A stretch of DNA of 64,000 nucleotides from Dictyoglomus sp. Lineage in GTDB: Bacteria; Dictyoglomota; Dictyoglomia; Dictyoglomales; Dictyoglomaceae. Positions within the stretch are counted from its first letter, which is position 1; every line of letters begins with the position of its first letter. The notes beneath the pieces are model-generated. The model saw only the letters and a program-made list of their open reading frames with translations, was not told the DNA's origin and ran no database searches. Both the position numbers and the translations under genes were made by a program. The DNA is taken from NCBI GenBank assembly GCA_025060475.1, contig JANXBZ010000009.1, positions 31,406-95,405 on the forward strand. Reading direction: 5' to 3'. Below, one piece after another: positions 1 through 64,000 of this stretch.

Positions 1-2
1 AA

Positions 3-107
3 ACTAAAGTAAAAATTCAACCAAGATCTCCTGAAAAGGGGAAAATAACCATAGAATATAGAAGTTTAAAGGAATTAGAAAGAATCATAGAAAAATTCAT
101 GCTATGA
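3..107 (+). CDS. parB: ParB/Spo0J-type partition protein, C-terminal tail only (gene begins upstream of window)
   Basis: Frame open from the window edge: TKVKIQPRSPEKGKITIEYRSLKELERIIEKFML*. The pattern T-x-V-x-I...KGKI-x-IEY-x-S-x-x-EL-x-RI matches the conserved ParB/Spo0J C-terminal tail as I recall it from B. subtilis Spo0J. Stop TGA 105-107 overlaps the next ATG (ATGA). Confidence 0.55.
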   Translation, partial: TKVKIQPRSPEKGKITIEYRSLKELERIIEKFML

Positions 108-967
108 AAGGAAAACTTTTAGGTTTATTAAGTGTCACACTAGCATGTATATTCTGGAGTCTATCCTTTTCAGTATCAAAGATACTTTTAAAACAAGTTT
201 CTCCCTTTGAATTAGCCTTTACAAGATTTTTTTTAGCATCAATTTTTTCATATATAATCTTCTTTCCCAAAGTAAAAAATATTCCTTTAAAATGGGACTA
301 TCAAAAACCTTTATTTGTAGCAGGTTTTTTAGGAGTAACCCTATATTTTATTTTTGAAAATTGGGGATTAAAATTTACTACAGCCTCTGAAGGATCTTTA
401 CTTGTGGGCTCATTTCCTGCAATGGGTTTACTTTTGGAAATTTTCAAAGAACAAAAGCATCCTCCCAAAGAAAGAATTTTAGGAATAATATTATCTCTTC
501 TTGGAGTAATTCTAATCCTAGGGAATGCAGGAATAAAATTTAAAATCCAGAACCTTATTGGCAATTTCTTAATTCTTCTCTCAGGTTTATCCTGGGTAAT
601 ATATAACTGGGAGATAAAAAGGGTTAACCATATTTATCCTTTTGAAGTTTTAACAACTTTTCAATTAATATATGGCGCCTTTTTATTTATTCCTCTACTC
701 TTTTTCACAGGTTTAAGAATCCCCAAGGGTAAAGAAGGACTTTTAGGGATTTTTTATTTAGCATTTTTCTGCTCTGCCTTAGGATATCTCCTATATAATT
801 ACGGATTAAAAAAAATGGAAGTGAGCCAGGTAGTTAATATATTAAACTTAATTCCCCTTTTTGGTGCCCTCTGGGGATTAATCTTTTTAAAAGAAAACTT
901 AGGATTCATAGAAATCTTGGGAGGATTATTTATTATTCTGGGAGTTAGTATTACCACATGGAAATAA
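104..967 (+). CDS. EamA/DMT-family permease
   Basis: 287 aa, about 10 hydrophobic helices in two similar halves, typical of the drug/metabolite transporter (EamA) fold. Translationally coupled to both neighbours. Confidence 0.75.
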   Translation: MKGKLLGLLSVTLACIFWSLSFSVSKILLKQVSPFELAFTRFFLASIFSYIIFFPKVKNIPLKWDYQKPLFVAGFLGVTLYFIFENWGLKFTTASEGSLLVGSFPAMGLLLEIFKEQKHPPKERILGIILSLLGVILILGNAGIKFKIQNLIGNFLILLSGLSWVIYNWEIKRVNHIYPFEVLTTFQLIYGAFLFIPLLFFTGLRIPKGKEGLLGIFYLAFFCSALGYLLYNYGLKKMEVSQVVNILNLIPLFGALWGLIFLKENLGFIEILGGLFIILGVSITTWK

Positions 968-1602
968 AAGGAGTTATATGGGATTGGGACGGAACTCTAG
1001 TAGATTCATTTTTGGAATGTTTTAATGCTACAAAAAAAGTTCTTTCCCTTTTTGGGATAAATATTTCTCTAGAAGAATATAGAGAAAATTTTGCCCCTAA
1101 TTGGTATGAAATGTATAAGAATTTTGGATTAAAGAGAGACTATTGGGAGATAGCAGATAACTTATGGTATAAATATTTTAATCATTCATGTATTAAGTGG
1201 AGAGATGGCGCTTTAGAGAACCTTTCTTTTTTAAAAAATTATGGGATAAAACAAGGAGTGGTCACTGCAAGTACAAAACTAGATATTGAAAAGGAATCTT
1301 TCCATCTTAAACCTGAAAGATTTATCGATTGTTTTATAACCTGGGAGGATTCTTTAAAAAAGAAACCTGACCCTGAATCTTTATTTAAAATATTAGACAT
1401 TTTAAATCTAAAACCTGAAGAAATTGTTTATATTGGTGATACTTCAGGAGATATAATAATGGGGAAAAAAGCAAAAGTAAAACTGGTAATAGCAATTCAA
1501 TCTAATTTTAATAAAAAGGAAGAACTTTTGAAAAATTCTCCTGACTTCTTTTTTGAAAACTTATGGGATCTTTTAAACTTTTGGAAGAAAATATTAAAAT
1601 AG
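958..1602 (+). CDS. HAD-superfamily hydrolase (phosphoglycolate phosphatase-like)
   Basis: Motif I DWDGTLVDS (DxDxT), later TAST, K at KKKPDP, and motif IV YIGDTSGDI. 10-nt overlap with the upstream gene. Confidence 0.8.
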   Translation: MEIKGVIWDWDGTLVDSFLECFNATKKVLSLFGINISLEEYRENFAPNWYEMYKNFGLKRDYWEIADNLWYKYFNHSCIKWRDGALENLSFLKNYGIKQGVVTASTKLDIEKESFHLKPERFIDCFITWEDSLKKKPDPESLFKILDILNLKPEEIVYIGDTSGDIIMGKKAKVKLVIAIQSNFNKKEELLKNSPDFFFENLWDLLNFWKKILK

Positions 1603-1605
1603 ATT

Positions 1606-3456
1606 CTATCCTACTTCCAATTCCTCAGAGAATTGACTCATATATAGATTGTAATAAAATCCCTTCTTCTCTAACAGTTCCTTATGAGTTCCTCTTTCTA
1701 CAATTTCTCCATTATTGATTACTAAAATTAGATCTGCATTTTTTATAGTACTTAATCTATGAGCAATTATAAAACTAGTTCTTCCTTTCATAAGATTCAA
1801 CATAGCGGCTTGAATATATTTTTCAGTTCTTGTATCCACATTACTTGTCGCTTCGTCAAGAATCAAAATTTTAGGATTTGCTAAAATAACCCTTGCAATA
1901 GCAAGAAGTTGTTTCTGTCCCTGACTCAAATCTCCTCCATCTTCTGAGAGAATAGTGTCATAACCATTAGGAAGATTTAAAATAAATTGTTCTGCATGAG
2001 CAAGTCTTGCAGCCTCTTTTATTTCCTCATCCTTTGCAGAAAGTCTTCCATATCTTATATTATCTTTAACTGATACAGAAAAAAGATAAGTATCTTGAAG
2101 AACAATACCTAATATATCTCTTAAACTTTTTCTTTTTATTTTTCTTATCTCTATTCCATCGATCAATATACTTCCTTCATCCACATCATAAAATCGTGCG
2201 AGAAGACTTATTATAGTAGTCTTTCCTGCACCAGTAGGACCCACAAGAGCTACTACTTGGCCTGGTTTTATATGAAAATTAATATTTTTCAATACAGGAT
2301 TTCCTTTTTCATAAGAGAACCAAACGTTTCTAAATTCAAACTCTCCTCTTACATCCCTAAGCTCAACTGCATCCTTATCGTCTTCTACTTCTTCTTTTTC
2401 CTTTAAAATTTCAAATATTCTTTCCGCGCTGGCAATAGCGGACTGAATCATATTATATTGATTTGCCAGTTCATTAAGAGGCCTTGAAAATTGTCTTGAA
2501 TAATTAATAAAAACTGCTATAGAACCAACAGATATCAAATTGCGATAGGCAAAGTACCCCCCAAAACCTGAGATAATAGCAAAACTAATATTATTAATAA
2601 GGTTCATGATAGGTCCTACAAGACCAGAAAATATCTGTGCCTTTATTCCCACTTTTGTTAGCTCCTTATTTACCTCATCAAACCTTTCAATTTCTTTATT
2701 CTCTCTTCCAAAGATTTTAATAACTTTAATTCCCGAAATATCTTCCTCTATTATTCCATTTAAATTTCCTAAAAGAGTTTGGTTTGCATAAAAATATTCT
2801 CTTGTTTTTTTTGCTATAAATTCTGTAGAATAAATGGTAAGGGGAACGGTTAATAAACTTACTATGGTCATGGGAATACTTATTCTTAACATAACAATTA
2901 TTATTCCTATTAATGTAAAAATCCCAGAAAGCAATTGAATAACGCTATTTCCCAAAACCATACCTATATTATCTATATCATTGGTGATTCTACTCATTAT
3001 ATCTCCATGAGGTCTTGTATCAAAAAATTTTAATGGTAGGTACTGAAGTTTATTAAATAAATCTTTTCTCATAGAAAAGACTATATTTTGAGTTGTTTTT
3101 AACATAATATATCCCTGAAGCCATGCCACTAAAGATCCAAGAATATAAACTCCTGAAAGAAGAATAAGGAAATTTAAAAAACCATCGTACTTTTTTGGAA
3201 TAATATAACTATCAATAGCTTTTCCTATCATATAAGGACCTATTATGCCTAAAATAGACGAAAAAAGAACGAGAATAAATACGAAAAATAACATTAATTT
3301 GTATTCTCCTAAATATCTCCAGAGATTCTTCAATGTTTCCCATGGATTCTTTATTTTTATCTCCTCAAAGGATCCAAATCCTCTTCCAGGACCTCCCCTA
3401 AAAGGTCCCATAGGTAAAGGTGGTACTCTTCTTTCTTCTCTTCTTTCCCTATCCAT
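1606..3456 (-). CDS. ABC exporter permease/ATPase, consensus-site half of a heterodimer (TM288-like)
   Basis: 6-TM domain plus NBD. Walker [10 protein letters not shown], Walker [10 protein letters not shown] (catalytic Glu present), degenerate signature LSQGQKQL. Arg/Pro-rich N-terminus as in TM288-type proteins. Confidence 0.9.
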
Positions 3457-5176
3457 TAAGCACCTCTTCTCCTAATTGAGATTTATATATTTCTTGATAT
3501 ATAGGATTATTTCTTAACAACTCATTATGACTTCCAATTCCAACAATTCTCCCATTTTCAAGAAGAATAATTCTATCAGCATTCATTACTGTTCCTATTC
3601 TCTGAGCAATCAAAAAAGTAGTACAATTCTTCATAATCTCTCTTAATCCCTTTAATATTTTCTGTTCCGTTGCAAAGTCCACCGCACTAGTAGCATCATC
3701 AAGAATTAGAATTTTAGGTTTTTTAATTATTGCTCTTGCTATAGCAATTCTCTGCTTCTGTCCTCCAGAAAGATTTACTCCCCTCTGACCTATCAAGGTA
3801 TCATAACCATTAGGTAGATTAATAATAAAATCATGAGCCTGAGCTATTTTACAAGCATTTATAATCTCCTCATCTGTTGCATCTTCCTTTCCCCAACGTA
3901 CATTTTCCTTTATTGTGCCAGAAAAAAGTACTGTATCCTGAGGAACCATAGATATTGCAGATCTTAAGACCTTTAGATCTATCTCTCTTACATCTATTCC
4001 ATCAATTAAAATCCTTCCAGAAGATACATCATAAAGCCGAGGAATAAGATTAACTAATGTTGACTTTCCAGAACCTGTTGTTCCTAATATACCAACAATC
4101 TCTCCAGGATGTACAGAAAAATTTATATCCTTAAGAACTGACCCCTTTTTACCATCATAACTAAAATATACCTTTTCAAAAACCACTGTTCCCTTCAAAA
4201 TAGGTGTTGAATCACTCTTAAAGGATACTATATCAATTTTTTCATCTAAAACTTCCCTTACTCTCTCTGAAGATGCAGAAGCTCGAGATATAAAGATAAG
4301 AATATTACCAATCATCATAAGAGAAAAAAGAATTTGAAACATATAATTTATATATGCCATAACTTCTCCAACTTTCATATTTCCAGATTTAACTAATAAA
4401 CCACCAAACCATAGAACTCCCAATACACTAAGATTCATGATCAACATAAAAATAGGCATAGCATAAATCATAAGTTTGATAGCTTTTATAACAGCATTCA
4501 TTAAAGCAGAATTAGCATGTCCAAACCTTTCCTTTTCATAATCTATCCTCATAAAAGCTCGAACTAATCTTACTCCCGTAAGATTTTCTCGAACCACATT
4601 GTTTAACCAATCAATTCTTTTCTGAACCTCAGAAAATAGAGGAAAACTTCTTTTCATAACCATTATAAAGATTAAGATAAGAATTGGAATGGAAAATAAA
4701 AATATAAGAGAAAGAGACCTATTAATGGAAATTGCCATTATAATTCCACCTATGAAAAGAAGAGGAGCTCTCACAACAATTCTTAAGCACATCATAACAA
4801 GGTTTTGCAGTTGATTTACATCATTTGTTATCCTTGTTATAAGAGAAGAGGTATGAAATTTGTCAATATTTTTAAAAGAAAAGGATTGAACTCTTTTAAA
4901 TAAATCTAATCTTAAATCTTTTCCAAAATTCTGACTAGCATAACTTGCAAAGATAGTACAACCAACTCCACCAATCATTCCAATCAAAGCAATAATTATC
5001 ATAAAAACTCCTGTTCTTAATATAAAAGGAAGATTATTTTTTAATATTCCTTCGTCTATAATTCTTGCCAATAAAGTTGGTTGATAAAGATCACATATAA
5101 CCTCAATTACCATGAACAATGGAGCTAAAAGGACATAAATCCAATAAGGTTTTAAATATATTAACAACCTGCGCAT
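3449..5176 (-). CDS. ABC exporter permease/ATPase, degenerate-site half of a heterodimer (TM287-like)
   Basis: Walker [10 protein letters not shown], canonical signature LSGGQKQR, Walker [10 protein letters not shown] with Asp replacing the catalytic Glu. 8-nt overlap with the partner gene. Confidence 0.9.
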
Positions 5177-5631
5177 TTTTTGCTTCCTCCACTATTCTCG
5201 TTTAATTTTCTTAAATTATCTCTTATTCTTTTTAAAAAGTTTTTTAATAGCTCCTTTTCATCCTCAGAAAAATTCATAAAACATTCTTTTTCTAAAATAT
5301 TAAAAACCTCTCTTAGATTACTTATAAATTTTTTTCCTTCATTTGTTAAATAAATTCTCGAATACCTTTTATCCTCCTTGTCTTTTTCCTTCCTTATTAG
5401 TCCCCTTCTTTCCATTCTTCTTAAAATTAAAGTTACGGTTGATGGCTTTATTTTCAATTCTCTAACTATATCCTTTTGAATTAGTCCCTCCTTTTCTTGT
5501 AATAAAAGAAGAACAGGTGCCTGCCCCCTATAAAGTTTTATTCCAGAAAGGAGTTTTTCTCTTCTTATAAAATGCTCTTTTATTACCTCTTTAAATAAAG
5601 AATAAAGAGAATTATTCTTATCTTCTTTCAT
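5161..5631 (-). CDS. MarR-family transcriptional regulator
   Basis: Winged-HTH core QAPVLLLLQEKEGLIQKDIVRELKIKPSTVTLILRRMERRGLIRKEKDKEDKR. First gene of the marR-ABC-ABC operon (16-nt overlap). I prefer ATG 5631 (MKEDKNN, 156 aa) over the track start at 5676; the start is uncertain. Confidence 0.8.
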   Translation of the reverse strand: MKEDKNNSLYSLFKEVIKEHFIRREKLLSGIKLYRGQAPVLLLLQEKEGLIQKDIVRELKIKPSTVTLILRRMERRGLIRKEKDKEDKRYSRIYLTNEGKKFISNLREVFNILEKECFMNFSEDEKELLKNFLKRIRDNLRKLNENSGGSKKCAGC

Positions 5632-5650
5632 AAAAAATCTCTTCTTATAA

Positions 5651-5670
5651 ATATTTAGATAACTAAATAT
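5651..5670. promoter_or_regulatory. Perfect 8-4-8 palindrome ATATTTAG-ATAA-CTAAATAT, candidate MarR operator
   Basis: Seen directly. It lies 20-40 nt upstream of the preferred marR ATG (5631) in the divergent marR/AEC intergenic region. MarR proteins bind palindromes near their own promoters. Confidence 0.35.
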
Positions 5671-5688
5671 TACCATAAAATTAAAAAC

Positions 5689-5717
5689 TTGGAAAGAAGA
5701 TATATTATTGATATAAT
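5689..5717 (+). promoter_or_regulatory. sigma70-type promoter TTGGAA-17-TATAAT for the AEC transporter gene
   Basis: TTGGAA 5689-5694, 17-nt spacer, TATAAT 5712-5717, 40 nt upstream of ATG 5757. Confidence 0.45.
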
Positions 5718-5756
5718 CTAAAAAAAGAATTCTGCATAGGATTCTAATTTCTTTTT

Positions 5757-6656
5757 ATGATTGAGAAGATAATTATAAATATACTTATAATTTTATTTGG
5801 TTTTTTAATTAAAAAAACGAGAATTCTTCCTGAAAATACTGGAAAGGTATTAAGCAGATTTATAGTATACATTACCCTTCCTGCTACAATCTTAAAAGTT
5901 TTTTTAACAACTAAAATTCAAATGGATTTTATCATTCTTCCTATATCCTCATTATTATTGGGACTATCGGTCTTTTTACTCTCATTTTTTATATTAAGAT
6001 CTTTGAACTTTGAAGAAAAAATAAAATGGACTTTACTTATCTCTTTATGTGGATATAATGTAGGTCTATTTGCCTATCCCTTTATCCAATCCATTTGTGG
6101 AGATGAAGGCTTATTTATAATGGCAATGTTTGATATAGGTAATTCTTTCTTGGTTTTTGGTTTAGCCTACGCCGTATCCCTAATTGCCGTGAATCAAAGT
6201 AAAATAGATTTTTATAAAATAATAAAGAATGTAATATTATTTTTTCCCTTGGATATTTACATAATCTCTATAATCCTTAATCTTTTCAATATCAAATTTC
6301 CTTCTCTCCTTTATGATTTTGTCTCCCAATTATCAATGCCAAACAATGTTCTTGCTCTTTTCACCATTGGTTTTTTCTTGGATTTTAACTTGAATACCTC
6401 TGAATTAAAAGCCTTAACTTTAGGCTTAATTTTAAGAGTTCTTCCAGGAATTCTATTCTCTTTTATAATTTTTTACTTTTTCCCTTCTAATTTAATCTCC
6501 AAGATAATATCTATTGGACTTCTTCTTCCTGCCCCCTTAGTAGCAATTTTATATTCCAGTGAAAGAAATCTAAATGTAAAGCTTGCATCTCTTTTAGTTT
6601 CTTTAACTATTATCACAGGAGTAATTTCTATATTTTTTATTATGAAAGAATGTTAA
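5757..6656 (+). CDS. AEC (auxin efflux carrier)-family permease
   Basis: 299 aa, about 10 TM helices with a central loop. Resembles AEC/membrane-transport family proteins by overall pattern only. Confidence 0.6.
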   Translation: MIEKIIINILIILFGFLIKKTRILPENTGKVLSRFIVYITLPATILKVFLTTKIQMDFIILPISSLLLGLSVFLLSFFILRSLNFEEKIKWTLLISLCGYNVGLFAYPFIQSICGDEGLFIMAMFDIGNSFLVFGLAYAVSLIAVNQSKIDFYKIIKNVILFFPLDIYIISIILNLFNIKFPSLLYDFVSQLSMPNNVLALFTIGFFLDFNLNTSELKALTLGLILRVLPGILFSFIIFYFFPSNLISKIISIGLLLPAPLVAILYSSERNLNVKLASLLVSLTIITGVISIFFIMKEC

Positions 6657-6668
6657 AATATATAAATA

Positions 6669-7394
6669 ATGCTTTCTCTTAAAGGAAAGATAGCATTAAT
6701 TACTGGTGCCAGTAGAGGAATAGGAAGGGCTATTTCAAAGGCATTAGCCCAAGAAGGAGTAAATCTTGCTATCAATAGTAGAGCAGAAGAAGGATTACTT
6801 ATTCTAAAAAATGAATTAAAGGATTTTGGAATAGATATTCTTCTTTGTCCTTTTGATCTAAAGGATCCAAAAACCCCAAAATTAATTATTGAAAAAGTAA
6901 TTGAGTATTTTGGAAAATTAGATATCCTTATTAACAATGCAGGAATTGCTTTAGCAAAACCAATAATAGAAACCAAGGAAGAAGAATGGGATGAAATTAT
7001 GGCGGTTAATGCTAAAGCACCCTTCTTTTTATGTAAATATGCAATCCCTTATCTTAAAAAATCCGATATACCAACGATAATAAACATATCATCTGTTGTG
7101 GGTACAAAGGGATATATTAATCAAGGAGCTTATACTGCTTCAAAACATGCCTTAATGGGATTTACAAAGGTTTTAGCTCAAGAAGTCCATGATGATGGAA
7201 TAAGAGTTCATGTTATAGCACCTGGTGGTGTTGCAACAGATCTTGTAACAATTATGAGACCTGACATAGATCCTGAAACCTTGATAAAGCCTGAGGAAAT
7301 TGCTGAAATTATAATATTTCTTTTAAAATTCCGAGGTAATGCTGTTATTGATGAGATAAATGTCAGAAGAGAGAAGAATCCTCCTTGGAGATAA
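6669..7394 (+). CDS. Short-chain dehydrogenase/reductase (FabG-like)
   Basis: TGASRGIGR cofactor motif, NNAG, catalytic S...YTASKHAL (YxxxK). Confidence 0.85.
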   Translation: MLSLKGKIALITGASRGIGRAISKALAQEGVNLAINSRAEEGLLILKNELKDFGIDILLCPFDLKDPKTPKLIIEKVIEYFGKLDILINNAGIALAKPIIETKEEEWDEIMAVNAKAPFFLCKYAIPYLKKSDIPTIINISSVVGTKGYINQGAYTASKHALMGFTKVLAQEVHDDGIRVHVIAPGGVATDLVTIMRPDIDPETLIKPEEIAEIIIFLLKFRGNAVIDEINVRREKNPPWR

Positions 7395-7461
7395 TTGAAT
7401 CTTTTAAAACCCTTTTTTATTCTTTTTTTATCCGCTCCTTTTTACAACTAAGATTTTTCAT

Positions 7462-7647
7462 TTATCCACAGTTGTGGATAATTTTGTGGATTACCTGTGG
7501 ATAACTCTGTGGATAACTTGGGTAATCTGTGGATAATTTTGTGGATAAATTTTTAAATGGGGATACTGTGGATAAAATGTGGAAAGTTATCCACAGGTAA
7601 AAACCTTTTATATAAAAGGTCTATTTGAGTTATCCACATTATCCACA
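7462..7647. other. DnaA-box cluster (oriC-like): 10 perfect TTATCCACA 9-mers in 186 bp
   Basis: TTATCCACA on the + strand at 7462, 7587, 7630 and 7639. TGTGGATAA at 7473, 7496, 7508, 7528, 7540 and 7567. Near-matches at 7428 (TTATCCGCT), 7485 (TGTGGATTA), 7578 (TGTGGAAAG) and 7717 (TGTGGACAA). Intergenic, no ORF. Confidence 0.75.
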
Positions 7648-7664
7648 GCCCCTACTACAACTAC

Positions 7665-7698
7665 AATATTATTTTTTTATATATAAATTTAAATATTT
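7665..7698. other. 34-nt pure A/T tract flanking the DnaA boxes (candidate DNA-unwinding element)
   Basis: AATATTATTTTTTTATATATAAATTTAAATATTT contains no G or C and lies 18 nt from the last DnaA box. Confidence 0.5.
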
Positions 7699-7728
7699 GT
7701 TATTGCAGTTGTAAATTGTGGACAAATT

Positions 7729-10533
7729 TTAAAATTGTCCTGTAGATAAATACATATAGAATCTTCCAGTTTCTTTAGGATTTTCTGTTCCAAGATAAAC
7801 AGGAAAAGCATATCCTATAACAAAAGAGAGGGGAATATCAAAAAATGTTGTAAAATTATAGGAATTTTCTATTCCTAATCCAATTTTTAATCCCTTATAA
7901 TCTATTTTCTCATTTTTGTTCCATACTCCTCCAATTTCTGTAAATACATTTAAATGAATATCTCTTAGAATAAATAAGTTAAAAAATTTAGTTTCCTGAT
8001 CCCTTAATAAGGGAATATTCCAGTTAATATTTAAAGACCATTTAAAGTCTCCTTCATAATCATCTATCAAAGATTTCCAATCCTTTAGGTTAAATCTTTC
8101 ATATTTATTTATAAAACCAGAGGGATCTTTTTCTATTGATATATAACCTGTTGTATTATTAATAGTTAAATAACTATGAGGAAAAACAAGGAAATATTTT
8201 AATAAATTCCAAGAGAGCTTATAAAATCTTTCCGATTGAAAAGGTAAAGAGGAACGGAAATTTAAAGTGTTAATCATTGCAAGACTATAGAGATCTTTTA
8301 ATCTTGTTAGATTTAGATCAAAATATGAATAAAGGTCATATCCCAATGTTAAATTTAATCTATAGGAAGGCTGCCATAAGTTTCCACTTATTCCTAAAGA
8401 AAATTTCTCCCAAAAGCTTTTACTTAGAGTAAATAAACCTGCATAATAATCAGGTTGAATAAATAAAAGGGCAAAACCAAAATAATCATCCCTTGGTAGA
8501 TATCTTATAAATTGAAAGATAGTTCCTGGATGGTAATATCCATAAATATCCTGAAAATATAATCCTTCAAGACTCCACCAGTGATTTATAGGATCATATC
8601 CTTCTATTTTATAAGAAAGATTGGTTATCTGTCCTGTAGAAAGATCAATAGAAAAAGAGGGATAAAGATCATAATAAATGACATAGGCGTCAAGAGGTCT
8701 TTTTATTTTTGAAGTATAAATTACCTTTCTTGGTAAGGAATTATTTAATCGGTTAATATCTGGAATCATAGAATCAGGATCCAATTCTACCCTTATTACC
8801 TTATCCTTTGTCTGAAAATCTAAGTATATTTCTTTCTCTTTTCCATCATAAATTCTTCTTAATTTTTCTCCCTTTGTGGTCTCTAATAAAATTTCTACAG
8901 GCAATATTCCATTCCCTTCTCTTTTTAAATGGACCCTTGTAATCCAATTTTCTCCAAATTTGAAACTTTCAAAGTTTAATACTTGCCAATCTATAGTTGC
9001 AGTGGAATAAAACCATGTATTAAAGAAGTCGGTAAAGTCCCTTCCTGTTATTTTATTGATAAGATTTTTAAAATCTTCAGTACTTGCAAATTTATCATTA
9101 TATTCTTCATAAAAAGCTCTTAAAAATTCATTAAATTTTTCTTCCCCAATCATAAAAGCTAAACTTCTTAATAATAAATAGGCTTTGTTATATACTTTAT
9201 TTGTATATCCATTATAATTACTGTTCCAATAATCTTTAACAATGGGCTCATCCCATCCATCCCTTATATATGTTAAATAGGGATATTCCACCTGTGATTC
9301 CCTTAAATTCCATTCTCCCACTAAATAATCTTTTAAATAGTTTAGAAAATAATCCTCTCCTAAATCAGGGAAAAGATTTCCACCTTTTGAGCCATATTTT
9401 TTCTCAAAATAATATATAGAAGAATATTGTGACAGAGCTTCGCTTATCCAATTTTCCCAGTCAAAATCTGCTCCTACTCCTATGCCCCACCATAGATGGG
9501 CAATTTCATGAGCAAGAAGCCACTCATTTATTCTTTCTAAAAGAAAGGGAGAGAAAAGATCTGATGAGTAAAAAACACTATTTCCAAGAAGGATAAAATT
9601 ATCCGCAGTCATTCCCCAAAAACCTTCTATTTGTCCTTCCACAATAACTATTCTTTTGTGTTTTGATGGTCCATATAAAGATTGATAATAAGCTAAAATC
9701 TCTTGGGCAAGACTTGCTAAAATTCTTGCTTTATATTCTCTTCCCTGATAAAAATAAAGGGATATCTCGGGTGTAGTTTGTATTATTGGTTTGTAAACAA
9801 GATATTTTTTACTTAAAGCAATAGGTAGAGATCTTTTAGGATTATAATTTTTTCCAATAACCTTTTTCCAGTTTTCATTTACGATTTCTTCTTTTTGTTC
9901 GTCTACTCCTAAAGCAACTACATAATCCTTTGGAACCATTAATTCTATATTAAAATTACAAAGGGTTAATCTTCCTCCTTTATCCCATTCTCCCTTTATA
10001 AAATGTAGTTCTTGAGGAAACCATCCAAATCTCCATATAAAGGAATCTTTAGCATAGGACATATCTCCCATATATGCTTTAGGGAATTTTGTGGAGAATA
10101 AGATTTTTAAATAAAAGGATCCTTTCGGAGAAAGGGGTTCTGGTAGAATAACTCTTAAATAATTATCTTCTAAAGAATAATTGGTAAATAAAATTTTTCC
10201 CTTTTCTAAAGTATAATTTAATCTATTTCCTTTCTTGTCAAAAATATTTCTTATTTCAGTATATGCTGGATCAAAACCATTAATATAATAGGAATCTTCT
10301 ACAACAGGATGAAGATAGGGATTATCCTTCTTACCAAGATTAGCAGGAAGATAAAAATAAATTTCTGAAATATTCTCATTGGTATTATTAATGTAATTTA
10401 TTTCCACATATCCATTGATTTTTAAATTTTTTGGGTCTAATTGGACAAAAAGATTGTACGTAGAAAAACTTTCCATGGCATAAGTTGTGGAGAAAAGGAA
10501 AAGAATTAAGAAATATATGAAAAATTTTCTCAT
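7729..10533 (-). CDS. Secreted M1-family zinc metallopeptidase fused to a C-terminal Omp85/surface-antigen-like beta-barrel
   Basis: Signal peptide MRKFFIYFLILFLFSTTYA with GGAGG 7 nt upstream of ATG 10533. HEIAHLWWG-x18-E (WISEALS) is the M1 gluzincin motif. The last ~330 aa are aromatic-rich with alternating residues and end ...FTEIGGVWNK...GLKIGLGIEN...RFYMYLSTGQF with a terminal Phe, as in Omp85 barrels. Confidence 0.75.
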   Translation of the reverse strand: MRKFFIYFLILFLFSTTYAMESFSTYNLFVQLDPKNLKINGYVEINYINNTNENISEIYFYLPANLGKKDNPYLHPVVEDSYYINGFDPAYTEIRNIFDKKGNRLNYTLEKGKILFTNYSLEDNYLRVILPEPLSPKGSFYLKILFSTKFPKAYMGDMSYAKDSFIWRFGWFPQELHFIKGEWDKGGRLTLCNFNIELMVPKDYVVALGVDEQKEEIVNENWKKVIGKNYNPKRSLPIALSKKYLVYKPIIQTTPEISLYFYQGREYKARILASLAQEILAYYQSLYGPSKHKRIVIVEGQIEGFWGMTADNFILLGNSVFYSSDLFSPFLLERINEWLLAHEIAHLWWGIGVGADFDWENWISEALSQYSSIYYFEKKYGSKGGNLFPDLGEDYFLNYLKDYLVGEWNLRESQVEYPYLTYIRDGWDEPIVKDYWNSNYNGYTNKVYNKAYLLLRSLAFMIGEEKFNEFLRAFYEEYNDKFASTEDFKNLINKITGRDFTDFFNTWFYSTATIDWQVLNFESFKFGENWITRVHLKREGNGILPVEILLETTKGEKLRRIYDGKEKEIYLDFQTKDKVIRVELDPDSMIPDINRLNNSLPRKVIYTSKIKRPLDAYVIYYDLYPSFSIDLSTGQITNLSYKIEGYDPINHWWSLEGLYFQDIYGYYHPGTIFQFIRYLPRDDYFGFALLFIQPDYYAGLFTLSKSFWEKFSLGISGNLWQPSYRLNLTLGYDLYSYFDLNLTRLKDLYSLAMINTLNFRSSLPFQSERFYKLSWNLLKYFLVFPHSYLTINNTTGYISIEKDPSGFINKYERFNLKDWKSLIDDYEGDFKWSLNINWNIPLLRDQETKFFNLFILRDIHLNVFTEIGGVWNKNEKIDYKGLKIGLGIENSYNFTTFFDIPLSFVIGYAFPVYLGTENPKETGRFYMYLSTGQF

Positions 10534-10858
10534 TTTTCTACCTCCAAAGCTAAAAATCAAAAATTCTTTTAAATACTTATATAAATTATACATCAGAATT
10601 ATTTCTTTTGTTGATATTCTTTTTAATTAATGTTAAATTACTTGTTGTTCCACCTTTTAAAAATCCTCCTGCTGTTTCCTCAGAAATTTTTAATTATTAT
10701 CATAATGTTGGGGATATTTCCTCCCTTGGAAATGAAGGATGCGTAGGCTATTTAGAAGTAAAAAGAGACCTTAAAATACTCAAGAAGCTTTTATTCCTAT
10801 GTTAGGAGCTGGTATTATCTGTCTTGCTCCTGCTACTCCTGATAAATCCTCTCCAGCA

Positions 10859-11086
10859 TTAGATTCCATAGAGGCTTTTTGGATAGATGGAAGTGCTTCC
10901 TTCTTTCTTAATGAAGGAGTTTGGCACTGGCTTCCCTTTCCCATAACCTCTTTCACCAACTAAAGCATGAACCTCTCCTGCTCTTAATTCAAATTTCGCT
11001 CCTCTTAAGGCATGGACACCGGGAAAACTTTTCTCGATTCCCTCCATTACAATCAAAAACTCTCTGTCTATATTTCCACCTCCCAA
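10859..11086 (-). pseudogene. Remnant of a sugar ABC transporter ATPase (RbsA/MglA-like N-terminus only)
   Basis: [35 protein letters not shown] matches the N-terminus of sugar-import ATPases. The Walker A region is then replaced by out-of-frame text (RGYGKGKP...) and the gene ends after 75 codons. Confidence 0.65.
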
Positions 11087-11095
11087 TAAGTCCCC

Positions 11096-12720
11096 TTATA
11101 TTTTTTTATAAATAGGTCCAAGGGTTTTACAGGCTCTAAAATCTGCTCCTTCCAGATCTTCAGTTCCAAACATACTCCAGGCGCTAGGTCTAAATATTCT
11201 TTCCTCTTCTACATTGTGCATGGAAATGGGTATTCTTAATATGGATGCTAAGGTTATAAATAAATCTCCTACATGTCCATAGGTTATGGCACAATGATTA
11301 GCTCCCCAGTTCTCCATTACGGAATAAACATTCCTAAAGGCACCTTTTCCTGTAAGTTTTGGGACAAACCAAGTGGTGGGCCAAGTGGGGTTAGTCCTTC
11401 TATCGAGAATTTCATGCACTTCTTTAGGCAGATCCACAGTGTATCCCTCTGCGATTTGTAAAACGGGACCTAATCCCTTTACAATATTTAATCTTGAGAT
11501 TGTTACAGGCATTCCTCCTCTCGTTAGAAACTTTGTAGAGAATCCACCACCTCTAAAATAGCCTAAATCCGCATAGCAAAATCTTGTTGCATTGAGGCAT
11601 CTTATTACTTCATCCTCTGTAATCTCCCAGAAAGGCTTAATAGCAGGTTTTCCATCAATCTCTTGTTCTCCTGTCCCATCAAGGGCTGCAGGACCTGAAT
11701 TTATTAAATGAATTACTCCATCTTGAGCAAGACCTTCTGGTTTCCAGCCTGAAACTCTTTGAATTGCAGAAGGACTCCAATAGGTTCTAACATCTGCAAA
11801 AATCTGTGCAGTATTTGTTAGAAGATGTCCAAAGAGCATACATACACCATTTAAACTATCATTTTCTGTAGCCAAAATATAAGGTTGTCTTAGGCCGTTC
11901 CAATCAAAGGAAGAATTTAATATGGCTTCCATGAAATCTCCATTAGGGAAATAATCGGTCCATTGGCGCTGTCCCTGGAATCCAGCAACTATTGCATTAT
12001 GTCCCAAACTTTCCTCAGGGTAGCCTATTTCTTCAAGTTTCTTGTTTCCCACCATTAAATCCCTTGTTATCAAAGCCATCTTAACCACAAATTCCCATAC
12101 TTCATTTTTCTTCTTCTCATCTACTCTTTTTTCAGGTGGATTAGGATCTTCTCCTTCTTTACAATAAGTTTTCACCCAAGTTAAGGCCTTTCTAAATTCC
12201 TCTTGGTCATAGATCTTCTCTTCAATACGCCTTATTATTTCTGTCATATCCACATATTCTACTCTCATTCCTAAGTAATCCTCAAAAAAGTCAGGATCCA
12301 CTATAGATCCCGCTATTCCCATGGAGACACTACCAATAGCAAGATAGGACTTGTTTTTCATTATGGAAACTGCTAATCCACTTCTTACAAACCTCAATAT
12401 TTTTTCTTGAACATCAGGGGGAATAGAAAAATCATCCTTATCTTGTACATCCTTCCCATATATTTTAAAAACGGGTAAACCTTTCTGATTATGAGCTGCA
12501 GAAACGGCAGCAAGATAAACTGCACCAGGTCTTTCTGTTCCATTAAATCCCCATACTGCCTTTGGTATATCCAAGGTCATATCCATAGTTTCGGAGCCAT
12601 AGCACCAACAAGGAGTCACAGTAAGGGATACTCCAAAAAAGATTTTTCTAATCTCATGGTTTGTTCTTCAAGGGATTCTCTCATTCCTCCATATCTTCCA
12701 TCAATGGTAGGACGTATCAT
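11096..12720 (-). pseudogene. fucI: L-fucose isomerase, disrupted (N-terminal internal deletion plus frameshift)
   Basis: The 507-aa frame is collinear with E. coli FucI from [10 protein letters not shown]...[15 protein letters not shown] through [25 protein letters not shown] and NWGANH to the C-terminus. It begins at an internal GTG. The true N-terminus ([25 protein letters not shown] 12720) is in another frame and hits a stop. About 45 codons between EEQTM and VTPCWC are missing. Confidence 0.8.
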
Positions 12721-12729
12721 ATATCTTAT

Positions 12730-13246
12730 CCTTATTCTCGATTCTTCTTATTAATAGTTCTTTCGCAAGAACTCCCATGGTATATGCAGGCTGTTTAACC
12801 ACTGTAAGAAAAGGAAACAAGGGATATATCTTCAGGAATAGAAAGGCCCATTTCTCTAATTGCAAGAATGGCTCCTATGGCCATAAGATTATTTCCTCCA
12901 AAGATTGCGTGGGAGGATATTTCATGTTAAGAAGTTCCTTGGTTAATCTATATCCGTCCTCCTTCAACCCTATCTACAGCAGTGGATATGGATTTACTTC
13001 CAACAATCAAAGGAATATTTTTCATAAAAAGGGATTTTAACGGAGCTTTCTTTTCTGAGGTAGAAGTAAAAATTACTCCATCTCTAGATTTTCAATTGCA
13101 GTGTCTTCAACTCCTCTAGTTGCAGTTTTCTTTAGAGTCAAGCTTCGGGCTATAGAATTTGGAACATAACCTATCCCATTTATAACCCGAGAGACTGTCA
13201 TTATGGAAACACCAGCTTTTCTGGCAACATCTTTAATAGTAACCAT
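12730..13246 (-). pseudogene. LacI-family regulator, heavily decayed
   Basis: Intact [39 protein letters not shown] from ATG 13246, then a stop. Downstream pieces sit in different frames ([32 protein letters not shown]). The whole gene is compressed to about 515 bp versus about 1 kb for an intact LacI. Confidence 0.75.
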
Positions 13247-13333
13247 AATCCCTTTTAAAATTTATTTTTAATGTTAAAGTTAAAGATATAAATAGTGAAG
13301 AATTTCTGATATAAAATATTGAGAAGGTTTAAT

Positions 13334-14230
13334 ATGAAAAAAATACCTGTTATTCTAGATACTGATATAGGGACGGATATAGATGATACTTGGGCTTTAG
13401 TGATGCTCCTTAATTCTCCTGAACTTGATGTAAAACTTATCACCACTGTAAGTGGAGATACCTATTATCGGGCAAAAATTGTAGCAAAATTCTTAGAGAT
13501 TGCGGAAAGAACAGATATTCCCATCGGAATAGGAATGGGAAATCCGAAAGATTCTTTAAATTTTCAAGAACCTTGGATTAAAGATTTTGATTTAGATAGA
13601 TATAAAGGAAAATTATATGATGGAGTAGATGCTATAGTAGATACCATAAAAAACTCTAAAGAACCTGTAACTATAATCTCTATAGGGATAGCTACAAATA
13701 TTGCAAAAGCTTTAGAAATAAGTCCAGATATTGTTAAAAAATCGAGGTTTGTAGGAATGCATGGAAGTATCTATAAAGGATATGGAGGAAAAGAAGGAAG
13801 AGAGCCTGAAGCCAATGTTAGATATGATGTGCCATCAATAAGAAAAGTATTTTCCTCAAATTTCTTAGATAAAATAATAACTCCTCTTGATACCTGTGGA
13901 ATTGTAAAGTTAGAGGGAGAAAGATATGAAAAGATCTTGAACTCGGAAAATCCTCTTTTAAAAGCTCTTATTGAGAATTATAAAATTTGGTCAGAGCTTG
14001 TTCCATGGACAAAGGTAGATTATCAAATAGAGTCATCTACTCTATTTGATACTGTAGCTATTTATTTAGCATATTCTCAAAATTTTCTTGAGATAGAACC
14101 TATTAAATTAAAAATTACAGATGAAGGATTAACTGTACCTGACGAAGATGGAGAAGAGATAGAAGTTGCTATAAGATGGAAGAATTATGAAGCTTTTTTA
14201 AATCATTTGATAGAAAGATTAAAACCATAA
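13334..14230 (+). CDS. Nucleoside hydrolase (IUNH family)
   Basis: N-terminal fingerprint VILDTDIGTDIDDTWAL (DxDxxxDD). ATG 13334 preferred over the TTG at 13319 (GAGAAGG upstream). Confidence 0.85.
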   Translation: MKKIPVILDTDIGTDIDDTWALVMLLNSPELDVKLITTVSGDTYYRAKIVAKFLEIAERTDIPIGIGMGNPKDSLNFQEPWIKDFDLDRYKGKLYDGVDAIVDTIKNSKEPVTIISIGIATNIAKALEISPDIVKKSRFVGMHGSIYKGYGGKEGREPEANVRYDVPSIRKVFSSNFLDKIITPLDTCGIVKLEGERYEKILNSENPLLKALIENYKIWSELVPWTKVDYQIESSTLFDTVAIYLAYSQNFLEIEPIKLKITDEGLTVPDEDGEEIEVAIRWKNYEAFLNHLIERLKP

Positions 14231-14355
14231 ATTTAAAAATTTTTTTACTTTTGTAACTTTTATTATTTTGAAACAATTTAAAAGTATAAGTAAATTGTAT
14301 TAAAATAAGCTTGAAATATTATTTAAGAACTTCTTAAATTTAAGATTGGTAAAGT

Positions 14356-15282
14356 TTAAATAAATCTTCTATATGCAGTCCATTTTATATACTTTTTGCA
14401 AATAATGTATAAAATACAATTATTACAATTTGGTTCTATATCTAAGCAGTATCCATTGGAATATATAAAAAACGCTCCATTATCAACATAAAAAGGGATT
14501 TTTTTATATATAAAAACAAGATTTTCAATTTTACTCCTCATTTTTGAAGCTTCTATTATATATGGTCTTTTACTTTCATAAAATACTTCATCTAATAAAC
14601 CAGTTCTACAAAATATTTTCCCCACATGACCATCTACAATCATAAAACTATCATAAAGATTAATTTGAGATATATTCCAAATATTTTTACATAAAAATAA
14701 AATCCAATTTATATACATTCTGCATGCCTTAGGATCATTTCCTACCCATCCTATACTTAGAATTTCATGCTTTTTTAATTTATCAAAAAGCTTTCGGGGA
14801 CTTTTGTTTATTAATTCATTAATCATAAAATCCTTAAAAGTTATATTATTTTTCTCTAACCATTTTATAAATCCTTCATATGCTTTAAATCTATAAGTAA
14901 AAAGAGAGATAGGCTTAATACCACCTAAGAAGCCCACTCTGTATAACTTCGATCCTCTTTCCCCACATATTTTTTTAAAAACCTTAACTATATCTAATTC
15001 AGATATTACATATGGTTTAAAGAGAAGTAAGTCATTGAATTCTTTATACAATTCAGTAATCAAAGCTCTTACAATATCTATTTGGGCTTGTTGATTTATT
15101 AAAACTCTTAATAAAAGATATCTTAATGTTTTCTCTTTGTCATTTATAATTTTATCATTGTCTAATACTGCTAAATGTTTTTTCCAATAAATCAACCATT
15201 GATTTTCTCCATATTCTTCCAATAAATCAAGAATTTTTAAAATATCCTCATCTGATAATTTTTTTTGTTTTTCCTTTGCCAT
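14356..15282 (-). CDS. Endonuclease III-like HhH-GPD superfamily protein with a C-terminal [4Fe-4S] cluster loop, MTase-linked
   Basis: LLLRVLINQQAQ (Nth-like helix). HhH-like ILSIGWVGNDPKACRMY with Lys at the Nth Schiff-base position. VDGHVGKIFCRTGL (cf. VDTHIFRV..R.G, catalytic Asp). CLDIEPNCNNCILYIIC = C-x6-C-x2-C-x5-C. Overlaps the upstream MTase gene by 35 nt. Confidence 0.7.
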   Translation of the reverse strand: MAKEKQKKLSDEDILKILDLLEEYGENQWLIYWKKHLAVLDNDKIINDKEKTLRYLLLRVLINQQAQIDIVRALITELYKEFNDLLLFKPYVISELDIVKVFKKICGERGSKLYRVGFLGGIKPISLFTYRFKAYEGFIKWLEKNNITFKDFMINELINKSPRKLFDKLKKHEILSIGWVGNDPKACRMYINWILFLCKNIWNISQINLYDSFMIVDGHVGKIFCRTGLLDEVFYESKRPYIIEASKMRSKIENLVFIYKKIPFYVDNGAFFIYSNGYCLDIEPNCNNCILYIICKKYIKWTAYRRFI

Positions 15283-16180
15283 TATTTTTTAATAATTTAT
15301 TAACCTTATTAGAAAGCCAACTTCTTAATTGCTTGGCATCTTCTCTAATTATTATTTCAATCTCATAATTCTTTTCGAATAAACAATTTTTATTAATTCC
15401 AAGCTTTTCTTTTACAATATTTACAAGTTCTTTATCAATATCATATCCCACACTATTTCTACCTAACATTAATGATATCTTGTTGGTTGTTCCCGATCCC
15501 ATAAAGGGATCTAACACAGTTTCTCCAACATATGAAAAAAGTTTAATTAATCTATAAGGGAGTTCTTCTGGAAATGCAGCTATACCTTCTTCAAGCCGAT
15601 TATTTGTAGGTAAAACATTTGTGATATTCCACACATTTAAATACCACTTATTTTCAAGATATTCTTTCACATCAATTTTAGATGCTTCTTTAATAATTTC
15701 TGGAATAGAACTATAATTAAACTTTTTTCCCTTTTGAAATATTAAAATACTTTCCTGAAGATTATCTGGATAAAAATACATGGGATATGGATGTTGTAAG
15801 AGAACTCCACTTCTTCTACTTATTCTGACATAACCCTCTGGTTTGAGCCATATAATTTTATCTCTATAGATAAATCCTTCTTCCAAAAAAATTTGTGTTA
15901 AGTCCGAAACTACAGGATATTTTTCACTATTTATTAAAATATCATCACAAACTAAACATACAATCCTTCCATTAATTAATACTCTCTTTATTTCTTTTAC
16001 GACCTTTTTCATTTTATGTAAATATTCATCATAACTTGAAAAAAGATCAGGATAATCAAAAGGAGCATTATAATAAGGAGGACTAGTTACGACTAAGTGA
16101 ATACTTTCATCCTTTAATTCATACATATTCTCTGCATCACCAAATATTAATAGATGATGAGTTCTATGATTACTAAACAT
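15248..16180 (-). CDS. Beta-class amino DNA methyltransferase (N4-cytosine or N6-adenine)
   Basis: Motif IV VVTSPPYYNAPFDY near the N-terminus and motif I VLDPFMGSGTT near residue 228. The IV-then-I order is beta class (DNA methylase N-4/N-6 family). Confidence 0.85.
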   Translation of the reverse strand: MFSNHRTHHLLIFGDAENMYELKDESIHLVVTSPPYYNAPFDYPDLFSSYDEYLHKMKKVVKEIKRVLINGRIVCLVCDDILINSEKYPVVSDLTQIFLEEGFIYRDKIIWLKPEGYVRISRRSGVLLQHPYPMYFYPDNLQESILIFQKGKKFNYSSIPEIIKEASKIDVKEYLENKWYLNVWNITNVLPTNNRLEEGIAAFPEELPYRLIKLFSYVGETVLDPFMGSGTTNKISLMLGRNSVGYDIDKELVNIVKEKLGINKNCLFEKNYEIEIIIREDAKQLRSWLSNKVNKLLKNNGKGKTKKIIR

Positions 16181-16421
16181 AAATATATTTTCTCCTAAAA
16201 TTTTTATATATCTGATACAATATTATATCACAATGATAACCTTGCATTAATTTATAATATTCTTTCTTAGCTGTAATAAATGTTTATCAAAGGAATATCC
16301 ATATTAGAGAAAATATTTAAAGATAATAAAATATCGCAACATTATAGATGGCACTTGATATGGACATAGGTGCCAATTTTAAGAAATATAGATAAATTCC
16401 TACATAAGTATCACAGGAAAC

Positions 16422-16655
16422 TCAAGAATATGAGGATGAACTAAGAAATTTTCCATTCATGCCAATCCCAAAGCTTGGTCTTGCTAAATTCCATGTATCT
16501 TGCCATCTTTGAGCTTTCTCTAAGAATTCTTCCTTTCCTAAGCAAAATTCCTCCCCATTATCTATCCTTATCTCTATTTTATGTCTGATATTATAAGTTC
16601 TAAACCATAGAATGTGATATAAATCTTGTTCTTTTTTCACATCATAATATTCCAT
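16422..16655 (-). mobile_element. Remnant of an rve-type DDE transposase/integrase (C-terminal fragment)
   Basis: IEIRIDNGEEF resembles the DNGxEF block carrying the third catalytic acid. WQDTWNLARPSFGIGMNGKF resembles the W..YN..RPH..LGG.TP tail. Only 77 codons, no N-terminal part and no inverted repeats seen. Confidence 0.4.
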
Positions 16656-16806
16656 TAAAAAGAGGAAGGGAATTTTTATCCAAGAGATTGTTTAGTATAA
16701 AGCTGATTTCCAGTTATTTCTTTTCAGAATAGTTTTGATAGTATTTTTAGAGAGATAGGAGGAGTTTAATTAAGAAAGGAAAGGTTCAATTACTTAATTA
16801 TATCAA

Positions 16807-16840
16807 GGATTGAGAGGGCAGCCTCAATCCTTTCTATTTT
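16807..16840 (+). terminator. Orphan terminator-like hairpin GGATTGAG-(8 nt)-CTCAATCC followed by TTTCTATTTT
   Basis: 8-bp perfect stem seen directly, with a T-rich tail. No intact + strand gene lies upstream, so it is probably a relic. Confidence 0.35.
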
Positions 16841-16993
16841 CTTTCCCTCTTCTTTCTCTCTTCCTTCTCTATTCCCTCTACTATTACTATACTGGTACCT
16901 ATCTACTAATCAGCTTAGAATAAATTGACAAGTCTTTAATTATTACCTAAACTAAGTTTTAGTATGAAACTTATTCCTGGATAGGAGGAAAGA

Positions 16994-19900
16994 ATGAATC
17001 GCCAAGTAGATTACAGATTTGATCCCGAAAAAGATTTAACTTTTATTATTTACAATTACAACTATGCCTTTCCTTTTTCAAGTTTTCTCCCAGGAATTGC
17101 TGGCATTTTAGGGATACCAATGTGGTGCTTTTACGTGAATAGGGGACAATGTATTGCAAGTTTTGGATTTGAAACTAAAGATGGAGCAATTTTAGAATTT
17201 CATCCTGCTAATAAAGCCTATAGACTTACACCCATATATGGTTTTCGAACCTTTATAAAAATAGAAGATATTTTATATGAGCCCTTTTCGGAAAGATTTA
17301 AAAACTTTGAAATTGAAAATAAGATGAGTATTACCCCATATGATCTAACTATATATGAAATAAATAAAAATTTAAATCTATCTTGCGAAGTAAACTATTT
17401 CACTTTACCCTCTGAACCTGTAGGAGCTTTAATACGTATTTTTAATATCAGAAATCTTAGTAAAGAAAAAATAAAGCTTAAGATCATAGATGGACTTCCT
17501 CAGTTTCTACCCTATGGTTTAACCAATGAAGTTATGAAAAATATGTCTCGAACAATAGAAGCCTGGTATCGAATAGATAATTTAGAAGAAAACCTTCCTT
17601 ATTATAGACTTTCTACATCCTTTCAAGATGTAGCAGAAGTAAAACCTATAGAAGAGGGACATTTTTACTTTGCTTTTTCTGAAGAAAAAAATCTTCTTCC
17701 CGTAGTTATTGATCCTGATATAATATTTTTCCCTTCGAGCGATTTTAGCTATCCTTGGAATTTTTCAAAAAAGGATTTTGAGTTGCCTAAGCCAGTATAT
17801 TATGGAAACCGAACTCCCTCTGCTTTTTCTTATATATCCTTCGACTTAGATCCTTTTGAGGAAAGAGCAATAATTTCCTTTTTTGGAAGGGCCAATTCCC
17901 TTTCTCAATTAAAGGAGCTTGTTAAAAAATATACTAATATCGATTTTGTTAAGGCTAAAGCAGAAGAGAATAAATTAATTATTAGAGAAATTACAGATAA
18001 GGCTTTTGTTTATACTTCTGTGAAAGAATTTAATTCATATGTGAGACAAAGTTTTTTAGATAATGTATTAAGAGGAGGACTCCCCGTTTCCATTGAATAT
18101 GAAAATAAAAAGGATGTTATTTATCTCTTTTCAAGAAAACATGGCGATTTAGAGCGAGATTATAACTTCTTTAGACTTGAAGCAAATTATTTTTCTCAAG
18201 GAAATGCTAATTTTAGAGATATAAATCAAAACAGAAGAAATGATATATACTTTAATCCTAATGTAGGACATTTTAACATTTTATACTTTATGAATTTAAT
18301 TCAGCTTGATGGATATAATCCTCTCCTAATTAAAGGGGTAAAGTATATTTTTGAGAAAGAGAAAGAAAAGCTATCCCAATGGGTGGATGAAGATGTAAAA
18401 AGAGAACTAGAAAAAGTAATATATAAACCTTATATTCCTTATGATGTAATAAAAATCTTAGAAAAAAATAACTTTAAACTCAAAAAAGGAGATATAATTG
18501 AGTTTATATCCTTTCTACTTGTAAACAGTAAGAAAACCGAAGATGCAGAATTTGGAGAAGGATATTGGATAGATCACTGGTTTTACAATCTAGATCTTAT
18601 AGAAAGCTTTGAATCTATATTTCCTGATAAAATGGAGGATTTATTACTAAACATAAAAGAATTTACATACTATGACAACTATGAAAGGGTACTTCCCAGA
18701 GAGGAGAGATATATATTAACGGAAAAAGGAGTAAGACAGTATAGAGCTTTATTTAAAGATGAAGAGAAGTTAAGACTTATAAATTCAAGAAATGTAGAAC
18801 CTTATAAAGTAAGAAAAGATAATGGACGAGGAGAAATATACTATACTAATTTGTTTTCAAAACTTATAACCCTTGTTGCAATAAAATACTCAACTTTAGA
18901 TCCAGATAATATTGGCATTGAAATGGAAGCAGGAAGACCAGGCTGGAATGATGCTCTAAATGGGCTTCCAGGGATATTTGGATCATCAGTAAATGAAACC
19001 TTTGAATTAAAAAGATTAATTCTTATGATTAAAAAATGGGTTGAGAAATATAATTTAGAAGAAAAGGAAATAAACTTGCCTATTGAGGTATATTCTTTAC
19101 TAAATTCTCTTATGGAGCTTACAATTAAAAATCTTGATGAAAAGATTTCTAATTTTGAATTTTGGGACAAAATCTCAAAGGAAAGGGAGATTTATAGGGA
19201 AAAAATAAGATTTGGAATAGAAGGAAAAGAAATTTCAATAAAAATATCAGATCTTCTAAAGTACCTAAATCTATTCTTAGAAAAAATTGAAAGGGGACTA
19301 AAACAAGCATTCAATCCACAAAAGGGAATTTACTATTCTTATTTTTATTATGAACTTATTGATTATGAAATAATAGAAAAAGATGGAAAACTTGTTATAA
19401 AACCTAAGAAATTTGAAAGAAAAAATCTACCTTCTTTTCTTGAGTCCCAAGTACATTTCCTAAAATCAGAAGAAGATATACAAAAGAAGATTGAGATTAT
19501 AGAAAATGTGAAAAAAAGTGACATATACGATAAAAAATTAAAAATGTATAAGCTGAACGAACCCCTTGAGAATACCTCTTTTGAGATTGGAAGAGTGAGA
19601 GCTTTTCTTCCAGGATGGCTTGAAAACGAAAGCATATTTCTTCATATGGAATATAAATATCTTCTTGAAATGTTAAAAACAGATCCAGGATATTTCTTTT
19701 ATGATATGATGACCTGTCTTGTTCCCTTTATGGATCCTAAAATATATAAAAGAAGCATCTTTGAAAATGTATCCTTTATAGTAAGTAGTGCAAATCCTGA
19801 TCCTAGCATTCATGGGGCTGGATTTTCTGCAAGACTTTCAGGAAGCACAGCAGAACTCTATAATATTCTTCTTCTAATTTCCCTTGGGAAAAATCCCTTT

Positions 19901-20257
19901 TATTTAGATGAAAATAAAAAATTAATCTTTAAACTTGAACCTAGTTTGCCTTCATTCTTATTTACTGAGAAAGATGAAGAAGTTGAGTACTATTCCAATG
20001 GAAAAGTATTAAAGATATTTATTCCCCAAAATTCTTATGTGATAAGGTTTTTAGACGATATTCTTATTTATTACATAAATCCAATAAGATCTTTTACCTT
20101 TGGCGATATTGCAAGAGGAAAAATTAAAGAATATATTTTATATCCAGATTTAGATAAAGATGAGAAAATAATAATTAAAGGAGATAAAGTTCCAGAACCT
20201 TATTCAAAGGAGATAAGAGAAGGAAAGTATAAAAAGATCGAAGTGATTTTAGAATAA
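16994..20257 (+). CDS. Large (1087 aa) GH94-clan-like (alpha/alpha)6 glycoside phosphorylase/hydrolase, GH149/GH161-like, uncharacterised
   Basis: EAGRPGWNDALNGLPG parallels the catalytic GDGDWNDGMNAVG of the GH94 enzyme at 44347-46704. PGWLENESIFLHMEY parallels PGVRENGGLYTHAG, and ARLSGSTAELY parallels WYTGSAAWYF. GGAGG RBS upstream of the ATG. Confidence 0.55.
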   Translation: MNRQVDYRFDPEKDLTFIIYNYNYAFPFSSFLPGIAGILGIPMWCFYVNRGQCIASFGFETKDGAILEFHPANKAYRLTPIYGFRTFIKIEDILYEPFSERFKNFEIENKMSITPYDLTIYEINKNLNLSCEVNYFTLPSEPVGALIRIFNIRNLSKEKIKLKIIDGLPQFLPYGLTNEVMKNMSRTIEAWYRIDNLEENLPYYRLSTSFQDVAEVKPIEEGHFYFAFSEEKNLLPVVIDPDIIFFPSSDFSYPWNFSKKDFELPKPVYYGNRTPSAFSYISFDLDPFEERAIISFFGRANSLSQLKELVKKYTNIDFVKAKAEENKLIIREITDKAFVYTSVKEFNSYVRQSFLDNVLRGGLPVSIEYENKKDVIYLFSRKHGDLERDYNFFRLEANYFSQGNANFRDINQNRRNDIYFNPNVGHFNILYFMNLIQLDGYNPLLIKGVKYIFEKEKEKLSQWVDEDVKRELEKVIYKPYIPYDVIKILEKNNFKLKKGDIIEFISFLLVNSKKTEDAEFGEGYWIDHWFYNLDLIESFESIFPDKMEDLLLNIKEFTYYDNYERVLPREERYILTEKGVRQYRALFKDEEKLRLINSRNVEPYKVRKDNGRGEIYYTNLFSKLITLVAIKYSTLDPDNIGIEMEAGRPGWNDALNGLPGIFGSSVNETFELKRLILMIKKWVEKYNLEEKEINLPIEVYSLLNSLMELTIKNLDEKISNFEFWDKISKEREIYREKIRFGIEGKEISIKISDLLKYLNLFLEKIERGLKQAFNPQKGIYYSYFYYELIDYEIIEKDGKLVIKPKKFERKNLPSFLESQVHFLKSEEDIQKKIEIIENVKKSDIYDKKLKMYKLNEPLENTSFEIGRVRAFLPGWLENESIFLHMEYKYLLEMLKTDPGYFFYDMMTCLVPFMDPKIYKRSIFENVSFIVSSANPDPSIHGAGFSARLSGSTAELYNILLLISLGKNPFYLDENKKLIFKLEPSLPSFLFTEKDEEVEYYSNGKVLKIFIPQNSYVIRFLDDILIYYINPIRSFTFGDIARGKIKEYILYPDLDKDEKIIIKGDKVPEPYSKEIREGKYKKIEVILE

Positions 20258-20281
20258 AGAATATTATAAACAAAAAAGGAA

Positions 20282-23200
20282 CTATTCGCCTTTTTCAATT
20301 ATGCTTATTTCTTCCTCTGTTAGATCGTAAAGCTTGTAAACTAGGTGATCAATTTGTTGCTCAAAATAGGAGGTATCTGCTTGACAGCCTTCCTCTTTCT
20401 TAATTTTTATAATCTTGTCCACTAAAGATTCAATTTGGTTAATGATATTGAGATTTTGAGGAGTAATTGGAGGAATAGGAAGTTGCTCTAAGAAAGCTTT
20501 CTTATAACGATAGCCTTCTTCTCCTAATCCTCCTCCTGAATAAAACTTTTTGAAAATATAGGCTACGGGATTTGAATTTAAAATACCACAGAGATATTTA
20601 AGGTTGTTACCTGTCATAATGAAACCAGTAGCCTCAATATAAAATTTTTCTTTATCATAATAAAACTGAGGTTCTCTAACAATCTCTTGCCACACTATTT
20701 TTTCTTTTTCAAATTCTGGATAATAAGCTATATTATCTTGCGTCTCAAACCATTTATTGTTAGTTTTCTTTCTATGGCCTGGCCTTCCATCTTGTAAAAG
20801 TCTATCTCCAAAACCTTGTAGATAATCTTTTAGGGAAGGATAATTATTAATATTTAAGCTTAAAGCAGGAAATGTACTAATTATCCAAAGTCCCTTCCAT
20901 TCATAGCAATATCTTCCAATATCTCTTCCTCTTAAAACAGGCTTTATAATATCTTCAGTCCTTTTTCTTTCCTCAATAGTTTTACAATTTTTCAATATCT
21001 TGTCTCTTGTTTGAGTATCTATTATAAAAGCTTCATTAAAGCCAGTCTTAATTCCAAAGTATATTTTTACATCCCATTCTTTTAATGGTTTTCCTAATTT
21101 TTCAATTTTCTCTTTTAATCTTAATATGCTGTAATCTGCAAGAATAAAGTTCTTTTCAGAAAATGAATTTTGTTCTATTTTATTCCAGTTTGATTTTATG
21201 TAGTCTATTACTTGAGTATGATTTGGTATAATGGATGGAACATTTACAAAGTTAACTTGATTATTACAAGGATGTTCTTTTTTAAATATTACTATGCAGG
21301 TATCTACTGTTTGTTCAAAAACAGAAAATCCACCAAAATCTACTATTTTTAATATTTGAGTATTATCTTTCAAGAATTTTCTTAAGCCTTCTCCATATTT
21401 AGCTCTCATCCATTTATTACTTGAGATAAAACTAAGGATACCTGATTTTCTGAGTAGATCAAATCCTTTCTCATAAAAATAAACATAAAGATCCGCTGTA
21501 GAAGAGTAAACCTTATATCCTTCTTTCTGCAAAAAAGGCTTTATATCTCTTATCTTTTCTTGTCTTACGTATGGCGGATTTCCTATTACAATATCAAAAC
21601 CATCGGTTACTCCTAACATCCATTCTGGATCAAACCAATCTCCTTGAGCTGTTTGATCAAAAATATCAAAATTTGCTATTTTCTCTACATTTTCAGCGTT
21701 CCAACCTTCTTTTAGCAAGATCTCTTTTATTTTATATCTAATTTCCTGAGCTTCCTTTTGAAGTCTTTTTTTCTCATCTCTTGTCTTTATATTAAAATGC
21801 TTCTTATACAAATCTTTTAACTGTTCTTTTAAATCCTTTAGTATATGGTCTCCCATATTTACTTGATTGGTTTTTTCCAATCCTATGAGGGTATTTGCAC
21901 ATACAAATCTAGTTTCAAGATGAGGGAGAGGTTTTATTCCATAATTTTCTTTTTTTTCATCGATCTTTTGATCAATAAGTAGGGAGAGGAAAAATCTCAA
22001 TTTACAAATCTGGACAGCAATAGGTTGTATATCTACACCATATATTGAGTTTTCTATCAAGTACAATTTTCTTGCGTAATCTGGATAATTTATACTCTCA
22101 TCAAAGTTATCATTTACTTCTTTTAGGTATTTTTCCCTTTCTTCTTTATCTTTTATCTTAAGTATTTTTTCTATCTCATTAAGAGCTTTATTATACTGGA
22201 GTTCATACCAAAGTTTATTATCAGAGTCTATTCTATTGAGTATATATACAAGTTTGTGTACAACTCCCATTGGAAAAGCACCAGAGCCCACTGCAGGATC
22301 TATAACTTTTATTGAGTCTATAGCTTTTAAAAGAGCAAATTTTTCCTCCTCTTTTAAATCTATATCTTCTTTATAGGATAAGATTTCTCTTAGTCTTTCC
22401 TCTTTTATTTCTGTTTTTGTCTTAAAGTATTCTATTAAGGCTTCTTCTACCATAAAGTCTACAATCTCTTTTGGAGTATAGTAGGAGCCTGTAGCTTTTC
22501 TTGCTGTAGTTTGTGTTTCTGGATTGTAAGAGGCAAGAAGATTTTCAAAAATGTGTCCTAATAGCTCCGGATCAAGGGATACTTCTACATCTATAGGCGT
22601 ATTTTCATCGGCAGTAAAATTATAATCATTAAGTATATTTATCAAGCCCCTTACTTTTACTATTCTTTTTTCTCCGTAAAAGTCTGATAAATCTTCAGTT
22701 CTTTCAGGAGAAAAGAATAGAAAATCTGGGACTTTTGCTCTTTTATCTTCTCTCCTTGAGAATCCATCTATATAATTTGAATCGTCATCAAGACACTCAA
22801 AAAGTCCTCCGTTTATAAAGGGTATCTTCTCAAAGATTTTTATAAACTCCCTTTCAGATATATTTAAATATTTTTCATACCTAAAAAGATTTTTTACTCC
22901 AAAATTTTTTCTATTTTCAGGAAAGCCTAAATCTTTAGCAAAATCCCTAAATTTTCTATCTTGATTTAGAGTTGCAAAAAAAAGATTTTGAAGAATTACA
23001 TTATAATAATAATCTTTAATTCCAAAATCTTTTACTATATTTTTAAGCTCATTAGGTTCAAAGATTACTTCTGGAATAAGCTCCTTTTCTTTAAGAAACC
23101 ATACGAATATTATCCTAGTAAGGAGTCTTATAAGATTCTCCTCAATTTTACCTCCTGGGAAATAAGCATGTTTTAAAGACCATGCGTACCAATTTTGAAT

Positions 23201-23728
23201 TTCCGTATAGAATTCTTTTGTAATAGGTTGAGTGCTAAAAGCGTTTATTACGTTATCCAGGGTATCGAAGGTCACATCATAGAGAGCTTTTTTAAAGGTA
23301 CGGTAAGGTTTGTTTTTTGTTACAAAATATGTATGCCTTTTGTAATAACTGAAGTCTCTTTTTACCCCAGAAAAGATCGAGTAAATTAAAGAAAAACGAA
23401 AATTTTGCTTTTCATCAAAAAATACAAATATACCAGCTTGAATAGCATCAAGTTTTAATAATTTTTTAGCAAATTCATATTGTTTCTTCTTACTACTTCT
23501 TTCACTAAGCTCTCCTGTTGTTTTTATGGCATAAACCTTTATTATATTTTTATCACTAAGGCTTTTTTCTCCTATTTCGTATACTTCCTCAAAAATTTCT
23601 TCTGTATAGGGAATATTTCTATCATAAACATTGAAGTTTGGGTCTTTTCCGACAAGATATGATTTTAAATTCTCTTTTGAAAAATTTTTTATTAGGTTAT
23701 CTATTAAACACTCAAGCTTGCTAGACAT
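20282..23728 (-). CDS. Eco57I/TaqI-family gamma-class N6-adenine DNA methyltransferase with a C-terminal target-recognition region (1148 aa)
   Basis: Motif I VIDPAVGSGAFPMG precedes motif IV VIGNPPYVRQ. Long N-terminal (~400 aa) and C-terminal (~400 aa) extensions. 4 nt downstream of the helicase gene. Confidence 0.85.
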   Translation of the reverse strand: MSSKLECLIDNLIKNFSKENLKSYLVGKDPNFNVYDRNIPYTEEIFEEVYEIGEKSLSDKNIIKVYAIKTTGELSERSSKKKQYEFAKKLLKLDAIQAGIFVFFDEKQNFRFSLIYSIFSGVKRDFSYYKRHTYFVTKNKPYRTFKKALYDVTFDTLDNVINAFSTQPITKEFYTEIQNWYAWSLKHAYFPGGKIEENLIRLLTRIIFVWFLKEKELIPEVIFEPNELKNIVKDFGIKDYYYNVILQNLFFATLNQDRKFRDFAKDLGFPENRKNFGVKNLFRYEKYLNISEREFIKIFEKIPFINGGLFECLDDDSNYIDGFSRREDKRAKVPDFLFFSPERTEDLSDFYGEKRIVKVRGLINILNDYNFTADENTPIDVEVSLDPELLGHIFENLLASYNPETQTTARKATGSYYTPKEIVDFMVEEALIEYFKTKTEIKEERLREILSYKEDIDLKEEEKFALLKAIDSIKVIDPAVGSGAFPMGVVHKLVYILNRIDSDNKLWYELQYNKALNEIEKILKIKDKEEREKYLKEVNDNFDESINYPDYARKLYLIENSIYGVDIQPIAVQICKLRFFLSLLIDQKIDEKKENYGIKPLPHLETRFVCANTLIGLEKTNQVNMGDHILKDLKEQLKDLYKKHFNIKTRDEKKRLQKEAQEIRYKIKEILLKEGWNAENVEKIANFDIFDQTAQGDWFDPEWMLGVTDGFDIVIGNPPYVRQEKIRDIKPFLQKEGYKVYSSTADLYVYFYEKGFDLLRKSGILSFISSNKWMRAKYGEGLRKFLKDNTQILKIVDFGGFSVFEQTVDTCIVIFKKEHPCNNQVNFVNVPSIIPNHTQVIDYIKSNWNKIEQNSFSEKNFILADYSILRLKEKIEKLGKPLKEWDVKIYFGIKTGFNEAFIIDTQTRDKILKNCKTIEERKRTEDIIKPVLRGRDIGRYCYEWKGLWIISTFPALSLNINNYPSLKDYLQGFGDRLLQDGRPGHRKKTNNKWFETQDNIAYYPEFEKEKIVWQEIVREPQFYYDKEKFYIEATGFIMTGNNLKYLCGILNSNPVAYIFKKFYSGGGLGEEGYRYKKAFLEQLPIPPITPQNLNIINQIESLVDKIIKIKKEEGCQADTSYFEQQIDHLVYKLYDLTEEEISIIEKGE

Positions 23729-23732
23729 TTTC

Positions 23733-26700
23733 TTAAGAATTTTGTATTTTTCTATTTTCTATAGCTATTATAACTTCCTCTGCATGATTCTTCAAATCTA
23801 TCTTCTCCAAAAAGTCCTCTCCTATAATATCTTTTAATTCTTCTAATCTTTTTATTTTTTCTTCAATGCTCATTTTTTCCATTTCTACAATCTGAGATAA
23901 AGTAAAGTCTGACAAAGTACCGAAACTCCTAATATCCTCAAGTAAATTTGAGATAAACTTTTCATAAGGCCTTATGAGATTATTTTCTTTTCCTCCCCAT
24001 TCCTGTAAAAGGAAATTAAGTAGGTTAAAGGCTTTATCTCTTAAGCTTTTCCCTTTAGGGATGTAAAGCCTCTTGTAAGCTGTTTTATCTAAAGTTAATT
24101 GGTAATTTCTCCAGAAATTTTCACTCAATGGTAAACTTTTTTCATCTTTATCTGCTATGATTTTTTCGTATACTTCTTCGAAAGTAGAGGAGATTGGTTG
24201 CTTCTCAAGATAATCCTTATAACCTACAAATAGGTCTTTGTTTTTCTTTATAAATACCAATAACTCGTCCTTATCTCCCTTTTTAGCTACTTTAACCCTT
24301 ACTGGCATATTTTTTATCTCTTCTATAATATCAGGATAAGCTTTTTCTATATTTTCATATTGTTTCCTGATTGTGGTAAAGAAACTCTCCTCTTCATCGT
24401 CCATATAAGTATTTAGCCTTCTATAAAGTTCCGCAGGCTGTGGTTCTTCGTCAGGATCAAAGATTTTTGCATCTTCTCCCAGTACATGGTGAATCATAAA
24501 CATCTTTGTCTGAGCAATTTCTTTTGATTTTACTATATCTGCCCCTTTTTCTGTGGGGAAAAAGTTTAGTATATATATCTCATCATATACTTTTTTTCCG
24601 ATCCTATTTATCCTTCCCACTCTTTGGATTACCCTTACAGGATTCCAGGGTATGTCATAGTTTATTACAACTCCAGCTCTGTTTAAATTAAATCCTTCAG
24701 AAAGTTTATCAGTAGTTAACAATATGTAATACCTATCTTCTTGATTTTTGTACTGGGCATCAAAATTCTTGTATATATCCTCGATTGTTCTTCTGCTCAG
24801 ATCACCATAAGCAGTAAGAAGAATGTCTTGAAAATGCTTTTCTAGAATATTTTTTATATATATGGCAGTATCTAGATATTCCGTAAATATAACCACCTTT
24901 CTGTTTTTAAGAAGGTAAAATCTTATTTCTTCTATAAGTTTTTCTGACTTTGGATCTTTTTCTAACAATTTAAGATTTTTAATCTTTTCAATTAATCCAT
25001 TGAATAAACTAAGATCGTTTTCTATATCAGCTATAAATTTAGTTTTTTCTTTAAATTTATCTAAATCATATACTTTATAATATTTACTGTTTATATTTTT
25101 ATTTTTTAAATCTTCCTCATATTTTCTTAATTCTTCGAGAATAGCATCTGGATCTGCAGTTATAAGATCATCCATTAGTTTTCTATCTAAAATGAATTTA
25201 TTTGTCTTTCTTACAAAATCAAGAGCAGTTTCATGCACATCTCTAAATCTTTCAATACTTTCTTTAAATGCTCCAAAACTACTTTCAAATCTTTTCACAA
25301 GTAGCCTTCTCATGAAATCATATAAATTTCTTTGATAAGTGTATAAAAATTGTTCCTCGCGGGAAATTTTACCTTCATATATTTCCTCTAATAAAGATTC
25401 TTGTTCAGTTTCCTCATAGCGAGCAGGAAAATAAATTGCACCTTTAAATATTCCTCCTTCTTCCAAAGGAGCAAAGGTTTTTATTACCTCATCGTAAAAT
25501 TCTGACTCTTCTTTTGTGAGTTCAAAAAAACATTCTATGGGATCTTTTACCTCAGGAAGATCTATTTTTTCCCCATAGTATTTTAAATCAAGCCTATTTC
25601 TTCTTATAACTACAGGTTCTAGAGTGGCTCTGATTTCTTCAGCAAGTTTCTTTGTAAGAAATTTTACTTTACTTATCTCTATTTTGTCTTCTCTAAAAAT
25701 TTCTTGATAATATCTTTCTGCTCTTTTTTTTCTTTTTCTATCCCTTGAATTCCAATAATTTTTTATATAAGCAAGCCTATAAAAATATATTTGATAAAAA
25801 TTAAATTTTCCTTCCAGATCTTCATCCAATACTATGGAAGATCTTCTAGGAACTGTAAAAAGTTTTAGAAGAGAAAATAGATCAGAAGGTCTATTATTAA
25901 AAGGAGTAGCAGTTAACAGTATTACTGTTTTTCCCCTACATATCTCCTTTAGGTACTGATAACTTTGAGTATCTTCATTTCTGAAACGATGAGCTTCATC
26001 TACTATTATTACCTGTATATCTTCTTTATCTTTTACAAATTCAAGAACTTCTTCTAATTTTCCTAAGGATCTTACCTCCCAGTCATATAATTTAAAATCT
26101 TCAAGATATTTTCTCCAACCTGAAGTTTTATTCTCATCTCCTACAAGATGGGGAGGACATATGACAATACCTCTTTTCCCTAAGGACTTTGCCACAAGAC
26201 AAGCGATTACAGTTTTTCCGAGCCCAACTACGTCAGCTATTATTGTTCCTCCATGAGCCTCACAATTTGCAAGAGCTTGAGCTACAGCTTCCAATTGATA
26301 GTTATAAGGTTTGTAGCCCTTTTCTATCATTAAATCTTCTAGTTCTCTCTTTATTATTTTTCCTTTATGAAGCTCAAGGTAAGTTTTTAATAAATATACA
26401 TAAGCGGCAAAGGGAGAAATTTCTCTAAGCAGTCCTTCCTTTTTTATAACATGTATTACTCTGTTTATATCTTCTTCTGTTAAATCTATAGCTTTATTCC
26501 AAAGTTCATCGAAGTATCTTTCTGCCTCCTCAAATCCATAATCCTTTACTTCTACATTAAATTCATCCTGAGATTCAATGCCTGCTTTAGTAAGATTACT
26601 ACTTCCTGTGATAAAAAGATTAGGAATTATAGTTTTTACTGAATCATCCATTTTGAAAAGGTAAAGTTTAGCATGATTAGGTTCTAAGGTTTTTTTAAGT

Positions 26701-27086
26701 ATTAGTTTCTCTTCCTTTAAGAGTTTTATATAAAAATTAGCTTGCTCGTAAACCTCAATATTATCTAAATCTTTAGAATTGAAAGCTTTTCTTAAAGATG
26801 TAAATAATTTTTCCTTAACTTTATTGATATTAAATATATATTCCTTAATAGCATTTTCATAAATTCCCCAAATTCCCTCATCTATATCTAATCCTACAAG
26901 AATCTTAATATGTCCTTTTCTCAATCTTCCTTCTTCATCTAATTTTCTTAAAGTCTCATATATTTCCTTTACCCCTGAAAAATAAAAAAAGCCAACAAGA
27001 AATTTTAATTCTTCACTCTTATATATGAGCTCTTTTAGTCTCTTCTTTAAAGATTTTTCTTCGGAATTAGTTATAAATACACTCAT
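23733..27086 (-). CDS. PLD-family nuclease domain fused to an SNF2/SF2 helicase (1117 aa)
   Basis: N-terminal HAKLYLF...ITGSSNLT (HxK...GSxN PLD/Nuc motif). Helicase motif I ADVVGLGKTVIA, motif II VIIVDEAHRFRN, motif III LLTATPFNN, motif VI VIQRVGRINRIG. Confidence 0.85.
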   Translation of the reverse strand: MSVFITNSEEKSLKKRLKELIYKSEELKFLVGFFYFSGVKEIYETLRKLDEEGRLRKGHIKILVGLDIDEGIWGIYENAIKEYIFNINKVKEKLFTSLRKAFNSKDLDNIEVYEQANFYIKLLKEEKLILKKTLEPNHAKLYLFKMDDSVKTIIPNLFITGSSNLTKAGIESQDEFNVEVKDYGFEEAERYFDELWNKAIDLTEEDINRVIHVIKKEGLLREISPFAAYVYLLKTYLELHKGKIIKRELEDLMIEKGYKPYNYQLEAVAQALANCEAHGGTIIADVVGLGKTVIACLVAKSLGKRGIVICPPHLVGDENKTSGWRKYLEDFKLYDWEVRSLGKLEEVLEFVKDKEDIQVIIVDEAHRFRNEDTQSYQYLKEICRGKTVILLTATPFNNRPSDLFSLLKLFTVPRRSSIVLDEDLEGKFNFYQIYFYRLAYIKNYWNSRDRKRKKRAERYYQEIFREDKIEISKVKFLTKKLAEEIRATLEPVVIRRNRLDLKYYGEKIDLPEVKDPIECFFELTKEESEFYDEVIKTFAPLEEGGIFKGAIYFPARYEETEQESLLEEIYEGKISREEQFLYTYQRNLYDFMRRLLVKRFESSFGAFKESIERFRDVHETALDFVRKTNKFILDRKLMDDLITADPDAILEELRKYEEDLKNKNINSKYYKVYDLDKFKEKTKFIADIENDLSLFNGLIEKIKNLKLLEKDPKSEKLIEEIRFYLLKNRKVVIFTEYLDTAIYIKNILEKHFQDILLTAYGDLSRRTIEDIYKNFDAQYKNQEDRYYILLTTDKLSEGFNLNRAGVVINYDIPWNPVRVIQRVGRINRIGKKVYDEIYILNFFPTEKGADIVKSKEIAQTKMFMIHHVLGEDAKIFDPDEEPQPAELYRRLNTYMDDEEESFFTTIRKQYENIEKAYPDIIEEIKNMPVRVKVAKKGDKDELLVFIKKNKDLFVGYKDYLEKQPISSTFEEVYEKIIADKDEKSLPLSENFWRNYQLTLDKTAYKRLYIPKGKSLRDKAFNLLNFLLQEWGGKENNLIRPYEKFISNLLEDIRSFGTLSDFTLSQIVEMEKMSIEEKIKRLEELKDIIGEDFLEKIDLKNHAEEVIIAIENRKIQNS

Positions 27087-27208
27087 AATTTTATAAAAAT
27101 TTTACAATTTCTTGGAACAATCTTCAACTATAAAGAGTAGTGTTTTAACATACATTTTTGTGTTATAATTTTTGGAAAAAGTGTTACCATGTAAAGGAGG
27201 TATTTAAA

Positions 27209-27886
27209 ATGCATATACCTGATGGATATTTGGGACCTCAGACCTACGGAAGCTTGTTTGTAGTAATGACTCCTTTTTGGATAAAAGCTTACAATTATAT
27301 CAAGAAAAATCTTAGAATAAAACAAATTCCACTTATAGCTCTTGGTGCCGCCTTTTCTTTTGTAATTATGATGTTTAATATACCTATACCTGGAGGAACC
27401 ACAGGGCATGCAGTAGGGGGCGTATTACTCTCTATTCTTTTAGGTCCATGGACGACTTCTATTATAATATCCATTGTTTTAATAATTCAGGCACTAATAT
27501 TTGGCGATGGTGGAATAACAGCTATTGCTGCAAATTGCTTCAACTTAGGGATAATTATGCCTTTTGCAGGATATTTTGTTTATAATATTTTAAAGGGTAA
27601 AGAACCATTAAACTCTAAAAAAGGATTAATTTCTGCGGGAATAGGAGCGTATGTAGGATTGAATATGGCAGCTTTAGCAACAGCTTTTATGCTTGGAATT
27701 CAGCCATATATTTCAAAGGCAAGTGATGGAAAGCCTCTTTATTGCCCCTATCCCTTACATGTTACAATACCTGCTATGATGATAGAACATCTTTTTCTTT
27801 TTGGTTTTATAGAAGCTATCATTACTGTTCTTGTTTTAAGTTATCTTATAAAAACAAATATGATAAAGGAGTGGGAAAATGTATAA
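27209..27886 (+). CDS. cbiM: ECF-type Co/Ni transporter substrate-capture component CbiM
   Basis: Begins MHIPDGYL, the hallmark CbiM/NikM N-terminus. AAAGGAGG RBS 8 nt upstream. The track start at 27158 is a spurious extension. Confidence 0.9.
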   Translation: MHIPDGYLGPQTYGSLFVVMTPFWIKAYNYIKKNLRIKQIPLIALGAAFSFVIMMFNIPIPGGTTGHAVGGVLLSILLGPWTTSIIISIVLIIQALIFGDGGITAIAANCFNLGIIMPFAGYFVYNILKGKEPLNSKKGLISAGIGAYVGLNMAALATAFMLGIQPYISKASDGKPLYCPYPLHVTIPAMMIEHLFLFGFIEAIITVLVLSYLIKTNMIKEWENV

Positions 27887-28202
27887 ATTATGGAAAGGCA
27901 TAATAATATTAGTGATATTATCTCCTTTGGGAATAATTCTTCCATATCTATTTAATGCTGGTGCTGCATGGGGAGAATGGAGTTCGGAGGAGATTAAAGA
28001 ATTTATTGGCTATGTACCTGAAGGTCTTGAAAAATTAGAAAAATTAGGAAAACCATTGTTTCCAGATTATAATTTAAAAATTTGGGAAGAGGCGGGTTTA
28101 TTGGAACAATCCCTAGGATATATAATTACTGGACTAATAGGTGTAGGTATAGTAGTATTAGTAACGTACTTATTGGGAAAGATTGCAGTAAAGAATAAAT
28201 AA
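27879..28202 (+). CDS. PDGLE-domain membrane protein (CbiN-like accessory component)
   Basis: Two TM helices flank a loop with YVPEGLEKLEK (PDGLE-type motif). It occupies the cbiN position and overlaps cbiM by 8 nt. Confidence 0.65.
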   Translation: MYKLWKGIIILVILSPLGIILPYLFNAGAAWGEWSSEEIKEFIGYVPEGLEKLEKLGKPLFPDYNLKIWEEAGLLEQSLGYIITGLIGVGIVVLVTYLLGKIAVKNK

Positions 28203-28203
28203 A

Positions 28204-28998
28204 ATGGGTAACTTTATAGACAAGACCTTAGATGAGTTTAATAAAGTATTAAAGTCTTTTCTTCTTTTTGAAGAAAAAAAAGAATCCTTTTTATGTAGTA
28301 TAAATGAAAGGATAAAAATTGTCATTCTTCTTTTTATTCTTATAATTATTAGTCTTTTGCAAAGGATTGAATTAATCATAGCTTTTTATTTATTAAGTAT
28401 AATTATAGGATATTTAGGAAAAATTGGGGTAAGAAACTTATTAAGAACCACATGGATATTTATTCCTATCTTTACACTTATTATTGCCCTTCCCACAGCT
28501 TTTATTAATCCTCTGAATTTTTCCTTTGGTTTTACAAGGGAAGGGCTATTAAATGCTTTAAGGTTTGTACTAAGAGTTGCCACATCTATTTCTTATATAA
28601 GACTTTTAATTCTTTCTACTTCATGGATAAAAATCTTATCAGGATTAAGAGGGATTGGTATTCCATCTCTTATCATAACAATAATTGCTATAACCTACAG
28701 ATATATATTTCTTCTCTTAAAAATAGGAGAGGATTTATATTTTGCTAAAAAAAGTAGAACAATAAAAATAAATCTAAAAAGGGAGCATAGTTTTACGGCA
28801 AATAGCATTGGCATTATGGCAATAAAAAGTCATGAACTTTCTAAGGAAGTTTATCAAGGTATGCTTTCTCGGGGTATAACAAAGGATTTTTCCTTTTCCT
28901 TTGAAAGTAAAATTTCCATGAGAGATATTGTTATTTTAATTTCTGTAATATTTATTATATTGATTCTTTTTTTGATTTTCGAAGGAATAAAAATATGA
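28204..28998 (+). CDS. cbiQ: ECF transporter transmembrane (T) component CbiQ
   Basis: Polytopic 264-aa protein with an Ala-Arg-Gly-like coupling region (SGLRGIGIP / MLSRGI). Operon position between cbiN-like and cbiO. Confidence 0.75.
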   Translation: MGNFIDKTLDEFNKVLKSFLLFEEKKESFLCSINERIKIVILLFILIIISLLQRIELIIAFYLLSIIIGYLGKIGVRNLLRTTWIFIPIFTLIIALPTAFINPLNFSFGFTREGLLNALRFVLRVATSISYIRLLILSTSWIKILSGLRGIGIPSLIITIIAITYRYIFLLLKIGEDLYFAKKSRTIKINLKREHSFTANSIGIMAIKSHELSKEVYQGMLSRGITKDFSFSFESKISMRDIVILISVIFIILILFLIFEGIKI

Positions 28999-29738
28999 AA
29001 GAAGAATTAATTTTTAAATTGGAAAATGTTAGTTATTATTATCTTGATCATAAAGTTGCCCTTTCTTCTATAAGTCTAGAAATTTATAAGGGTGAAAAAA
29101 TATGTATACTTGGTCCCAATGGTTCTGGAAAGTCTACTCTATTAAAAATTCTTGATGGACTTCTATACCCTAAAGAAGGAAATTTTTTTGCTTTTTCTCA
29201 AAGAATAACTGAAAAAACTTTTAATAATCATGATTTCAATAAATTTTTCAGAAAAAATGTAGTACTTCTGTTCCAGAATGTAGATGCTCAACTTTTTTCT
29301 CCCAGAGTAGAAGATGAAATAGCTCTTAGCTTAATTCAACTCGGATATAAAAAAGAGGAAATAGAAGAAAAGATAAGAAAAATATCTGAATTCTTTAGAA
29401 TAACTCATCTTTTAGATAGAGCTCCCTTTCAACTTAGCGAGGGAGAAAAGAAAAAAGTAGCTCTTGCGTCTTTGCTTGTGATAGAACCTTCAGTAATTCT
29501 TCTTGATGAACCTACTAATGAACTTGATCCAAGAAGTAAGAGAGAACTTATTAAATACGTAAAAGAATTGCAGTCTGAGAACAAAACAACAATAATAGCT
29601 ACTCACGATTTAAATATAATATCTGAATTGGCAGAAAAAGTTTATATTCTTGGAGAAGATAAAAGAATAAAAAGATATGGAAAAGTAGAGGAAATATTGT
29701 GGGACAAGAAATTTTTAGAGGAAGTTAATTTGATATAA
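28995..29738 (+). CDS. cbiO: ECF transporter ATPase CbiO
   Basis: Walker A GPNGSGKST, signature LSEGEKKK, Walker B ILLDEPTNELD. 4-nt overlap with cbiQ. Confidence 0.9.
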   Translation: MKEELIFKLENVSYYYLDHKVALSSISLEIYKGEKICILGPNGSGKSTLLKILDGLLYPKEGNFFAFSQRITEKTFNNHDFNKFFRKNVVLLFQNVDAQLFSPRVEDEIALSLIQLGYKKEEIEEKIRKISEFFRITHLLDRAPFQLSEGEKKKVALASLLVIEPSVILLDEPTNELDPRSKRELIKYVKELQSENKTTIIATHDLNIISELAEKVYILGEDKRIKRYGKVEEILWDKKFLEEVNLI

Positions 29739-29747
29739 AAAGTACAA

Positions 29748-30374
29748 CTAATCCAATTCACACTCACAATATTCTTTAGATGCTTTTTCAAAAGATTCTT
29801 TACCTTCCTTAAAAGAAAAATAAGAAATTCCTAATGCTCCTATAGAATCTATATAACTTATTTTTAAAGATTCATAAAGTAAACTGGAAAGAAGGAGTAT
29901 AAAAGACAAATATAAACAGGTTTTTGTGCAATAGGCATCAGCAATTATAGCGTCAGAGTTAAGTTTCTTGCCCACATATAACTTTAATTTTATAAGTATA
30001 TACATGACTATTATAGAAATTATCGATATAATAATCCCCCAAAAAGTAGTTTCAGGTTTATTTCCAATCACTAAATTTACAAAAACTGATAAAGTTAATC
30101 CTATAGAGAGGATATAAAAAGATGTTCCTGTAGTTTTTAAAGCAACTTTCTCAAAATTAAAATTTCTCTCTTTATTTCTTAAAGTTCTAATTATCATGTA
30201 AAAAATTCCAAGGCCAGACAAGACTTCAATGAAAGAATCAATTCCGAAGCCAAAAAGAGCTAGCGTCTCATCTTTGGCTCCAAAATATACTGAGAAAAGA
30301 CCTTCTAGGATATTATAAAAAATAGTAAATAAAGATAGAACTAAAGCAAATTTCCATAATTCTTTATCTTTCAT
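29748..30374 (-). CDS. Cation-diffusion-facilitator-like membrane protein (TM domain only)
   Basis: Six TM helices with FGFGIDSFIEV (TM2) and IADAYCTKTC (TM5), resembling CDF metal-site helices. At 208 aa it lacks the usual cytoplasmic C-terminal domain and ends in a Cys/Glu-rich tail, EYCECELD. Confidence 0.55.
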   Translation of the reverse strand: MKDKELWKFALVLSLFTIFYNILEGLFSVYFGAKDETLALFGFGIDSFIEVLSGLGIFYMIIRTLRNKERNFNFEKVALKTTGTSFYILSIGLTLSVFVNLVIGNKPETTFWGIIISIISIIVMYILIKLKLYVGKKLNSDAIIADAYCTKTCLYLSFILLLSSLLYESLKISYIDSIGALGISYFSFKEGKESFEKASKEYCECELD

Positions 30375-30420
30375 ATTTTATTCCCTCATTTAATCAATAC
30401 TATTTTCTAATAATTTCTAA

Positions 30421-30963
30421 TTAGGGTTTGCAATTACTACAAGAAGTAAAGCTCTTTTCTATCGCTTCTTCCCGAGAAGGTAATAATATTTGATTCACAG
30501 GAGAAGGAAGGGTCCAGCACCATGGATAATGAAAAATTTTGGTTATTTTATTTCCTATATAGAATCTAGGAGGGTAATACCATAGAGTATAAGTTTTTTG
30601 GCTTGCTTCGTAGTATAAGATATTTGCGTTATTAAAATTATTGTTTTGCATAGCATTTCTAAAATTACTTAAACTTATGGCAAGGGTATAACTTTTTCCA
30701 TTATAGGAACATTTAGGAATTTCAGAAAAATAGTTAGAATCATTTAAAATATTTGTGAATTCTTGAGGGGTTGGATATCTTCCATTTTTAAGCGCAAAAT
30801 ATTCTATTCTCTTTGTAAAGATATCTATATTACTATGTTGAGAATTTTTTTTGGCTTCTTCTAGGGATCTCCAGTAAATTGGAATAGTAATTGTTATAAT
30901 TATTCCTGTTATTAATATAAAAATTAATAATTCTGTTAATGTAAAACCTTTTTTATTTTTCAT
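30421..30963 (-). CDS. Type IV pilin-like (prepilin N-terminus) protein with a C-terminal H-x3-C...C-x2-C Zn-ribbon-like tail
   Basis: KKGFTLTELLIFILITGIII is the class III signal/N-methylation motif. The tail FHYPWCWTLPSPVNQILLPSREEAIEKSFTSCSNCKP resembles the Ada-type (sunset) metal-binding domain as I recall it. Confidence 0.65.
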   Translation of the reverse strand: MKNKKGFTLTELLIFILITGIIITITIPIYWRSLEEAKKNSQHSNIDIFTKRIEYFALKNGRYPTPQEFTNILNDSNYFSEIPKCSYNGKSYTLAISLSNFRNAMQNNNFNNANILYYEASQKTYTLWYYPPRFYIGNKITKIFHYPWCWTLPSPVNQILLPSREEAIEKSFTSCSNCKP

Positions 30964-30974
30964 TTTTTTAAATA

Positions 30975-31583
30975 CTACTTAATGGGATTAAAGTTAATAG
31001 TTGATCCTACAATAATTTTACTATCATCAAGGGTTATTATGGGTATACTTTCAATTTTGATTTTTTTCTTGCTTCCATCGGGCATGCTTACTTCAGATAT
31101 AGATTCAAAGGGTTTTGGACCTGGAAAAGTGAAGGAGATTTGATAAAATTTGGAAATATCAACTTCTCCTACTGTAATTTTATTTCCTAATATATTAAAG
31201 CTTATTTCAAAAGCTACCTTTTCTACCTTTACATATATTTTATTGTCCTCAGGACTGTATTTTATTGAAACATCTCCATAAGCAGGAGTTGAATAACTAA
31301 TAGGAGGAAGTTTTAATGAGATTAAGATATCAGCTTGAAATCTTGCCCTATCTTTACTAATGATAATTTTAGGATTCTTAACTATCCAATTGTAGTCTCC
31401 TTTTATTCCTGATATATTAAAAGATCCACTGTTTTTAATTTCTCCTATTGCTAATAAAAATTTATTTAAAGTTTCTTGACTTATCACAATACTTGCATCA
31501 GGTTCTCGATAAGTACTAAGGCTTATTGTATTTAAAAAAAAGAAAAAGATTACAAAAAAGAATATTTTCTTATAATCTTTCAT
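30975..31583 (-). CDS. Secreted hypothetical protein
   Basis: N-terminal signal-like helix IFFFVIFFFFLNTISLS. No recognisable motif. Directly upstream of the pilin-like gene (11-nt gap). Confidence 0.5.
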   Translation of the reverse strand: MKDYKKIFFFVIFFFFLNTISLSTYREPDASIVISQETLNKFLLAIGEIKNSGSFNISGIKGDYNWIVKNPKIIISKDRARFQADILISLKLPPISYSTPAYGDVSIKYSPEDNKIYVKVEKVAFEISFNILGNKITVGEVDISKFYQISFTFPGPKPFESISEVSMPDGSKKKIKIESIPIITLDDSKIIVGSTINFNPIK

Positions 31584-31669
31584 TATTTCACCTCATTTAA
31601 TTTTTTAAAAAATTATAACATATCTTGAAAATTAACAAAAATATTTTAAAGTTATTATCACAGCTTTCA

Positions 31670-31825
31670 TTATGCAAAAAGATATTGTTTCAAACTATCA
31701 AGTTTTGAAGAAGACGCTGATCTTATTTGAGCTACGAAGCTTTTAAAGTTTTTTATACTGTTATAGGCTTCTTGTACTGTTAATATTGATTGTGAAACTG
31801 CCTTATTTGGGGTAAGTTTTCTCAT
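31670..31825 (-). CDS. Small ORF (51 aa) not in the ORF track, with its SD inside a hairpin
   Basis: My translation: MRKLTPNKAVSQSILTVQEAYNSIKNFKSFVAQIRSASSSKLDSLKQYLFA*. AAGGAGG lies 8 nt upstream of the ATG. No homology recognised; predicted helical and non-hydrophobic. Confidence 0.35.
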   Translation of the reverse strand: MRKLTPNKAVSQSILTVQEAYNSIKNFKSFVAQIRSASSSKLDSLKQYLFA

Positions 31826-31830
31826 GGAAG

Positions 31831-31860
31831 AACCTCCTTATAGTTAATTATAAGGAGGTT
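31831..31860 (-). promoter_or_regulatory. Perfect 12-bp hairpin that pairs the Shine-Dalgarno of the small ORF with an anti-SD
   Basis: AACCTCCTTATA-GTTAAT-TATAAGGAGGTT. On the minus-strand RNA, CCUCCUU pairs with AAGGAGG immediately 5' of AUG 31825. Confidence 0.5.
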
Positions 31861-31884
31861 TAAAAATGTGATTTACATCACACT
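31861..31884 (-). terminator. Rho-independent terminator after pmbA
   Basis: Stem TGTGAT/ATCACA (plus a G-U closing pair on the minus RNA), loop TTAC, flanked by A5 and T5 runs, so it is bidirectional. 16 nt after the pmbA stop. Confidence 0.5.
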
Positions 31885-31899
31885 TTTTAAAAATTCGTA

Positions 31900-33207
31900 T
31901 TATTCTTTTACTGCAAAACTAACATTCTCAAAAAGAATCGAGGGAAAGGTTCCCATATAGGCTGGATAAACTTGATTTTCTATTCCTATAACATTTTTCA
32001 TTACCTCATAGATATTTCCAGCTACCATAGCATCCTTTACATGACCTACAATTTCTCCATTTTCTACATATAAACCAGGAGAAAGCCCCACAGAAAAATC
32101 TCCATTGGGAATATTCCCGCTATGGGCTCCCAAGACATCTGCAACAATTATTCCTCTATCCATAAGTTTTATCAAATCTTCCAAGGATTTATCGCCAGGC
32201 TTTACAAAAAGATGTTCTAAAGAAGGAGAGGGTGTTGCTCTTACTATATCTCTTTCCCAGGTTTTATATCCATGACCTGTAGAATTTACATTCATTTTTC
32301 CTGCATAATAAAGATCATAGTAAAAGTTTTTTAAAACTCCATTTTCTACAAGGGGAAAATATCTACAAGGAACACCTTCATCATCAAAGCTTCTTGCATC
32401 GGGGAAATTGTCATTTAAAGGATCATCATATATAGTAATTGAGGAATCGAAAATCTTTTCTCCTATTTTATTTATTAGAGGGGATGTTTTTTGATATATA
32501 TATTTTCCATTGGTCGCATATATAAATCTCCAGATTAAAACATAAAGAGAATTTGAAAGGAAAAGGGTTTTAATCTTTCCACCTTTTGTTTTTACTTCCT
32601 TTTTAGAGCTATTAAATAGATTTATAATATAATTAAAATCTTCCTTAGAAAATTCTCTAAACTTCTTATCTACTATGACTTTATAAACTGCTGAATAAGA
32701 TCCAGGATACATTGCACTTGCAAAACATTGATATTTAGAGATTTTTGTGGAAAGATTTGTCCCAGTACTATTCATCAATCTTATATTAACGATATTCTTA
32801 ACTGCACTAACATTTACTTGGGTTTTTGTAGCTTCTGATAAAATCTCAGAAATTCTTTTGCACTCTTCAACTAACTTGGAATTATTTAAATTTTCTATTT
32901 CAGGATCATAAGTATTAAGATTTATAATATCTTTGGAATATGGAAAACTGAATTTTGCCTCTACTTCTCCCTTTAATGAATCTAAGGCATTTTTAACTAG
33001 ATCTTCAGGATCTATAAGATTTTTTGTATATGCAAAACCTAACTTTCCTTCTTTTATTATTCTTAAACTAATTCCTGATTGGATTGTACTATCAATTTCC
33101 TTCAATATTCCATTCTCGAAGGAAACTCCGTCCGCAGTATAATCTACTTCATAAATTTCCACTTCATCACAGTATTTTCTTGCGATTTCCATTAATTTTT
33201 CTATCAT
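31900..33207 (-). CDS. pmbA: PmbA/TldE metalloprotease-family protein
   Basis: 435 aa. PmbA_TldD family pattern without HExxH, paired with tldD (1-nt overlap). C-terminal ...GNIPNGDFSVG...GEIVGHVKD is typical of the family. Confidence 0.85.
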   Translation of the reverse strand: MIEKLMEIARKYCDEVEIYEVDYTADGVSFENGILKEIDSTIQSGISLRIIKEGKLGFAYTKNLIDPEDLVKNALDSLKGEVEAKFSFPYSKDIINLNTYDPEIENLNNSKLVEECKRISEILSEATKTQVNVSAVKNIVNIRLMNSTGTNLSTKISKYQCFASAMYPGSYSAVYKVIVDKKFREFSKEDFNYIINLFNSSKKEVKTKGGKIKTLFLSNSLYVLIWRFIYATNGKYIYQKTSPLINKIGEKIFDSSITIYDDPLNDNFPDARSFDDEGVPCRYFPLVENGVLKNFYYDLYYAGKMNVNSTGHGYKTWERDIVRATPSPSLEHLFVKPGDKSLEDLIKLMDRGIIVADVLGAHSGNIPNGDFSVGLSPGLYVENGEIVGHVKDAMVAGNIYEVMKNVIGIENQVYPAYMGTFPSILFENVSFAVKE

Positions 33208-34568
33208 TACACACCTCCTACAACCACATTCTTAATAAGAATATGGGGACCACCATAGGAGGAACGAATATTAAGCTGTCCCTTTCCACATCCTCCTACC
33301 TCTCCTAAAACAAAATCATTTCCAATGCCATAGATATCTTTTAAAGTTTGATAAAGATTTCCAGAGATATTTATATCCCTTAGAAGTTTTCCAATTTTCC
33401 CATTTTTAACCTCATAGGCATACTGGGCTCCAAAGGTAAAATTCTCTCCTGCTGTTTGTCCACCTTTTGAATCCAAAATGTAAAGACCATCTCCTAATTT
33501 TTCTAAAAGTTCTTCAAAGGTTGAGTTTCCAGGTTCTATAAATATATTCCCCATTCTAATAATGGGAGGATATCTGTAATCTTCTGCTACACAATGACCT
33601 GTAAGGGATTCTCCAAACTCCTCTGCCGTTCTTCTTGAATGGAGTCTTCCTACGAGAACACCATTTTTAAGAAGATAGGTTCTTCTTGCTCTTACCCCTT
33701 CATCATCATATTTATAAAATCCTAATTGATTAGGCATTGTGGGGTCATCTATTATTGTCAAAATTTCATTACCAAGCTGGGCTCCTATCTTCATCCTTTC
33801 CCTCATAGAGGGAACATCCTCAATCAAATCTGCCTCAGAGAAATGTCCAAAGGCTTCATGGGTAAAGACCCCAGTAAGATTAGGGTTAAGTATCACATTA
33901 TAAACTCCGCCTTTTACTGGTTCTGCCTTTAAAAGATCCAATACAAGTTTTGTCTTTTTTTCAAATTCTTCTTCCCTATTTCTTAATTTATAAAAGCCAT
34001 CACTTCCCCCAATTCCAACTCTTACATTTTGAACCACATTCCCTTCATAACTTATGATGCTTCCATATATATTTGTAGTAATTAAATCTTCTCTTATCTC
34101 TGTTCCTTCAGAGTTAATAAAGTATTTTTCCCTAATAACTTCTGTATATTGGATATTAGTAGTTACATTTTCATGTTTTAGAGGAATATTGTTATAATTC
34201 TTAACAATTTCTAGTTTCTCTTCTATAGAAATATTCCTTGGGTCTTCTCTCAAAGGTGGAATAAAAGTATCTTTTATAACTTCTGCTTTTGCAAATCTTA
34301 CTGGTTTTTTAGTGCTTTTTGCCATGAGATTAACATTTTCTAATACTGTTTTAATAGCTTTTTCTGCATCTTCCTTTTTTGTAAAGGAAATAGAGGAAAA
34401 ACCACCATTTTTTAAAACTCTTAATACAAAGCCATCTCCTGTGTTTGTACCGATCTGGTAAATCTCTCTTCCGTTTAATATAATCTTTGTTTCTCTCATG
34501 ATTTCATATCTTAAGTCTACATAATCTGCATCTATTTTGGAAATTATATTTTTAAGAATATCAAACAT
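33207..34568 (-). CDS. tldD: TldD metalloprotease
   Basis: HEAFGH zinc motif (VFTHEAFGHFSEAD) and C-terminal GGCGKGQ motif. Confidence 0.9.
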   Translation of the reverse strand: MFDILKNIISKIDADYVDLRYEIMRETKIILNGREIYQIGTNTGDGFVLRVLKNGGFSSISFTKKEDAEKAIKTVLENVNLMAKSTKKPVRFAKAEVIKDTFIPPLREDPRNISIEEKLEIVKNYNNIPLKHENVTTNIQYTEVIREKYFINSEGTEIREDLITTNIYGSIISYEGNVVQNVRVGIGGSDGFYKLRNREEEFEKKTKLVLDLLKAEPVKGGVYNVILNPNLTGVFTHEAFGHFSEADLIEDVPSMRERMKIGAQLGNEILTIIDDPTMPNQLGFYKYDDEGVRARRTYLLKNGVLVGRLHSRRTAEEFGESLTGHCVAEDYRYPPIIRMGNIFIEPGNSTFEELLEKLGDGLYILDSKGGQTAGENFTFGAQYAYEVKNGKIGKLLRDINISGNLYQTLKDIYGIGNDFVLGEVGGCGKGQLNIRSSYGGPHILIKNVVVGGV

Positions 34569-34683
34569 ATTTAAACCTCCGTATTTATATTTCCTTATGT
34601 TTTAACTTTACATAAAAATTTTTATTATTTCAATATAAAAATCTATGCTAAAATATTTTAAATGATATTATGAGGAGGATGCC

Positions 34684-35166
34684 ATGCAGGGAATAAAAGA
34701 GGAAATTTTAGGAAAAACTTCTCCTCTTTTTGTGCTTAAGGATCAATTGGGAGAGGATTTTGATCTTTCAAAATATAAAGGGAAAAAGGTTCTTTTATCC
34801 TTTCATCCTTTAGCTTGGACCTCTATCTGTGGAAAACAGATGCTCTCTTTGGAAGAGAACTATCAAAGATTCTTGGATTTGAATACGATACCTGTGGGAT
34901 TAAGTGTAGATCCTGTACCCTCTAAAAAAGCATGGGCAGAAAGTTTAGGACTTAAAAATTTAAAGATTCTTTCAGATTTCTGGCCCCATGGAGAAGTAGC
35001 TAAAAAGTATGATATTTTTAGGGAAAAGGAAGGATTTTCTGAAAGAGCTAATATAATTATAGATGAGGAAGGAAAGATAATATTCTTTAAGGTTTATCCT
35101 ATAAGAGAACTTCCTGATATAGAAGAGATAATAAAATTCTTAGAGGAAAGGAAGTCTAACGTGTAA
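34684..35166 (+). CDS. Peroxiredoxin (AhpC/TSA-Bcp-like)
   Basis: Thioredoxin fold with FHPLAWTSICGKQ (T-x-x-C peroxidatic Cys motif). GGAGG RBS. Confidence 0.75.
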   Translation: MQGIKEEILGKTSPLFVLKDQLGEDFDLSKYKGKKVLLSFHPLAWTSICGKQMLSLEENYQRFLDLNTIPVGLSVDPVPSKKAWAESLGLKNLKILSDFWPHGEVAKKYDIFREKEGFSERANIIIDEEGKIIFFKVYPIRELPDIEEIIKFLEERKSNV

Positions 35167-35596
35167 AAAATTCTATTCCTTCCTCTTTATTCTCAATAAA
35201 GTATTCTTCAAGCCATTTTTTTATCTCATCTCTAACTTTTCTAAATATTTCCAATTTTTCCTCATAGGACCCTTCAAAGCTTGAAGGATCCATAAATCCT
35301 TTATGTATATATTTTTTCCCTCCTGGAAAGAATGGACATTTTTCCTTTGCACTATCACAAACAGTAACTACATAATCAAAGCTTTCTCCCCTGAATTCTT
35401 CTATGCTTTTACTTCTATGATGGGAGATATCTATTCCTATTTCCTTCATTACCTCAATTGCTAAGGGATTCACCCCTTTTGGATCTGTTCCTGCAGAAAA
35501 AGCTAAAAATTTATCTTTATACAAAGCATTCATTAGGCCTTCTGCCATTTGAGATCTTGCAGAATTATGGGTGCATATAAAAAGAACCTTTTTCAT
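35156..35596 (-). CDS. arsC: Arsenate reductase, LMW-PTP/thioredoxin-coupled type
   Basis: P-loop ICTHNSARSQMAEG (CX5R-S) plus downstream Cys pair VCDSAKEKCP. Confidence 0.8.
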   Translation of the reverse strand: MKKVLFICTHNSARSQMAEGLMNALYKDKFLAFSAGTDPKGVNPLAIEVMKEIGIDISHHRSKSIEEFRGESFDYVVTVCDSAKEKCPFFPGGKKYIHKGFMDPSSFEGSYEEKLEIFRKVRDEIKKWLEEYFIENKEEGIEFFTR

Positions 35597-35598
35597 AT

Positions 35599-38500
35599 CT
35601 ATTCAACTCCTTCTTTTAAGATTTCAAGAAACTTTTGAGATATTTCAGGATCAAACTGTTTTCCCATATTGTTTTTAATTTCTCTTATTATCTCCTTTTT
35701 AGATAAAGCTTTTCTATATGGTCTATCTGATTTCATTGCGGAGTATGCATCCGCTATAGCAAGAATTCTTGCTAAAATTGGTATTTCTTCTCCCTTTAAA
35801 CTTTGAGGATATCCTTTTCCATCATATCTTTCATGATGATACAAGATTGCCTGTAATAATTTTTCCATTTTTGGTAACTGATTTAAAATTAGATAGCCTA
35901 ATTTGGGATGTTCCTTTATAATTTGCCATTCCTCCTCATCTAAGGAGCCTGGTTTTCTAAGTATATTGGAAGGAATTCCTATCTTTCCTATATCATGAAG
36001 TTTTCCTGCAAGATCTAAAACTTCTAAATCTTCTTTGGAAAGTCCCAATTTCTTGCCAATCTTTACTGCATACTTTGCCACATCTTGAGAGTGTACAAAG
36101 GTATAATTATCCTTGTTGTCGATAGCTGTAATTAATCCTAAAAATACATCAAAATTGGGAACTTGAACTGCTTTTTCTGGAATTTTTGCTTGAGAAGATA
36201 TAGTGATATATTGCTCTCCACCTAAAGTTTTTGCTTTATACATAGCAGTATCCGCTAAGGTTAATAATTTACGAGGATCATCGGTATCAGTAGGGTAAGA
36301 GGCAATACCTAAACTTATTTTTATAGGTATCTTCTCGTTATTAGGAGTTATTACAGATTTTTCTTTTAATTTTTTTAAAATTCTTTCAGCAACTTTTACT
36401 GCTCCTTCCAAAGGAGTTTCGGGGAGTATAATAGCAAACTCATCTCCCCCATATCTTCCAACAATATCAATTCTTCTACAGGATTTTTTAATTAAACTGG
36501 CAAGCTCTTTTAGTACTTCATCGCCAAAAGTATGTCCATAGGTGTCATTAAACAATTTAAAATCATCAACATCAATAATAATAACAGAAAGAGGATGAGG
36601 ATATCTTTGAATTCTTAAAATCTCTTTTTCAAAATTTTCTTCTAAAGCTCTTCTATTGAAGATTCCCGTTAGTGGATCAATAGTAGCAAGTTTTTTAGTT
36701 TCTTGAAAGAGACGAGCGTTCTCAATAGCAATAGAAAGGAAATGGGATATAGTGGTCAATAGACTTATACTTTTATCTGAATATATTTCTCTTTGAGTAT
36801 TATGTTTTAGAACTAAAGCTCCAATAGATTTTTTTCCTGAGATTATTGGGATGCACAAAAAAGATTTTGTTTTTCCTCTTAGATTTTTCTTAAAAATGTA
36901 GGTTCTATTTTTTAAGGCATCCAAAATTATCGATTTATCTTTCTTTGTTAATTTTTCCTTTTCATCTCGAATATTTTTAGAAACAATCTCAAGTTTTTCG
37001 CCACAGGAACCATTACACAAAATTAAGTAAAAAGCGGAAAAATCAAAAAGCTTAGGAATCTCTTTAGAAATAAGATTAAAAATTACTTCCAATTCTATAG
37101 AAGAAGTAATTGTACTGCCTATCTCATTTAATATAGAAAGTTCATTGATATACTCTTCAAGTTCTTTCTCATATTTTTCCCTTTCTTCAAAAAGTAATGC
37201 TCCTTGAATTCCTGCACTTATTTGAGTTCTCAAAATTTCATATACTATCCCTAGTTGGGGACCCAATTCAAAAAGGGCGTAGCCAAAATAATTTTCCTGA
37301 TAATAAAGAGGTTCTATCATAAAAGTAACTCTTTTTTTGGGAAGTATTTCCCTAGGAATAATATCTTCTGAAGGATCGTATGTTATACTTTTTTCTTCGC
37401 CGTTGTATTTACAAACTAATTCTGCTGTATGGGGTTTTCTATTGTCATATAAAATTATATAAAAACTTTTTATCCCTAAGTTTGGGATATTTTCCCTTAT
37501 TTGTCTTAATATGTTATCTATTTTAAAACTTGAAATTAAATTTATTCCCGTGTTGGCTAAAAGGACTGATTGCTCCTCCAATTTTTTTCTTCTATAACCT
37601 TGAATTCTTTCTCCATAATCGCTTAATATAACCCTTGCCTGATGATATAAATTCTCTAAGAAGAATTGATCTTTATCTAAATAAGTAAACAAAAATCTTC
37701 TTAGAAGAGATATATATTCCTGAAAAATATTTATAAAAGGAATAGACTTTTCTTTTAGTTTTAAAATTTTCTCTAAAGTGTTGAGGAAATATGTAGGATC
37801 TTTTTTATCCAAAGCATAAATAAAACTTCTATATATCTCAACTAGAAAACCCTCATCAACTTTTCCTATGTTATTTTCAACATATTTGATAAACTCTCTT
37901 TCTAAACTTAAAAAATCAGAGGAATGTAATAATATTTCTTTTTTATTCTCTATTTTTGCTCTCTCAATAGCAGGAAAGCTACATCCGCAAGAATTTCTAA
38001 TAATTAAATTAGTAGGAAGAAATACAACTTCAGAAAAACTTTTTTTCGAAAGCATATTAAGTATAATTTCTATTGCCTTCCATCCCATATCCTTTAAAGG
38101 CTGTTCAACAGTGGTAAGAGGAGGGGTTATGAAACTTGCTTCTTCTATATTATCAAATCCAGTTACCTTGATATCTTCAGGTAAGATATATCCCCTTTCT
38201 TTAAGTTCTTCTATAGCTCCCAATGCCATCTCATCATTTGATGATACAATAACATCGAAATTTATCTTTCTTTCATCTAAAAAGGATTTAACTGCTTGTC
38301 TTCCAGAATTATAAATAAAATCTCCATAAAAAATATTTTGAGAAGGAATCTCAATATTATAACTTCTTAGGGTATCTAGAAATATTTTATATCTTATTTG
38401 GGCTTCCATATTGTTAAGGGGACCAGTGATAAATGCAAATCTTTTATAACCATGATCTTCAATTAAATGTGATAAAAGATTTCTAAATCCTGATTCATTG

Positions 38501-38841
38501 TCTATAATTATGCTGGTAATACCTTCTATAGGAAGCCCAATACTTACCGTGGGAATTTGAGAGGAATATTTTTGGCAGAATTTTGTTATCTCTTCCAATG
38601 TAGTGTCGGAACTTAAAGCAGAAGAAAATATTATTACTCCATCTACATTTTTTGGGGAAACTAAGTTATATATTAAATTTCCCTGTTTTTCGTAGTCTCG
38701 AGGAGAATTTAGAGTTTTTCCTGTAAAGCAGTAAATATCAACATTATAATACTCTCCTGCAGAAAATATCCCTGAAAGAATATTCCATTGATAATCATAT
38801 AAATTATCTACAATTACTCCTATTCTTTTTCTTTCTTCCAT
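35599..38841 (-). CDS. Multidomain c-di-GMP protein: LacI-type sugar-binding (PBP) domain, GAF, GGDEF, HD-GYP
   Basis: N-terminal RIGVIVDNL...SSNDEMALGAIEEL...VTGFDNI (periplasmic-binding fold without HTH). GAF-like ~560-700. GGDEF domain with RYGGDEF and I-site RRID five residues upstream. HD-GYP with HDIGKIGIP and HHERYDGKGYP. Confidence 0.85.
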   Translation of the reverse strand: MEERKRIGVIVDNLYDYQWNILSGIFSAGEYYNVDIYCFTGKTLNSPRDYEKQGNLIYNLVSPKNVDGVIIFSSALSSDTTLEEITKFCQKYSSQIPTVSIGLPIEGITSIIIDNESGFRNLLSHLIEDHGYKRFAFITGPLNNMEAQIRYKIFLDTLRSYNIEIPSQNIFYGDFIYNSGRQAVKSFLDERKINFDVIVSSNDEMALGAIEELKERGYILPEDIKVTGFDNIEEASFITPPLTTVEQPLKDMGWKAIEIILNMLSKKSFSEVVFLPTNLIIRNSCGCSFPAIERAKIENKKEILLHSSDFLSLEREFIKYVENNIGKVDEGFLVEIYRSFIYALDKKDPTYFLNTLEKILKLKEKSIPFINIFQEYISLLRRFLFTYLDKDQFFLENLYHQARVILSDYGERIQGYRRKKLEEQSVLLANTGINLISSFKIDNILRQIRENIPNLGIKSFYIILYDNRKPHTAELVCKYNGEEKSITYDPSEDIIPREILPKKRVTFMIEPLYYQENYFGYALFELGPQLGIVYEILRTQISAGIQGALLFEEREKYEKELEEYINELSILNEIGSTITSSIELEVIFNLISKEIPKLFDFSAFYLILCNGSCGEKLEIVSKNIRDEKEKLTKKDKSIILDALKNRTYIFKKNLRGKTKSFLCIPIISGKKSIGALVLKHNTQREIYSDKSISLLTTISHFLSIAIENARLFQETKKLATIDPLTGIFNRRALEENFEKEILRIQRYPHPLSVIIIDVDDFKLFNDTYGHTFGDEVLKELASLIKKSCRRIDIVGRYGGDEFAIILPETPLEGAVKVAERILKKLKEKSVITPNNEKIPIKISLGIASYPTDTDDPRKLLTLADTAMYKAKTLGGEQYITISSQAKIPEKAVQVPNFDVFLGLITAIDNKDNYTFVHSQDVAKYAVKIGKKLGLSKEDLEVLDLAGKLHDIGKIGIPSNILRKPGSLDEEEWQIIKEHPKLGYLILNQLPKMEKLLQAILYHHERYDGKGYPQSLKGEEIPILARILAIADAYSAMKSDRPYRKALSKKEIIREIKNNMGKQFDPEISQKFLEILKEGVE

Positions 38842-39050
38842 GCTTAATGTTATAACTTAAGTTTCAGAGTCTATTATATCATAAGTCCCCTTCCCCCCAA
38901 ATCTTTAGTTTTAATTTAAAACAATCCATATGATTTTCAAGAGAAGTCCTTCATAGGATACTTATAAGATCTTGTTTTTAAATATCTGATATTTTATTAG
39001 TTTCCCTTTTAAGAGAAAATACGAGTTAAACAATAAAAATAGTATGTAAA

Positions 39051-39473
39051 TTATTTCACATTAATTATTTTTTCTTCGGGAGATATTTTAAATACAGAAA
39101 AAGGAGTTCCACCAGCGCACCATATTTCATTATAATCAAATAAATCTTCATCATGACCAAAAGGAGGGACTCCCCCAATTATATATCCCGTTTTTTCCTT
39201 TACAAATTCAGCATCACCCTTTTTTATGGGTTCGCCTACTATTTTAGATATTTCTGCTTCATTTATTCTATTTTTTCCACTGGCAATTACAAGATAAGGT
39301 TTCTCTGAATTTTCTCCTTTAAAAATAATTGATTTTCCTATTTGAGTCACATCACAACCTATAGCGTCTGCCGCCTCTTTTGAGGTCCTGGTAGATTTTG
39401 AAAATTTTTTAAATTCATAATTATTTTTTGATAAGTATTCCAAATTCTCTTTGACGAGATTATAAAACTCCAT
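39051..39473 (-). CDS. YbaK/EbsC-type aminoacyl-tRNA deacylase domain protein
   Basis: SKEAADAIGCDVTQIGKSIIFK...GGVPPFGH...CAGG pattern of YbaK/ProX editing domains. Somewhat short at 140 aa. Confidence 0.6.
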   Translation of the reverse strand: MEFYNLVKENLEYLSKNNYEFKKFSKSTRTSKEAADAIGCDVTQIGKSIIFKGENSEKPYLVIASGKNRINEAEISKIVGEPIKKGDAEFVKEKTGYIIGGVPPFGHDEDLFDYNEIWCAGGTPFSVFKISPEEKIINVK

Positions 39474-39476
39474 TTT

Positions 39477-39815
39477 GGTAGTAAATGAGGATAATACTTT
39501 CTCATAGCTTTTTCTGCCTCTGTAAAATTTCCTCCGATAGTATTAAAACTTTCTGTATATATTTCAGTCTATATCTCTTAAAACTAAGTCAGATTTAGTA
39601 AGGATACTCTGATAATATTTCTAATTTTTTTTAGCTGATACCTTTCTTCTAAAGGTTGATAAGGATCAGTTACAGTTCCAATATAGATATTTTCTGATAT
39701 CTACAAATCCTTTCTATTTCTGCATAAATCTTGCATAGCAGTAAAGACATGAACGAGCACATCCCACATAGGGATTTATAACCCAGCCACCTTGAGGAAA
39801 CCCACATTTTGCTAT
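39477..39815 (-). pseudogene. Remnant of a radical-SAM (SplB / DNA-repair-photolyase-like) gene
   Basis: GWVINPYVGCARSCLYCYARFMQK* carries CX3CX2C in the NPY.GC...C.YCYAR context. After a frameshift comes IGTVTDPYQPLEERYQL, then LTKSDLVLRDID in a third frame. The C-terminal half is absent. Confidence 0.6.
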
Positions 39816-39822
39816 TGCATTT

Positions 39823-40516
39823 TTACAATTTATCTAGACTTTCCACAGCTTTTCTCAAAGAATCTTCATAATTTGGAAGATCGTCCATATTATATAATTC
39901 TAAAATATAATTTCTTAATACCGAATATAATGGTCTCTTTGCAGGTGCTTTATAATCTTCAGGAGTTATGGGAATAATTTTTTCCTTTGAGAGACCTAAA
40001 AATTCTGCTACTTTGCAAGCAAAACTATATCTTGTTATAGTTCCCTTGTTCACAATATGATAGGTACCATAAAGTTTTTTCTCTGAAAGCTCTCTTATTT
40101 TCCTAACAAGGTCATAGGCATAGGTACAGGATGCAAAATGATAGTTTGTAAATCTTAGTTCTTTTTTTTCTTTTAAATTTTGATAAATCTGAGTTAAAGC
40201 ATTATTTCCATATTCTCCAAATACATATATGGAGAATCTTTATCTCCTGAGAATACGTAATCAGTACTAATATATATTAAAGGAATATCCAAAACAGAAC
40301 AAGAAATAGCTATATGTTTAGTACCTAAGGCATTGACTTTCCATGCTAAATCAGGATTTTCCTCGCATATATCAGGAGATCTTATGGCAGCAGGGTGAAT
40401 AACTAAATCAGGTTTTAAATTGATAATCTTTTCAAAGGAATGATCTCTTGATCTTTAAAGATCTCTCTTAAATAAGAACCTAAAAATCCTTGTGCTCCAG
40501 TGATAAGAATTTTCAT
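39823..40516 (-). pseudogene. rfbD: dTDP-4-dehydrorhamnose reductase, disrupted by frameshifts and internal deletions
   Basis: MKILITGAQGFLGSYL (ATG 40516), then a stop. Frame 2 gives PDLVIHPAAI...YISTDYVFSGDKDSPY. Frame 3 gives FGEYGNNALTQIYQNLKEKKELRFTN...YHIVNKGTITRYSFACKVAEFLG...PAKRPLYSVL. The YxxxK catalytic segment is missing. Confidence 0.8.
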
Positions 40517-40520
40517 AGAT

Positions 40521-41636
40521 TTATACTCTATTCCAGCCTAATTTTTCAAGATTTTTAATTTTTCCCTCTTCATCTCCTAAGATAATTACAAAGTGATTTC
40601 CAATAGGGTTATTTAAAAAGGATTCATCTTCAATTTTGACTGTAATCTGTGTCCTGCACATATTTTCTATAAATGGTTTCTCCAAAACTTCGCCCTTTAT
40701 CACTTTGAATTTTTTGTCCTTTCCAAGTCTTAATATGGTTATCTTATCTGAGTTTATATATCCTTCTATTCCTACACTACTTAAGGTTTCGAAATGGGTA
40801 TTTAAATTAAAGTATTCAGGTATATTTATTGCAATGGTACAATGGGCAAAAGTATAATTATTATTTTCAATTTTGGCTAAGTTTGCCATGAAAGGAGTTT
40901 TTCCAGTAAGTTTATGGGCAAAAATCATAGTAGCAAGAGCTTCTGTATCTCCTTCACAGCTTGCAATTGTTCCTTCAGAATTTAGCAAAGAAAGAGCAAG
41001 ACAACCTGTAATTTTTAAATTTAATGCTAAATCAAAACATCTTATAGTTAGAGCAGAAAGATTGTATTTTTCTATAACTTTTTTTAGAGATGTGTAAATC
41101 TTTGTAGCTTTTAATAGATTTTCTTTAGGAATTTTTCTCTCTTTTGCCATATTCCATATCTTTTCTGCTATGCTGGGATCTTCTTTTAAGTTTTCTTCTA
41201 CTTCTTTTAAGGATATATCGATGGGTTCTAAGCCTAAGTTTGTTAAAATCTCATAATTTCTGCTTTTGATTAACCAGTCACTTGGCTTTCCTATAATTCC
41301 AACTTTTTTTCCTTTTAATTCATCGAATGCTCTAAGAATTTCCATTATTTTTTCATTAGGATCTGGAATTAATATGGTCTTTATTCCTTTTTCTATTGCA
41401 TAAGCTTGTACTTCTAAGCTTGCAGCAAGACCATTAGCAGTACCAAAAGGAATGATATAAATTCCATCCTTTAAGTACTTAAGAGATTCTTCTTCAGTTC
41501 CTCCCGTAAGAAGTATGATAGCATCAGGATTATCACTTTCTTCTAATTTTATATATTTACCTAAGTACTCTTTTGCTTCTTTTAATTTTTCTTCAATACT
41601 ATATGCGATGGGACTTAATAGAAATTTTACTTTCAT
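40521..41636 (-). CDS. FucI/AraA-like sugar isomerase family protein (uncharacterised short form)
   Basis: 371 aa. Rossmann-like N-terminus, then ...LTIRCFDL...TIASCEGDTEALATM... resembling the CEGD block of L-fucose/L-arabinose isomerase-related proteins. Pattern-level call only. Confidence 0.4.
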   Translation of the reverse strand: MKVKFLLSPIAYSIEEKLKEAKEYLGKYIKLEESDNPDAIILLTGGTEEESLKYLKDGIYIIPFGTANGLAASLEVQAYAIEKGIKTILIPDPNEKIMEILRAFDELKGKKVGIIGKPSDWLIKSRNYEILTNLGLEPIDISLKEVEENLKEDPSIAEKIWNMAKERKIPKENLLKATKIYTSLKKVIEKYNLSALTIRCFDLALNLKITGCLALSLLNSEGTIASCEGDTEALATMIFAHKLTGKTPFMANLAKIENNNYTFAHCTIAINIPEYFNLNTHFETLSSVGIEGYINSDKITILRLGKDKKFKVIKGEVLEKPFIENMCRTQITVKIEDESFLNNPIGNHFVIILGDEEGKIKNLEKLGWNRV

Positions 41637-41639
41637 TTT

Positions 41640-42077
41640 CCTATTCCTTTCTTAATAATTTTAAATATTCTGCCATTTGTCTTCCCAACATTCTGCATGC
41701 TTTTTGTTCCAATTCTTTAGGAAATCCTAATTCATAAGAATAGCAAGAATAGAAAATAATGTTGCCTCATTTCCCCCTCCCAATCCTCCAGAGGAAGAAA
41801 AGGCTGTTCCAATCTTTCCCTTCACTTTTCCCCATGCAACTTTTACACTTTCATCAAAAAATTTTTTCAATTTCCAAGTAAGAGTACCACAGTACGCAGG
41901 AGAACCTACAATAATTCCATCACAGTTTAAAAGATCTTCGGGGACTGCGTCATCTACATGTTTTACAACCACATCTACTCCTTCTACTTCCTTTATGCCT
42001 TCTGCTACCTCTTCTGCCATCTTTTTTGTATTTCCTGTAAAACTGTCGTAAATAATAAGTACTCGATACATAAGCAT
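41640..42077 (-). pseudogene. Flavodoxin/WrbA-like FMN protein, probably truncated by an internal deletion and frameshift
   Basis: VLIIYDSFTGNTKKMAE...IIVGSPAYCGT...GTAFSSSGGLGGGNEATL is the flavodoxin-like fold. The frame stops at 41727 (LAILMN*) where HGM..VG is expected. A typical C-terminal tail (GFPKELEQKACRMLGRQMAEYLKLLRKE*) continues in another frame to 41640. Confidence 0.5.
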
Positions 42078-42097
42078 TATTCCTCATTTATTAAAAT

Positions 42098-43129
42098 TTA
42101 ATTCTGCAAATGTCCATACATAGTAAATCCAGCAGTAGGATAGACAAATTCTAAGAGCAAGCCTGTATTAGGCTCATATAAACTCTGGCCTAATGGTTGT
42201 CCTGATAAATATAATACTACTAATACTTCTCCCCTTTGTCCATATCCTGCAGTATCTAGGGAAAATCCAATTTGAGGTATGGAAATTATAGTTTTTCTCT
42301 TTAAAAGGGCAGGATTTATATAAAAAGGTCCAAAAAATCTATCTCCTATGCCTGTAGTTGTTCGAGTTATATTCCCCCAATAATTAATTTGATAAATTGC
42401 AATATTTCCTTCCACATTTAATAGTCTATAATTAACATTACTTAAGGGTTGAGTTATCCCCATAATTACACTATACAAGGCATAAGATACATTTCTTTTT
42501 GCTATATCAGGAAGACTTAAATTTGGTAAATTTAAATTATAAATTCCTACTAAAGTTTTTCTTCCTGCTTCTCCTCCTCTAGGATTTTTACGAGTTATTG
42601 TGGAGAGCTGAATTATTCCTTCACTGGTAAATTGTTCTGAAGTGGTTGTTATCTCGTCTTGGGACTGGGTTGTTACTGCAAAGTAATAAAGATCTTTTCC
42701 TATGGGTCCTCCTTCTACTATAATTCCATTTTGAGCGTAAAAATCTCTTTCTTTTAAGGTTTGTTCTACAATTTTAGGATGTACATATAATCCTACGCCA
42801 GGAGTGTTGAGTAGTAAAATATTTGAATTTATTATCCATTCTCTTGTGCGAGAGTCTCTGAATATTTCATATTTTATTCCATATACTCTATCCTTTTGAA
42901 TAGTTGTAACTATATATATGCTGTATCCTGCCATAATACCTGCAGAACTTTCTGCTCCTATTCCTACTCTTGTACCAACCTCTGTGTTATATACTACACA
43001 AGTTCCCTCTCTTATCCAAGAGGGAATGGGCATAAGGATTTCCTTTCTTGGAAAGGTATCAGTACTCTGAGGAAAAGAGGAAGAAAATATTAACAGAGTA
43101 ATAACTAGTATTAAAAATAAATTTTTCAT
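42098..43129 (-). CDS. Secreted hypothetical protein
   Basis: Signal peptide MKNLFLILVITLLIFSSSFPQ. Beta-rich composition, no motif recognised. Confidence 0.5.
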   Translation of the reverse strand: MKNLFLILVITLLIFSSSFPQSTDTFPRKEILMPIPSWIREGTCVVYNTEVGTRVGIGAESSAGIMAGYSIYIVTTIQKDRVYGIKYEIFRDSRTREWIINSNILLLNTPGVGLYVHPKIVEQTLKERDFYAQNGIIVEGGPIGKDLYYFAVTTQSQDEITTTSEQFTSEGIIQLSTITRKNPRGGEAGRKTLVGIYNLNLPNLSLPDIAKRNVSYALYSVIMGITQPLSNVNYRLLNVEGNIAIYQINYWGNITRTTTGIGDRFFGPFYINPALLKRKTIISIPQIGFSLDTAGYGQRGEVLVVLYLSGQPLGQSLYEPNTGLLLEFVYPTAGFTMYGHLQN

Positions 43130-43205
43130 TTTTCTCTCCTCCTATAATGAACTTTAATTAGATTTTATAATAATTATAATTTGTAAATCAAGTTTTTAAT
43201 AAATC

Positions 43206-43233
43206 TTGACTTTAAATAATTTTTTTGTATAAA
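43206..43233 (+). promoter_or_regulatory. sigma70-type promoter TTGACT-16-TATAAA upstream of the LacI-family gene
   Basis: TTGACT 43206-43211 and TATAAA 43228-43233, seen directly. Confidence 0.45.
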
Positions 43234-43247
43234 ATTAAAACCAAAGA

Positions 43248-43265
43248 AACTTAAACGGTTAAGTT
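43248..43265. promoter_or_regulatory. LacI-type operator AACTTAAAC|GGTTAAGTT (one mismatch from a perfect palindrome)
   Basis: Lies between the promoter and ATG 43269. Shares the TTAA(A/C)CGGTTAA core with the site at 44317. Confidence 0.5.
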
Positions 43266-43268
43266 AAT

Positions 43269-44282
43269 ATGAAAAAGGTTAAAAATAAGCTTACAATTAA
43301 CGATATTGCCAAAATTGCAGGGGTTTCTAAGGGTGCAGTTTCCTACGTATTAAACAACAAGCCTGGAGTTAGTGCAGAGGTTAGAGAAAAGATTCTTCGC
43401 ATTATAGAGGAATATGGATATAAACCCAATAAATTGGCTCAAGCTCTGGCAGGAAAGAAAACAAATTTTATAGCTCTCATAATACCTGATATTAGTGATG
43501 TTTTTTATGCAAAAATTATAAAGGGAGTTGAGAAAACTTTAAGTAAAAATGGATATTATTTAAATCTATATGGTACCCATGCAAATCCTGAAAAGGAGCA
43601 TCAGGTTTTTGAGTTTTTAAATACAGGCTTTGTGGATGGAATAATAGTTATGGCTTATCATATTGAGAAAAGTTTTGTTAAATGGATATCAAGCTCTAAT
43701 ATTCCTGTGGTTTTTATAGACTATCCCTATGATCATGATGTCTATTCTGTAATTGTAGATAATGAAGAGGGGGGATTTAAGGCGACAGAATATCTTATAA
43801 ATTTAGGTCATAAAAAAATTGTCTTTATCCATGGATCAAAGGATTCATGGGATAGTGATCTTAGATTTAAGGGTTATTTAAAGGCTTTAGAAAAATATAA
43901 TATTCCCTTTAATGAGAGTTTAGTTGTAAGAGGGGATTTTACAAGGGAAGGTGGATACAAAGCAATAAAAGAAATTTTAGATTCTGGAGAAAAATTTACT
44001 GCAGTTTTTTCTGCCAATGATCATATGGCTTTGGGAGCTATGAAAGCTTTAAAAGAAAAAGGATTAAGAATTCCAGAGGATATCTCCATTATAGGTTTTG
44101 ATAATATAGAGGCCAGTGCCTTAAGTAATCCCCCTCTTACTACAATAATGCAACCTATTTATCAATTAGGGGAGATGTCCGCTAAGATTCTTTTGAGGCT
44201 TCTTTCTGGAGAAAATTTAGATCAAAAAAGATTTTTGTTAAAAACTCAACTTATTGAGAGAAAGTCTTGTAGTAAAATTTAA
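43269..44282 (+). CDS. LacI-family transcriptional regulator
   Basis: HTH TINDIAKIAGVSKGAVSYVLNN, then a sugar-binding fold (...FSANDHMALGAMKAL...IIGFDNIE). Confidence 0.9.
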   Translation: MKKVKNKLTINDIAKIAGVSKGAVSYVLNNKPGVSAEVREKILRIIEEYGYKPNKLAQALAGKKTNFIALIIPDISDVFYAKIIKGVEKTLSKNGYYLNLYGTHANPEKEHQVFEFLNTGFVDGIIVMAYHIEKSFVKWISSSNIPVVFIDYPYDHDVYSVIVDNEEGGFKATEYLINLGHKKIVFIHGSKDSWDSDLRFKGYLKALEKYNIPFNESLVVRGDFTREGGYKAIKEILDSGEKFTAVFSANDHMALGAMKALKEKGLRIPEDISIIGFDNIEASALSNPPLTTIMQPIYQLGEMSAKILLRLLSGENLDQKRFLLKTQLIERKSCSKI

Positions 44283-44316
44283 ATTTTTTTCCTTTTAAGA
44301 TTTAATTTTTTTTAAA

Positions 44317-44334
44317 TTCTTAACCGGTTAAGAA
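44317..44334. promoter_or_regulatory. Perfect 18-bp palindrome TTCTTAACC|GGTTAAGAA, LacI-type operator upstream of the GH94 gene
   Basis: Seen directly. 13 nt upstream of ATG 44347, adjoining the RBS AAGGAGAGG. Confidence 0.55.
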
Positions 44335-44346
44335 AGGAGAGGACTA

Positions 44347-46704
44347 ATGAAAAGGTTATTTGAAACAAAATATGGTTATTTTAGAAATGAGGGAAAGGAG
44401 TATATTATTAAAACTCCAAAAACTCCAAGGCCATGGATAAATGTTATATCCAATGGAGATTATGGGGTAGTAATATCTAACACAGGTTCTTCTTATAGTT
44501 TTAGAACTCATGCTTCCCTAAACAGAATAACAAGATGGAGTCAAGATTTAATTAGAGATGACTGGGGTAAATATATCTATGTAAGGGATAATGAGAATAA
44601 AAATTTTTGGTCTATTCCTTGGAAACCAGTATGTAAAGATTATGAGGAGTTTGAGCTTGTTTATGGATTTGGATATGCTCTTTTTAATACAAAATATTTT
44701 GGAATAAGATCTGAATTAACTCTCTTTGTTCCTCTAAAGGATCCTACGGAAATCTGGTATCTGAGAATAAAGAATGAGACATCCGAAGTTAGAAATCTAT
44801 CTATTTTTACTTATCTTGAATGGAATCTTGGAGCTCCTGACTGGCATAGAGAATTTCATAAAACTTTCATAGAAACTTATTTTAATAAAGAGGGGAATTA
44901 TATATTTTCCAAAAAGAGACTTTGGGAAATTCCCAATGAAAAGGGACAGCATTGGAATCGAGATTGGGAATATACTGCCTTTCATTGGGCAAATATTCCT
45001 GTAAAGGAGGCGGAAGGCTCAAAAGAAGAATTTATTGGATTATATCAGGATCTTAAATCTCCAAAAGCTCTCTTAGAAGGCAGATTAACAAATACTTTTG
45101 GAAAATGGGAAGATGATATTGCATCACTGAAAATAGATCTAATACTTAATCCTTCAGAGGAAAAAACTCTAATATTTCTTTTAGGTGCTGTTAAGAATAA
45201 CTCAGAGTCCATAGAGAAAATTATAGAAAATTATAATTCCGAAGATAAGGTAGAAAAAGCCCTTTTGGATGTAAAGAGTATGTGGGAAGATCTTTTTTCA
45301 AAAACTTTGGTAGAAACTCCAGATTCTGCCTTTAATATAATGAACAATTATTGGTTAAAATATCAAGCAATTTCTGGAAGACTATGGGCAAGATCCGCAT
45401 ACTATCAACTAGGAGGAGCCTATGGATTTAGGGATCAACTCCAGGATAGCCAGATATTTTTATATCTTGATCCCGAAAAAACTCTGGAACAAATTAAACT
45501 TCATGCAAAACATCAATTCTCTAATGGATATGTATATCATTGGTGGCATCCCATAAGTGAAACGGGATTAAGAAATGAGATTTCAGATAATAGATTATGG
45601 CTTCCCTTCTTAGTTATTAGATATTTAAAAGATACTTATAACTGGGAAGCTCTTTATGAGAAGATACCCTATCTAGATGGAGGAGAAGGAAGTATATATG
45701 AACATTGCTGTAAAGCTATTGATCTAAGCTTGTCAAAATTCAGTGAGAGGGGTCTTCCTCTCATAGGAGATGGAGACTGGAATGATGGAATGAATGCTGT
45801 GGGAACTGATGGAAAAGGAGAAAGTATATGGCTTGGCCATTTTCTATATGGAATTCTAGTAGATTTTGCGGAGATTTGTAAAAGGGAAAAAGACAATAAA
45901 AGGGAAGACTATTATTTAAAGAGGGCAGAAGAGCTTAAAGAAGCAATAAATAAATATGCTTGGGATGGGGAATGGTATATAAGAGCCTTTAAAGATAATG
46001 GAGAGGCTATTGGAAGTAAGAATTGTAAAGAGGGAAAGATATTTTTAAATGCTCAAATATGGGCGATATTAAATAATACTGCTCCTGAAGATAGAAAAAT
46101 AAAAGCTTATGAGTCTACTAAAAAATATCTTTTTAGAGAATATGGTCCTCTTCTTCTTTACCCTGCATATACTTCTCCTGATCCTGAAATAGGCTATCTT
46201 ACAAGATATGCTCCAGGGGTCAGAGAAAATGGTGGATTGTATACTCATGCAGGATGCTGGGCAGTATTAGCCAGTTGTAAGATGAAAGATCCTGATGCTT
46301 ATAAGATTTATAAAAGTTTTATGCCTATATATAGGGGAATGGATCCTGATTTTTACAAGGTAGAACCTTATGTCACTTGTGGAAATGTAGATGGACCTGA
46401 TTCGAAATATTTTGGAAGGGGAGGCTGGAGCTGGTATACAGGATCTGCTGCCTGGTATTTTATATGTGCTTTAGAAGGAATCTTAGGAATTATTCCCACC
46501 TGGGAGGGTTTAAAAATATCTCCAAGTATTCCAGATGAGTGGAAAGAGGTAAAAGTTAAAAGATTATTCAGGGGAAAATTTTACCATATAACCATAAAAA
46601 GAGGGGACAAGTTTGAAATTTTTGTTGATGGGAAAAGGTTAGATGGAAATATTGTTAATTATCAAGGAGAAAAAAGGGATGTAAAAGTAGAGGTATATAT
46701 TTAG
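44347..46704 (+). CDS. GH94 glycoside phosphorylase (cellobiose/cellodextrin/chitobiose phosphorylase family)
   Basis: 785 aa. RSAYYQLGGAYGFRDQLQD, catalytic block LIGDGDWNDGMN, RENGGLYTHAGCW, WYTGSAAW: the GH94 signature blocks as I recall them. Confidence 0.85.
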   Translation: MKRLFETKYGYFRNEGKEYIIKTPKTPRPWINVISNGDYGVVISNTGSSYSFRTHASLNRITRWSQDLIRDDWGKYIYVRDNENKNFWSIPWKPVCKDYEEFELVYGFGYALFNTKYFGIRSELTLFVPLKDPTEIWYLRIKNETSEVRNLSIFTYLEWNLGAPDWHREFHKTFIETYFNKEGNYIFSKKRLWEIPNEKGQHWNRDWEYTAFHWANIPVKEAEGSKEEFIGLYQDLKSPKALLEGRLTNTFGKWEDDIASLKIDLILNPSEEKTLIFLLGAVKNNSESIEKIIENYNSEDKVEKALLDVKSMWEDLFSKTLVETPDSAFNIMNNYWLKYQAISGRLWARSAYYQLGGAYGFRDQLQDSQIFLYLDPEKTLEQIKLHAKHQFSNGYVYHWWHPISETGLRNEISDNRLWLPFLVIRYLKDTYNWEALYEKIPYLDGGEGSIYEHCCKAIDLSLSKFSERGLPLIGDGDWNDGMNAVGTDGKGESIWLGHFLYGILVDFAEICKREKDNKREDYYLKRAEELKEAINKYAWDGEWYIRAFKDNGEAIGSKNCKEGKIFLNAQIWAILNNTAPEDRKIKAYESTKKYLFREYGPLLLYPAYTSPDPEIGYLTRYAPGVRENGGLYTHAGCWAVLASCKMKDPDAYKIYKSFMPIYRGMDPDFYKVEPYVTCGNVDGPDSKYFGRGGWSWYTGSAAWYFICALEGILGIIPTWEGLKISPSIPDEWKEVKVKRLFRGKFYHITIKRGDKFEIFVDGKRLDGNIVNYQGEKRDVKVEVYI

Positions 46705-46839
46705 AGGGAGGTGAGAAAATTAAAAATCTTATTCTTCTAAGATACAGTGAATCCTATAGAGGAAATTGCAGGATTAAGTGATGATAATAAGTAGATGGAG
46801 TATTCTCAGAAACAAAAATAACTGACGGTTGGAACATAG

Positions 46840-47079
46840 TTGATTTTAAGCTTTCTCCAAGGAGGAAAGATATTAAAGTTAATGGAAAATATAAATATGC
46901 TGAATACCCATAGAGGAATTATTATCTTAGCTGTTTCCATAATAGCAGGGCAATACGGAGAAAATATTGGAACTATTCTTGCAGGATCCACAATTGTAGT
47001 TTTTCCCATATTAATTATTTTTCTTATTGCTCAAAGATATGTAATACGAGGTATTGCCATGACAGGATTGAGATTTTAA
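46840..47079 (+). pseudogene. C-terminal remnant of a carbohydrate ABC transporter permease (MalG-like)
   Basis: ...AGSTIVVFPILIIFLIAQRYVIRGIAMTGLRF* matches the permease C-terminal consensus (P.l..f...Q+y...G...G..K). No N-terminal 200 aa. An orphan RBS (GGGAGGTGAG, 46705-46714) follows the GH94 stop with no gene behind it. Confidence 0.6.
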
Positions 47080-47885
47080 CCCAAGGCTAAGTCAAGAAAC
47101 ATCATAATGGAAAAACCAATAAGAGCTCCAAGGGTGGGTAAATCTGTCTCTCCTGCTTTTTGAGCTTCGGGAATAAGTTCTTCAATAACTACATATATCA
47201 TAGCTCCTGCAGCAAAAGCCAAAGCATAGGGAAGAATTGGTCTTGCAATGAGAACTGCAGAAGCACCTATAACTCCTGCAATAGGCTCCACAATACCTGA
47301 CAATTGTCCATAAAAGAAACTTTTAAAAGCGGAGAGTTTTTCTCTTCTTAGAGGCATAGAAACGGCAAGTCCCTCAGGAAAATTTTGTAATCCTATACCA
47401 ATAGCAAGAGCAATAGCAGAAGTAAGGGAGGCAACATCTCCTCCTAATTTAATAGCTCCAAAAGCTACTCCAACTGCTAAGCCCTCAGGTATATTGTGAA
47501 GGGTTATGGCAAGAATTAATAAGGTAGTTCTTCGCCATGTGGTACTTACTCCTTCCTTACTTTCGTCAGGAAAATTCAGATGTAGATGGGGTATAAGTTT
47601 GTCAATAAAATAAAGGCACAATCCTCCCAACAAAAATCCTACAACTACTGGGAACCAAAAGGGGAGAGAGGATTCTTTTTGGGCTAATTCAATGGCAGGC
47701 GAAATCAAAGAAAAATAACTTGCAGATATCATAACTCCGCTGGCAAAACCGAGCATTCCATCTAATATTTTTCTGTTTACTTCTCTTGTTAAAAAAACTC
47801 CTGCAGATCCTAATGCAGTTAATCCCCAAGTAAAAAGGGTAGCAAGGAGTGCTTGAATCACAGGAGATAGGCTTTTAAAGTCCAT
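47076..47885 (-). CDS. ZIP-family divalent metal transporter (ZupT-like)
   Basis: 8 TM helices. HNIPEGLAVG and LQNFPEGLAV metal-site motifs. Confidence 0.85.
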   Translation of the reverse strand: MDFKSLSPVIQALLATLFTWGLTALGSAGVFLTREVNRKILDGMLGFASGVMISASYFSLISPAIELAQKESSLPFWFPVVVGFLLGGLCLYFIDKLIPHLHLNFPDESKEGVSTTWRRTTLLILAITLHNIPEGLAVGVAFGAIKLGGDVASLTSAIALAIGIGLQNFPEGLAVSMPLRREKLSAFKSFFYGQLSGIVEPIAGVIGASAVLIARPILPYALAFAAGAMIYVVIEELIPEAQKAGETDLPTLGALIGFSIMMFLDLALG

Positions 47886-47995
47886 AAAAACCCTCCTTTT
47901 AGAGAATTTTTAAATATTATTTTGATTTTTATTATACTAAAATCTGGAAAAGTTAGGAAAATTTCAATTTTGTAAAAAATTTTCTTCATTAAATC

Positions 47996-48024
47996 TTGAC
48001 AAAAAAATTAGGAGGTTTTATTAT
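47996..48024 (+). promoter_or_regulatory. sigma70-type promoter TTGACA-17-TATTAT upstream of the RpiR-family gene
   Basis: TTGACA 47996-48001 and TATTAT 48019-48024, 120 nt upstream of ATG 48145. The same AAATCTTGAC context occurs at 43201. Confidence 0.4.
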
Positions 48025-48144
48025 TTAAAAGTGTGATAAAAATTAAATTTTAGATTTTGTAAATTTTTTTCATAAGACTAGAATAAAAAAGATTTAACAT
48101 TTGATTGGGATTATGTTGTAAATTTTATACATGGGTTAAAAAAT

Positions 48145-48993
48145 ATGAAAGAATCTAATGTTTTAGAAAGTATAAAAGAAAAAAAGATTCACCTTCGAGC
48201 CTCCGAGGAGAAGGTTGCAAACTATATCTTAACCCATTGGCAAGAAGTTCTTCATCTTCCCATCACCGAATTTGCAGAAAGGGTTGGAGTAAGCGAAGCA
48301 ACCATAGTAAGAATGTGTAAAAAAATGGGATTTAGGGGATTCCAAGAATTAAAAATAACCCTCGCTATGGAAAAGATTCAACCAATAAAAACAGTACATC
48401 AGGCTGTTCAAGAGGGGGATGATCTTGAGACTATTTTAAAAAAGGTATTCTCTGCGAATATTAGAGCAATGGAAGCTACAATTAATGTGCTTTCCATAAA
48501 GGAATTGGATAGAGCAATAAATGCTATTTTATCCGCAAGACAACTTCAGATATATGGGGTGGGAGGATCAGGTCCTGTCGCTTTAGATGCTCAACATAAA
48601 TTCATGAAAACAGGAATTCCTACTGTTGCCTACATTGACAGTCATATGCAAGCCATGTCCGCGAGTATATTGGAGCCCAATGATGTAATAATAGGAATAT
48701 CCGCATCGGGAAGTAGTAAGGATATAATAGATGCCCTTACCTTAGCAAAGAAAAGAGGAGCAACCACTATTGGTATAACCCATTATGCTAAAACTCCTAT
48801 GGATAAGGTGCTAGATATAAAACTATCCGTATCCTCTGAGGAAACATTTTATAGAACGGAAAGCACTTCTGCCCGTATAGCCCAATTGTCTATTATTGAT
48901 GCTTTATACATAGGAGTTGCATTAAGAAGATTGGACAAGACCTTTGAGAATCTTAAATTAACAAGAGAAGCTATTGTTCCTAAAAGATTTTAA
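48145..48993 (+). CDS. MurR/RpiR-family transcriptional regulator (HTH plus SIS)
   Basis: HTH ITEFAERVGVSEATIVRMCKKMGFRGFQELK. SIS domain with IYGVGGSGPVA...ISASGSSKD. Confidence 0.9.
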   Translation: MKESNVLESIKEKKIHLRASEEKVANYILTHWQEVLHLPITEFAERVGVSEATIVRMCKKMGFRGFQELKITLAMEKIQPIKTVHQAVQEGDDLETILKKVFSANIRAMEATINVLSIKELDRAINAILSARQLQIYGVGGSGPVALDAQHKFMKTGIPTVAYIDSHMQAMSASILEPNDVIIGISASGSSKDIIDALTLAKKRGATTIGITHYAKTPMDKVLDIKLSVSSEETFYRTESTSARIAQLSIIDALYIGVALRRLDKTFENLKLTREAIVPKRF

Positions 48994-49009
48994 GAAAGGA
49001 GATTAGTAC

Positions 49010-49963
49010 ATGTCTATTAGAGTACTAATAACTCCAAGAACTTTTGAGACAAGAGGAGAGATTTATGTAAAAAGATTGGAAAAGGAAGGATACGAGGTTA
49101 TCCTTAATCCCTATGGAAGGGTATTAAAAGAGGAAGAATTGATAAAGTTAATTAAGGATGTAGATGGAATTATTGTGGGAATTGATCCATTAACAGAGAA
49201 GGTTTTAATGAGTGCAAAAAAATTAAAAGTTATTTCAAAGTATGGCGTAGGAATAGACAATATAGATATAGATACTGCAAAGAGATTAGGAATAGTAATT
49301 ACTAATACTCCTTTTGCAAATAGTAACGCAGTAGCAGAGTTAACTGTAGGCTTGATTTTTTCTGTTCTTCGTGGAATTCCTTTATCCGATAGAAAGTCTA
49401 GGGAGGGATTATGGGAAAGATTTATAGGTTATGAATTATATGGAAAAACTCTTGGAGTGATAGGGACAGGAAATATTGGAAAAAGAGTAATAAAACTTCT
49501 GAAGGGATTTGATTTAAAGATAATTTGTTATGATATTTTCCCTGATTATTCTTGGGCAGAAAAGGAAGGAGTTTCTTATGTTTCCTTTGAGGATCTCTTG
49601 AGAGACTCTGATATTATAACTCTCCATATTCCTTTGACAAAGGATACTCATCATTTGATTTCAGAAAGAGAGATTAATATGATGAAAAAATCTGCAGTTA
49701 TTATTAATACATCAAGGGGTGGAATTATTGACGAGGAAGCATTATATAAGGCATTAAAAGAAAAAAGAATCTTTGGAGCAGGATTAGATGTTTTTGAAGA
49801 AGAACCTCCTAAAAATTCTCCTTTATTCAATTTAGAGAATGTTGTTATCACCTCTCATACTGGAGCCCATACTTCGGAGGCTATAGAAAAGATGGCAGAA
49901 ATCTCTGTAGAAAATCTTATTTTAGCATTAAAGGGTGAAAAACCTAAATTTATCGTATCTTGA
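49010..49963 (+). CDS. D-isomer-specific 2-hydroxyacid dehydrogenase (glyoxylate/hydroxypyruvate/2-ketoaldonate reductase-like)
   Basis: NAD motif GVIGTGNIGKRV. Catalytic R (NTSRG), E (GAGLDVFEEEP) and H (ITSHTGAHT). Confidence 0.85.
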   Translation: MSIRVLITPRTFETRGEIYVKRLEKEGYEVILNPYGRVLKEEELIKLIKDVDGIIVGIDPLTEKVLMSAKKLKVISKYGVGIDNIDIDTAKRLGIVITNTPFANSNAVAELTVGLIFSVLRGIPLSDRKSREGLWERFIGYELYGKTLGVIGTGNIGKRVIKLLKGFDLKIICYDIFPDYSWAEKEGVSYVSFEDLLRDSDIITLHIPLTKDTHHLISEREINMMKKSAVIINTSRGGIIDEEALYKALKEKRIFGAGLDVFEEEPPKNSPLFNLENVVITSHTGAHTSEAIEKMAEISVENLILALKGEKPKFIVS

Positions 49964-49973
49964 GGAGGTAAAT

Positions 49974-50621
49974 ATGGGAAGAGAAAAAACTTTGGAAAGA
50001 ATTATTGATTGCGGGGTTGTGGCAGTAATTAGGGTTGATAATTCCGAAGAATTGTTGAATATTTCTAAAGCCTTAAAAGAAGGAGGAGTTATTGGAATTG
50101 AATTAACAATGACAACCCCTGGTGCTTTAAATATTCTTCCTGAAATCTCAAAAATTATGGGAAAGGAAATAGTCTTGGGAGTAGGTACTGTTCTTGATCC
50201 AGAAACTGCAAGGCTTGCTATTTTGGCAGGGGCGGAATTTGTAGTTTCTCCTGTTTTAAAACCTGAAATTATAAAAATCTGTCATAGATATGATAAGGTG
50301 GCAATTCCTGGAGCTTATACTCCTACAGAAATTCTAACCGCTTGGGAAGAAGGAGGAGATGTTATAAAGGTTTTTCCAGCATCTTCTTTAGGGCCTCAAT
50401 TTATAAAAGATATTCATGGTCCCATGCCCTATATTAGGCTTTCCCCTACAGGTGGGGTAAGTCTTGAAAATGTAGGAGAATTTATCAAGGCAGGAGCTTG
50501 TTTTGTAGGGGTTGGAGGAAATTTAGTGGATAAAAAACTAGTTTCTGAAAAGAAATGGGATTTATTAACCGAGAGAGCCCAAAAATTTATAGAGGAGGTG
50601 AGAAAAGCAAGAAAACAATAA
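49974..50621 (+). CDS. eda: KDPG / 4-hydroxy-2-oxoglutarate aldolase
   Basis: VVAVIRVD...GIELTMTTPGA...VGTVLD...VIKVFPA (Schiff-base Lys)...PTGGV. GAGGAGG RBS before ATG 49974; the track start at 49935 is an extension. Confidence 0.85.
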   Translation: MGREKTLERIIDCGVVAVIRVDNSEELLNISKALKEGGVIGIELTMTTPGALNILPEISKIMGKEIVLGVGTVLDPETARLAILAGAEFVVSPVLKPEIIKICHRYDKVAIPGAYTPTEILTAWEEGGDVIKVFPASSLGPQFIKDIHGPMPYIRLSPTGGVSLENVGEFIKAGACFVGVGGNLVDKKLVSEKKWDLLTERAQKFIEEVRKARKQ

Positions 50622-50674
50622 AAACTGGTAAATTAATCAAAGATTTAAAAAGATAATAATATGGAGGGAAGAAT

Positions 50675-51676
50675 ATGAAGAATTTAAAAAGGATTTCATT
50701 AATAGTTGTTTCTGCTTTAATCTTGTTGTTATTGGCAGTTCCATTGTCTGCGCAGACTCCCAAATATGTGCTAAAGTTCAACCATGTATTGTCTCCTTTA
50801 GATCCATATCATGAAGGATTTCTAAAATGGGCAAAGGCAGTAGAGGAAAGAACAAGGGGAGGATTAAAGATTGAGGTTTATCATAGTGCACAACTGGGAA
50901 GAGAGGAAGATATATTAGAACAAATAAGAAAAGGTGCCAACCTTGGACAAAATACAGACTCTGCTCGTATGGCAATGTATGTACCTGATATTGGAATAAT
51001 GAACTGTCCATATTTTGTAGATTCTCCTGAAGAAGTACAGAAACTAAAGAAGATGCCAACAGTTCATAAGTGGCTAAAGACTTTAGAGGAGAATTATGGA
51101 TTTAAGGTTCTTTCATTTGTTTGGATACAGGGATTTAGACACTTTATGACTAATAAACCCATAAAATCTCCTGAAGATCTAAAAGGACTTCGAATAAGAA
51201 CCCCTGGAGTTCCTGTTTGGCAAGAATCTATTCGTGCTTTAGGAGCAACTCCTGTTGCTCTTGCTTTTGGAGACATTTACCCAGCATTACAGCAAAAAGC
51301 AATAGATGGAGTAGAACTTGTCTACAATAATATACCAGGAATGAGATTATATGAGGTATTAAAGTATGTAAACGAAACAGGGCACATATTATTGATTAAC
51401 TTTGAAGTGGTAAGTGCAAAATGGTTCTACAGCTTACCTATTACATATCAAAAGATTCTTGAAGAAGAATGTGATAAGGCAGGAATAGAGACTACGAAAG
51501 TAGTATTTGCAAGAGAAGAAGAAGTTAAGAAGATGATTCAAGAAAGGGGAATGATTATAGTACCAAAGAAAGACATTGATATAGCAGCATTCAAGAAAGC
51601 AGGAGAAAAAGCATATGAAGTTCTAAAGATCAAGGAAGCTAAAGATAAAGTATGGAAGGAGCTTAGGAAGCAGTAA
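50675..51676 (+). CDS. dctP: TRAP transporter substrate-binding protein
   Basis: Signal peptide, then the DctP-family pattern (LKFNHVLSP..., R at GLRIRTPG for carboxylate binding). Confidence 0.85.
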   Translation: MKNLKRISLIVVSALILLLLAVPLSAQTPKYVLKFNHVLSPLDPYHEGFLKWAKAVEERTRGGLKIEVYHSAQLGREEDILEQIRKGANLGQNTDSARMAMYVPDIGIMNCPYFVDSPEEVQKLKKMPTVHKWLKTLEENYGFKVLSFVWIQGFRHFMTNKPIKSPEDLKGLRIRTPGVPVWQESIRALGATPVALAFGDIYPALQQKAIDGVELVYNNIPGMRLYEVLKYVNETGHILLINFEVVSAKWFYSLPITYQKILEEECDKAGIETTKVVFAREEEVKKMIQERGMIIVPKKDIDIAAFKKAGEKAYEVLKIKEAKDKVWKELRKQ

Positions 51677-51690
51677 AAAATTCATATCTT

Positions 51691-51731
51691 GGGATCGGGC
51701 CTCATCGGGGAGGTCCGATCCCTTTATTTTT
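51691..51731 (+). terminator. GC-rich intercistronic hairpin plus T-tract between dctP and dctQ (attenuating terminator)
   Basis: GGGATCGGGCCT-(8 nt)-AGGTCCGATCCC: 12 bp with one G-U pair, followed by TTTATTTTTT. Confidence 0.6.
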
Positions 51732-51751
51732 TAGAGGAGAGGTGATAGGAG

Positions 51752-52228
51752 ATGAGGAAAATATACGATTATCTTGGTAAAATAGAACTTTTTTTATCTC
51801 AAATATTTTTAGTAGCTATTGCAATTTTAGTTTTTATAGCAGGAGTTTCTAGAAGTTTAAGAAATCCTATTTATTGGGCAAATCCTTTGGCAAGCTTTCT
51901 TTTTGCGTGGACTGTTCTCTTAGCAACAGATGCAGCTTTTAGACAAAATAAATTGATGTCTGTAGACTTTTTAGTTAAAAGGTTTCCAGAAAGAGTACAA
52001 TCAATAATAAGATTAATAAACTACGTAATTATATTGGGATTCTTAGTTTATCTTATCATATTTGGAATACAGGCTGCCTATGATATGAGATTTAGAACCC
52101 ACGAAGGGATGTATGGATTTAGCTATTTCTGGGTTACTATTAGTGTGCCTTTTGGTGCTCTTCTTCTTCTCTTCACTACTATTTACAAGATAAAAGATGA
52201 GATAAACTTCTTAAAAGGGAGGAAATAG
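51752..52228 (+). CDS. dctQ: TRAP transporter small permease
   Basis: 158 aa, 4 TM helices, positioned between dctP and dctM. Confidence 0.8.
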   Translation: MRKIYDYLGKIELFLSQIFLVAIAILVFIAGVSRSLRNPIYWANPLASFLFAWTVLLATDAAFRQNKLMSVDFLVKRFPERVQSIIRLINYVIILGFLVYLIIFGIQAAYDMRFRTHEGMYGFSYFWVTISVPFGALLLLFTTIYKIKDEINFLKGRK

Positions 52229-52230
52229 TT

Positions 52231-53517
52231 ATGTTAATCGTTGTAATAATGTTCTTTATATTTATGCTTTTGGGAATGCCTGTGGTATTTTCTATTGCCA
52301 TATCAGGTTTTCTCTTTTTCCTACAGCATCCAGCGGAAATTCCAATGACCACTCCCATTCAATTGCCCTTAACTCAAGCATTAAACTTTGCCCTCTTAGC
52401 AATACCTTTATTCATTCTTGCAGGAAACATGATGAATAATTCGGGAATAACAAAGAGATTGATAGATCTTTCTACAGTGCTTGTGGGACACTTAAGAGGA
52501 GGATTAGCTCAGGTTACCTGTGTTCTTTCTGCTCTTATGGGAGGAGTATCGGGATCCGCTATAGCGGATGCAGCAATGGAAGCTCGTATGCTAGGTCCTG
52601 AGATGATAAAAAGAGGACTTCCCAAAGGATATGCTGCAGGTTCTCTTGTATTCTCTTCCTTAGAGGTTCCAACTATTCCTCCCAGTATTGGATTAGTCCT
52701 CTTTGGAACCATAGCTCAGGTATCCATTGGAAGACTCTTTGCAGGAGGAATAGTTCCAGGTCTTTTGATAATGACCTATCTCATGATTACTGTTGCTATT
52801 ACTGCAAGGATAAGAAATTTTCCTCCCCAGAGGGAAAAGAGAGCTTCTCTTAGAGAGATTATCTCTGCGATCTCAGGAGGTATCTGGGCAATTCTTTTTC
52901 CTGTTATACTCTTAATAGGATTAAGGGGAGGATATTTTACTCCTTCGGAAGTGGGTGCCCTTTGTGTAGTTTATGCAGTTCTCATTGGAACTTTAATCTA
53001 TGGTGATTTAAATTTTAAAAACTTTTTAGAAGCATTAAAGGGATCCACTATAGATATTGGATCTACAATGTCCCTTATAGCTTTTTCCTCTATATTCTCC
53101 TATGGAATAGTTTGGGAGAGAATACCAGAAGTTATTTCTAATTTTATTCTTGGTATTACAAATAATCCTTATGTTTTCCTGCTTATACTAATTGGTCTTT
53201 TACTTATTGCTGGTTGTTTCATTGATGCTACAGTTCTTATTCTTATGTTAACATCAATTTTCTTCCCCATTGCATTAAAATTAGGAATAGATCCTGTACA
53301 TTTTGGATTAGTTTTTGTTATAACCTGTGCAATTGGAAACTTTACTCCTCCCGTGGGTGCTGCTATGTATGCAGTATGTTCCATTTTAGATGTATCCTTA
53401 GGAGAATTTATAAGAGAATCCTGGCCCTTCCTAATTGCTGTAGTTTTAGCAGTTATCACTATAATCTTTTTCCCAGATTTAATATTATTCATTCCTAATT
53501 TAATCTTTGGAAAATAG
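52231..53517 (+). CDS. dctM: TRAP transporter large permease
   Basis: 428 aa, about 12 TM helices, DctM-like blocks (LMGGVSGSAIADAA, PPSIGLV). Confidence 0.85.
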   Translation: MLIVVIMFFIFMLLGMPVVFSIAISGFLFFLQHPAEIPMTTPIQLPLTQALNFALLAIPLFILAGNMMNNSGITKRLIDLSTVLVGHLRGGLAQVTCVLSALMGGVSGSAIADAAMEARMLGPEMIKRGLPKGYAAGSLVFSSLEVPTIPPSIGLVLFGTIAQVSIGRLFAGGIVPGLLIMTYLMITVAITARIRNFPPQREKRASLREIISAISGGIWAILFPVILLIGLRGGYFTPSEVGALCVVYAVLIGTLIYGDLNFKNFLEALKGSTIDIGSTMSLIAFSSIFSYGIVWERIPEVISNFILGITNNPYVFLLILIGLLLIAGCFIDATVLILMLTSIFFPIALKLGIDPVHFGLVFVITCAIGNFTPPVGAAMYAVCSILDVSLGEFIRESWPFLIAVVLAVITIIFFPDLILFIPNLIFGK

Positions 53518-53531
53518 GGAGGATCAAAAGT

Positions 53532-54290
53532 ATGAATTTTAAAGACAAAGTGGTATTAATAACAGGGGCAGGTTCTGGAATTGGAAGAAAGACTGCAATT
53601 ATGTTTGCAGAAAGGGGAGCCAAGGTCGCAGTAAACGATGTATCCGAGGAAAGGGGAAGAGAAACGGTAGAGATAATAAAAAATAACGGTGGAGAAGCAA
53701 TTTTTATTATAGGAGATATATCCATTTCTTCTGAGGCAGAGAGAGTTGTAAAAGAAACTGTTGATGCTTTTGGAAGGTTAGATATTCTTGTAAATAATGC
53801 AGGCATTGTTTTGGCAGGCAAGGTTGAGAATACATCGGAAGAAGATTTTGATAAGACGATGGCAATAAATGTAAAGGGACCCTTTTTATTGTCTAAATAT
53901 GCTGTTCAACAGATGAAAAGACAAGGTGGAGGAGTTATAGTAAACGTATCTTCTGAAGCAGGTTTAAAGGGAATTCCTGATAGATTTGCCTATAGTGTAT
54001 CAAAGGGGGCTCTTATTTCTTTAACAAAATCCATAGCTATAGACTATGCAAAAGAGAATATAAGAGCAAATTGTGTCTGTCCTGGAACCACATTTACACA
54101 AGGTCTTGCGGAAAGATTAAAGAAACTACCAAATCCTGATGAAGTTTTAAAACAAATGGCGGAGAGAAGACCTCTTGGAAGGCTAGGAAAAGAAGAAGAA
54201 ATTGCCTTTGCAATTCTTTTTGCAGCCTGTGATGAGGCAGCGTATATGACAGGAAGTATAATCAATATTGACGGAGGAGCTTTATTGTGA
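53532..54290 (+). CDS. Short-chain dehydrogenase/reductase (KduD / gluconate-5-dehydrogenase-like)
   Basis: TGAGSGIGR, NNAG, S...YSVSKGAL, PG..T. Confidence 0.85.
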   Translation: MNFKDKVVLITGAGSGIGRKTAIMFAERGAKVAVNDVSEERGRETVEIIKNNGGEAIFIIGDISISSEAERVVKETVDAFGRLDILVNNAGIVLAGKVENTSEEDFDKTMAINVKGPFLLSKYAVQQMKRQGGGVIVNVSSEAGLKGIPDRFAYSVSKGALISLTKSIAIDYAKENIRANCVCPGTTFTQGLAERLKKLPNPDEVLKQMAERRPLGRLGKEEEIAFAILFAACDEAAYMTGSIINIDGGALL

Positions 54291-54326
54291 AGAGATAGTT
54301 ATCTTTTTTTATTCCTAATAAAGAAT

Positions 54327-54392
54327 GAAGAGGGAACATTAGGAGAATTATATGAAAAAATCATAAATAATGTTCCCTCTTCTTTTTCTTTT
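54327..54392 (+). terminator. Long-loop terminator: 14-bp perfect stem GAAGAGGGAACATT/AATGTTCCCTCTTC followed by TTTTTCTTTTT
   Basis: Arms at 54327-54340 and 54369-54382 (28-nt loop), with a T-rich tail. 37 nt after the SDR stop. Confidence 0.5.
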
Positions 54393-54730
54393 TGAAATAA
54401 TTTTTAAATTAATAAGCTTAAGAATAAATTTCGGAAAGTATCTGCTCTCTCTTTAGGTTTTCCAAGAACAGAGTCATATTGAGTGCTTTTTTAAGGATAT
54501 ATAAAATCTCAGTAAAAAAGTATTTGCCTCGATGAAGCGATAACTTCATTGAAATTAACGGAGAATCCTTAAGAATGCTTGAAGTATATCAAAAAACTGA
54601 AAAGCTTTCTATGGATACTCTTCTTAAAGAACTAAAATTTCATCCTCTATGATGGTTAAAATATAAAAAAACTTTGAAATTTAAATAAAATAAAGTTAAA
54701 ATAATAAAAAATAAATTTTTGGGGGAAAAA

Positions 54731-55618
54731 ATGATAGCAATAAATAATCCTCAAGAGATAAAAGAAAAGTTTTTAATCATCTCTGCAGATGATTTTGGAA
54801 TGTGTCATTCTGTTAATATTGCTATTTTCAAACTCTTAGAGGAAAAGATTATTTCTTCTACTACTATTATGACTCCATGCCCTTGGGCAAAAGAGGCAGG
54901 AGAATTTTGTAAGGCTCATCCAGAATTTGATGTAGGAGTTCATTTAACCTTTACCAGTGAATGGAGAAACTATAAATGGGGACCTGTAACAAGGAATAAA
55001 TCTGTAGAATCCTTAGTAAATAGAGAAGGATATTTTTTTGAGACTTCTGAGGAATTTGAGAGACATGCGAAAGAAGAAGAAATAGAAGAAGAGATAAGAA
55101 ATCAGATTAATCTTGCCTTTAAATTAGGGGTAAAACCTAGCCATCTTGATAGTCATATGGGAAGTTTATTTGGATTTTCAGGAAGAACTTTTATTCCTAT
55201 AGTATTTCAATTTTGTAAAGCTTATAATCTACCTTTTAGATTGCCAAAAAAAATTCCCCCAGAAATGCTTCCTCAACTATCTCAAGATTTAATTGACCTA
55301 CATATGAAGATATTAGATATGGCAAGGGAAATGGGAATTCCCCTTATAGATTATCTTATACCATATCCCTATGATCTACCTGAATGCTCTGATTATTATT
55401 CCTTTAAGAGGATGATCATTGGTTTATTAAAAAAGCTAAGACCTGGAATATCGGAGATAATTATTCATCCCTCTGTGGAGAGTGATGAAATAAAATCTAT
55501 AAATCCCACCTGGGAAAAAAGAGTGTGGGAATATTTAGTCTTTAGAGATGAGGAAGTAAGGAGAGTAATAAAGGAGGAAGGTATAAAAATAATTTCTTGG
55601 AAAGATTTAAAATTATAA
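54731..55618 (+). CDS. YdjC/ChbG-family carbohydrate deacetylase
   Basis: LIISADDFGMCHSVNIAI...VGVHLTFTSEW...PSHLDSHM: the YdjC metal-site pattern (D, H, H). ATG 54731 preferred over TTG 54719. Confidence 0.8.
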   Translation: MIAINNPQEIKEKFLIISADDFGMCHSVNIAIFKLLEEKIISSTTIMTPCPWAKEAGEFCKAHPEFDVGVHLTFTSEWRNYKWGPVTRNKSVESLVNREGYFFETSEEFERHAKEEEIEEEIRNQINLAFKLGVKPSHLDSHMGSLFGFSGRTFIPIVFQFCKAYNLPFRLPKKIPPEMLPQLSQDLIDLHMKILDMAREMGIPLIDYLIPYPYDLPECSDYYSFKRMIIGLLKKLRPGISEIIIHPSVESDEIKSINPTWEKRVWEYLVFRDEEVRRVIKEEGIKIISWKDLKL

Positions 55619-56393
55619 GATTGAAACTTCCTCCTTGGATTGTGTTACCTTTATATTATCGATTACTATCTTTCCTGATAAATTATTACCACTTTGTCTT
55701 ATTTGTATTTGATAGTACCTAGTTTTAATTCATTTGGGTTTTTATAGCCCAATTTTTACTGCTTCCTCAAAGGGAAGAGATTTACCTACAACTGCTTCTC
55801 CAAGACCTGTAGATTCAATTAGGTAATATATTTCCTGAAGGTAAAATTATAAAAGGAAAGGCATGACCAGGAATTTTTTAAGTCTACGGCTTCGCATATG
55901 GCAGAAAGAATATTGCAAGATCAATACATGTTTCTGCCTTATCTCTTAGGACGTCTCTAGGAAATTTTATATCTTGTACCCCTGTTGAATAAGACACAAG
56001 AAAATCTTATGGAGTTTGATAGGATATACCATTAATGATGAAGATGCAACTTCTCCTGGATATTGACTTACTAGTCCTGCAAAAGTTTTTATTGGTTCAT
56101 CGAGTTTAGTCACAAAAGCTGAAATAAGTGGTATATTGGAGAAATTATCTATCTTGGCTATCCAATATGAGCCATTTAAAACTTCAGGCATACCATAAAC
56201 CTTAAAATAGCCTTTGTTTTGTCGCTATATATTAGTTCGGAGTTTTTTCCTATATTAAGCTCTCATTTTTGTCTTTTATATACCCCTGCACTTATTATAT
56301 TTGCAGACATAACTATTGAAGTTAGGATAAGCACTCTTTACTTGTAAGTAGAGAGCATTAGTGGAAAAGGTCCATCTTATAGATATATTTAAA

Positions 56394-58418
56394 TTACCTT
56401 CTTATCTCTTTTGGAATTAGATCTCCAATTTTTCCCTCTGCTAAAGCCATTACTTCATCCGCACCGCCATAATAAACAAGAATTTCATCAGTCTCTTCCA
56501 ATATCTCAGTAGAATCCTTAAATTTAGGTACTACTCCACAGGTAAATACCACATCAGGCACCCATCCTTCTATCTCATAATACTCTTCTGGTTCTAATAT
56601 GGGTTCAGGAGAACGATATATAATCTTTGTAGGATCGTCAAAGGGAGTGAGAACTACACCCAAAGCATAAGTTCTTTTTCCTTTCCATCTCCCTACACCG
56701 TGATAAATATGTAACCATCCAAACTTCGTCTTTAAGGGAGGAGCTCCTGCACCAATTTTTTCACTATCCCAGTATCCTGGTCTTGGCATAAGAAAGGTTT
56801 TTCCAACAGTTGGACCTTTATAAGGAATTTCATTGGTAAATAGAATTTGCATATCAGGAGGAACCCTATGGATTAATGCTATTTTATTATTTAAAAGCTC
56901 TGGAAAGAGATTTATAAAATTTCCTTTATAAAAAGGGGTTCCTTCTATTTTTTCTTCGACTCTTTCGTATACAGGAAATAATACTGCATCTTTATCATCA
57001 AGCCCTTTAAAAATAGGTCCATTTCTTTCCCATAAGGATTTCCATTCTTCATAGGATTTAAATTCTTTTACCCCTCTTAAGAAATCCTTTACTTTTATCC
57101 TTGCTAAAGATAACTGAACTAAATCACCATAGGAAGTATAAGTCATATAGAGATTATCTTCGATTAAAGATATTCTTGGATCCTCGGTTCCTCCCAATTC
57201 TCTTATCATTCCCAAGTTTTTTAATTGCCATTCCTTTCTTTTTTCCAATCTTTTGGGAATTTCATATTCTTCCTCAGGGCCAAAAATAGGATAATCAAGT
57301 CTTCCTTCTTCTTTATATCCATCCTTACTCCACCAAAGACCTATTCTTGAGAATCCATCTTCTCCTAAAGCCCTATAAAAAATATATATTTTCCCTTCTA
57401 ATCTTATAGCTCCTGCATTATATACTAATTTTTCCCATTGTATTTTCTTATTATTAACTTCTATATACACATTAGGACGCGCTTTAAATAGTGGATTTTT
57501 TACATATCTTCTTAATTTTGATGAAGAGGGATACGATATAGGATTGAGAACTTCGTTAAAAATATACAAAAACTGACTTCCTACCCTTTCTGGGGAGTGT
57601 CCATAGGATAAAGCCTGATAATATTTTACAATATCTTCTCTTTCCTCTCCATTTTTAAGAAGATATCTTATTTTATCTAACAAATTATCTTCCGTATATC
57701 TTAAACCTTCCCAGTAAGAATATTTAAGAATTCCAACATCTCTTACTAAGACAGGAGAATACCCCGTAATTACTTGATAAAATAAAAGGGGAAATTCATC
57801 CTCCTTTTGGTAAAGAACTACAAGTTTTGAACAGAAAGTATATTTTACTATATCCTTCCAGGATTCTACTATTCTTAAATCTATCAAGTCTTTAACTTCC
57901 TCTCCAATCTTTTTCTTTTCTTCCACAGAAAAAATAAGTCCCAAAAGATAAATGGAGGAATCCTCGTTTAAATTGATAATGACATTTTTTAAGAAAGGAA
58001 TGAAATCTCCTAAGAGGATGATTATATTTTTGTCCTTAGGCAATTTTAATTCTTCAAAGAGCATATCCTTAGAAAAATCCAATACGGAATAATAAGGAAC
58101 CTCGACTTTATAGGTTCTTTTATCTTCCATAGGAACAAAAGAGATAATAGCAGACCATATAGGAGAATGTACAATATCGTACTTTTCTCCCCATGGATTT
58201 AGAAGAATCTTCTTAGCATTAAATCTGTTTAGATTACTTATTATATCCTCCCATGGGAGATTCTTTCTTCCTAAAACTAAGAAAATATTGTATCCTTCTT
58301 CTCCTTTATAATCGGAGGAGATCTTCACTTTATATCCTTGAGATCTCCACCATTCTAAAATAGGAATCAAATATTCCTCTTCTCCTAAGACCAAAATTCC
58401 ATCAATTTTATTAACCAT
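56394..58418 (-). CDS. Fusion protein: N-terminal glycosyltransferase-like Rossmann region plus C-terminal GH130 glycoside phosphorylase domain
   Basis: The C-terminal ~370 aa carry GAIRLEGKIYIFYRA, GGTEDPRISLIED.LYMTYTSY and WDSEKIGAGAPP...GWLHIYHGV, typical of GH130 five-bladed propellers. The N-terminal ~300 aa resemble the C-terminal half of GT-B enzymes (weak). Confidence 0.7.
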   Translation of the reverse strand: MVNKIDGILVLGEEEYLIPILEWWRSQGYKVKISSDYKGEEGYNIFLVLGRKNLPWEDIISNLNRFNAKKILLNPWGEKYDIVHSPIWSAIISFVPMEDKRTYKVEVPYYSVLDFSKDMLFEELKLPKDKNIIILLGDFIPFLKNVIINLNEDSSIYLLGLIFSVEEKKKIGEEVKDLIDLRIVESWKDIVKYTFCSKLVVLYQKEDEFPLLFYQVITGYSPVLVRDVGILKYSYWEGLRYTEDNLLDKIRYLLKNGEEREDIVKYYQALSYGHSPERVGSQFLYIFNEVLNPISYPSSSKLRRYVKNPLFKARPNVYIEVNNKKIQWEKLVYNAGAIRLEGKIYIFYRALGEDGFSRIGLWWSKDGYKEEGRLDYPIFGPEEEYEIPKRLEKRKEWQLKNLGMIRELGGTEDPRISLIEDNLYMTYTSYGDLVQLSLARIKVKDFLRGVKEFKSYEEWKSLWERNGPIFKGLDDKDAVLFPVYERVEEKIEGTPFYKGNFINLFPELLNNKIALIHRVPPDMQILFTNEIPYKGPTVGKTFLMPRPGYWDSEKIGAGAPPLKTKFGWLHIYHGVGRWKGKRTYALGVVLTPFDDPTKIIYRSPEPILEPEEYYEIEGWVPDVVFTCGVVPKFKDSTEILEETDEILVYYGGADEVMALAEGKIGDLIPKEIRR

Positions 58419-58473
58419 TTTTCTACTCCCCTTTTAATGATTTTTTATCAGAGAATATATTATATATAGCTTA

Positions 58474-59229
58474 TTATTTATTCCAAGGTCTTCTTAAAAA
58501 TTCTATGGAGCTTACTTCTTCACAAAAATCTCTCGAACTAAAGCAGATATCTCCTAAATTTCTTACTGGAAAAACTCCTGCGATACTATTAGTTAGAAAA
58601 CATTCTTCCATTTTTTTTATATCCTCTAAACTTAAAAATATCTTTTTTATCTCATATCCTAACTTCCCGCTTATTTTTATAACTTCTTTTCTCATGATTC
58701 CAGGAAGAACACCACTTAGAATATGAGGAGTATAGATAATTCTTCCTTTTCTGAAAAATATGTTTCCGAAAGAAGTTTCCGTTACTAAACCCCTTTCGTT
58801 TAAAAACAGAGCAGTATCAAATCCTTTCTTTTTTGCTCTCTCCTCTTCTATTACATTAAGTCCCATATTAAAGGTCTTAATAAAATTTAGTATATTACGA
58901 GAGAATTTTATAGATTTTGAAATACTAACTCTCAAGCCTCTTTTAAACAATTCTCTATTATATTTAACCTCTCTTTCTTCTATATAAAGATACTGATCTT
59001 TTAAGAAGATCCTTATTGCTCCGAAATCAGAGGTTATATTTTGAACAAACTGAGAAAGTGCTTTTTCAAAATCTTCATAAGAAAGTTCAAAGGGTATACT
59101 AAGAATATGAAAGGCTCTTTTCATTCTTCTATAATGCTCATATACAAAATGTACCTTTTTATTCTCAAAATACAAAGTCTCAAAAGGCTTTAATCCAAAC
59201 AAAAAATAGTATTCTTTTCTATCCTCCAA
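58474..59229 (-). CDS. pabC: Aminodeoxychorismate lyase (class IV aminotransferase fold)
   Basis: Fold-type IV pattern (...LVTETSFGNIFF...IYTP....GVLPGIMR). 11-nt overlap with pabB. Confidence 0.7.
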   Translation of the reverse strand: MEDRKEYYFLFGLKPFETLYFENKKVHFVYEHYRRMKRAFHILSIPFELSYEDFEKALSQFVQNITSDFGAIRIFLKDQYLYIEEREVKYNRELFKRGLRVSISKSIKFSRNILNFIKTFNMGLNVIEEERAKKKGFDTALFLNERGLVTETSFGNIFFRKGRIIYTPHILSGVLPGIMRKEVIKISGKLGYEIKKIFLSLEDIKKMEECFLTNSIAGVFPVRNLGDICFSSRDFCEEVSSIEFLRRPWNK

Positions 59230-60544
59230 TTTTTTCAGCTCCTCTTATTCTATGGAAAGAATTCTCTAGAAAAACATTTAAAAGAGGTTTTCCTTTGTGT
59301 AGAGTTTCTTCATATTCATCCTCTTCTATAGAATCCCAAACTATACCCCCTCCTACATTATAATAAGCTTTCTCTCTTTCTACTAAAAGAGTTCTTATAG
59401 CTATATTAAAAGCCATATTAAAATTATTAGCCACAAAACCTATAGAACCTGTGTATATTCCTCTTGGATCCTTTTCTAATTCTTCAATTATTTTTATAGC
59501 ATTCAATTTTGGTGCTCCTGTAATTGAGCCACCTGGAAAAGTTGCTTTTATTATATCTTCAAAAGTAACATTTTTCTTTAAATTTCCCTCTACTGTAGAT
59601 ACCAAGTGATATACCGTAGAGTACTCTTCAACCTCGAAAAGCTTTTTGACATTAATGGAACTAGGAATACATATCTTTGCAAAATCATTTCTTTCTAAGT
59701 CTACAATCATTAGAAGTTCTGATCTACATTTTTCGTCATTAATAAGAGTTTCTCTATAAAATTCATCTTCGTAAGCATTTTTTCCTCTCTTAATAGTTCC
59801 TTTAATTGGTCTTGTTACAATTTTCTCTTTTATCTTATATAAAAATAATTCAGGAGAAGTTGATATTACATATTTATCTTGGATTTTTATAAAAGCATGA
59901 AAAGAACCGTAATTCTTTTTCCTTAATTGATAGTATATATGATAGGGATCAAATTCTCCTTCAAAGATAAATTTCTGAGATAAATTTACTTGATAAACAT
60001 CTCCTTCATAAATGTACTTTTTAATTTTTCTAATGGCCTCTAAGTACTCTCCTCTTTCAAAATTTACATAATATCTATATAGTTTATTACCTTTGAAAGA
60101 ATATATCCTTTCCCTTCGTGACAATAAAATTTCTTTTATATCTTTATAAATATTTGGGGAAATATACATTTTATTAATAAGATGATCAAAAATAATAAAG
60201 TCTTCATAATATCCAAAGAAAGCTTTAGGAAAAGATTGATTTTTCTTCCTTGGAATATTAAAGAGATCAACTCCAAAATCATAGGAAAGATATCCTGCAA
60301 AACCTCCGTTAAAAATTAAATTATCTTCTTTTCTTCTCTTTTCTATTTCTTTTGAAAAAACCCTTAGGTAAGATCTTGCGTCGTCTTCTTCTCTACATAT
60401 AAAAATTTCTTTTGGTCTTAAAAAAATAAAAGAATACCTACCATATTCTCTATGAAAAAGATTACTTTCAAGAAGAATTGAATAGTCTTCTCTAAAAAGA
60501 TAATAAAGGTCAAAAGGATTTATAACAATATTTTCCTCAAACAT
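59219..60544 (-). CDS. pabB: Aminodeoxychorismate (or anthranilate) synthase component I
   Basis: Chorismate-binding blocks SPELFL, RPIKGT.KRG, ERNDFAKI, FPGGSITGAPK, RGIYTGSIG. Confidence 0.85.
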   Translation of the reverse strand: MFEENIVINPFDLYYLFREDYSILLESNLFHREYGRYSFIFLRPKEIFICREEDDARSYLRVFSKEIEKRRKEDNLIFNGGFAGYLSYDFGVDLFNIPRKKNQSFPKAFFGYYEDFIIFDHLINKMYISPNIYKDIKEILLSRRERIYSFKGNKLYRYYVNFERGEYLEAIRKIKKYIYEGDVYQVNLSQKFIFEGEFDPYHIYYQLRKKNYGSFHAFIKIQDKYVISTSPELFLYKIKEKIVTRPIKGTIKRGKNAYEDEFYRETLINDEKCRSELLMIVDLERNDFAKICIPSSINVKKLFEVEEYSTVYHLVSTVEGNLKKNVTFEDIIKATFPGGSITGAPKLNAIKIIEELEKDPRGIYTGSIGFVANNFNMAFNIAIRTLLVEREKAYYNVGGGIVWDSIEEDEYEETLHKGKPLLNVFLENSFHRIRGAEKIGG

Positions 60545-60547
60545 ATT

Positions 60548-61114
60548 TCAGAGCTCCAAAAAATTTCTTAACATATCAATACCATATTCAGTACCAATAG
60601 ACTCAGGATGAAACTGAACTCCTTCTATTTTGTAGAGCTTATGCCTAATTCCCATAATTTCTCCCTTTTTAGTATAAGCAGAAATCTCAATATTTTTATC
60701 CTCATTTTCTGATCTTTCTAAGATTAAAGAGTGATATCTTACTACCTTAAGAGGATTTTTCATATTCTTAAAAAGCCCCTTTTCATCATGAACTATCTCA
60801 TCAATTATTCCGTGCATAGGCTTTAAAGCTTTTGTAAGCTTTAATCCAAAATATACTCCAATAGCTTGATGCCCAAGGCAAACTCCAAGTATCCTTTTTT
60901 CTTCCTTAAATTTATCTATAACTTCCAATAAAATTTCGTCATCAAAAGGTCTTCCAGGTCCTGGAGAAAGAACAATATATTTAGGATTTACACTTTTGAC
61001 ATATGAAATAGAGATTTCATCCCTATTTTTTACAATAGTTTTAGCTCCTAATCTCAGAAAATAATTATACAGATTGTATGTAAAGGAATCGTAACTATCT
61101 ATAATAAGAAGCAT
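60548..61114 (-). CDS. pabA: Glutamine amidotransferase component II
   Basis: MLLIIDSYDSFTYNL..., LGVCLGHQ (catalytic Cys), GVQFHPES. The track extension to 61174 overlaps the upstream terminator, so ATG 61114 is preferred. Confidence 0.85.
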   Translation of the reverse strand: MLLIIDSYDSFTYNLYNYFLRLGAKTIVKNRDEISISYVKSVNPKYIVLSPGPGRPFDDEILLEVIDKFKEEKRILGVCLGHQAIGVYFGLKLTKALKPMHGIIDEIVHDEKGLFKNMKNPLKVVRYHSLILERSENEDKNIEISAYTKKGEIMGIRHKLYKIEGVQFHPESIGTEYGIDMLRNFLEL

Positions 61115-61147
61115 AATCTTAACTAAATATTTTAGTCTAAAAAGTAT

Positions 61148-61187
61148 ATAAAAGAAAAGGGGATACCTTTTCACGTGGTATCCCCTT
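61148..61187 (-). terminator. Rho-independent terminator of the peroxiredoxin gene
   Basis: Perfect 11-bp stem AAGGGGATACC/GGTATCCCCTT (61157-61167 and 61177-61187). On the minus RNA it is followed by UUUCUUUUAUAU. Confidence 0.7.
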
Positions 61188-61217
61188 CCTATTAAGGATA
61201 TAAAATTAACTTGCTAC

Positions 61218-61898
61218 TTACTTTTTCTCTAACTTTTTATGACAGAGCCACCAATCAAAACACTCAATTTCTCCTTTTTTAGCGGCCTCAAGTCTTGCTT
61301 TAGCAGTATTAACGTCCTTTGCTGGTGGAATAATAACATGATCTTTTCCTACCACTTCACTTTCTGGCCATTGAGCAGGTATTGCAACTCCATGCTTATC
61401 AGATACTTGTAATGCCTCTAAAGCTCTTAAAATTTCATCTATGTTTCTACCTATCTCTTGAGGATAATAGAGTATTAATCTAATTATTCCTTTATCATCC
61501 ACAACAAATACTGCTCTTACCGTATTAGTTCCTTTTCCAGGATGAACTAATCCAAGTTTTTCTGCGACTTTACCCATATCATCTGCAATAATTGGAAAAT
61601 CAATTTCTACTCCGATTTTTTCTTTTATCCATTCTATCCATTTTATATGGCTAAATACTTGATCAATACTTAGTCCAATTAATTCGGTATTTAATGCTTT
61701 AAACTTTTCGTATCTTTTCTGAAAAGCTACAAATTCTGTGGTACATACAGGAGTAAAATCTGCGGGATGACTAAATAGTACAAACCATTTACCCTTATAA
61801 TCTTGAGGAAGTTTTTTAACTCCATGGGTAGTTAAAACTTCAACCTCAGGAAAGGGATCTCCAAGAAGTGGCATTCCTTTTCTTTCTAAATTTTCCAT
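61218..61898 (-). CDS. Peroxiredoxin (Prx6 / archaeal-type thioredoxin peroxidase)
   Basis: [18 protein letters not shown] peroxidatic motif. 226 aa with a C-terminal extension bearing CFDWWLC. Confidence 0.9.
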
Positions 61899-61912
61899 AA
61901 TTTCACCTCCTA

Positions 61913-61935
61913 TTGATAATAATAATTATTCTCAA
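61913..61935. promoter_or_regulatory. Fur/PerR-family box: 11-1-11 inverted repeat TTGATAATAAT-A-ATTATTCTCAA
   Basis: One mismatch between the arms. The core GATAATAATAATTATTCTC matches 16/19 of the classical Fur box GATAATGATAATCATTATC. It lies directly upstream of the peroxiredoxin RBS. Confidence 0.45.
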
Positions 61936-61981
61936 TTCAATTTAAAATATATCATAACTGAAAAATTTTTGCAAGTAGTTT

Positions 61982-62842
61982 TTAGATAAACTCTTTTAAA
62001 ATTTTTTCAAATATCTCCAAAGGGTTTTTTGTTTTTTTATATAGTGGAAGCCCTTCCAGTTGAGGCAGAGATTCTTCATAGGTTTTTCTTTCCTTTTTAT
62101 ATATAACTCCGATAGGAATTTTGTCTCCCCATTCTAAGGCTTTTTCAAAGGCCTTGTTAATGTCAGAGGGATCATAATCTTCAGGAAGTTTATATATCCT
62201 TTCTCTATACCAGGAAAAGGTATTTATTTTGTTGAAAGTAACACAAGGTTGAAGTATGTCAAGAAGAGCAAAGCCTTTGTGGGTTATAGCAAGTTTCATC
62301 ATTTCCACAAGATGATCAGGATCTCCTGAAAAAGATCGAGCTACAAAAGAAGCTCCACTTGCTATGGCAAGAGCTATAGGATTCAATGGAGGATATATTA
62401 CCCCAAAGGGTTGAACTTTGGTCTTCATCCCCATATCACTGGTAGGAGATGCTTGTCCCTTTGTAAGACCATAAATTTGATTATTGTGTACAAAGACCTT
62501 TATATTAACGTTTCTTCGAGCATTGTGAATTAGATGATTTCCTCCTTCGCCATAAGTGTTGCCATCTCCTGCTTCACAAATAACAATAAGATCTTTATTA
62601 GCAATTTTTGCTCCTACTGCTACAGGAATATCTCTTCCATGGAGTCCATTAAAAAGATTACACCTAAAATAATGGGGAGCCTTAGCTGCCTGGCCAATTC
62701 CTGATACCATTAAAACTCTATATGCGGGTATCATAAGTTCTACTAAGGTTCTCTTTATGCAATTCAAAATAGACCAGTTTCCACATCCAGGACACCAAGC
62801 AGGAACTTGATTATTATCAAAATCTTCTATTCTCATTTCCAT
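61982..62842 (-). CDS. 2-oxoacid:ferredoxin oxidoreductase, beta (TPP-binding) subunit
   Basis: [13 protein letters not shown]-terminal Cys motif and the TPP motif [20 protein letters not shown]. Confidence 0.9.
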
Positions 62843-64000
62843 AAATTTTCTACCTCCTTAATGATTTCATCTACATAAAAAGGTTTCCCATCGTACTTTG
62901 TTATAAATTTTTCTACCTTGATAAAGGCTTCTTTTCTAATAAGACTTGCAAACTGTCCTTGATAGTTTTGTTCTATGGTATAAAGTTTTTTATCTTTAAA
63001 TTTTTCTAAAGTCTTTGTAGGAAGGGGATATATATCGGAAAAATGTAAATGCCCAATTTTATATCCTTTACTAATCAGTTTCTCCACAGCCTCCTTAATA
63101 ACACCATAGGTGGATCCCCATCCTATAAAAACTACCTCTGGATCTTCAGATCCAAAATAAACAGGCTCTTCCATCTCTTGAGAAAGAGGAATTATTTTTT
63201 TCATCCTTTTTTCTACCATTCTTTTTCTAATTTCTAAATCCTCTGTTATATGGCCTTCCTCGTCATGCTCGTCGCTATCGGTAATAACAAGAGCTTCCGA
63301 TTCTCCAGGTATAGCAAAGGGGGAAATACCATTATCAGTTATTTTGTGCCTCAAATAGTTTGAATCTGCCTTAATTCGATAGGATCCAATTTGGAAAGAG
63401 GGAATTAACTCATCTATTACCGCTTTGGAATCTATGAGATATTGATCTGTTAATATAATAGAAGGTATTTGGTACTTTTCTGCTATTTCAAAAGCTTTGA
63501 TAGTTTTATAAAAAGCATCTTTTTGGTCTCTTGGAGCGGTAATATATCTTGGAAACTCTCCATGTCCTGCGTGAATAACAAAATTTAAGTCTCCTTGTTC
63601 TGTTCTTGTGGGAAGTCCTGTGGCAGGACCTGGTCTTTGTCCCAGATGAATAACAACTGGATTTTCTGTCATTCCAGAAAGACTTAAACCTTCTACCATA
63701 AGAGCAAAACCGCCCCCTGATGTAGTAACCATAGATCTTGCACCAGCAAAGAAGGCACCAATTGCCATATTTATGGCGGATATTTCATCTTCTGCTTGTT
63801 CTACAACTATATCAAAATCCAACTCGTGTTCTGCTAAGAAATTCATGACAGCAGTTCCTGGAGTCATGGGATAAGAAGCAAGAAATTTACATCCAGCAAC
63901 TATAGCTCCAAAACCTACTGCTTCTCCACCACTCATAAAAATTCTTGAGAATCTTTCTTTTTTAGGAAAATCCTTACATTTTTTCCCTGAATTGATGGAA
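62833..64000 (-). CDS. 2-oxoacid:ferredoxin oxidoreductase, alpha subunit (5' end runs off the window)
   Basis: [26 protein letters not shown]... The frame stays open upstream of the first Met to the window edge ([27 protein letters not shown]). 10-nt overlap with the beta subunit. Confidence 0.85.

Follow-up and report, generated by a model that had tools for sequence, protein, structure and literature searches.

The locus between positions 7395 and 7728 raises the question of whether an array of DnaA boxes that lies beside neither dnaA nor dnaN is the replication origin of its chromosome. The DNA analysed here, a stretch of 64,000 nucleotides referred to below as the window, corresponds to C81:31406-95405 of an 81-contig draft genome (1.72 Mb, 31% G+C, 99.6% complete) of an uncultured member of the Dictyoglomota. 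A preliminary description of the sequence had left two readings side by side, an origin uncoupled from dnaA and a DnaA-titrating locus of the datA type. It is proposed here that 7395-7728 is very probably the single chromosomal oriC, physically uncoupled from both dnaA and dnaN. What is read directly from the data is that the sequence elements are present, that they are unique in the genome and selectively conserved, and that the orthologues coincide exactly with a switch in strand composition in two complete genomes.

An array of perfect DnaA boxes between two convergent genes

All ten exact copies of TTATCCACA in the 64-kb window fall within 186 bp (7462-7647), against an expectation of 0.68 for the window as a whole, and none of 100 shuffled sequences reached ten. 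When up to two mismatches are allowed, 16 sites are found in 366 bp, where 1.8 are expected. The ten perfect boxes (four on the + strand and six on the - strand) and their position in a 334-bp gap between an SDR gene and an M1-peptidase gene were recovered as first described; the single head-to-head pair reported then was located at 7462-7481, and the near-matches, given as at least four, number six. The elements of the gap and its borders are the following.

6669-7394, + strand: SDR (short-chain dehydrogenase) gene
7395-7728: whole intergenic region of 334 bp between the convergent SDR and M1-peptidase genes, taken as the very probable oriC
7428, 7558, 7578: three boxes with two mismatches
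7462, 7587, 7630, 7639, + strand: four exact TTATCCACA boxes
7473, 7496, 7508, 7528, 7540, 7567, - strand: six exact TTATCCACA boxes
7485, 7717, 7741: three boxes with one mismatch (TAATCCACA, TTGTCCACA and TTATCTACA, respectively)
7462-7595: putative DnaA-oligomerisation region, with eight exact boxes and one one-mismatch box
7462-7481: head-to-head box pair TTATCCACAGTTGTGGATAA, formed by 7462(+) and 7473(-)
7473, 7485 (the one-mismatch box), 7496, 7508, 7528, 7540, 7567, - strand: head-to-tail run of boxes, mostly 11-12 bp from start to start
7587, + strand: single box, followed by a 34-bp spacer before the tandem pair
7630-7647, + strand: two abutting perfect boxes, TTATCCACATTATCCACA, which face the unwinding element and are the counterpart of the B. 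subtilis basal unwinding system (BUS) boxes 6/7
7717-7725, - strand: the one-mismatch box beyond the unwinding element
7741-7749, - strand: the one-mismatch box within the 3' end of the M1-peptidase gene
7729-10593, - strand: M1-peptidase gene

The box at 7741-7749 is only a possible part of the origin. A perfect 18-bp palindrome, ACCTTTTATATAAAAGGT, occupies 7603-7620, in the spacer that separates the array from the tandem pair; since it is not conserved in the relatives, it is probably not a core element of the origin. An RNA gene in the gap was considered and dropped: an Rfam scan of the 334 bp gave no family near its gathering score, and returned only sub-threshold chance matches to eukaryotic miRNA and snoRNA models.

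The initiator protein encoded by this genome fits the boxes. It is closest to the DnaA of B. subtilis (PDB 8BTG, E=7.7e-154) and retains the base-reading segment GGRDHTTVLHA, and the TTATCCACA boxes match the specificity expected of a DnaA with the canonical reading helix RDHTTVLHA.

The putative unwinding side of the array

Three further elements follow the tandem boxes in order.

7648-7651: GC cluster GCCC, 4 bp, between the tandem boxes and the trinucleotide repeats
7652-7666: DnaA-trio-like repeats, top strand CTA CTA CAA CTA CAA, equal to bottom strand 3'-GAT GAT GTT GAT GTT-5'
7665-7698: A/T-only tract of 34 nt, taken as the putative DNA unwinding element

The A/T-only tract, which begins 17 bp past the tandem boxes, had been described at the outset as suited to unwinding, and both its length and its stability bear this out. 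Runs of at least 34 nt made up of A and T alone occur just four times in the 1.72-Mb genome, this tract being one of them, and the least stable 41-bp duplex of the whole 64-kb window falls within it (nearest-neighbour dG of -36.4, against a mean of -47.5 and a standard deviation of 3.4).

The arrangement resembles the BUS, for which a DnaA-trio consensus of 3'-GAT-5' and a GC-cluster spacer of 4 bp on average have been reported (PMC8287927). The BUS search rule of Pelliciari et al. 2021 (PMC8287927) looks for a box with at most two mismatches, ideally in tandem, at 0-16 bp from the trios, and for at least three consecutive 3'-NAN-5' trios. On the box side, a 4-bp spacer separates the trios from two perfect abutting boxes, a distance of 13 bp when counted from the upstream box, which is the commonest spacing among BUS calls (PMC8287927). 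On the trio side, the canonical run in this genome stops after two trios and continues with GTT and then GAT, and the next run of at least three 3'-NAN-5' trios begins at a distance of 18 bp. As the strict trio rule fails here, the putative element is termed BUS-like and not a formal BUS member. Among seven relatives, the strict rule is satisfied in four (G001, G003, G004 and G006) and unsatisfied in three (G002, G007 and G008), and the published survey detected no BUS in 15% of its origins (PMC8287927). The oriC assignment itself is independent of BUS membership.

A single box cluster, on a contig with neither dnaA nor dnaN

The absence of dnaA and dnaN from the window, pointed out in the preliminary description, holds for the whole contig: the two genes and the cluster (C81) all lie on separate contigs of the draft.

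C22:77972-79300, - strand: dnaA, an isolated gene
C77:88160-88879: dnaN
window 1-107, + strand: 3' end of parB (Pfam ParB_N, HTH_ParB and ParB_C), about 7.4 kb left of the cluster
C81:29904-29919: parS, a perfect copy of the consensus TGTTTCACGTGAAACA

The neighbours of dnaA on C22 are two SPFH/Band-7 genes and a divergent crp-like gene. The 79-bp gap upstream of dnaA holds no DnaA box, and neither a box cluster nor an origin-like feature was found beside the gene. Genome-wide, exact TTATCCACA occurs 26 times, with ten of these copies in the cluster, and a 400-bp sliding count over the whole draft, allowing at most one mismatch, gives 13 for the cluster and 3 for the next best position. The proposed search for a second cluster, or for one beside dnaA, thus returned none in the draft genome. 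This uniqueness covers the assembled 81-contig draft, in which a gap could hide a second cluster; none is present in two complete relatives. The second-best grouping of boxes, three one-mismatch sites in 175 bp at C81:52120 (about 20715-20889 of the window), lies inside a gene; as a second cluster it was set aside, being probably a chance occurrence in A/T-rich DNA.

The tail of parB had been taken earlier as a sign of an origin-proximal location, and the surroundings of the gene agree with this. The only parS match in the genome, with up to two mismatches allowed, is the perfect copy listed above; it precedes the start codon of parA by 12 bp and lies 1.5 kb outside the left end of the window, 9 kb left of the cluster. 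Together, parS and the parA-parB operon mark the origin-proximal domain.

Selective conservation in three genera

Relatives were found via the M1 peptidase and carry Dictyoglomota MAG labels. Eight near-complete relatives, which belong to three genera of the same family, each have one orthologue of the gap sequence, with 73-88% identity. The share of alignment columns that are identical in all eight aligned genomes (two genera) differs sharply between the parts of the locus.

Box columns: 81% invariant
GC cluster and CTACTAC block: 63% invariant
Spacers between boxes: 23% invariant
A/T tract: 16% invariant
Flanks: 3% invariant

The tandem box pair at 7630-7647 is kept in all aligned relatives. 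The box at 7717-7725, imperfect in this genome, is TTATCCACA in five of seven relatives and one base off in G004 (TTATCCCCA) and G002 (TTTTCCACA). For the A/T tract, the composition is kept in the relatives (75-95% A/T) and the sequence is not. Judged from the alignment, this pattern is the one expected for protein-binding sites together with a putative unwinding element that is constrained in composition.

The genes around the cluster are not conserved with it. In the two complete single-contig genomes among the relatives, G006 (1,855,560 bp) and G007 (1,959,987 bp), the neighbours are purE-purC and an mgtC-like gene, unlike the SDR and M1-peptidase genes here, and in both genomes the flanking genes are on the + strand. 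As the neighbours differ while the cluster is kept, the element is retained for its own sake and not as a gene-control region. DnaA boxes regulate genes in many bacteria, and the cluster could be a control region through which DnaA acts on a neighbouring gene; in the present case, however, the 3' ends of both neighbours meet the gap, which leaves no promoter to regulate, the neighbours change between genera while the cluster stays, and ten or more boxes far exceed known operators. We consider the probability of a transcriptional role of this kind to be negligible.

Coincidence with the strand-composition switch in two complete relatives

By coordinates, G006 matches Dictyoglomus turgidum DSM 6724 (NC_011661). 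In this genome dnaA is at base 381-863 and the sole exact-box cluster at 276,909-277,166, 276 kb apart; in G007 dnaA is at 1,662,869 and the sole exact-box cluster at 1,644-1,904, 298 kb apart. In both cases the distance between oriC and dnaA is about 15% of the chromosome. The dnaA gene of G006 is on the + strand of the arm in which this strand lags, and is hence transcribed head-on to replication.

When G006 was sampled in 60 stretches of about 20 kb, the raw GC skew was below zero in the arc that runs from 1.24 Mb over the numbering start to 260 kb, and mostly positive from 280 kb to 1.2 Mb, with values near zero in a few windows, and the gene-strand bias tracked the same two replichore arms. 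Raw skew mixes the effect of gene strand with that of replication, and the two were separated at third codon positions. For genes on the + strand, the GC3 skew averages +0.336 where this strand is leading and -0.078 where it is lagging; for genes on the - strand, the values in the corresponding arms are +0.067 and -0.347. These values correspond to contributions of about 0.20 from replication (the replication term) and about 0.135 from gene strand, and the AT3 skew is almost purely associated with replication. In the region from 120 to 380 kb (207 genes), the change-point of the gene-corrected GC3 skew lies between the gene midpoints 276,282 and 277,737, which bracket the cluster (means -0.214 and +0.208; SSE reduced from 14.18 to 5.41). 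A terminus-type switch at about 1.215 Mb divides the chromosome into replichores of 939 and 917 kb. For G007, over 240 kb across the numbering junction, GC3 and AT3 skew each have their change-point in the interval from midpoint 1,020 to midpoint 2,469, which again brackets the cluster (SSE reduced from 18.46 to 4.07). The isolated exact boxes gave another check: on both chromosomes they flip their preferred strand at the origin and terminus points (Fisher p=5e-4 and 1e-4).

Outside the origin, these isolated copies of TTATCCACA in G006 and G007 have a strong strand bias by replichore, their G-rich complement lying on the leading strand, and they are about two to three times commoner than the reversed control word.

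A skew minimum elsewhere, together with a better cluster beside dnaA, had been named beforehand as the outcome that would speak against an origin at this locus. In both complete relatives the check favoured the origin: the orthologues, each the only cluster in its genome, sit at the skew switch and 276-298 kb from dnaA. The other reading offered at first, a datA-type or DnaA-box-cluster (DBC) titration locus, would make the array a sink or a site of DnaA-ATP hydrolysis that lowers the amount of free initiator, with the true origin elsewhere. As is established for datA in E. coli and for the DBCs in B. subtilis, boxes of full consensus are bound by DnaA in either nucleotide form, and an array of many high-affinity boxes of this type, far from dnaA, would suit such a function. 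A titration locus needs another origin, however, and no other cluster was found in the 99.6%-complete genome or in the two complete relatives, in both of which the position of the orthologue is precisely that of the skew switch. A sink, moreover, has no need of features that serve unwinding, such as the tandem boxes, the GC cluster, the GAT repeats and the weakest duplex. The titration reading, for which no separate origin could be found, is thus very unlikely.

The same mapping bears on the possibility that the cluster serves an integrated plasmid or phage, or is a secondary or relic origin, and is not the main origin of the chromosome. Although oriC-like modules do occur in mobile elements, no mobile-element genes flank the cluster here; it is found once per genome in all eight near-complete family relatives in which a match was sought, and it coincides with a chromosome-wide skew switch that has a terminus opposite to it. 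We regard an origin of this sort as very improbable.

Strand composition in the window's own genome

In the genome from which the window comes, the replication signal is fainter. The raw GC skew of the window shows no switch at the cluster, to the right of which it stays below zero for about 35 kb; gene strand is its main determinant, and the gene-corrected skew at third codon positions was therefore used. The GC3 replication term is weaker in this genome (about 0.1-0.18). Among the large contigs, C81 is nevertheless alone in having a switch of origin type (- to +), and the mean residual is -0.094 to the left of the cluster and +0.097 to its right (p=6e-5). The change-point is resolved only to 38-61 kb of the contig, with the cluster (38.9 kb) as second-best position (SSE 3.527 against 3.512). 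Because the switch is placed no more closely than this 23-kb zone, the decisive mapping was taken from the complete relatives.

Two other positions of the draft stand out. In C81:1-8500 the gene-corrected GC3 skew is +0.11, of the reverse sign to that in the remainder of the left arm (-0.1 to -0.25); an assembly join, foreign DNA or a local inversion could account for this. On C2, the gene-corrected GC3 skew changes in the terminus-type direction (+ to -) at about 74.5-75.7 kb (+0.08 to the left and -0.17 to the right), and this position is a candidate terminus of the genome.

The caveat raised at first, that gene orientation does not obviously diverge from the site, was justified: the SDR and M1-peptidase genes both end at the gap, a convergent arrangement and not the usual divergent one. 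Despite this local convergence, the chromosome-wide gene-strand bias of G006 follows the replichores set by the orthologous site. Each of the two flanking genes is oriented head-on to the fork that leaves the origin on its side.

A proposed course of initiation

We infer DnaA binding, the site of unwinding and the firing of the origin by analogy with B. subtilis and E. coli. DnaA would occupy both the consensus-box array (7462-7595) and the two abutting boxes (7630-7647). Starting at these two boxes, a filament of ATP-DnaA may grow over GCCC and reach the bottom strand of the GAT-type repeats at 7652-7666, upon which the adjoining 34-nt A/T tract, the weakest duplex, would melt. The replicative helicase would then be loaded at the melted tract, and replication would proceed bidirectionally.

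A more speculative extension, which we think improbable, is that the origin is a self-contained, relocatable module whose timing in this thermophilic phylum is not set, as it is in E. coli, by low-affinity, ATP-DnaA-specific sites but by other means, for example transcription that enters the origin from the two convergent neighbours or filaments formed on the trios only. The idea of a relocatable module comes from the conservation of about 300 bp of sequence across three genera with different flanks, and from the unlinked positions of dnaA, dnaN and oriC; that of an alternative timing comes from boxes that are almost all of perfect consensus.

Comparison with known origins

The closest relative of the locus is a predicted one. 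In the supplement of Pelliciari et al. 2021 (PMC8287927), D. turgidum DSM 6724 (DoriC ORI92730237) is entered with a BUS at 277077-277108, given on the bottom strand as AATAGGTGT TACAGGTGT CAGG GATGATGAT, and this segment is the orthologue of window positions 7630-7660. The two origins share 78% identity over about 220 bp, the order, orientation and spacing of the boxes, the tandem pair with GC cluster, CTACTAC block and A/T-rich tract, and a position far from dnaA (276 kb in D. turgidum). They differ in that D. turgidum belongs to another genus and has purE-purC and an mgtC-like gene as flanks in place of the SDR and M1-peptidase genes, three consecutive GAT trios where two are present here, and an A/T-only run of 9 nt (in a tract of 82% A/T) where the run here is 34 nt. 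Literature searches found no experimental study of a Dictyoglomus origin; the supplementary BUS table alone has an entry for the origin itself.

Among the studied systems, incC and the BUS of the B. subtilis oriC show this layout as well, with tandem boxes (box 6/7), a short GC cluster, 3'-GAT-5' repeats and an A/T-rich element (a 27-mer in that case). The B. subtilis origin is bipartite, however, and flanks dnaA, which is beside dnaN, whereas the present one is a single 334-bp unit that is linked to neither gene and lacks the formal run of at least three consecutive NAN trios. In E. coli, oriC has gidA/mnmG and mioC as its neighbours and is about 42 kb away from dnaA; it combines few strong boxes with many weak ATP-DnaA-specific sites under IHF and GATC/SeqA control. 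The locus described here is likewise uncoupled from dnaA, its DUE-proximal box is oriented as R1, and boxes of the same direction are spaced by about one helical turn; unlike in E. coli, nearly all boxes are of perfect consensus, and no accessory sites of the IHF or SeqA type were identified. Clusters of strong boxes away from dnaA are also known as datA in E. coli and as DBCs in B. subtilis, but these coexist with a separate oriC and lie off the skew switch, while the present cluster is the sole one and lies at the switch. In the oriC of Thermotoga maritima, the boxes are of mixed orientation, a GC-rich motif is present, and the unwinding element contains TAG/GAT-type repeats (PMC10316083). 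As a thermophile origin with mixed box orientation, a GC-rich motif and GAT-type repeats it is similar to the one proposed here; its DnaA, however, reads a non-canonical box, AAACCTACCACC, with the helix RSHPVVVDS in place of RDHTTVLHA.

The existence of an origin in the sister genus (as a database prediction), the occurrence of origins distant from dnaA, and the layout of boxes, GC cluster, trios and A/T tract are already known, and no new principle is raised by the present analysis. What it provides is a well-supported annotation of the origin in the genome of an uncultured member of the Dictyoglomota. The origin predicted by the database for Dictyoglomus holds across three genera, with conservation at the level of the binding sites and an exact match to the switch in strand composition, and one more deep-branching phylum is thereby added to those with an oriC that lies about 15% of the chromosome away from dnaA and has a B. 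subtilis-like unwinding layout.

Follow-up and report, generated by a model that had tools for sequence, protein, structure and literature searches.

The structural classes of restriction enzyme described so far are PD-(D/E)XK, HNH, GIY-YIG, PLD and half-pipe. To our knowledge, base-excision restriction is known from a single protein family, PabI, which has a unique fold. [quoted passage not shown] HhH, endonuclease III and Fe-S families go unmentioned in a 2023 review devoted to base-excision restriction enzymes (PMC10273834).

Several proteins with an endonuclease III-like fold offer points of comparison. Nth is encoded by a housekeeping repair gene. Mig.MthI, from the MthTI system on plasmid pFV1, is an HhH-GPD/Fe-S glycosylase associated with a restriction-modification (R-M) system of a thermophile; that system is a complete m5C one with its own endonuclease, and Mig repairs the T:G mismatches that arise from m5C deamination. 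AGOG is a damage-specific repair enzyme that has no Fe-S loop and is not linked to a methyltransferase. HhH-GPD enzymes are not known to remove undamaged bases that are correctly paired at specific sequences. [quoted passage not shown] In END nucleases, which work with no methyltransferase, a PLD nuclease is fused to an inactivated EndoIII domain that senses hypermodified bases (PMC12191111, a 2025 preprint).

The locus described here lies in the window, the whole 64,000-nucleotide stretch of Dictyoglomus sp. DNA that was analysed, and consists of two genes on the minus strand. The upstream gene (M, positions 15248..16180) encodes a beta-class DNA amino-methyltransferase of 310 aa, and the downstream gene (R, 14356..15282) a 308-aa protein with an Fe-S loop and a predicted HhH-GPD fold, which is a candidate restriction glycosylase/AP-lyase. 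The genes overlap by 35 nt (ATGGCAAAGGAAAAACAAAAAAAATTATCAGATGA, 15248-15282, minus strand), with the start codon of R located within the 3' end of M and an A8 run inside the overlap (15259-15266). Overlaps of 14-47 nt are present in 82 of the 89 related loci compared. The start codon of M is preceded at 11 nt by a Shine-Dalgarno-like AGGAG (16192..16196, minus strand), and inspection of the sequence upstream of the R ATG revealed no comparable purine run. With its start within M and no ribosome-binding site of its own, R would probably yield little protein, and none unless M is being translated.

The GC content of the cassette is 0.26, compared to 0.31 for the window, which places it in the lowest 1.5% of windows of the same size. 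The ORF coordinates and the composition thus agree with the preliminary description of this DNA, which had reported two overlapping minus-strand genes in an AT-rich patch. The IS remnant that it placed next to them is unsupported, because the segment 16181-16993 is not repeated within the window and gave no Pfam match, to a transposase or to anything else. The vicinity of the cassette does contain remnants of a LacI regulator and an ABC ATPase, together with a truncated fucose isomerase. A 15-nt direct repeat brackets it and could be an insertion scar, but is near chance level. Promoter and terminator scans gave sites no commoner than in shuffled sequence, and an exact-match search with the nucleoside hydrolase from the flank, made to find an empty Dictyoglomus site, returned the same arrangement only. 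A conventional nuclease hidden in a 77-aa ORF or in the spacer was considered and rejected, as nothing upstream of M is conserved elsewhere.

M matches Pfam N6_N4_Mtase (2.1e-46) and PADLOC MTase_II (PDLC03353, 4.5e-77), and its orthologues (55-81% identity) adjoin the partner gene in other loci. The closest solved structure is that of TTHA0409 (2zie, 2.9e-22), which is uncharacterised. Both motifs on which the preliminary description had based its assignment of a beta-class amino-methyltransferase were located by translation: motif IV, TSPPY (16073-16087, minus strand), unchanged in 96 of 96 methyltransferase matches from related loci, and the AdoMet-binding motif I, FMGSGTT (15485-15505, minus strand). 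The catalytic and AdoMet motifs are intact, as in the methyltransferase of a Type II R-M system. SPPY is common to most bacterial N4C methyltransferases, versus DPPY in N6A enzymes (PMC8885841). From its motif IV, M is probably specific for N4 of cytosine, with N4-methylcytosine as the predicted product.

The best plasmid-borne relatives of M are 31-36% identical, too distant for a recognition site to be transferred by homology. They include the methyltransferase of the 11-kb Methanothermobacter plasmid NC_001337, which we take to be pFZ1, with M.MthZI as its methyltransferase. Site avoidance among palindromes in the host loci singled out no target either. In Markov-corrected counts, CTAG and GGCC are depleted in almost all host loci, and CCGG occurs 3 times in the window where 22 are expected. 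Because CTAG and GGCC are depleted whether R is intact or broken, no site was assigned.

R reaches the threshold of no family in Pfam, NCBIfam or PADLOC and, unlike Nth, falls below all curated family thresholds. The Pfam HhH-GPD family (PF00730) does match residues 199-232, as the preliminary description would lead one to expect, but at 19.2 bits (E 0.0016) against a gathering cut-off of 26.2; even such subthreshold matches occur in just 2 of 26 members of the R family. A search of the PDB with the single R sequence gave no relevant match. The R-family profile weakly matches 2abk (E 0.16) in a stretch confined to the Fe-S region, and ROS1 is also among the weak sequence matches of this region. 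With no NCBIfam match and a similarity to 2abk that is not significant, R does not group with the Nth orthologues. Searched against 1.84 billion representatives, the R-family profile retrieved just 70 matches, mostly family members and gene fragments; canonical Nth and MutY proteins, which form very large families, were scarce or absent among them. The homologues are currently labelled ‘hypothetical protein’ and occasionally ‘endonuclease III’.

All R motifs named in the preliminary description were located by translation. The helix LLLRVLINQQAQ (residues 56-67; 15082..15117, minus strand) is aligned to residues 32-43 of Nth (LLIAVLLSAQAT), so that the LL..L..QQA pattern has an equivalent there; Gln64 in this helix is kept in 33 of 34 sequences across the subfamilies. 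A non-canonical hairpin, GWVGNDPK (residues 178-185; 14728..14751, minus strand), includes Asp183 and ends in Lys185. The segment VDGHVGKIFCRTGL (residues 216-229; 14596..14637, minus strand) carries a VDxH motif shared with the Nth group, in which Asp217 corresponds to the catalytic Asp of HhH-GPD enzymes. Near the C-terminus, CLDIEPNCNNCILYIIC (residues 279-295; 14398..14448, minus strand) has the exact Cx6Cx2Cx5C spacing, with Cys279, Cys286, Cys289 and Cys295. This spacing is identical to that of the Nth loop, and the four cysteines are predicted ligands of a [4Fe-4S] cluster of the Endonuclease III/MutY type. Lys185, Arg226 and all four cysteines are invariant in the 34 sequences, which span three subfamilies with at most 30% identity, and Asp217 is retained in 33 of them.

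Structure prediction and profile alignment support the reading of R as an HhH-GPD protein, with a predicted two-domain, all-helical fold. The AlphaFold2 model (pLDDT 88.8, pTM 0.89) has about 15 helices and two short strands only. [quoted passage not shown] They include D. radiodurans EndoIII, Mig.MthI (1kea, the second-best match), MUTYH and AGOG. A separate model of an R protein from a sister subfamily again matches Ogg, MUTYH and AGOG. No PabI-family chain is among the Foldseek or sequence matches listed for R, nor was the half-pipe fold encountered there. In hhalign, the R superfamily profile aligns with the Nth profile over residues 56-298 (89% probability, E 2.4e-6). Asp217 falls on Asp138 of Nth, and the Cys region on the iron-sulfur loop of Nth, in line with the catalytic Asp and the terminal Cx6Cx2Cx5C loop proposed earlier. 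R thus shares the overall fold of Nth, MutY, Mig.MthI and D. radiodurans EndoIII-1 and EndoIII-3. Nth is shorter by about 100 residues; R has an extension at the N-terminus as well as insertions, and its hairpin is non-canonical, with GWVG aligned to GVG of Nth.

The counterpart of the Schiff-base lysine is less straightforward. The preliminary description placed a Lys of R at the position of the Schiff-base Lys of Nth, which is Lys120. Lys185 is indeed invariant throughout the superfamily, but in the profile alignment the Lys120 column contains Asp183, and Lys185 follows two residues further on; helix 185-201 of the model begins with it. In R this Lys and Asp217 are 32 residues apart, versus 18 residues for the corresponding pair in Nth. 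In AGOG, which shows no significant sequence similarity in the R-family profile search of the PDB, the spacing is the same as between Lys185 and Asp217, and AGOG structures match both R models. We consider Lys185 a candidate Schiff-base nucleophile. Lyase chemistry is uncertain, because Lys185 lies off the Lys120 column and the sister subfamilies lack the G-x-G hairpin residues entirely.

The pairing of M and R was surveyed in 121 related loci, which represent 82 lineages at 95% nucleotide identity. Every full-length R homologue with upstream DNA lies directly beside an amino-methyltransferase, and R without a methyltransferase was found as fragments only (L029, L032 and L112). At one locus (L118), the methyltransferase has been swapped for a different TSPPY enzyme with 31% identity. 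Clustering of the ORFs in 34 loci showed that M and R alone are shared, with no third conserved gene, and the flanks are unrelated housekeeping genes. Linkage also holds for the more distant relatives of R, since all five that were examined adjoin N6_N4 methyltransferases. The survey thereby upholds the earlier claim that the only conserved partner of the methyltransferase is an endonuclease III-fold Fe-S protein, and the idea that linkage might be absent elsewhere is decisively refuted by the 121 loci and the sisters. The cassette is found in at least 15 phyla, bacterial and archaeal, at 50-65% identity, and many of the hosts were sampled at hydrothermal sites or hot springs, or belong to thermophilic lineages. 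Most cassettes lie outside recognisable defence islands. No viral carriage was detected in IMG/VR, and a comparison with viral structures gave no meaningful match. M and R form a self-contained, horizontally mobile two-gene cassette, and the co-inheritance of the partner with the methyltransferase as an autonomous mobile unit is a property of Type II R-M systems.

Two sister subfamilies of R have no more than about 30% identity to the subfamily in the window. The gene orders among the sisters are R-small ORF-M, R-HTH::M-M and M-R. The small ORF between R and M in one sister is regulator-like (RHH-like). One sister has an M that is 63% identical to that of the window, whereas its R is just 30% identical, and another pairs with a TDPPF methyltransferase.

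Decay of the cassette is asymmetric. A broken R beside an intact M was seen in 22 loci from about 17 lineages, and the reverse in one locus, and a binomial estimate by lineage for this bias is about 1e-4. Intact and broken R alleles co-occur within lineages. In three samples of one Freyarchaeota population (L039-L041), the M proteins are identical with 8 synonymous differences between their genes, and R carries C289F in all three; individual alleles add D183N, Q53*, D267Y and a 13-bp insertion. D183N is present in two otherwise intact R alleles (L017 and L039), and D217N in R of L120. At L012, R is intact with every invariant residue and the adjoining M has two frameshifts. Both of these frameshifts are in A/T runs, on a contig with a coverage of about 4x. 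What looked like stops in M at several loci were natural termini, or codons lying upstream, and were not counted as breaks. The ‘six stops’ of L119 come from a single 1-nt deletion and an incorrect reading frame. R is thus lost far more often than M and is not found alone, as is typical of Type II R-M systems. The loss of R with M kept would also be expected of a merely dispensable accessory gene, and does not prove toxicity.

We propose, with a probability of roughly 60%, that the cassette is a Type II-like R-M system in which R is a methylation-blocked glycosylase/AP-lyase built on the endonuclease III fold. M would mark a short host sequence, probably with N4-methylcytosine. R, held by its [4Fe-4S] loop, would act as the restriction component, a sequence-specific glycosylase that flips out and excises a normal base at unmethylated sites, with Asp217 as the catalytic residue. 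Strand opening at the resulting abasic site would follow, probably via a Schiff base on Lys185 and beta-elimination or, failing that, through a host AP endonuclease or heat. Methylation of the site would block the reaction. Of the three readings offered in the preliminary description, methylation-sensitive base-excision restriction fits best.

The proposed working principle, base excision at an unmethylated site, is that of the R.PabI systems, which likewise form mobile two-gene cassettes with an amino-methyltransferase, in thermophiles among others. The proteins themselves are unlike: PabI is a β-sheet ‘half pipe’ homodimer without a metal cluster, whereas R is predicted to be all-helical with an Fe-S loop. 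The locus also differs from that of Nth, as R belongs to a mobile cassette and always has a methyltransferase for a neighbour.

Strict linkage and frequent loss of R could also be explained if the methyltransferase were an orphan accompanied by a ‘cleaner’, with R as an AlkA/MagIII-like glycosylase that removes alkylated bases produced by off-target activity of M. We consider this explanation unlikely. Methyltransferases create alkylation damage, and C5-methyltransferases are reportedly coupled with alkylation repair; HhH-GPD is the fold of alkylation-repair glycosylases, a non-essential cleaner could often be lost while M stays, and the neighbours of the cassette are housekeeping genes, not defence islands. 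However, such a role leaves unexplained why an orphan methyltransferase with a repair gene would have become an autonomous cassette that reached 15 or more phyla, bacterial as well as archaeal. A lesion enzyme needs no regulators, yet the sisters have an RHH-like ORF and an HTH-fused methyltransferase, extras that are typical of the control of a toxic gene. In addition, the substitutions in otherwise full-length ORFs (D183N twice, C289F, D267Y and D217N) fall on invariant residues of the active site or the Fe-S loop and resemble disarming more than neutral drift, although the numbers are small.

It is considerably less probable that R is an analogue of Mig.MthI or Vsr, which corrects mismatches after deamination of methylated bases at high temperature. 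The second-best structural match, Mig.MthI, is an R-M-encoded thymine glycosylase of the HhH-GPD/Fe-S type, many hosts are from samples of hot environments or belong to thermophilic lineages, and the layout, with a small gene that overlaps the end of M, is similar to that of dcm-vsr. But the partners of R are TSPPY (96/96) or, in a sister, TDPPF enzymes and not C5-methyltransferases. This presence of amino-methyltransferases of both SPPY and DPPF types weakens the deamination-repair reading of the preliminary description. A single repair specificity is unlikely to follow methyltransferases that modify different bases. Deamination converts N4-methylcytosine to uracil and N6-methyladenine to hypoxanthine, and since general repair enzymes already handle both, these products pose no site-specific T:G problem. 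Moreover, Mig and Vsr are found alongside full R-M systems, with a C5-methyltransferase and a separate endonuclease, whereas the partner of R is an amino-methyltransferase and the cassette has no other conserved nuclease gene.

A non-catalytic role, with R as a DNA-binding, specificity or regulatory subunit of M comparable to the sensor domain of END nucleases, appears very improbable. Some defence proteins do use an inactive EndoIII domain to sense DNA (PMC12191111), and the sister subfamilies lack the canonical HhH hairpin. The likeness to END nucleases lies in the recruitment of an EndoIII/Ogg-fold module to defence against foreign DNA (PMC12191111). R does not fit their definition, as it stands alone, is strictly linked to a methyltransferase, and keeps the Asp, Lys, Arg and four Cys at identities of 30% or less, whereas END sensors have lost their catalytic residues (PMC12191111). 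The loss of a helper subunit in about one third of the lineages would also be unexpected while M is under purifying selection.

Scarcely credible is excision of methylated bases, whether to erase the mark of M or to act Type IV-like on foreign methylated DNA: ROS1 and DEMETER are HhH-GPD/Fe-S enzymes able to excise a methylated base, and ROS1 is among the weak matches of the R Fe-S region, but for an enzyme to destroy what its translationally coupled partner makes would be futile or toxic to the cell itself, Type IV enzymes typically have no cognate methyltransferase while linkage here is near-absolute in three subfamilies, and we see no support for this third reading of the preliminary description.

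If R is a methylation-blocked restriction glycosylase, it may found a sixth structural class of restriction enzyme, a claim on which we are evenly divided: an iron-sulfur, endonuclease III-fold, sequence-specific glycosylase/lyase with at least three subfamilies in thermophilic bacteria and archaea, which would excise an undamaged, paired base unless N4-methylcytosine or N6-methyladenine is present. The repertoire of restriction enzymes would thereby gain a new fold and its first member with an Fe-S cluster. Glycosylase-based restriction would have evolved repeatedly, with a second family unrelated to PabI, and a housekeeping base-excision repair scaffold would have been turned, at least once and independently of PabI, into a sequence-specific weapon. 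An HhH-GPD active site would then be able to target normal bases in a defined sequence, which bears on how repair glycosylases discriminate between damaged and normal DNA. The family may be a source of thermostable, sequence-specific glycosylase tools. Because R is missed by Pfam, NCBIfam and PADLOC, such R-M systems would be scored as orphan methyltransferases in methylome and defence surveys.

The pair under study consists of two overlapping minus-strand genes, M (15248..16180), which encodes a 310-residue beta-class DNA amino-methyltransferase, and R (14356..15282), which encodes a 308-residue protein with an HhH-GPD glycosylase fold and an Fe-S loop. The coordinates and the 35-nt overlap are as given in the preliminary description, and the assignment of M holds (Pfam N6_N4_Mtase, 2.1e-46; PADLOC MTase_II, 4.5e-77), with TSPPY first and FMGSGTT further on. 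The cassette formed by M and R is indeed AT-rich: its GC content of 0.26, against 0.31 in the surroundings, falls in the lowest 1.5% of windows of the same size. The IS remnant that had been placed beside it was not recovered, as the 0.8 kb upstream of M gave no repeat, transposase or domain match. What does lie near the cassette is a series of decayed minus-strand genes (10859-13246) that looks like a decaying sugar-utilisation locus. It comprises an ABC ATPase fragment (10859..11086), a truncated L-fucose isomerase from which ~80 N-terminal residues are missing by Pfam coordinates (11096..12619), and fragments of a periplasmic-binding domain (weak; 12701..12865) and of the HTH of a LacI-family regulator (13073..13246). 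An exact 15-nt direct repeat, TAACTTTTATTATTT, at 14254-14268 and 17037-17051 (2783 nt apart), encloses the cassette and the 0.8-kb upstream spacer; roughly estimated, chance alone would give ~0.08 repeats of this kind, and it could be an insertion scar.

An AGGAG element lies 11 nt before the start codon of M, whereas the start of R, inside M, has no such element, which suggests low, M-coupled expression of a potentially dangerous R protein. Within the overlap there is also an A8 run (15259-15266), where other loci have A7 at most. A one-base slip in this run would shift the frame of R at about codon 8 and leave M unaltered except at its extreme C-terminus, so that the run could act as a phase-variable switch by which R, and not M, is turned off.

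An identical copy of the R protein has been deposited as a hypothetical protein from a Dictyoglomus sp. MAG. Its Pfam HhH-GPD score (19.2 bits) is below the cut-off of 26.2, such a subthreshold match occurs in only 2 of 26 R homologues, and NCBIfam, PADLOC and a PDB sequence search returned no match. We predicted the structure from an alignment of the 26 homologues, and the model is confident (pLDDT 88.8, pTM 0.89). [quoted passage not shown] They include D. radiodurans EndoIII-1 and -3, the thymine glycosylase Mig.MthI (1kea), MUTYH, MutY, AGOG, Ogg and DUF2419, mostly with probabilities of 0.9-1.0 and moderate TM-scores (~0.4-0.6).

The R superfamily profile also aligns with a small profile of E. 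coli endonuclease III (Nth; the sequence used is identical to 2abk) over residues 56-298 (89% probability, E 2.4e-6). In this profile-profile alignment LLLRVLINQQAQ of R falls on Nth 32-43, Asp217 on the catalytic Asp138, and the terminal Cx6Cx2Cx5C (Cys279/286/289/295) on the iron-sulfur loop of Nth, the last two as anticipated. The expected Schiff-base lysine is less certain: the Nth Lys120 column holds Asp183, and Lys185 lies two residues on. Lys185 is nevertheless invariant in 34/34 sequences from three subfamilies, is the first residue of the post-hairpin helix in the model, and is separated from Asp217 by 32 residues; the GWVGND hairpin is absent from the distant subfamilies. The same spacing separates the catalytic Lys140 and Asp172 of AGOG, in which the HhH is non-canonical (PMC3397491). 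By inference, Lys185 is the likely nucleophile. When 1.84 billion representative proteins were searched exhaustively with the profile, only 70 matched, many of them gene fragments and few if any canonical Nth or MutY proteins; the R family is therefore small and isolated.

We assembled 121 related loci (L-numbers): 34 from a scan of species-representative genomes, 80 more from a metagenome scan and the remainder by context look-ups. The proposed methyltransferase linkage extends to these genomes, with an orthologous M (55-81% identity) adjoining R wherever the contig reaches far enough, directly upstream on the same strand, or divergent in L019 and L099. The genes overlap by 14-47 nt in 82/89 loci. 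Only the fragments L029, L032 and L112, and L118, have upstream DNA without an orthologous M; in L118 R is 43% identical, and the TSPPY methyltransferase that precedes it is a different one (31% identity). Clustering of all ORFs from the first 34 loci gave two shared genes only, so M and R are each other's sole conserved partner, as first surmised. On either side lie housekeeping genes unrelated to one another (polyprenyl synthase/DXS, CNNM, SDR/CoA-transferase, TPR/MutS, P-type ATPase/MgtC, RNR/MetRS). Hosts include bacteria (Thermodesulfobacteriota, Kryptonia, Zixibacteria, Sumerlaeota, Patescibacteria, Nitrospirae, WOR-3, Clostridia, Dehalococcoidales) and archaea (Thermoproteota, Archaeoglobales, Thermoplasmata, Methanobacteriota, ANME-1), among others, and identity across this range is 50-65%. 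Such a distribution is what a self-contained cassette that moves horizontally would show; a search of viral contigs gave no example. Two copies occur on separate contigs of MAG binchicken_co193_35 (L009, L023), one with R intact and the other with R frameshifted, and the intact-R copy is followed closely by a gene with an Mrr_N domain. In a Methanobacteriota MAG (L008, 542-4693) the cassette-adjacent ribonucleotide reductase gene has intein and LAGLIDADG domains.

Distant full-length matches of the exhaustive search define two sister subfamilies. One of them is homologous to the window family (E 1.7e-41, profile versus profile), and an independent model of it again matched Ogg, MUTYH and AGOG. 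An N6_N4 methyltransferase adjoins R in 5/5 distant members examined, in three arrangements: R, an ORF of 52-75 aa and M; R, a MerR/HTH-fused M and a second M; and M before R, the two separated or overlapping by 4 nt. In the first, identity to the window pair is 63% for the methyltransferase and only 30% for R; in the last, the methyltransferase carries the adenine-type motif TDPPF. Variable gene order, regulator-like extras and methyltransferases of mixed specificity are typical restriction-modification traits. The small ORF is conserved (L124 5103-5285, L125 4945-5172, L126 5014-5172); it matches ribbon-helix-helix (CopG) weakly (E 0.03) and may encode a controller protein. Just 3' of the unit in L124, a 203-aa ORF (6792-7403), not conserved in L125 or L126, matches HhH-GPD weakly (E 0.12), as it does the Fe-S motif of EndoIII (E 0.22), and may be a second glycosylase-like gene. 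The L129 unit (3501-7468), in which an unannotated 321-aa ORF follows R and the two N6_N4 methyltransferases, may be a compound or two-methyltransferase system.

The two genes decay unequally. Among loci where both could be assessed, after removal of false 'stops' at natural termini, about 65 have both intact, 22 have a broken R and intact M, two have lost both (L002, L028), and one, L012, has a broken M and intact R. Grouped at 95% nucleotide identity, the loci form 82 lineages, ~27 of which have R-inactivating lesions, often beside intact alleles of the same lineage; counted over lineages in which M is intact, the asymmetry is ~17 versus 1 (binomial estimate ~1e-4). Assembly error cannot be its source, since the two genes share their contigs and do not differ in length or composition. 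At one shared chromosomal site R is intact in L036-L038 and has a +1 slip within an A7 run in L035. The Freyarchaeota alleles L039-L041 encode identical M proteins (eight synonymous differences), and in all three R has C289F, at the third Fe-S cysteine; D183N (L039), Q53* (L040 and L041), D267Y (L040) and a 13-bp insertion (L041) come on top. Full-length R alleles elsewhere have D183N (L017) or D217N (L120), and nonsense mutations recur at Trp179 and position 158. D183N appears independently in Saccharibacteria (L017) and Freyarchaeota (L039), at an otherwise invariant residue that occupies the Nth Lys120 column. In L012, R keeps every invariant residue; the two M frameshifts, both in A/T runs on a contig of ~4x coverage, may be artefacts or may mark a real R-without-M genome.

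The asymmetry is compatible with R being dispensable as well as with R being toxic. The strongest rival, to which we give a small chance, is that R is a repair partner that clears off-target alkylation by the methyltransferase. This accounts for the linkage to M and the dispensability of R, but leaves unexplained why the pair has spread on its own through two domains, why regulator-like genes occur and why mutations fall on active-site residues. Mig.MthI is a repair companion of an m5C system, and a similar Mig/Vsr-type deamination repair role is unlikely here, given that R is paired with two kinds of amino-methyltransferase and that the loci share no separate nuclease gene; nor does a repair enzyme dedicated to a single deamination product sit well with the variable gene order, regulator-like extras and differing base specificity. 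A non-catalytic R is more improbable still, being at odds with the retention of Asp, Lys, Arg and Cys. Least plausible is removal of the methylated base by R, which in a coupled operon would be futile.

TSPPY is identical in 96/96 methyltransferase matches. SPPY occurs in most bacterial N4-cytosine methyltransferases and DPPY in N6-adenine enzymes (PMC8885841), and M therefore likely makes N4-methylcytosine. Site-avoidance statistics were uninformative on the recognition site: CCGG (3 seen versus 22 expected, Markov-corrected) and CTAG (58 versus 140) are scarce in the 64-kb window, and CTAG and GGCC are strongly depleted in nearly all host loci, with R intact or broken alike.

From the gene anatomy, conservation, linkage and decay pattern established here, we infer each enzymatic step of restriction by base excision. 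M would mark a short host sequence, and R would scan DNA and, at unmethylated sites, flip out and excise a normal base via Asp217. Opening of the abasic site could then proceed through a Schiff base at Lys185 with beta-elimination, or else fall to host AP endonucleases or heat, alternatives that are also debated in the PabI literature (PMC5388411); at a symmetric site, events on both strands would give a double-strand break. The PabI restriction glycosylases are closest in working principle, but their half-pipe fold is unrelated to that of R. Enzymes with an HhH, an endonuclease III fold or an Fe-S cluster go unmentioned in a 2023 review of restriction by base excision (PMC10273834). In END nucleases the EndoIII domain is inactivated and serves as a sensor; it is fused to a PLD nuclease, and no methyltransferase accompanies it (PMC12191111). 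Full-text literature searches returned no report of an HhH-GPD restriction enzyme. We read the cassette, with a probability of about 0.6, as a system that restricts DNA by base excision, which would put this principle on a new scaffold.

Follow-up and report, generated by a model that had tools for sequence, protein, structure and literature searches.

A linked PLD-SNF2 motor nuclease and gamma-class adenine methylase from Dictyoglomus, predicted to form a compact ATP-driven restriction-modification system

A pair of adjacent genes in Dictyoglomus sp. most likely encodes a compact ATP-driven restriction-modification (R-M) system that is mislabelled as a self-contained 'Type IIG' enzyme. We identified the pair in a 64,000-nucleotide stretch of contig JANXBZ010000009.1 (the window, analysed as a whole). 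It consists of P0001, a predicted restriction subunit in which a PLD nuclease is fused to an SNF2-type ATPase, and P0002, a predicted modification and specificity subunit (Table 1). The 'Type IIG' label counts a single-protein enzyme that probably does not cut, and overlooks the PLD nuclease partner. Full-text literature searches returned related systems and no name or experiment for the pair, and no system-level model for it was seen in PADLOC.

The two genes and their predicted domains

Both reading frames are uninterrupted and the methylase lies downstream of the helicase, the stop codon of the first gene and the start codon of the second being separated by a spacer of 4 nt (TAA-gaaa-ATG). 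An initial annotation of this DNA gave the coordinates and lengths of the two ORFs and the 4-nt gap exactly as in the ORF listing; all of the motifs it quoted are present in the two translations, and its domain inventory and tight two-gene arrangement agree with the Pfam matches and the ORFs. Promoter and terminator scans of the locus gave a signal no better than shuffled sequence, and the promoter-like site in Table 1 is weak evidence because such matches are no commoner here than in shuffled sequence.

Table 1. Predicted features of the gene pair, by window position
Feature	Position	Strand	Description
Promoter-like site	27099..27127	-	TTGAAG-17-TAAAAT, 12 nt upstream of the helicase start codon (consensus scan)
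Gene 1, P0001	23733..27086	-	1117 aa; predicted restriction subunit; PLD(HKD) nuclease and SNF2-type ATPase/translocase fusion
PLD/HKD nuclease domain, aa 28-196	26499..27005	-	Pfam PLDc_2
Single HKD motif, H138-x-K140 ... G161-S-S-N164	26595-26675	-	Inside the PLD domain
SNF2/SF2 ATPase core, aa ~262-870	24477..26303	-	Pfam; motifs I GLGKT, II DEAH, III TATP, VI QRxGR
Helicase C-terminal region, aa ~880-1117	23736..24449	-	No known domain; less conserved
Gene 2, P0002	20282..23728	-	1148 aa; predicted modification and specificity subunit; gamma-class N6-adenine methyltransferase
N-terminal domain, aa 1-165	23234..23728	-	Family-specific; alpha-alpha-beta3-alpha-beta3-alpha
Helical spacer, aa ~166-400 ('NGGLFECLD' block), and methyltransferase catalytic domain, aa ~405-830	21239..23233	-	Homologue alignment
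Target-recognition domain, aa ~860-1090	20459..21151	-	TaqI_C type (Pfam TaqI_C), with variable patches

In P0001, the nuclease motifs HAKLYLF (residues 138-144) and GSSNLT (161-166) fall within a match to PLDc_2 (37.6 bits, cut-off 27), and are followed by GLGKT (288-292), DEAH (363-366), TATP (392-395) and QRVGRINR (821-828), with matches to SNF2-rel_dom (58.3 bits), ResIII and Helicase_C (residues 714-830, 63.2 bits). Among solved structures, the one closest to the ATPase in sequence is that of the Sulfolobus SNF2/Rad54 ATPase (1z63). Residues H138, K140, G161, S162, S163 and N164 are invariant among 30 aligned homologues, which argues for catalysis by the PLD domain, and the homologue alignment shows the same invariance for G288-K291, D363, E364, H366, T394 and P395 and for Q821, R822, G824 and R825 in the ATPase. 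Single-HKD chains such as Nuc, BfiI and SauUSI form their active site as a dimer; because P0001 likewise has one HKD motif per chain, its active site would need two chains. The C-terminal ~240 residues have no Pfam match and no recognisable modified-base reader, and the conservation profile drops there to 0.27-0.6; we infer, tentatively, that this region is a candidate for binding the partner.

P0002 carries motif I as DPAVGSGAF (477-485) and motif IV as NPPY (717-720, within NPPYV 717-721), and it has the gamma-class order, with motif I ahead of motif IV and a C-terminal recognition domain. Pfam matches comprise Eco57I (residues 560-804, 152.3 bits, above the cut-off), N6_Mtase and TaqI_C (929-1085, 52.1 bits). 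A full-length AF2 model (pLDDT 83.5) searched with Foldseek matched CamA, M.BseCI, PglX/BrxX, MmeI, BpuSI and DrdV, the first three of which are also the solved structures matched by sequence. The spacer and catalytic region contains columns that are invariant across 91 homologues. Conservation falls to 0.26-0.48 at residues 826-875, 951-1000 and 1026-1075, with flanks at 0.7-0.85, and mosaic blocks are visible in the recognition domain of the aligned homologues. Within a conserved methylase the recognition domain is the variable part, a pattern expected of a specificity subunit under diversifying pressure. The N- and C-terminal extensions had both been described as recognition-type; the TaqI_C match bears this out for the C-terminal one, and nothing supports a role in recognition for the N-terminal one.

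The catalytic residues of both proteins remain invariant in homologues down to 27-45% identity, and these motifs are under purifying selection. Both enzymes look active by this measure, the HKD, Walker A/B, motif VI, motif I and NPPY residues being retained over a wide divergence, and motif content and conservation together are far beyond what chance would give.

Where P0002 has its N-terminal domain, Type IIG enzymes carry their nuclease. Modelled alone, the domain folds with a pLDDT of 91.6 and has no PDB match at E<=0.001 (best TM 0.36); the chance-level matches (TM <=0.36, E >=0.0026) are to TSEN subunits, Cas4 and SPARDA nuclease chains, and on this model the domain may have a remote endonuclease-like fold. 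Alignments of 19-91 homologues revealed no conserved acidic triad and no D...(D/E)xK in residues 1-165. The conserved residues are R77, K80, Q83, R111, R131 and T133, and in the strand 'VYAIK' the position where a nuclease would have E is A, T, S or G, and the K is variable. We therefore reject a conventional PD-(D/E)xK nuclease of the Type IIG kind at this position; according to the initial annotation, finding one would have made the helicase unrelated. Because the methylase has no recognisable nuclease, the PLD domain on the motor would be the sole nuclease of the module, and the N-terminal domain is possibly a docking or coupling domain.

Linkage, distribution and mobility of the pair

The helicase adjoins the methylase in about 95% of informative loci. 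With the helicase as anchor, the methylase is adjacent in 18/19 informative genome loci from many phyla; with the methylase as anchor, the helicase is adjacent in 62 of the 65 informative metagenome loci (59 upstream on the same strand, 3 downstream). The metagenome scan was seeded with alignment A1, alignment A4 being too variable for use as a seed. The loci lacking a neighbouring helicase include two distant methylase homologues (35% identity), with none within 5.5 kb on either side, and a closer one (62%, locus L046), with none in the 5.8 kb upstream. Distant homologues of the helicase pair with other methylases.

The pair is found across many bacterial phyla, thermophiles and candidate phyla included. 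A profile of the N-terminal domain searched against 1.84 billion representatives matched 528 clusters at 50% identity, which makes the module a common one. In the best 150 of these matches the domain lies at residues ~2-170 of proteins of <=1265 aa, and there is no Rosetta-stone support for the pair because none of the 150 is a helicase-methylase fusion.

The spread of the pair is patchy, with presence in 0/4 genomes of the same genus and 2/10 of the same family, and its flanks are unrelated in every locus compared. About 100 loci from many phyla contain no conserved third gene beside it. This distribution resembles that of mobile defence genes and, as read from these loci, the two genes make up a mobile module that is complete in itself. 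In an empty-site comparison the cbiM operon was found in four genomes of the same genus at 68-74% DNA identity; to the left of this operon the four genomes show no synteny with the window, and no clean insertion boundary was obtained. At other loci we observed genes inserted between the two, encoding PDDEXK_3, Fic, RhuM, AbiEii and a wHTH protein, all of them types that typically ride in R-M operons.

A search of plasmid and phage contexts gave only 6 plasmid matches, all at <=41% identity, and the best of these, on plasmid pMESIL02 of A. silvanus, is a distant helicase homologue beside a different methylase. The plasmid matches say little about the P0001/P0002 pair.

Relation to known systems

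We searched the source genome, which is 99.6% complete, for components of DISARM, BREX and MANTIS with MZB, the DrmA model, DUF499, DUF3780 and PglZ. No DrmB/DUF1998/MZB (PF09369) match was found in the genome, while control genomes were matched, and no PglZ was found. The DrmA model gave two matches, a weak one to P0001 (62 bits) and a strong one to the helicase HmaA (652 bits against HmaA), which lies at another contig end. The sole DUF499 gene is HmaC (390 bits), on another contig beside its own HmaB methylase, and DUF499 is absent from the window and from about 100 related loci. PF12635 (DUF3780, MtsB) had no match in the genome, but this model was also silent in all 14 control genomes; related loci show no small conserved gene next to the pair. 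Curated cut-offs were missed by P0001 for NF038317 (DrmD; 165.8 bits, cut-off 610) and NF042964 (PLD anti-phage protein; 124 bits, cut-off 1100) and by P0002 for NF033452 (PglX; 95.7 bits, cut-off 500). In PADLOC, P0001 has a full-length-type match to the 'HKD+Snf2' model, partial matches to DrmD and a match to PLD_Helicase (MtsD-type) of 74 bits over part of the protein only.

On these results we reject membership of DISARM (no DrmA/DrmB core, DrmD score far below the cut-off), of BREX types 1-6 (no PglZ, PglX score below the cut-off) and of MANTIS (the DUF499 gene belongs to the separate Hma system, and the methylase is gamma- not alpha-class). The initial annotation had noted that no DrmA or DrmB gene is present in the window, which is correct and extends to DUF1998/MZB in the whole genome; its description 'minimal DISARM-like' fails as a statement of membership. 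Its other suggestion, an ATP-dependent system like Type ISP but split and with a PLD nuclease, is the functional analogy that fits best.

Similar to the pair, Type ISP enzymes (LlaGI, LlaBIII) combine a nuclease, an SF2 ATPase/translocase, a gamma-class methyltransferase and a C-terminal recognition domain, and asymmetric sites with ATP-driven communication along DNA would be expected of both. However, a Type ISP enzyme is a single chain with an Mrr-type PD-QxK (PD-(Q/E)xK) nuclease, whereas the pair is two ORFs separated by a stop codon and spacer, with a PLD/HKD nuclease, an SNF2-type motor and a methylase that has an extra N-terminal domain and an MmeI/PglX-like helical spacer. The division of labour is like that of Type III systems (Mod and Res, e.g. 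EcoP15I), in which the methylase reads the site and a helicase-nuclease communicates with ATP and cuts, but there the methylase Mod is of the beta class and holds its recognition domain internally, the PD-(D/E)xK nuclease is at the C-terminus of Res whereas P0001 has its PLD at the N-terminus, and the two genes come in the opposite order. P0002 resembles Type IIG/IIL enzymes (MmeI, BpuSI, DrdV, Eco57I) in its helical spacer, gamma-class domain, C-terminal recognition domain and length; it differs in that a non-catalytic domain with no solved-structure match replaces the N-terminal PD-(D/E)xK nuclease, and in being nearly always partnered with a motor nuclease.

The layout of P0001, an N-terminal PLD domain and then an SF2 helicase-like ATPase, is shared with the Type IV enzyme SauUSI, which cleaves in an ATP-dependent manner; SauUSI acts on methylated cytosine and includes an SRA-type reader, whereas P0001 lacks any reader domain and is accompanied by a methylase. 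MANTIS (Gao_RL, Type-2 BREX-related; MtsA-D) also has a protein in which an N-terminal HKD/PLD nuclease is joined to an SF2/SNF2 ATPase, and an effector of this kind has since been studied there within another gene set (2026 preprint). There, MtsD is a dimer with one shared active site and the methylase steers both modification and restriction; the methylase does not load on DNA without the AAA+ ATPase, and purified MtsD has so far not cleaved in vitro. MANTIS depends on an AAA+ ATPase (DUF499) together with a small protein, DUF3780/DUF3870 (papers differ on the number), neither of which the pair shows, and MtsC is alpha-class of the DUF1156 type as opposed to the gamma-class Eco57I type of P0002. 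Adjoining SNF2 helicase and Eco57I/PglX-like methyltransferase genes form a module common to class 1 DISARM (DrmD and DrmMI, with DrmA, DrmB and DrmC), ARMADA II (ArmA and ArmB, of ArmA-D) and BREX-3 (BrxHII and PglXI). DISARM has its PLD nuclease as a separate protein, whereas P0001 fuses PLD to SNF2, and the core of DISARM, the YprA-family DrmA with DrmB (DUF1998), is absent from the genome. DrmC, the PLD protein of DISARM, is reportedly dispensable for DISARM defence.

Proposed mechanism and competing explanations

We consider that the pair is probably a self-sufficient two-protein ATP-dependent R-M system, functionally a split Type ISP or a Type III-like one. P0002 would use its TaqI/CamA-like C-terminal domain to bind DNA at a short and probably asymmetric site and would N6-methylate adenine there, so that host DNA is marked as self. 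On an unmodified site it would recruit or license P0001, for which its N-terminal domain would be the most likely contact point. The SNF2 motor would then move along double-stranded DNA, spending ATP, and a PLD site built from two chains would cut. The two chains could form a constitutive dimer like SauUSI and MtsD, or belong to two motors that meet. These PLD-SF2 dimers are the mechanistic precedent. In this scheme we infer translocation, dimerisation, the rules of site orientation, a physical interaction between the two proteins and which of them would read the site for cleavage. Two proteins may be insufficient, because the MANTIS methylase needs its AAA+ ATPase and MtsD has not cut in vitro.

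A bolder version, which we hold as doubtful, is that the pair represents a distinct, unnamed class of ATP-dependent R-M system, in which an MmeI/PglX-like methylase, its nuclease either lost or never there, uses a family-specific, novel-fold N-terminal domain to load a half-site PLD-SNF2 motor, and cutting occurs only when two motors join their HKD halves. If true, this joining would be a structural enforcement of two-site (head-to-head) licensing, and the class would bridge Type IIG/IIL, Type ISP/III and the helicase-methylase module of DISARM, ARMADA and BREX-3.

Defence of a non-classical kind, either a BREX-like block of replication or a modification-dependent (Type IV, SauUSI-like) P0001 with the methylase otherwise used, seems unlikely to us. 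SauUSI, a PLD-helicase of the same layout, acts on modified DNA, BREX has a PglX-like methylase and no demonstrated cleavage, and the in vitro behaviour of MtsD points the same way; but P0001 has no recognisable modified-base reader, a Type IV enzyme tied to a methylase would be directed against the host itself, and the invariant HKD residues argue for catalysis. We give very little weight to P0002 as an autonomous Type IIG/IIL enzyme of the MmeI, BpuSI or Eco57I type with an unrelated or accessory helicase. PADLOC assigns P0002 best to 'REase_MTase_IIG' models (470 bits), some homologues are named 'type II restriction endonuclease' or 'type IIS restriction endonuclease' in databases, and the full-length model aligns with MmeI, BpuSI and DrdV. 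The PADLOC match, however, rests on residues 550-1146, the N-terminal domain lacks the nuclease motif and any solved-nuclease match, and the helicase is a near-constant neighbour. REBASE, moreover, has moved PglX-type 'Type IIG' entries to the methylases (EcoSal review PMC12707154).

It is also highly improbable that the two genes are a piece or satellite of some larger system (class 1 DISARM, ARMADA, BREX type 3, or MANTIS/BR type 2) that needs parts encoded elsewhere. The shared helicase-methylase module, the best PADLOC and NCBIfam matches of P0001, which are to DrmD, and the single DUF499 ATPase of the genome would fit such a dependence. Against it stand the lack of MZB/DUF1998 and PglZ in a nearly complete genome, the assignment of the strong DrmA-model match and of the DUF499 gene to Hma, the missed cut-offs for DrmD, PglX and the PLD anti-phage protein, the absence of a conserved third gene, and the different classes of MtsC and P0002. 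Least probable of all is a housekeeping or regulatory role in epigenetic gene control or in DNA repair or remodelling: SNF2 ATPases such as RapA do remodel protein-DNA complexes, and regulation is the role of orphan gamma-class methylases like CamA, but the distribution is patchy within genus and family, the flanks differ everywhere, the recognition domain is variable, a nuclease is fused to the motor, and at other loci the operon contains TA, Abi and RhuM-type genes.

We expect other current pipelines to label P0002 Type IIG likewise, and should the mechanism of this probable R-M system prove ordinary, the main gain would be a corrected annotation. A thermostable two-protein system would be the simplest model of how a methylase passes an unmodified site on to an SNF2-type motor nuclease, a question that DISARM, ARMADA, BREX type 3 and MANTIS raise too. 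The pair could also yield new specificities for methylome annotation.

Conserved linkage of the helicase and methylase genes

The two open reading frames claimed in the initial annotation were found at their positions in the ORF listing, and every motif quoted from them is present in the translations. The gene for the PLD (HKD) nuclease-SNF2 ATPase protein (P0001, the helicase) is separated by a 4-nt spacer (TAA-gaaa-ATG) from that of the gamma-class N6-adenine methylase (P0002), and the genes on either side of the pair are unrelated to it.

Positions of the gene pair, its domains, its neighbours and related loci (window coordinates unless a locus, L, or protein residues, aa, are given)
Feature	Position	Strand	Remarks
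P0001 gene	23733-27086	-	1117 aa, ORF listing
P0002 gene	20282-23728	-	1148 aa, ORF listing
GH149-like glucan phosphorylase	16994-20257	+	convergent with methylase end
cbiM-PDGLE-cbiQ-cbiO transporter	27158-29738	+	divergent from helicase start
P0001 PLDc_2	aa 28-196		Pfam
P0001 SNF2-related/ResIII	aa ~340-536		Pfam
P0001 Helicase_C	aa 714-830		Pfam
P0002 Eco57I	aa 560-804		Pfam
P0002 N6_Mtase			Pfam
P0002 TaqI_C	aa 929-1085		Pfam
HmaA	L003:9430-12792		end of contig C1; 652 bits; SNF2/DEAD helicase, C-terminal NOV_C/DUF3883 domain
HmaC and HmaB	L032:10070-14663		end of contig C5; HmaC a DUF499 ATPase, 390 bits
Small inserted genes	L017:9929-10303, L027:7941-9675, L025:8997-9419, L028:5700-6731, L022:9123-9545		between or beside helicase and methylase

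The two genes are obligately linked and have no third conserved partner. Species-representative genomes surveyed with the helicase as anchor gave 27 loci, 19 of them with enough downstream DNA, and a methylase homologue directly follows the helicase in 17 of these 19 and lies upstream of it in one (L022). The only one without an adjacent methylase, L026, preserves the module in decayed form. Clustering of all neighbouring ORFs in the helicase-anchored loci revealed no third conserved gene beside the pair, and the flanking genes are unrelated in every locus. In the metagenomes, where the methylase served as anchor, the helicase is found upstream on the same strand in 59 of 80 loci and downstream in three, and the upstream sequence is too short to judge in 15; two loci with both flanks of at least 3.5 kb carry no helicase, and both of their methylases are at 35% identity. 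The one remaining locus, L046, was counted as undecided.

The decayed copy, on an Aquificaceae contig (L026:1-1061), retains only a broken helicase C-terminal remnant, divided between an ORF of 194 aa and one of 111 aa, and the 10 kb downstream contain no methylase. Of the metagenomic methylases, the closest homologue (62% identity; L046:1-5862) has no helicase in the 5.8 kb upstream of it and only 315 nt of downstream sequence, and here either the gene order is reversed or the methylase is solo. Small genes intervene in or adjoin the pair in related loci, encoding PDDEXK_3 (twice), Fic/DOC, RhuM-family and wHTH proteins and an AbiEii fragment. Genes of these kinds are usual passengers of restriction operons.

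Catalytic motifs and the methylase N-terminus

Within the helicase alignment (30 homologues, identity down to 27%), the single HKD motif (H138, K140 and G161-S-S-N164) is invariant, as are the ATPase residues GLGK291, D363-E364-x-H366, T394/P395 and Q821-R822-x-G824-R825. The methylase alignment (91 homologues, identity down to 38%) shows a similarly invariant NPPY717-720 at every position and a motif I (DPAxGSGAF) in which P478, in the 90% class, is the sole exception. Because the catalytic residues are invariant across these alignments, both enzymes look active and under purifying selection. Pfam makes no assignment to aa 880-1117 of P0001 or to aa 1-400 of P0002.

The full-length AlphaFold model of P0002 (pLDDT 83.5, pTM 0.77) is closest by Foldseek to CamA and M.BseCI, which consist of a methylase and a TaqI-like recognition domain (E ~1e-29 to 1e-22), followed by PglX/BrxX, MmeI, BpuSI and DrdV. 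Conservation is lowest at aa 826-875, 951-1000 and 1026-1075, in and around the recognition domain, and in the alignment these stretches fall into a mosaic of sequence types even where the rest of the proteins is alike, which is how a specificity determinant would be expected to look.

A conventional Type IIG nuclease in the P0002 N-terminus, which the initial annotation had named as evidence that would count against its proposal, was sought by alignment, domain modelling and PDB search. Residues 1-165 are conserved in the family, where the conserved positions are basic or polar (R77, K80, Q83, R111, R131, T133) and no Asp or Glu besides E76 is conserved; the strand at the would-be (D/E)xK site reads V-Y-A-I-K, with A, T, S, G or M in place of the acidic residue and a K that varies. 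The domain modelled alone from 19 sequences (pLDDT 91.6, pTM 0.87) has an alpha-alpha-beta3-alpha-beta3-alpha topology and no PDB match at E<=0.001, the best TM-score being 0.36. We reject the conventional nuclease on the lack of conserved acidic residues at the site and of such a structural match. The chance-level matches include a few endonuclease-like chains (TSEN15/34, Cas4, SPARDA), and for this reason the modelled domain may still represent a very remote, inactivated endonuclease-like fold. Its profile recovers 528 clusters at 50% identity, and in the 150 best of these the domain is always at the extreme N-terminus, in proteins of at most 1265 aa. PADLOC labels P0002 as 'Type IIG' (470 bits, best stretch 550-1146), but since there is no conventional Type IIG nuclease in the N-terminus, this label mirrors the methylase half alone. 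For the same reason, REBASE already lists PglX-type entries, formerly classed as Type IIG, as methylases (PMC12707154).

Relation to larger systems and proposed mechanism

We searched the whole genome (1.72 Mb, 99.6% complete) with profiles and found it to lack both MZB/DUF1998 and PglZ; DUF3780 had no match either, but this model also matched no control genome. The DrmA and DUF499 models each matched one gene elsewhere in the genome, HmaA and HmaC, respectively, and HmaC is adjoined by the HmaB methylase gene, which is cut off by the contig end. These three make up a distinct Hma (Type-1 BREX-related, BR) system with its own helicase-nuclease and methylase, which the assembly has divided between two contig ends. 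Neither P0001 nor P0002 reaches a curated NCBIfam cut-off, with 166 bits against 610 for DrmD, 124 against 1100 for the PLD anti-phage protein and 96 against 500 for PglX. The functional analogy to a split Type ISP enzyme, as initially proposed, is retained, whereas DISARM membership is not borne out, given the missing MZB/DUF1998 and the low DrmD score.

Fusions of HKD nucleases with SF2 helicases have been noted as restriction components in comparative-genomics papers, and ARMADA II and DISARM I carry an SNF2 helicase and a PglX-like methylase beside a YprA helicase. Type-2 BR systems comprise a DUF499 ATPase, a methylase, an HKD-Swi2/Snf2 helicase and DUF3780 (Rakesh and Krishnan, NAR 2026). 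For MANTIS, a preprint describes an alpha-class methylase (MtsC) that directs both hemimethylation and restriction and requires the AAA+ ATPase MtsA for DNA loading, a dimeric, SauUSI-like effector (MtsD) with a single PLD active site, and restriction that is strongest for inverted site pairs. Our literature search found neither a name nor an experiment for the bare PLD-SNF2 and gamma-methylase pair.

In the module's methylase the catalytic motifs are intact and the recognition domain is variable; the motor has intact ATPase motifs and one HKD motif per chain, and the PLD/HKD domain is the sole nuclease. We consider it fairly probable that this is a two-protein, ATP-dependent restriction-modification-like system in which the methylase hands sites to the PLD-SNF2 motor. 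By analogy with Type III, Type ISP, SauUSI and MANTIS, the methylase would modify a single adenine in a short site, doubling as the site reader for restriction, and at an unmodified site it would recruit or activate the PLD-SNF2 protein, plausibly through contact between its N-terminal domain and the helicase C-terminal region that has no assigned domain. ATP hydrolysis would power movement along DNA, and the active site would need two HKD halves, brought together in a standing dimer or by collision, before the DNA is cut. The orientation dependence and the protein contacts are held with far less confidence than the overall reading.

Distribution and genomic setting

The module is a widespread, two-protein, restriction-modification-like system for which we found no published name; it is common and mis-annotated, and would serve as a minimal model for the hand-off from methylase to motor nuclease. 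Its hosts include Dictyoglomus, Thermodesulfovibrio, Thermodesulfobacterium, Aquificae, Acidobacteria, Leptospiraceae, Ignavibacteria, Bacteroidales, Patescibacteria and others, and near the window genome its occurrence is patchy, none of 4 genomes from the same genus and 2 of 10 from the same family carrying it. Further out in the helicase family, the partners are other methylases. On the Allomeiothermus silvanus plasmid pMESIL02 (NC_014214.1, 6932-10309), a PLD-SNF2 homologue of 41% identity has in its vicinity a Dam-type methylase and another kind of 'DNA methyltransferase' (787 aa), with no Eco57I-type partner.

A 93-aa ORF on the opposite strand (27128-27409, minus) overlaps the cbiM start and has no family match in PADLOC or NCBIfam; it is probably a chance frame. 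The stretch left of cbiM (7729-27157), covering decayed sugar genes, a small methylase and EndoIII-like pair, the GH149-like gene and the module, is matched by nothing upstream of cbiM in two genomes of the same genus (L043, L044); no clean insertion boundary is definable against them, and the stretch varies as a whole between species.
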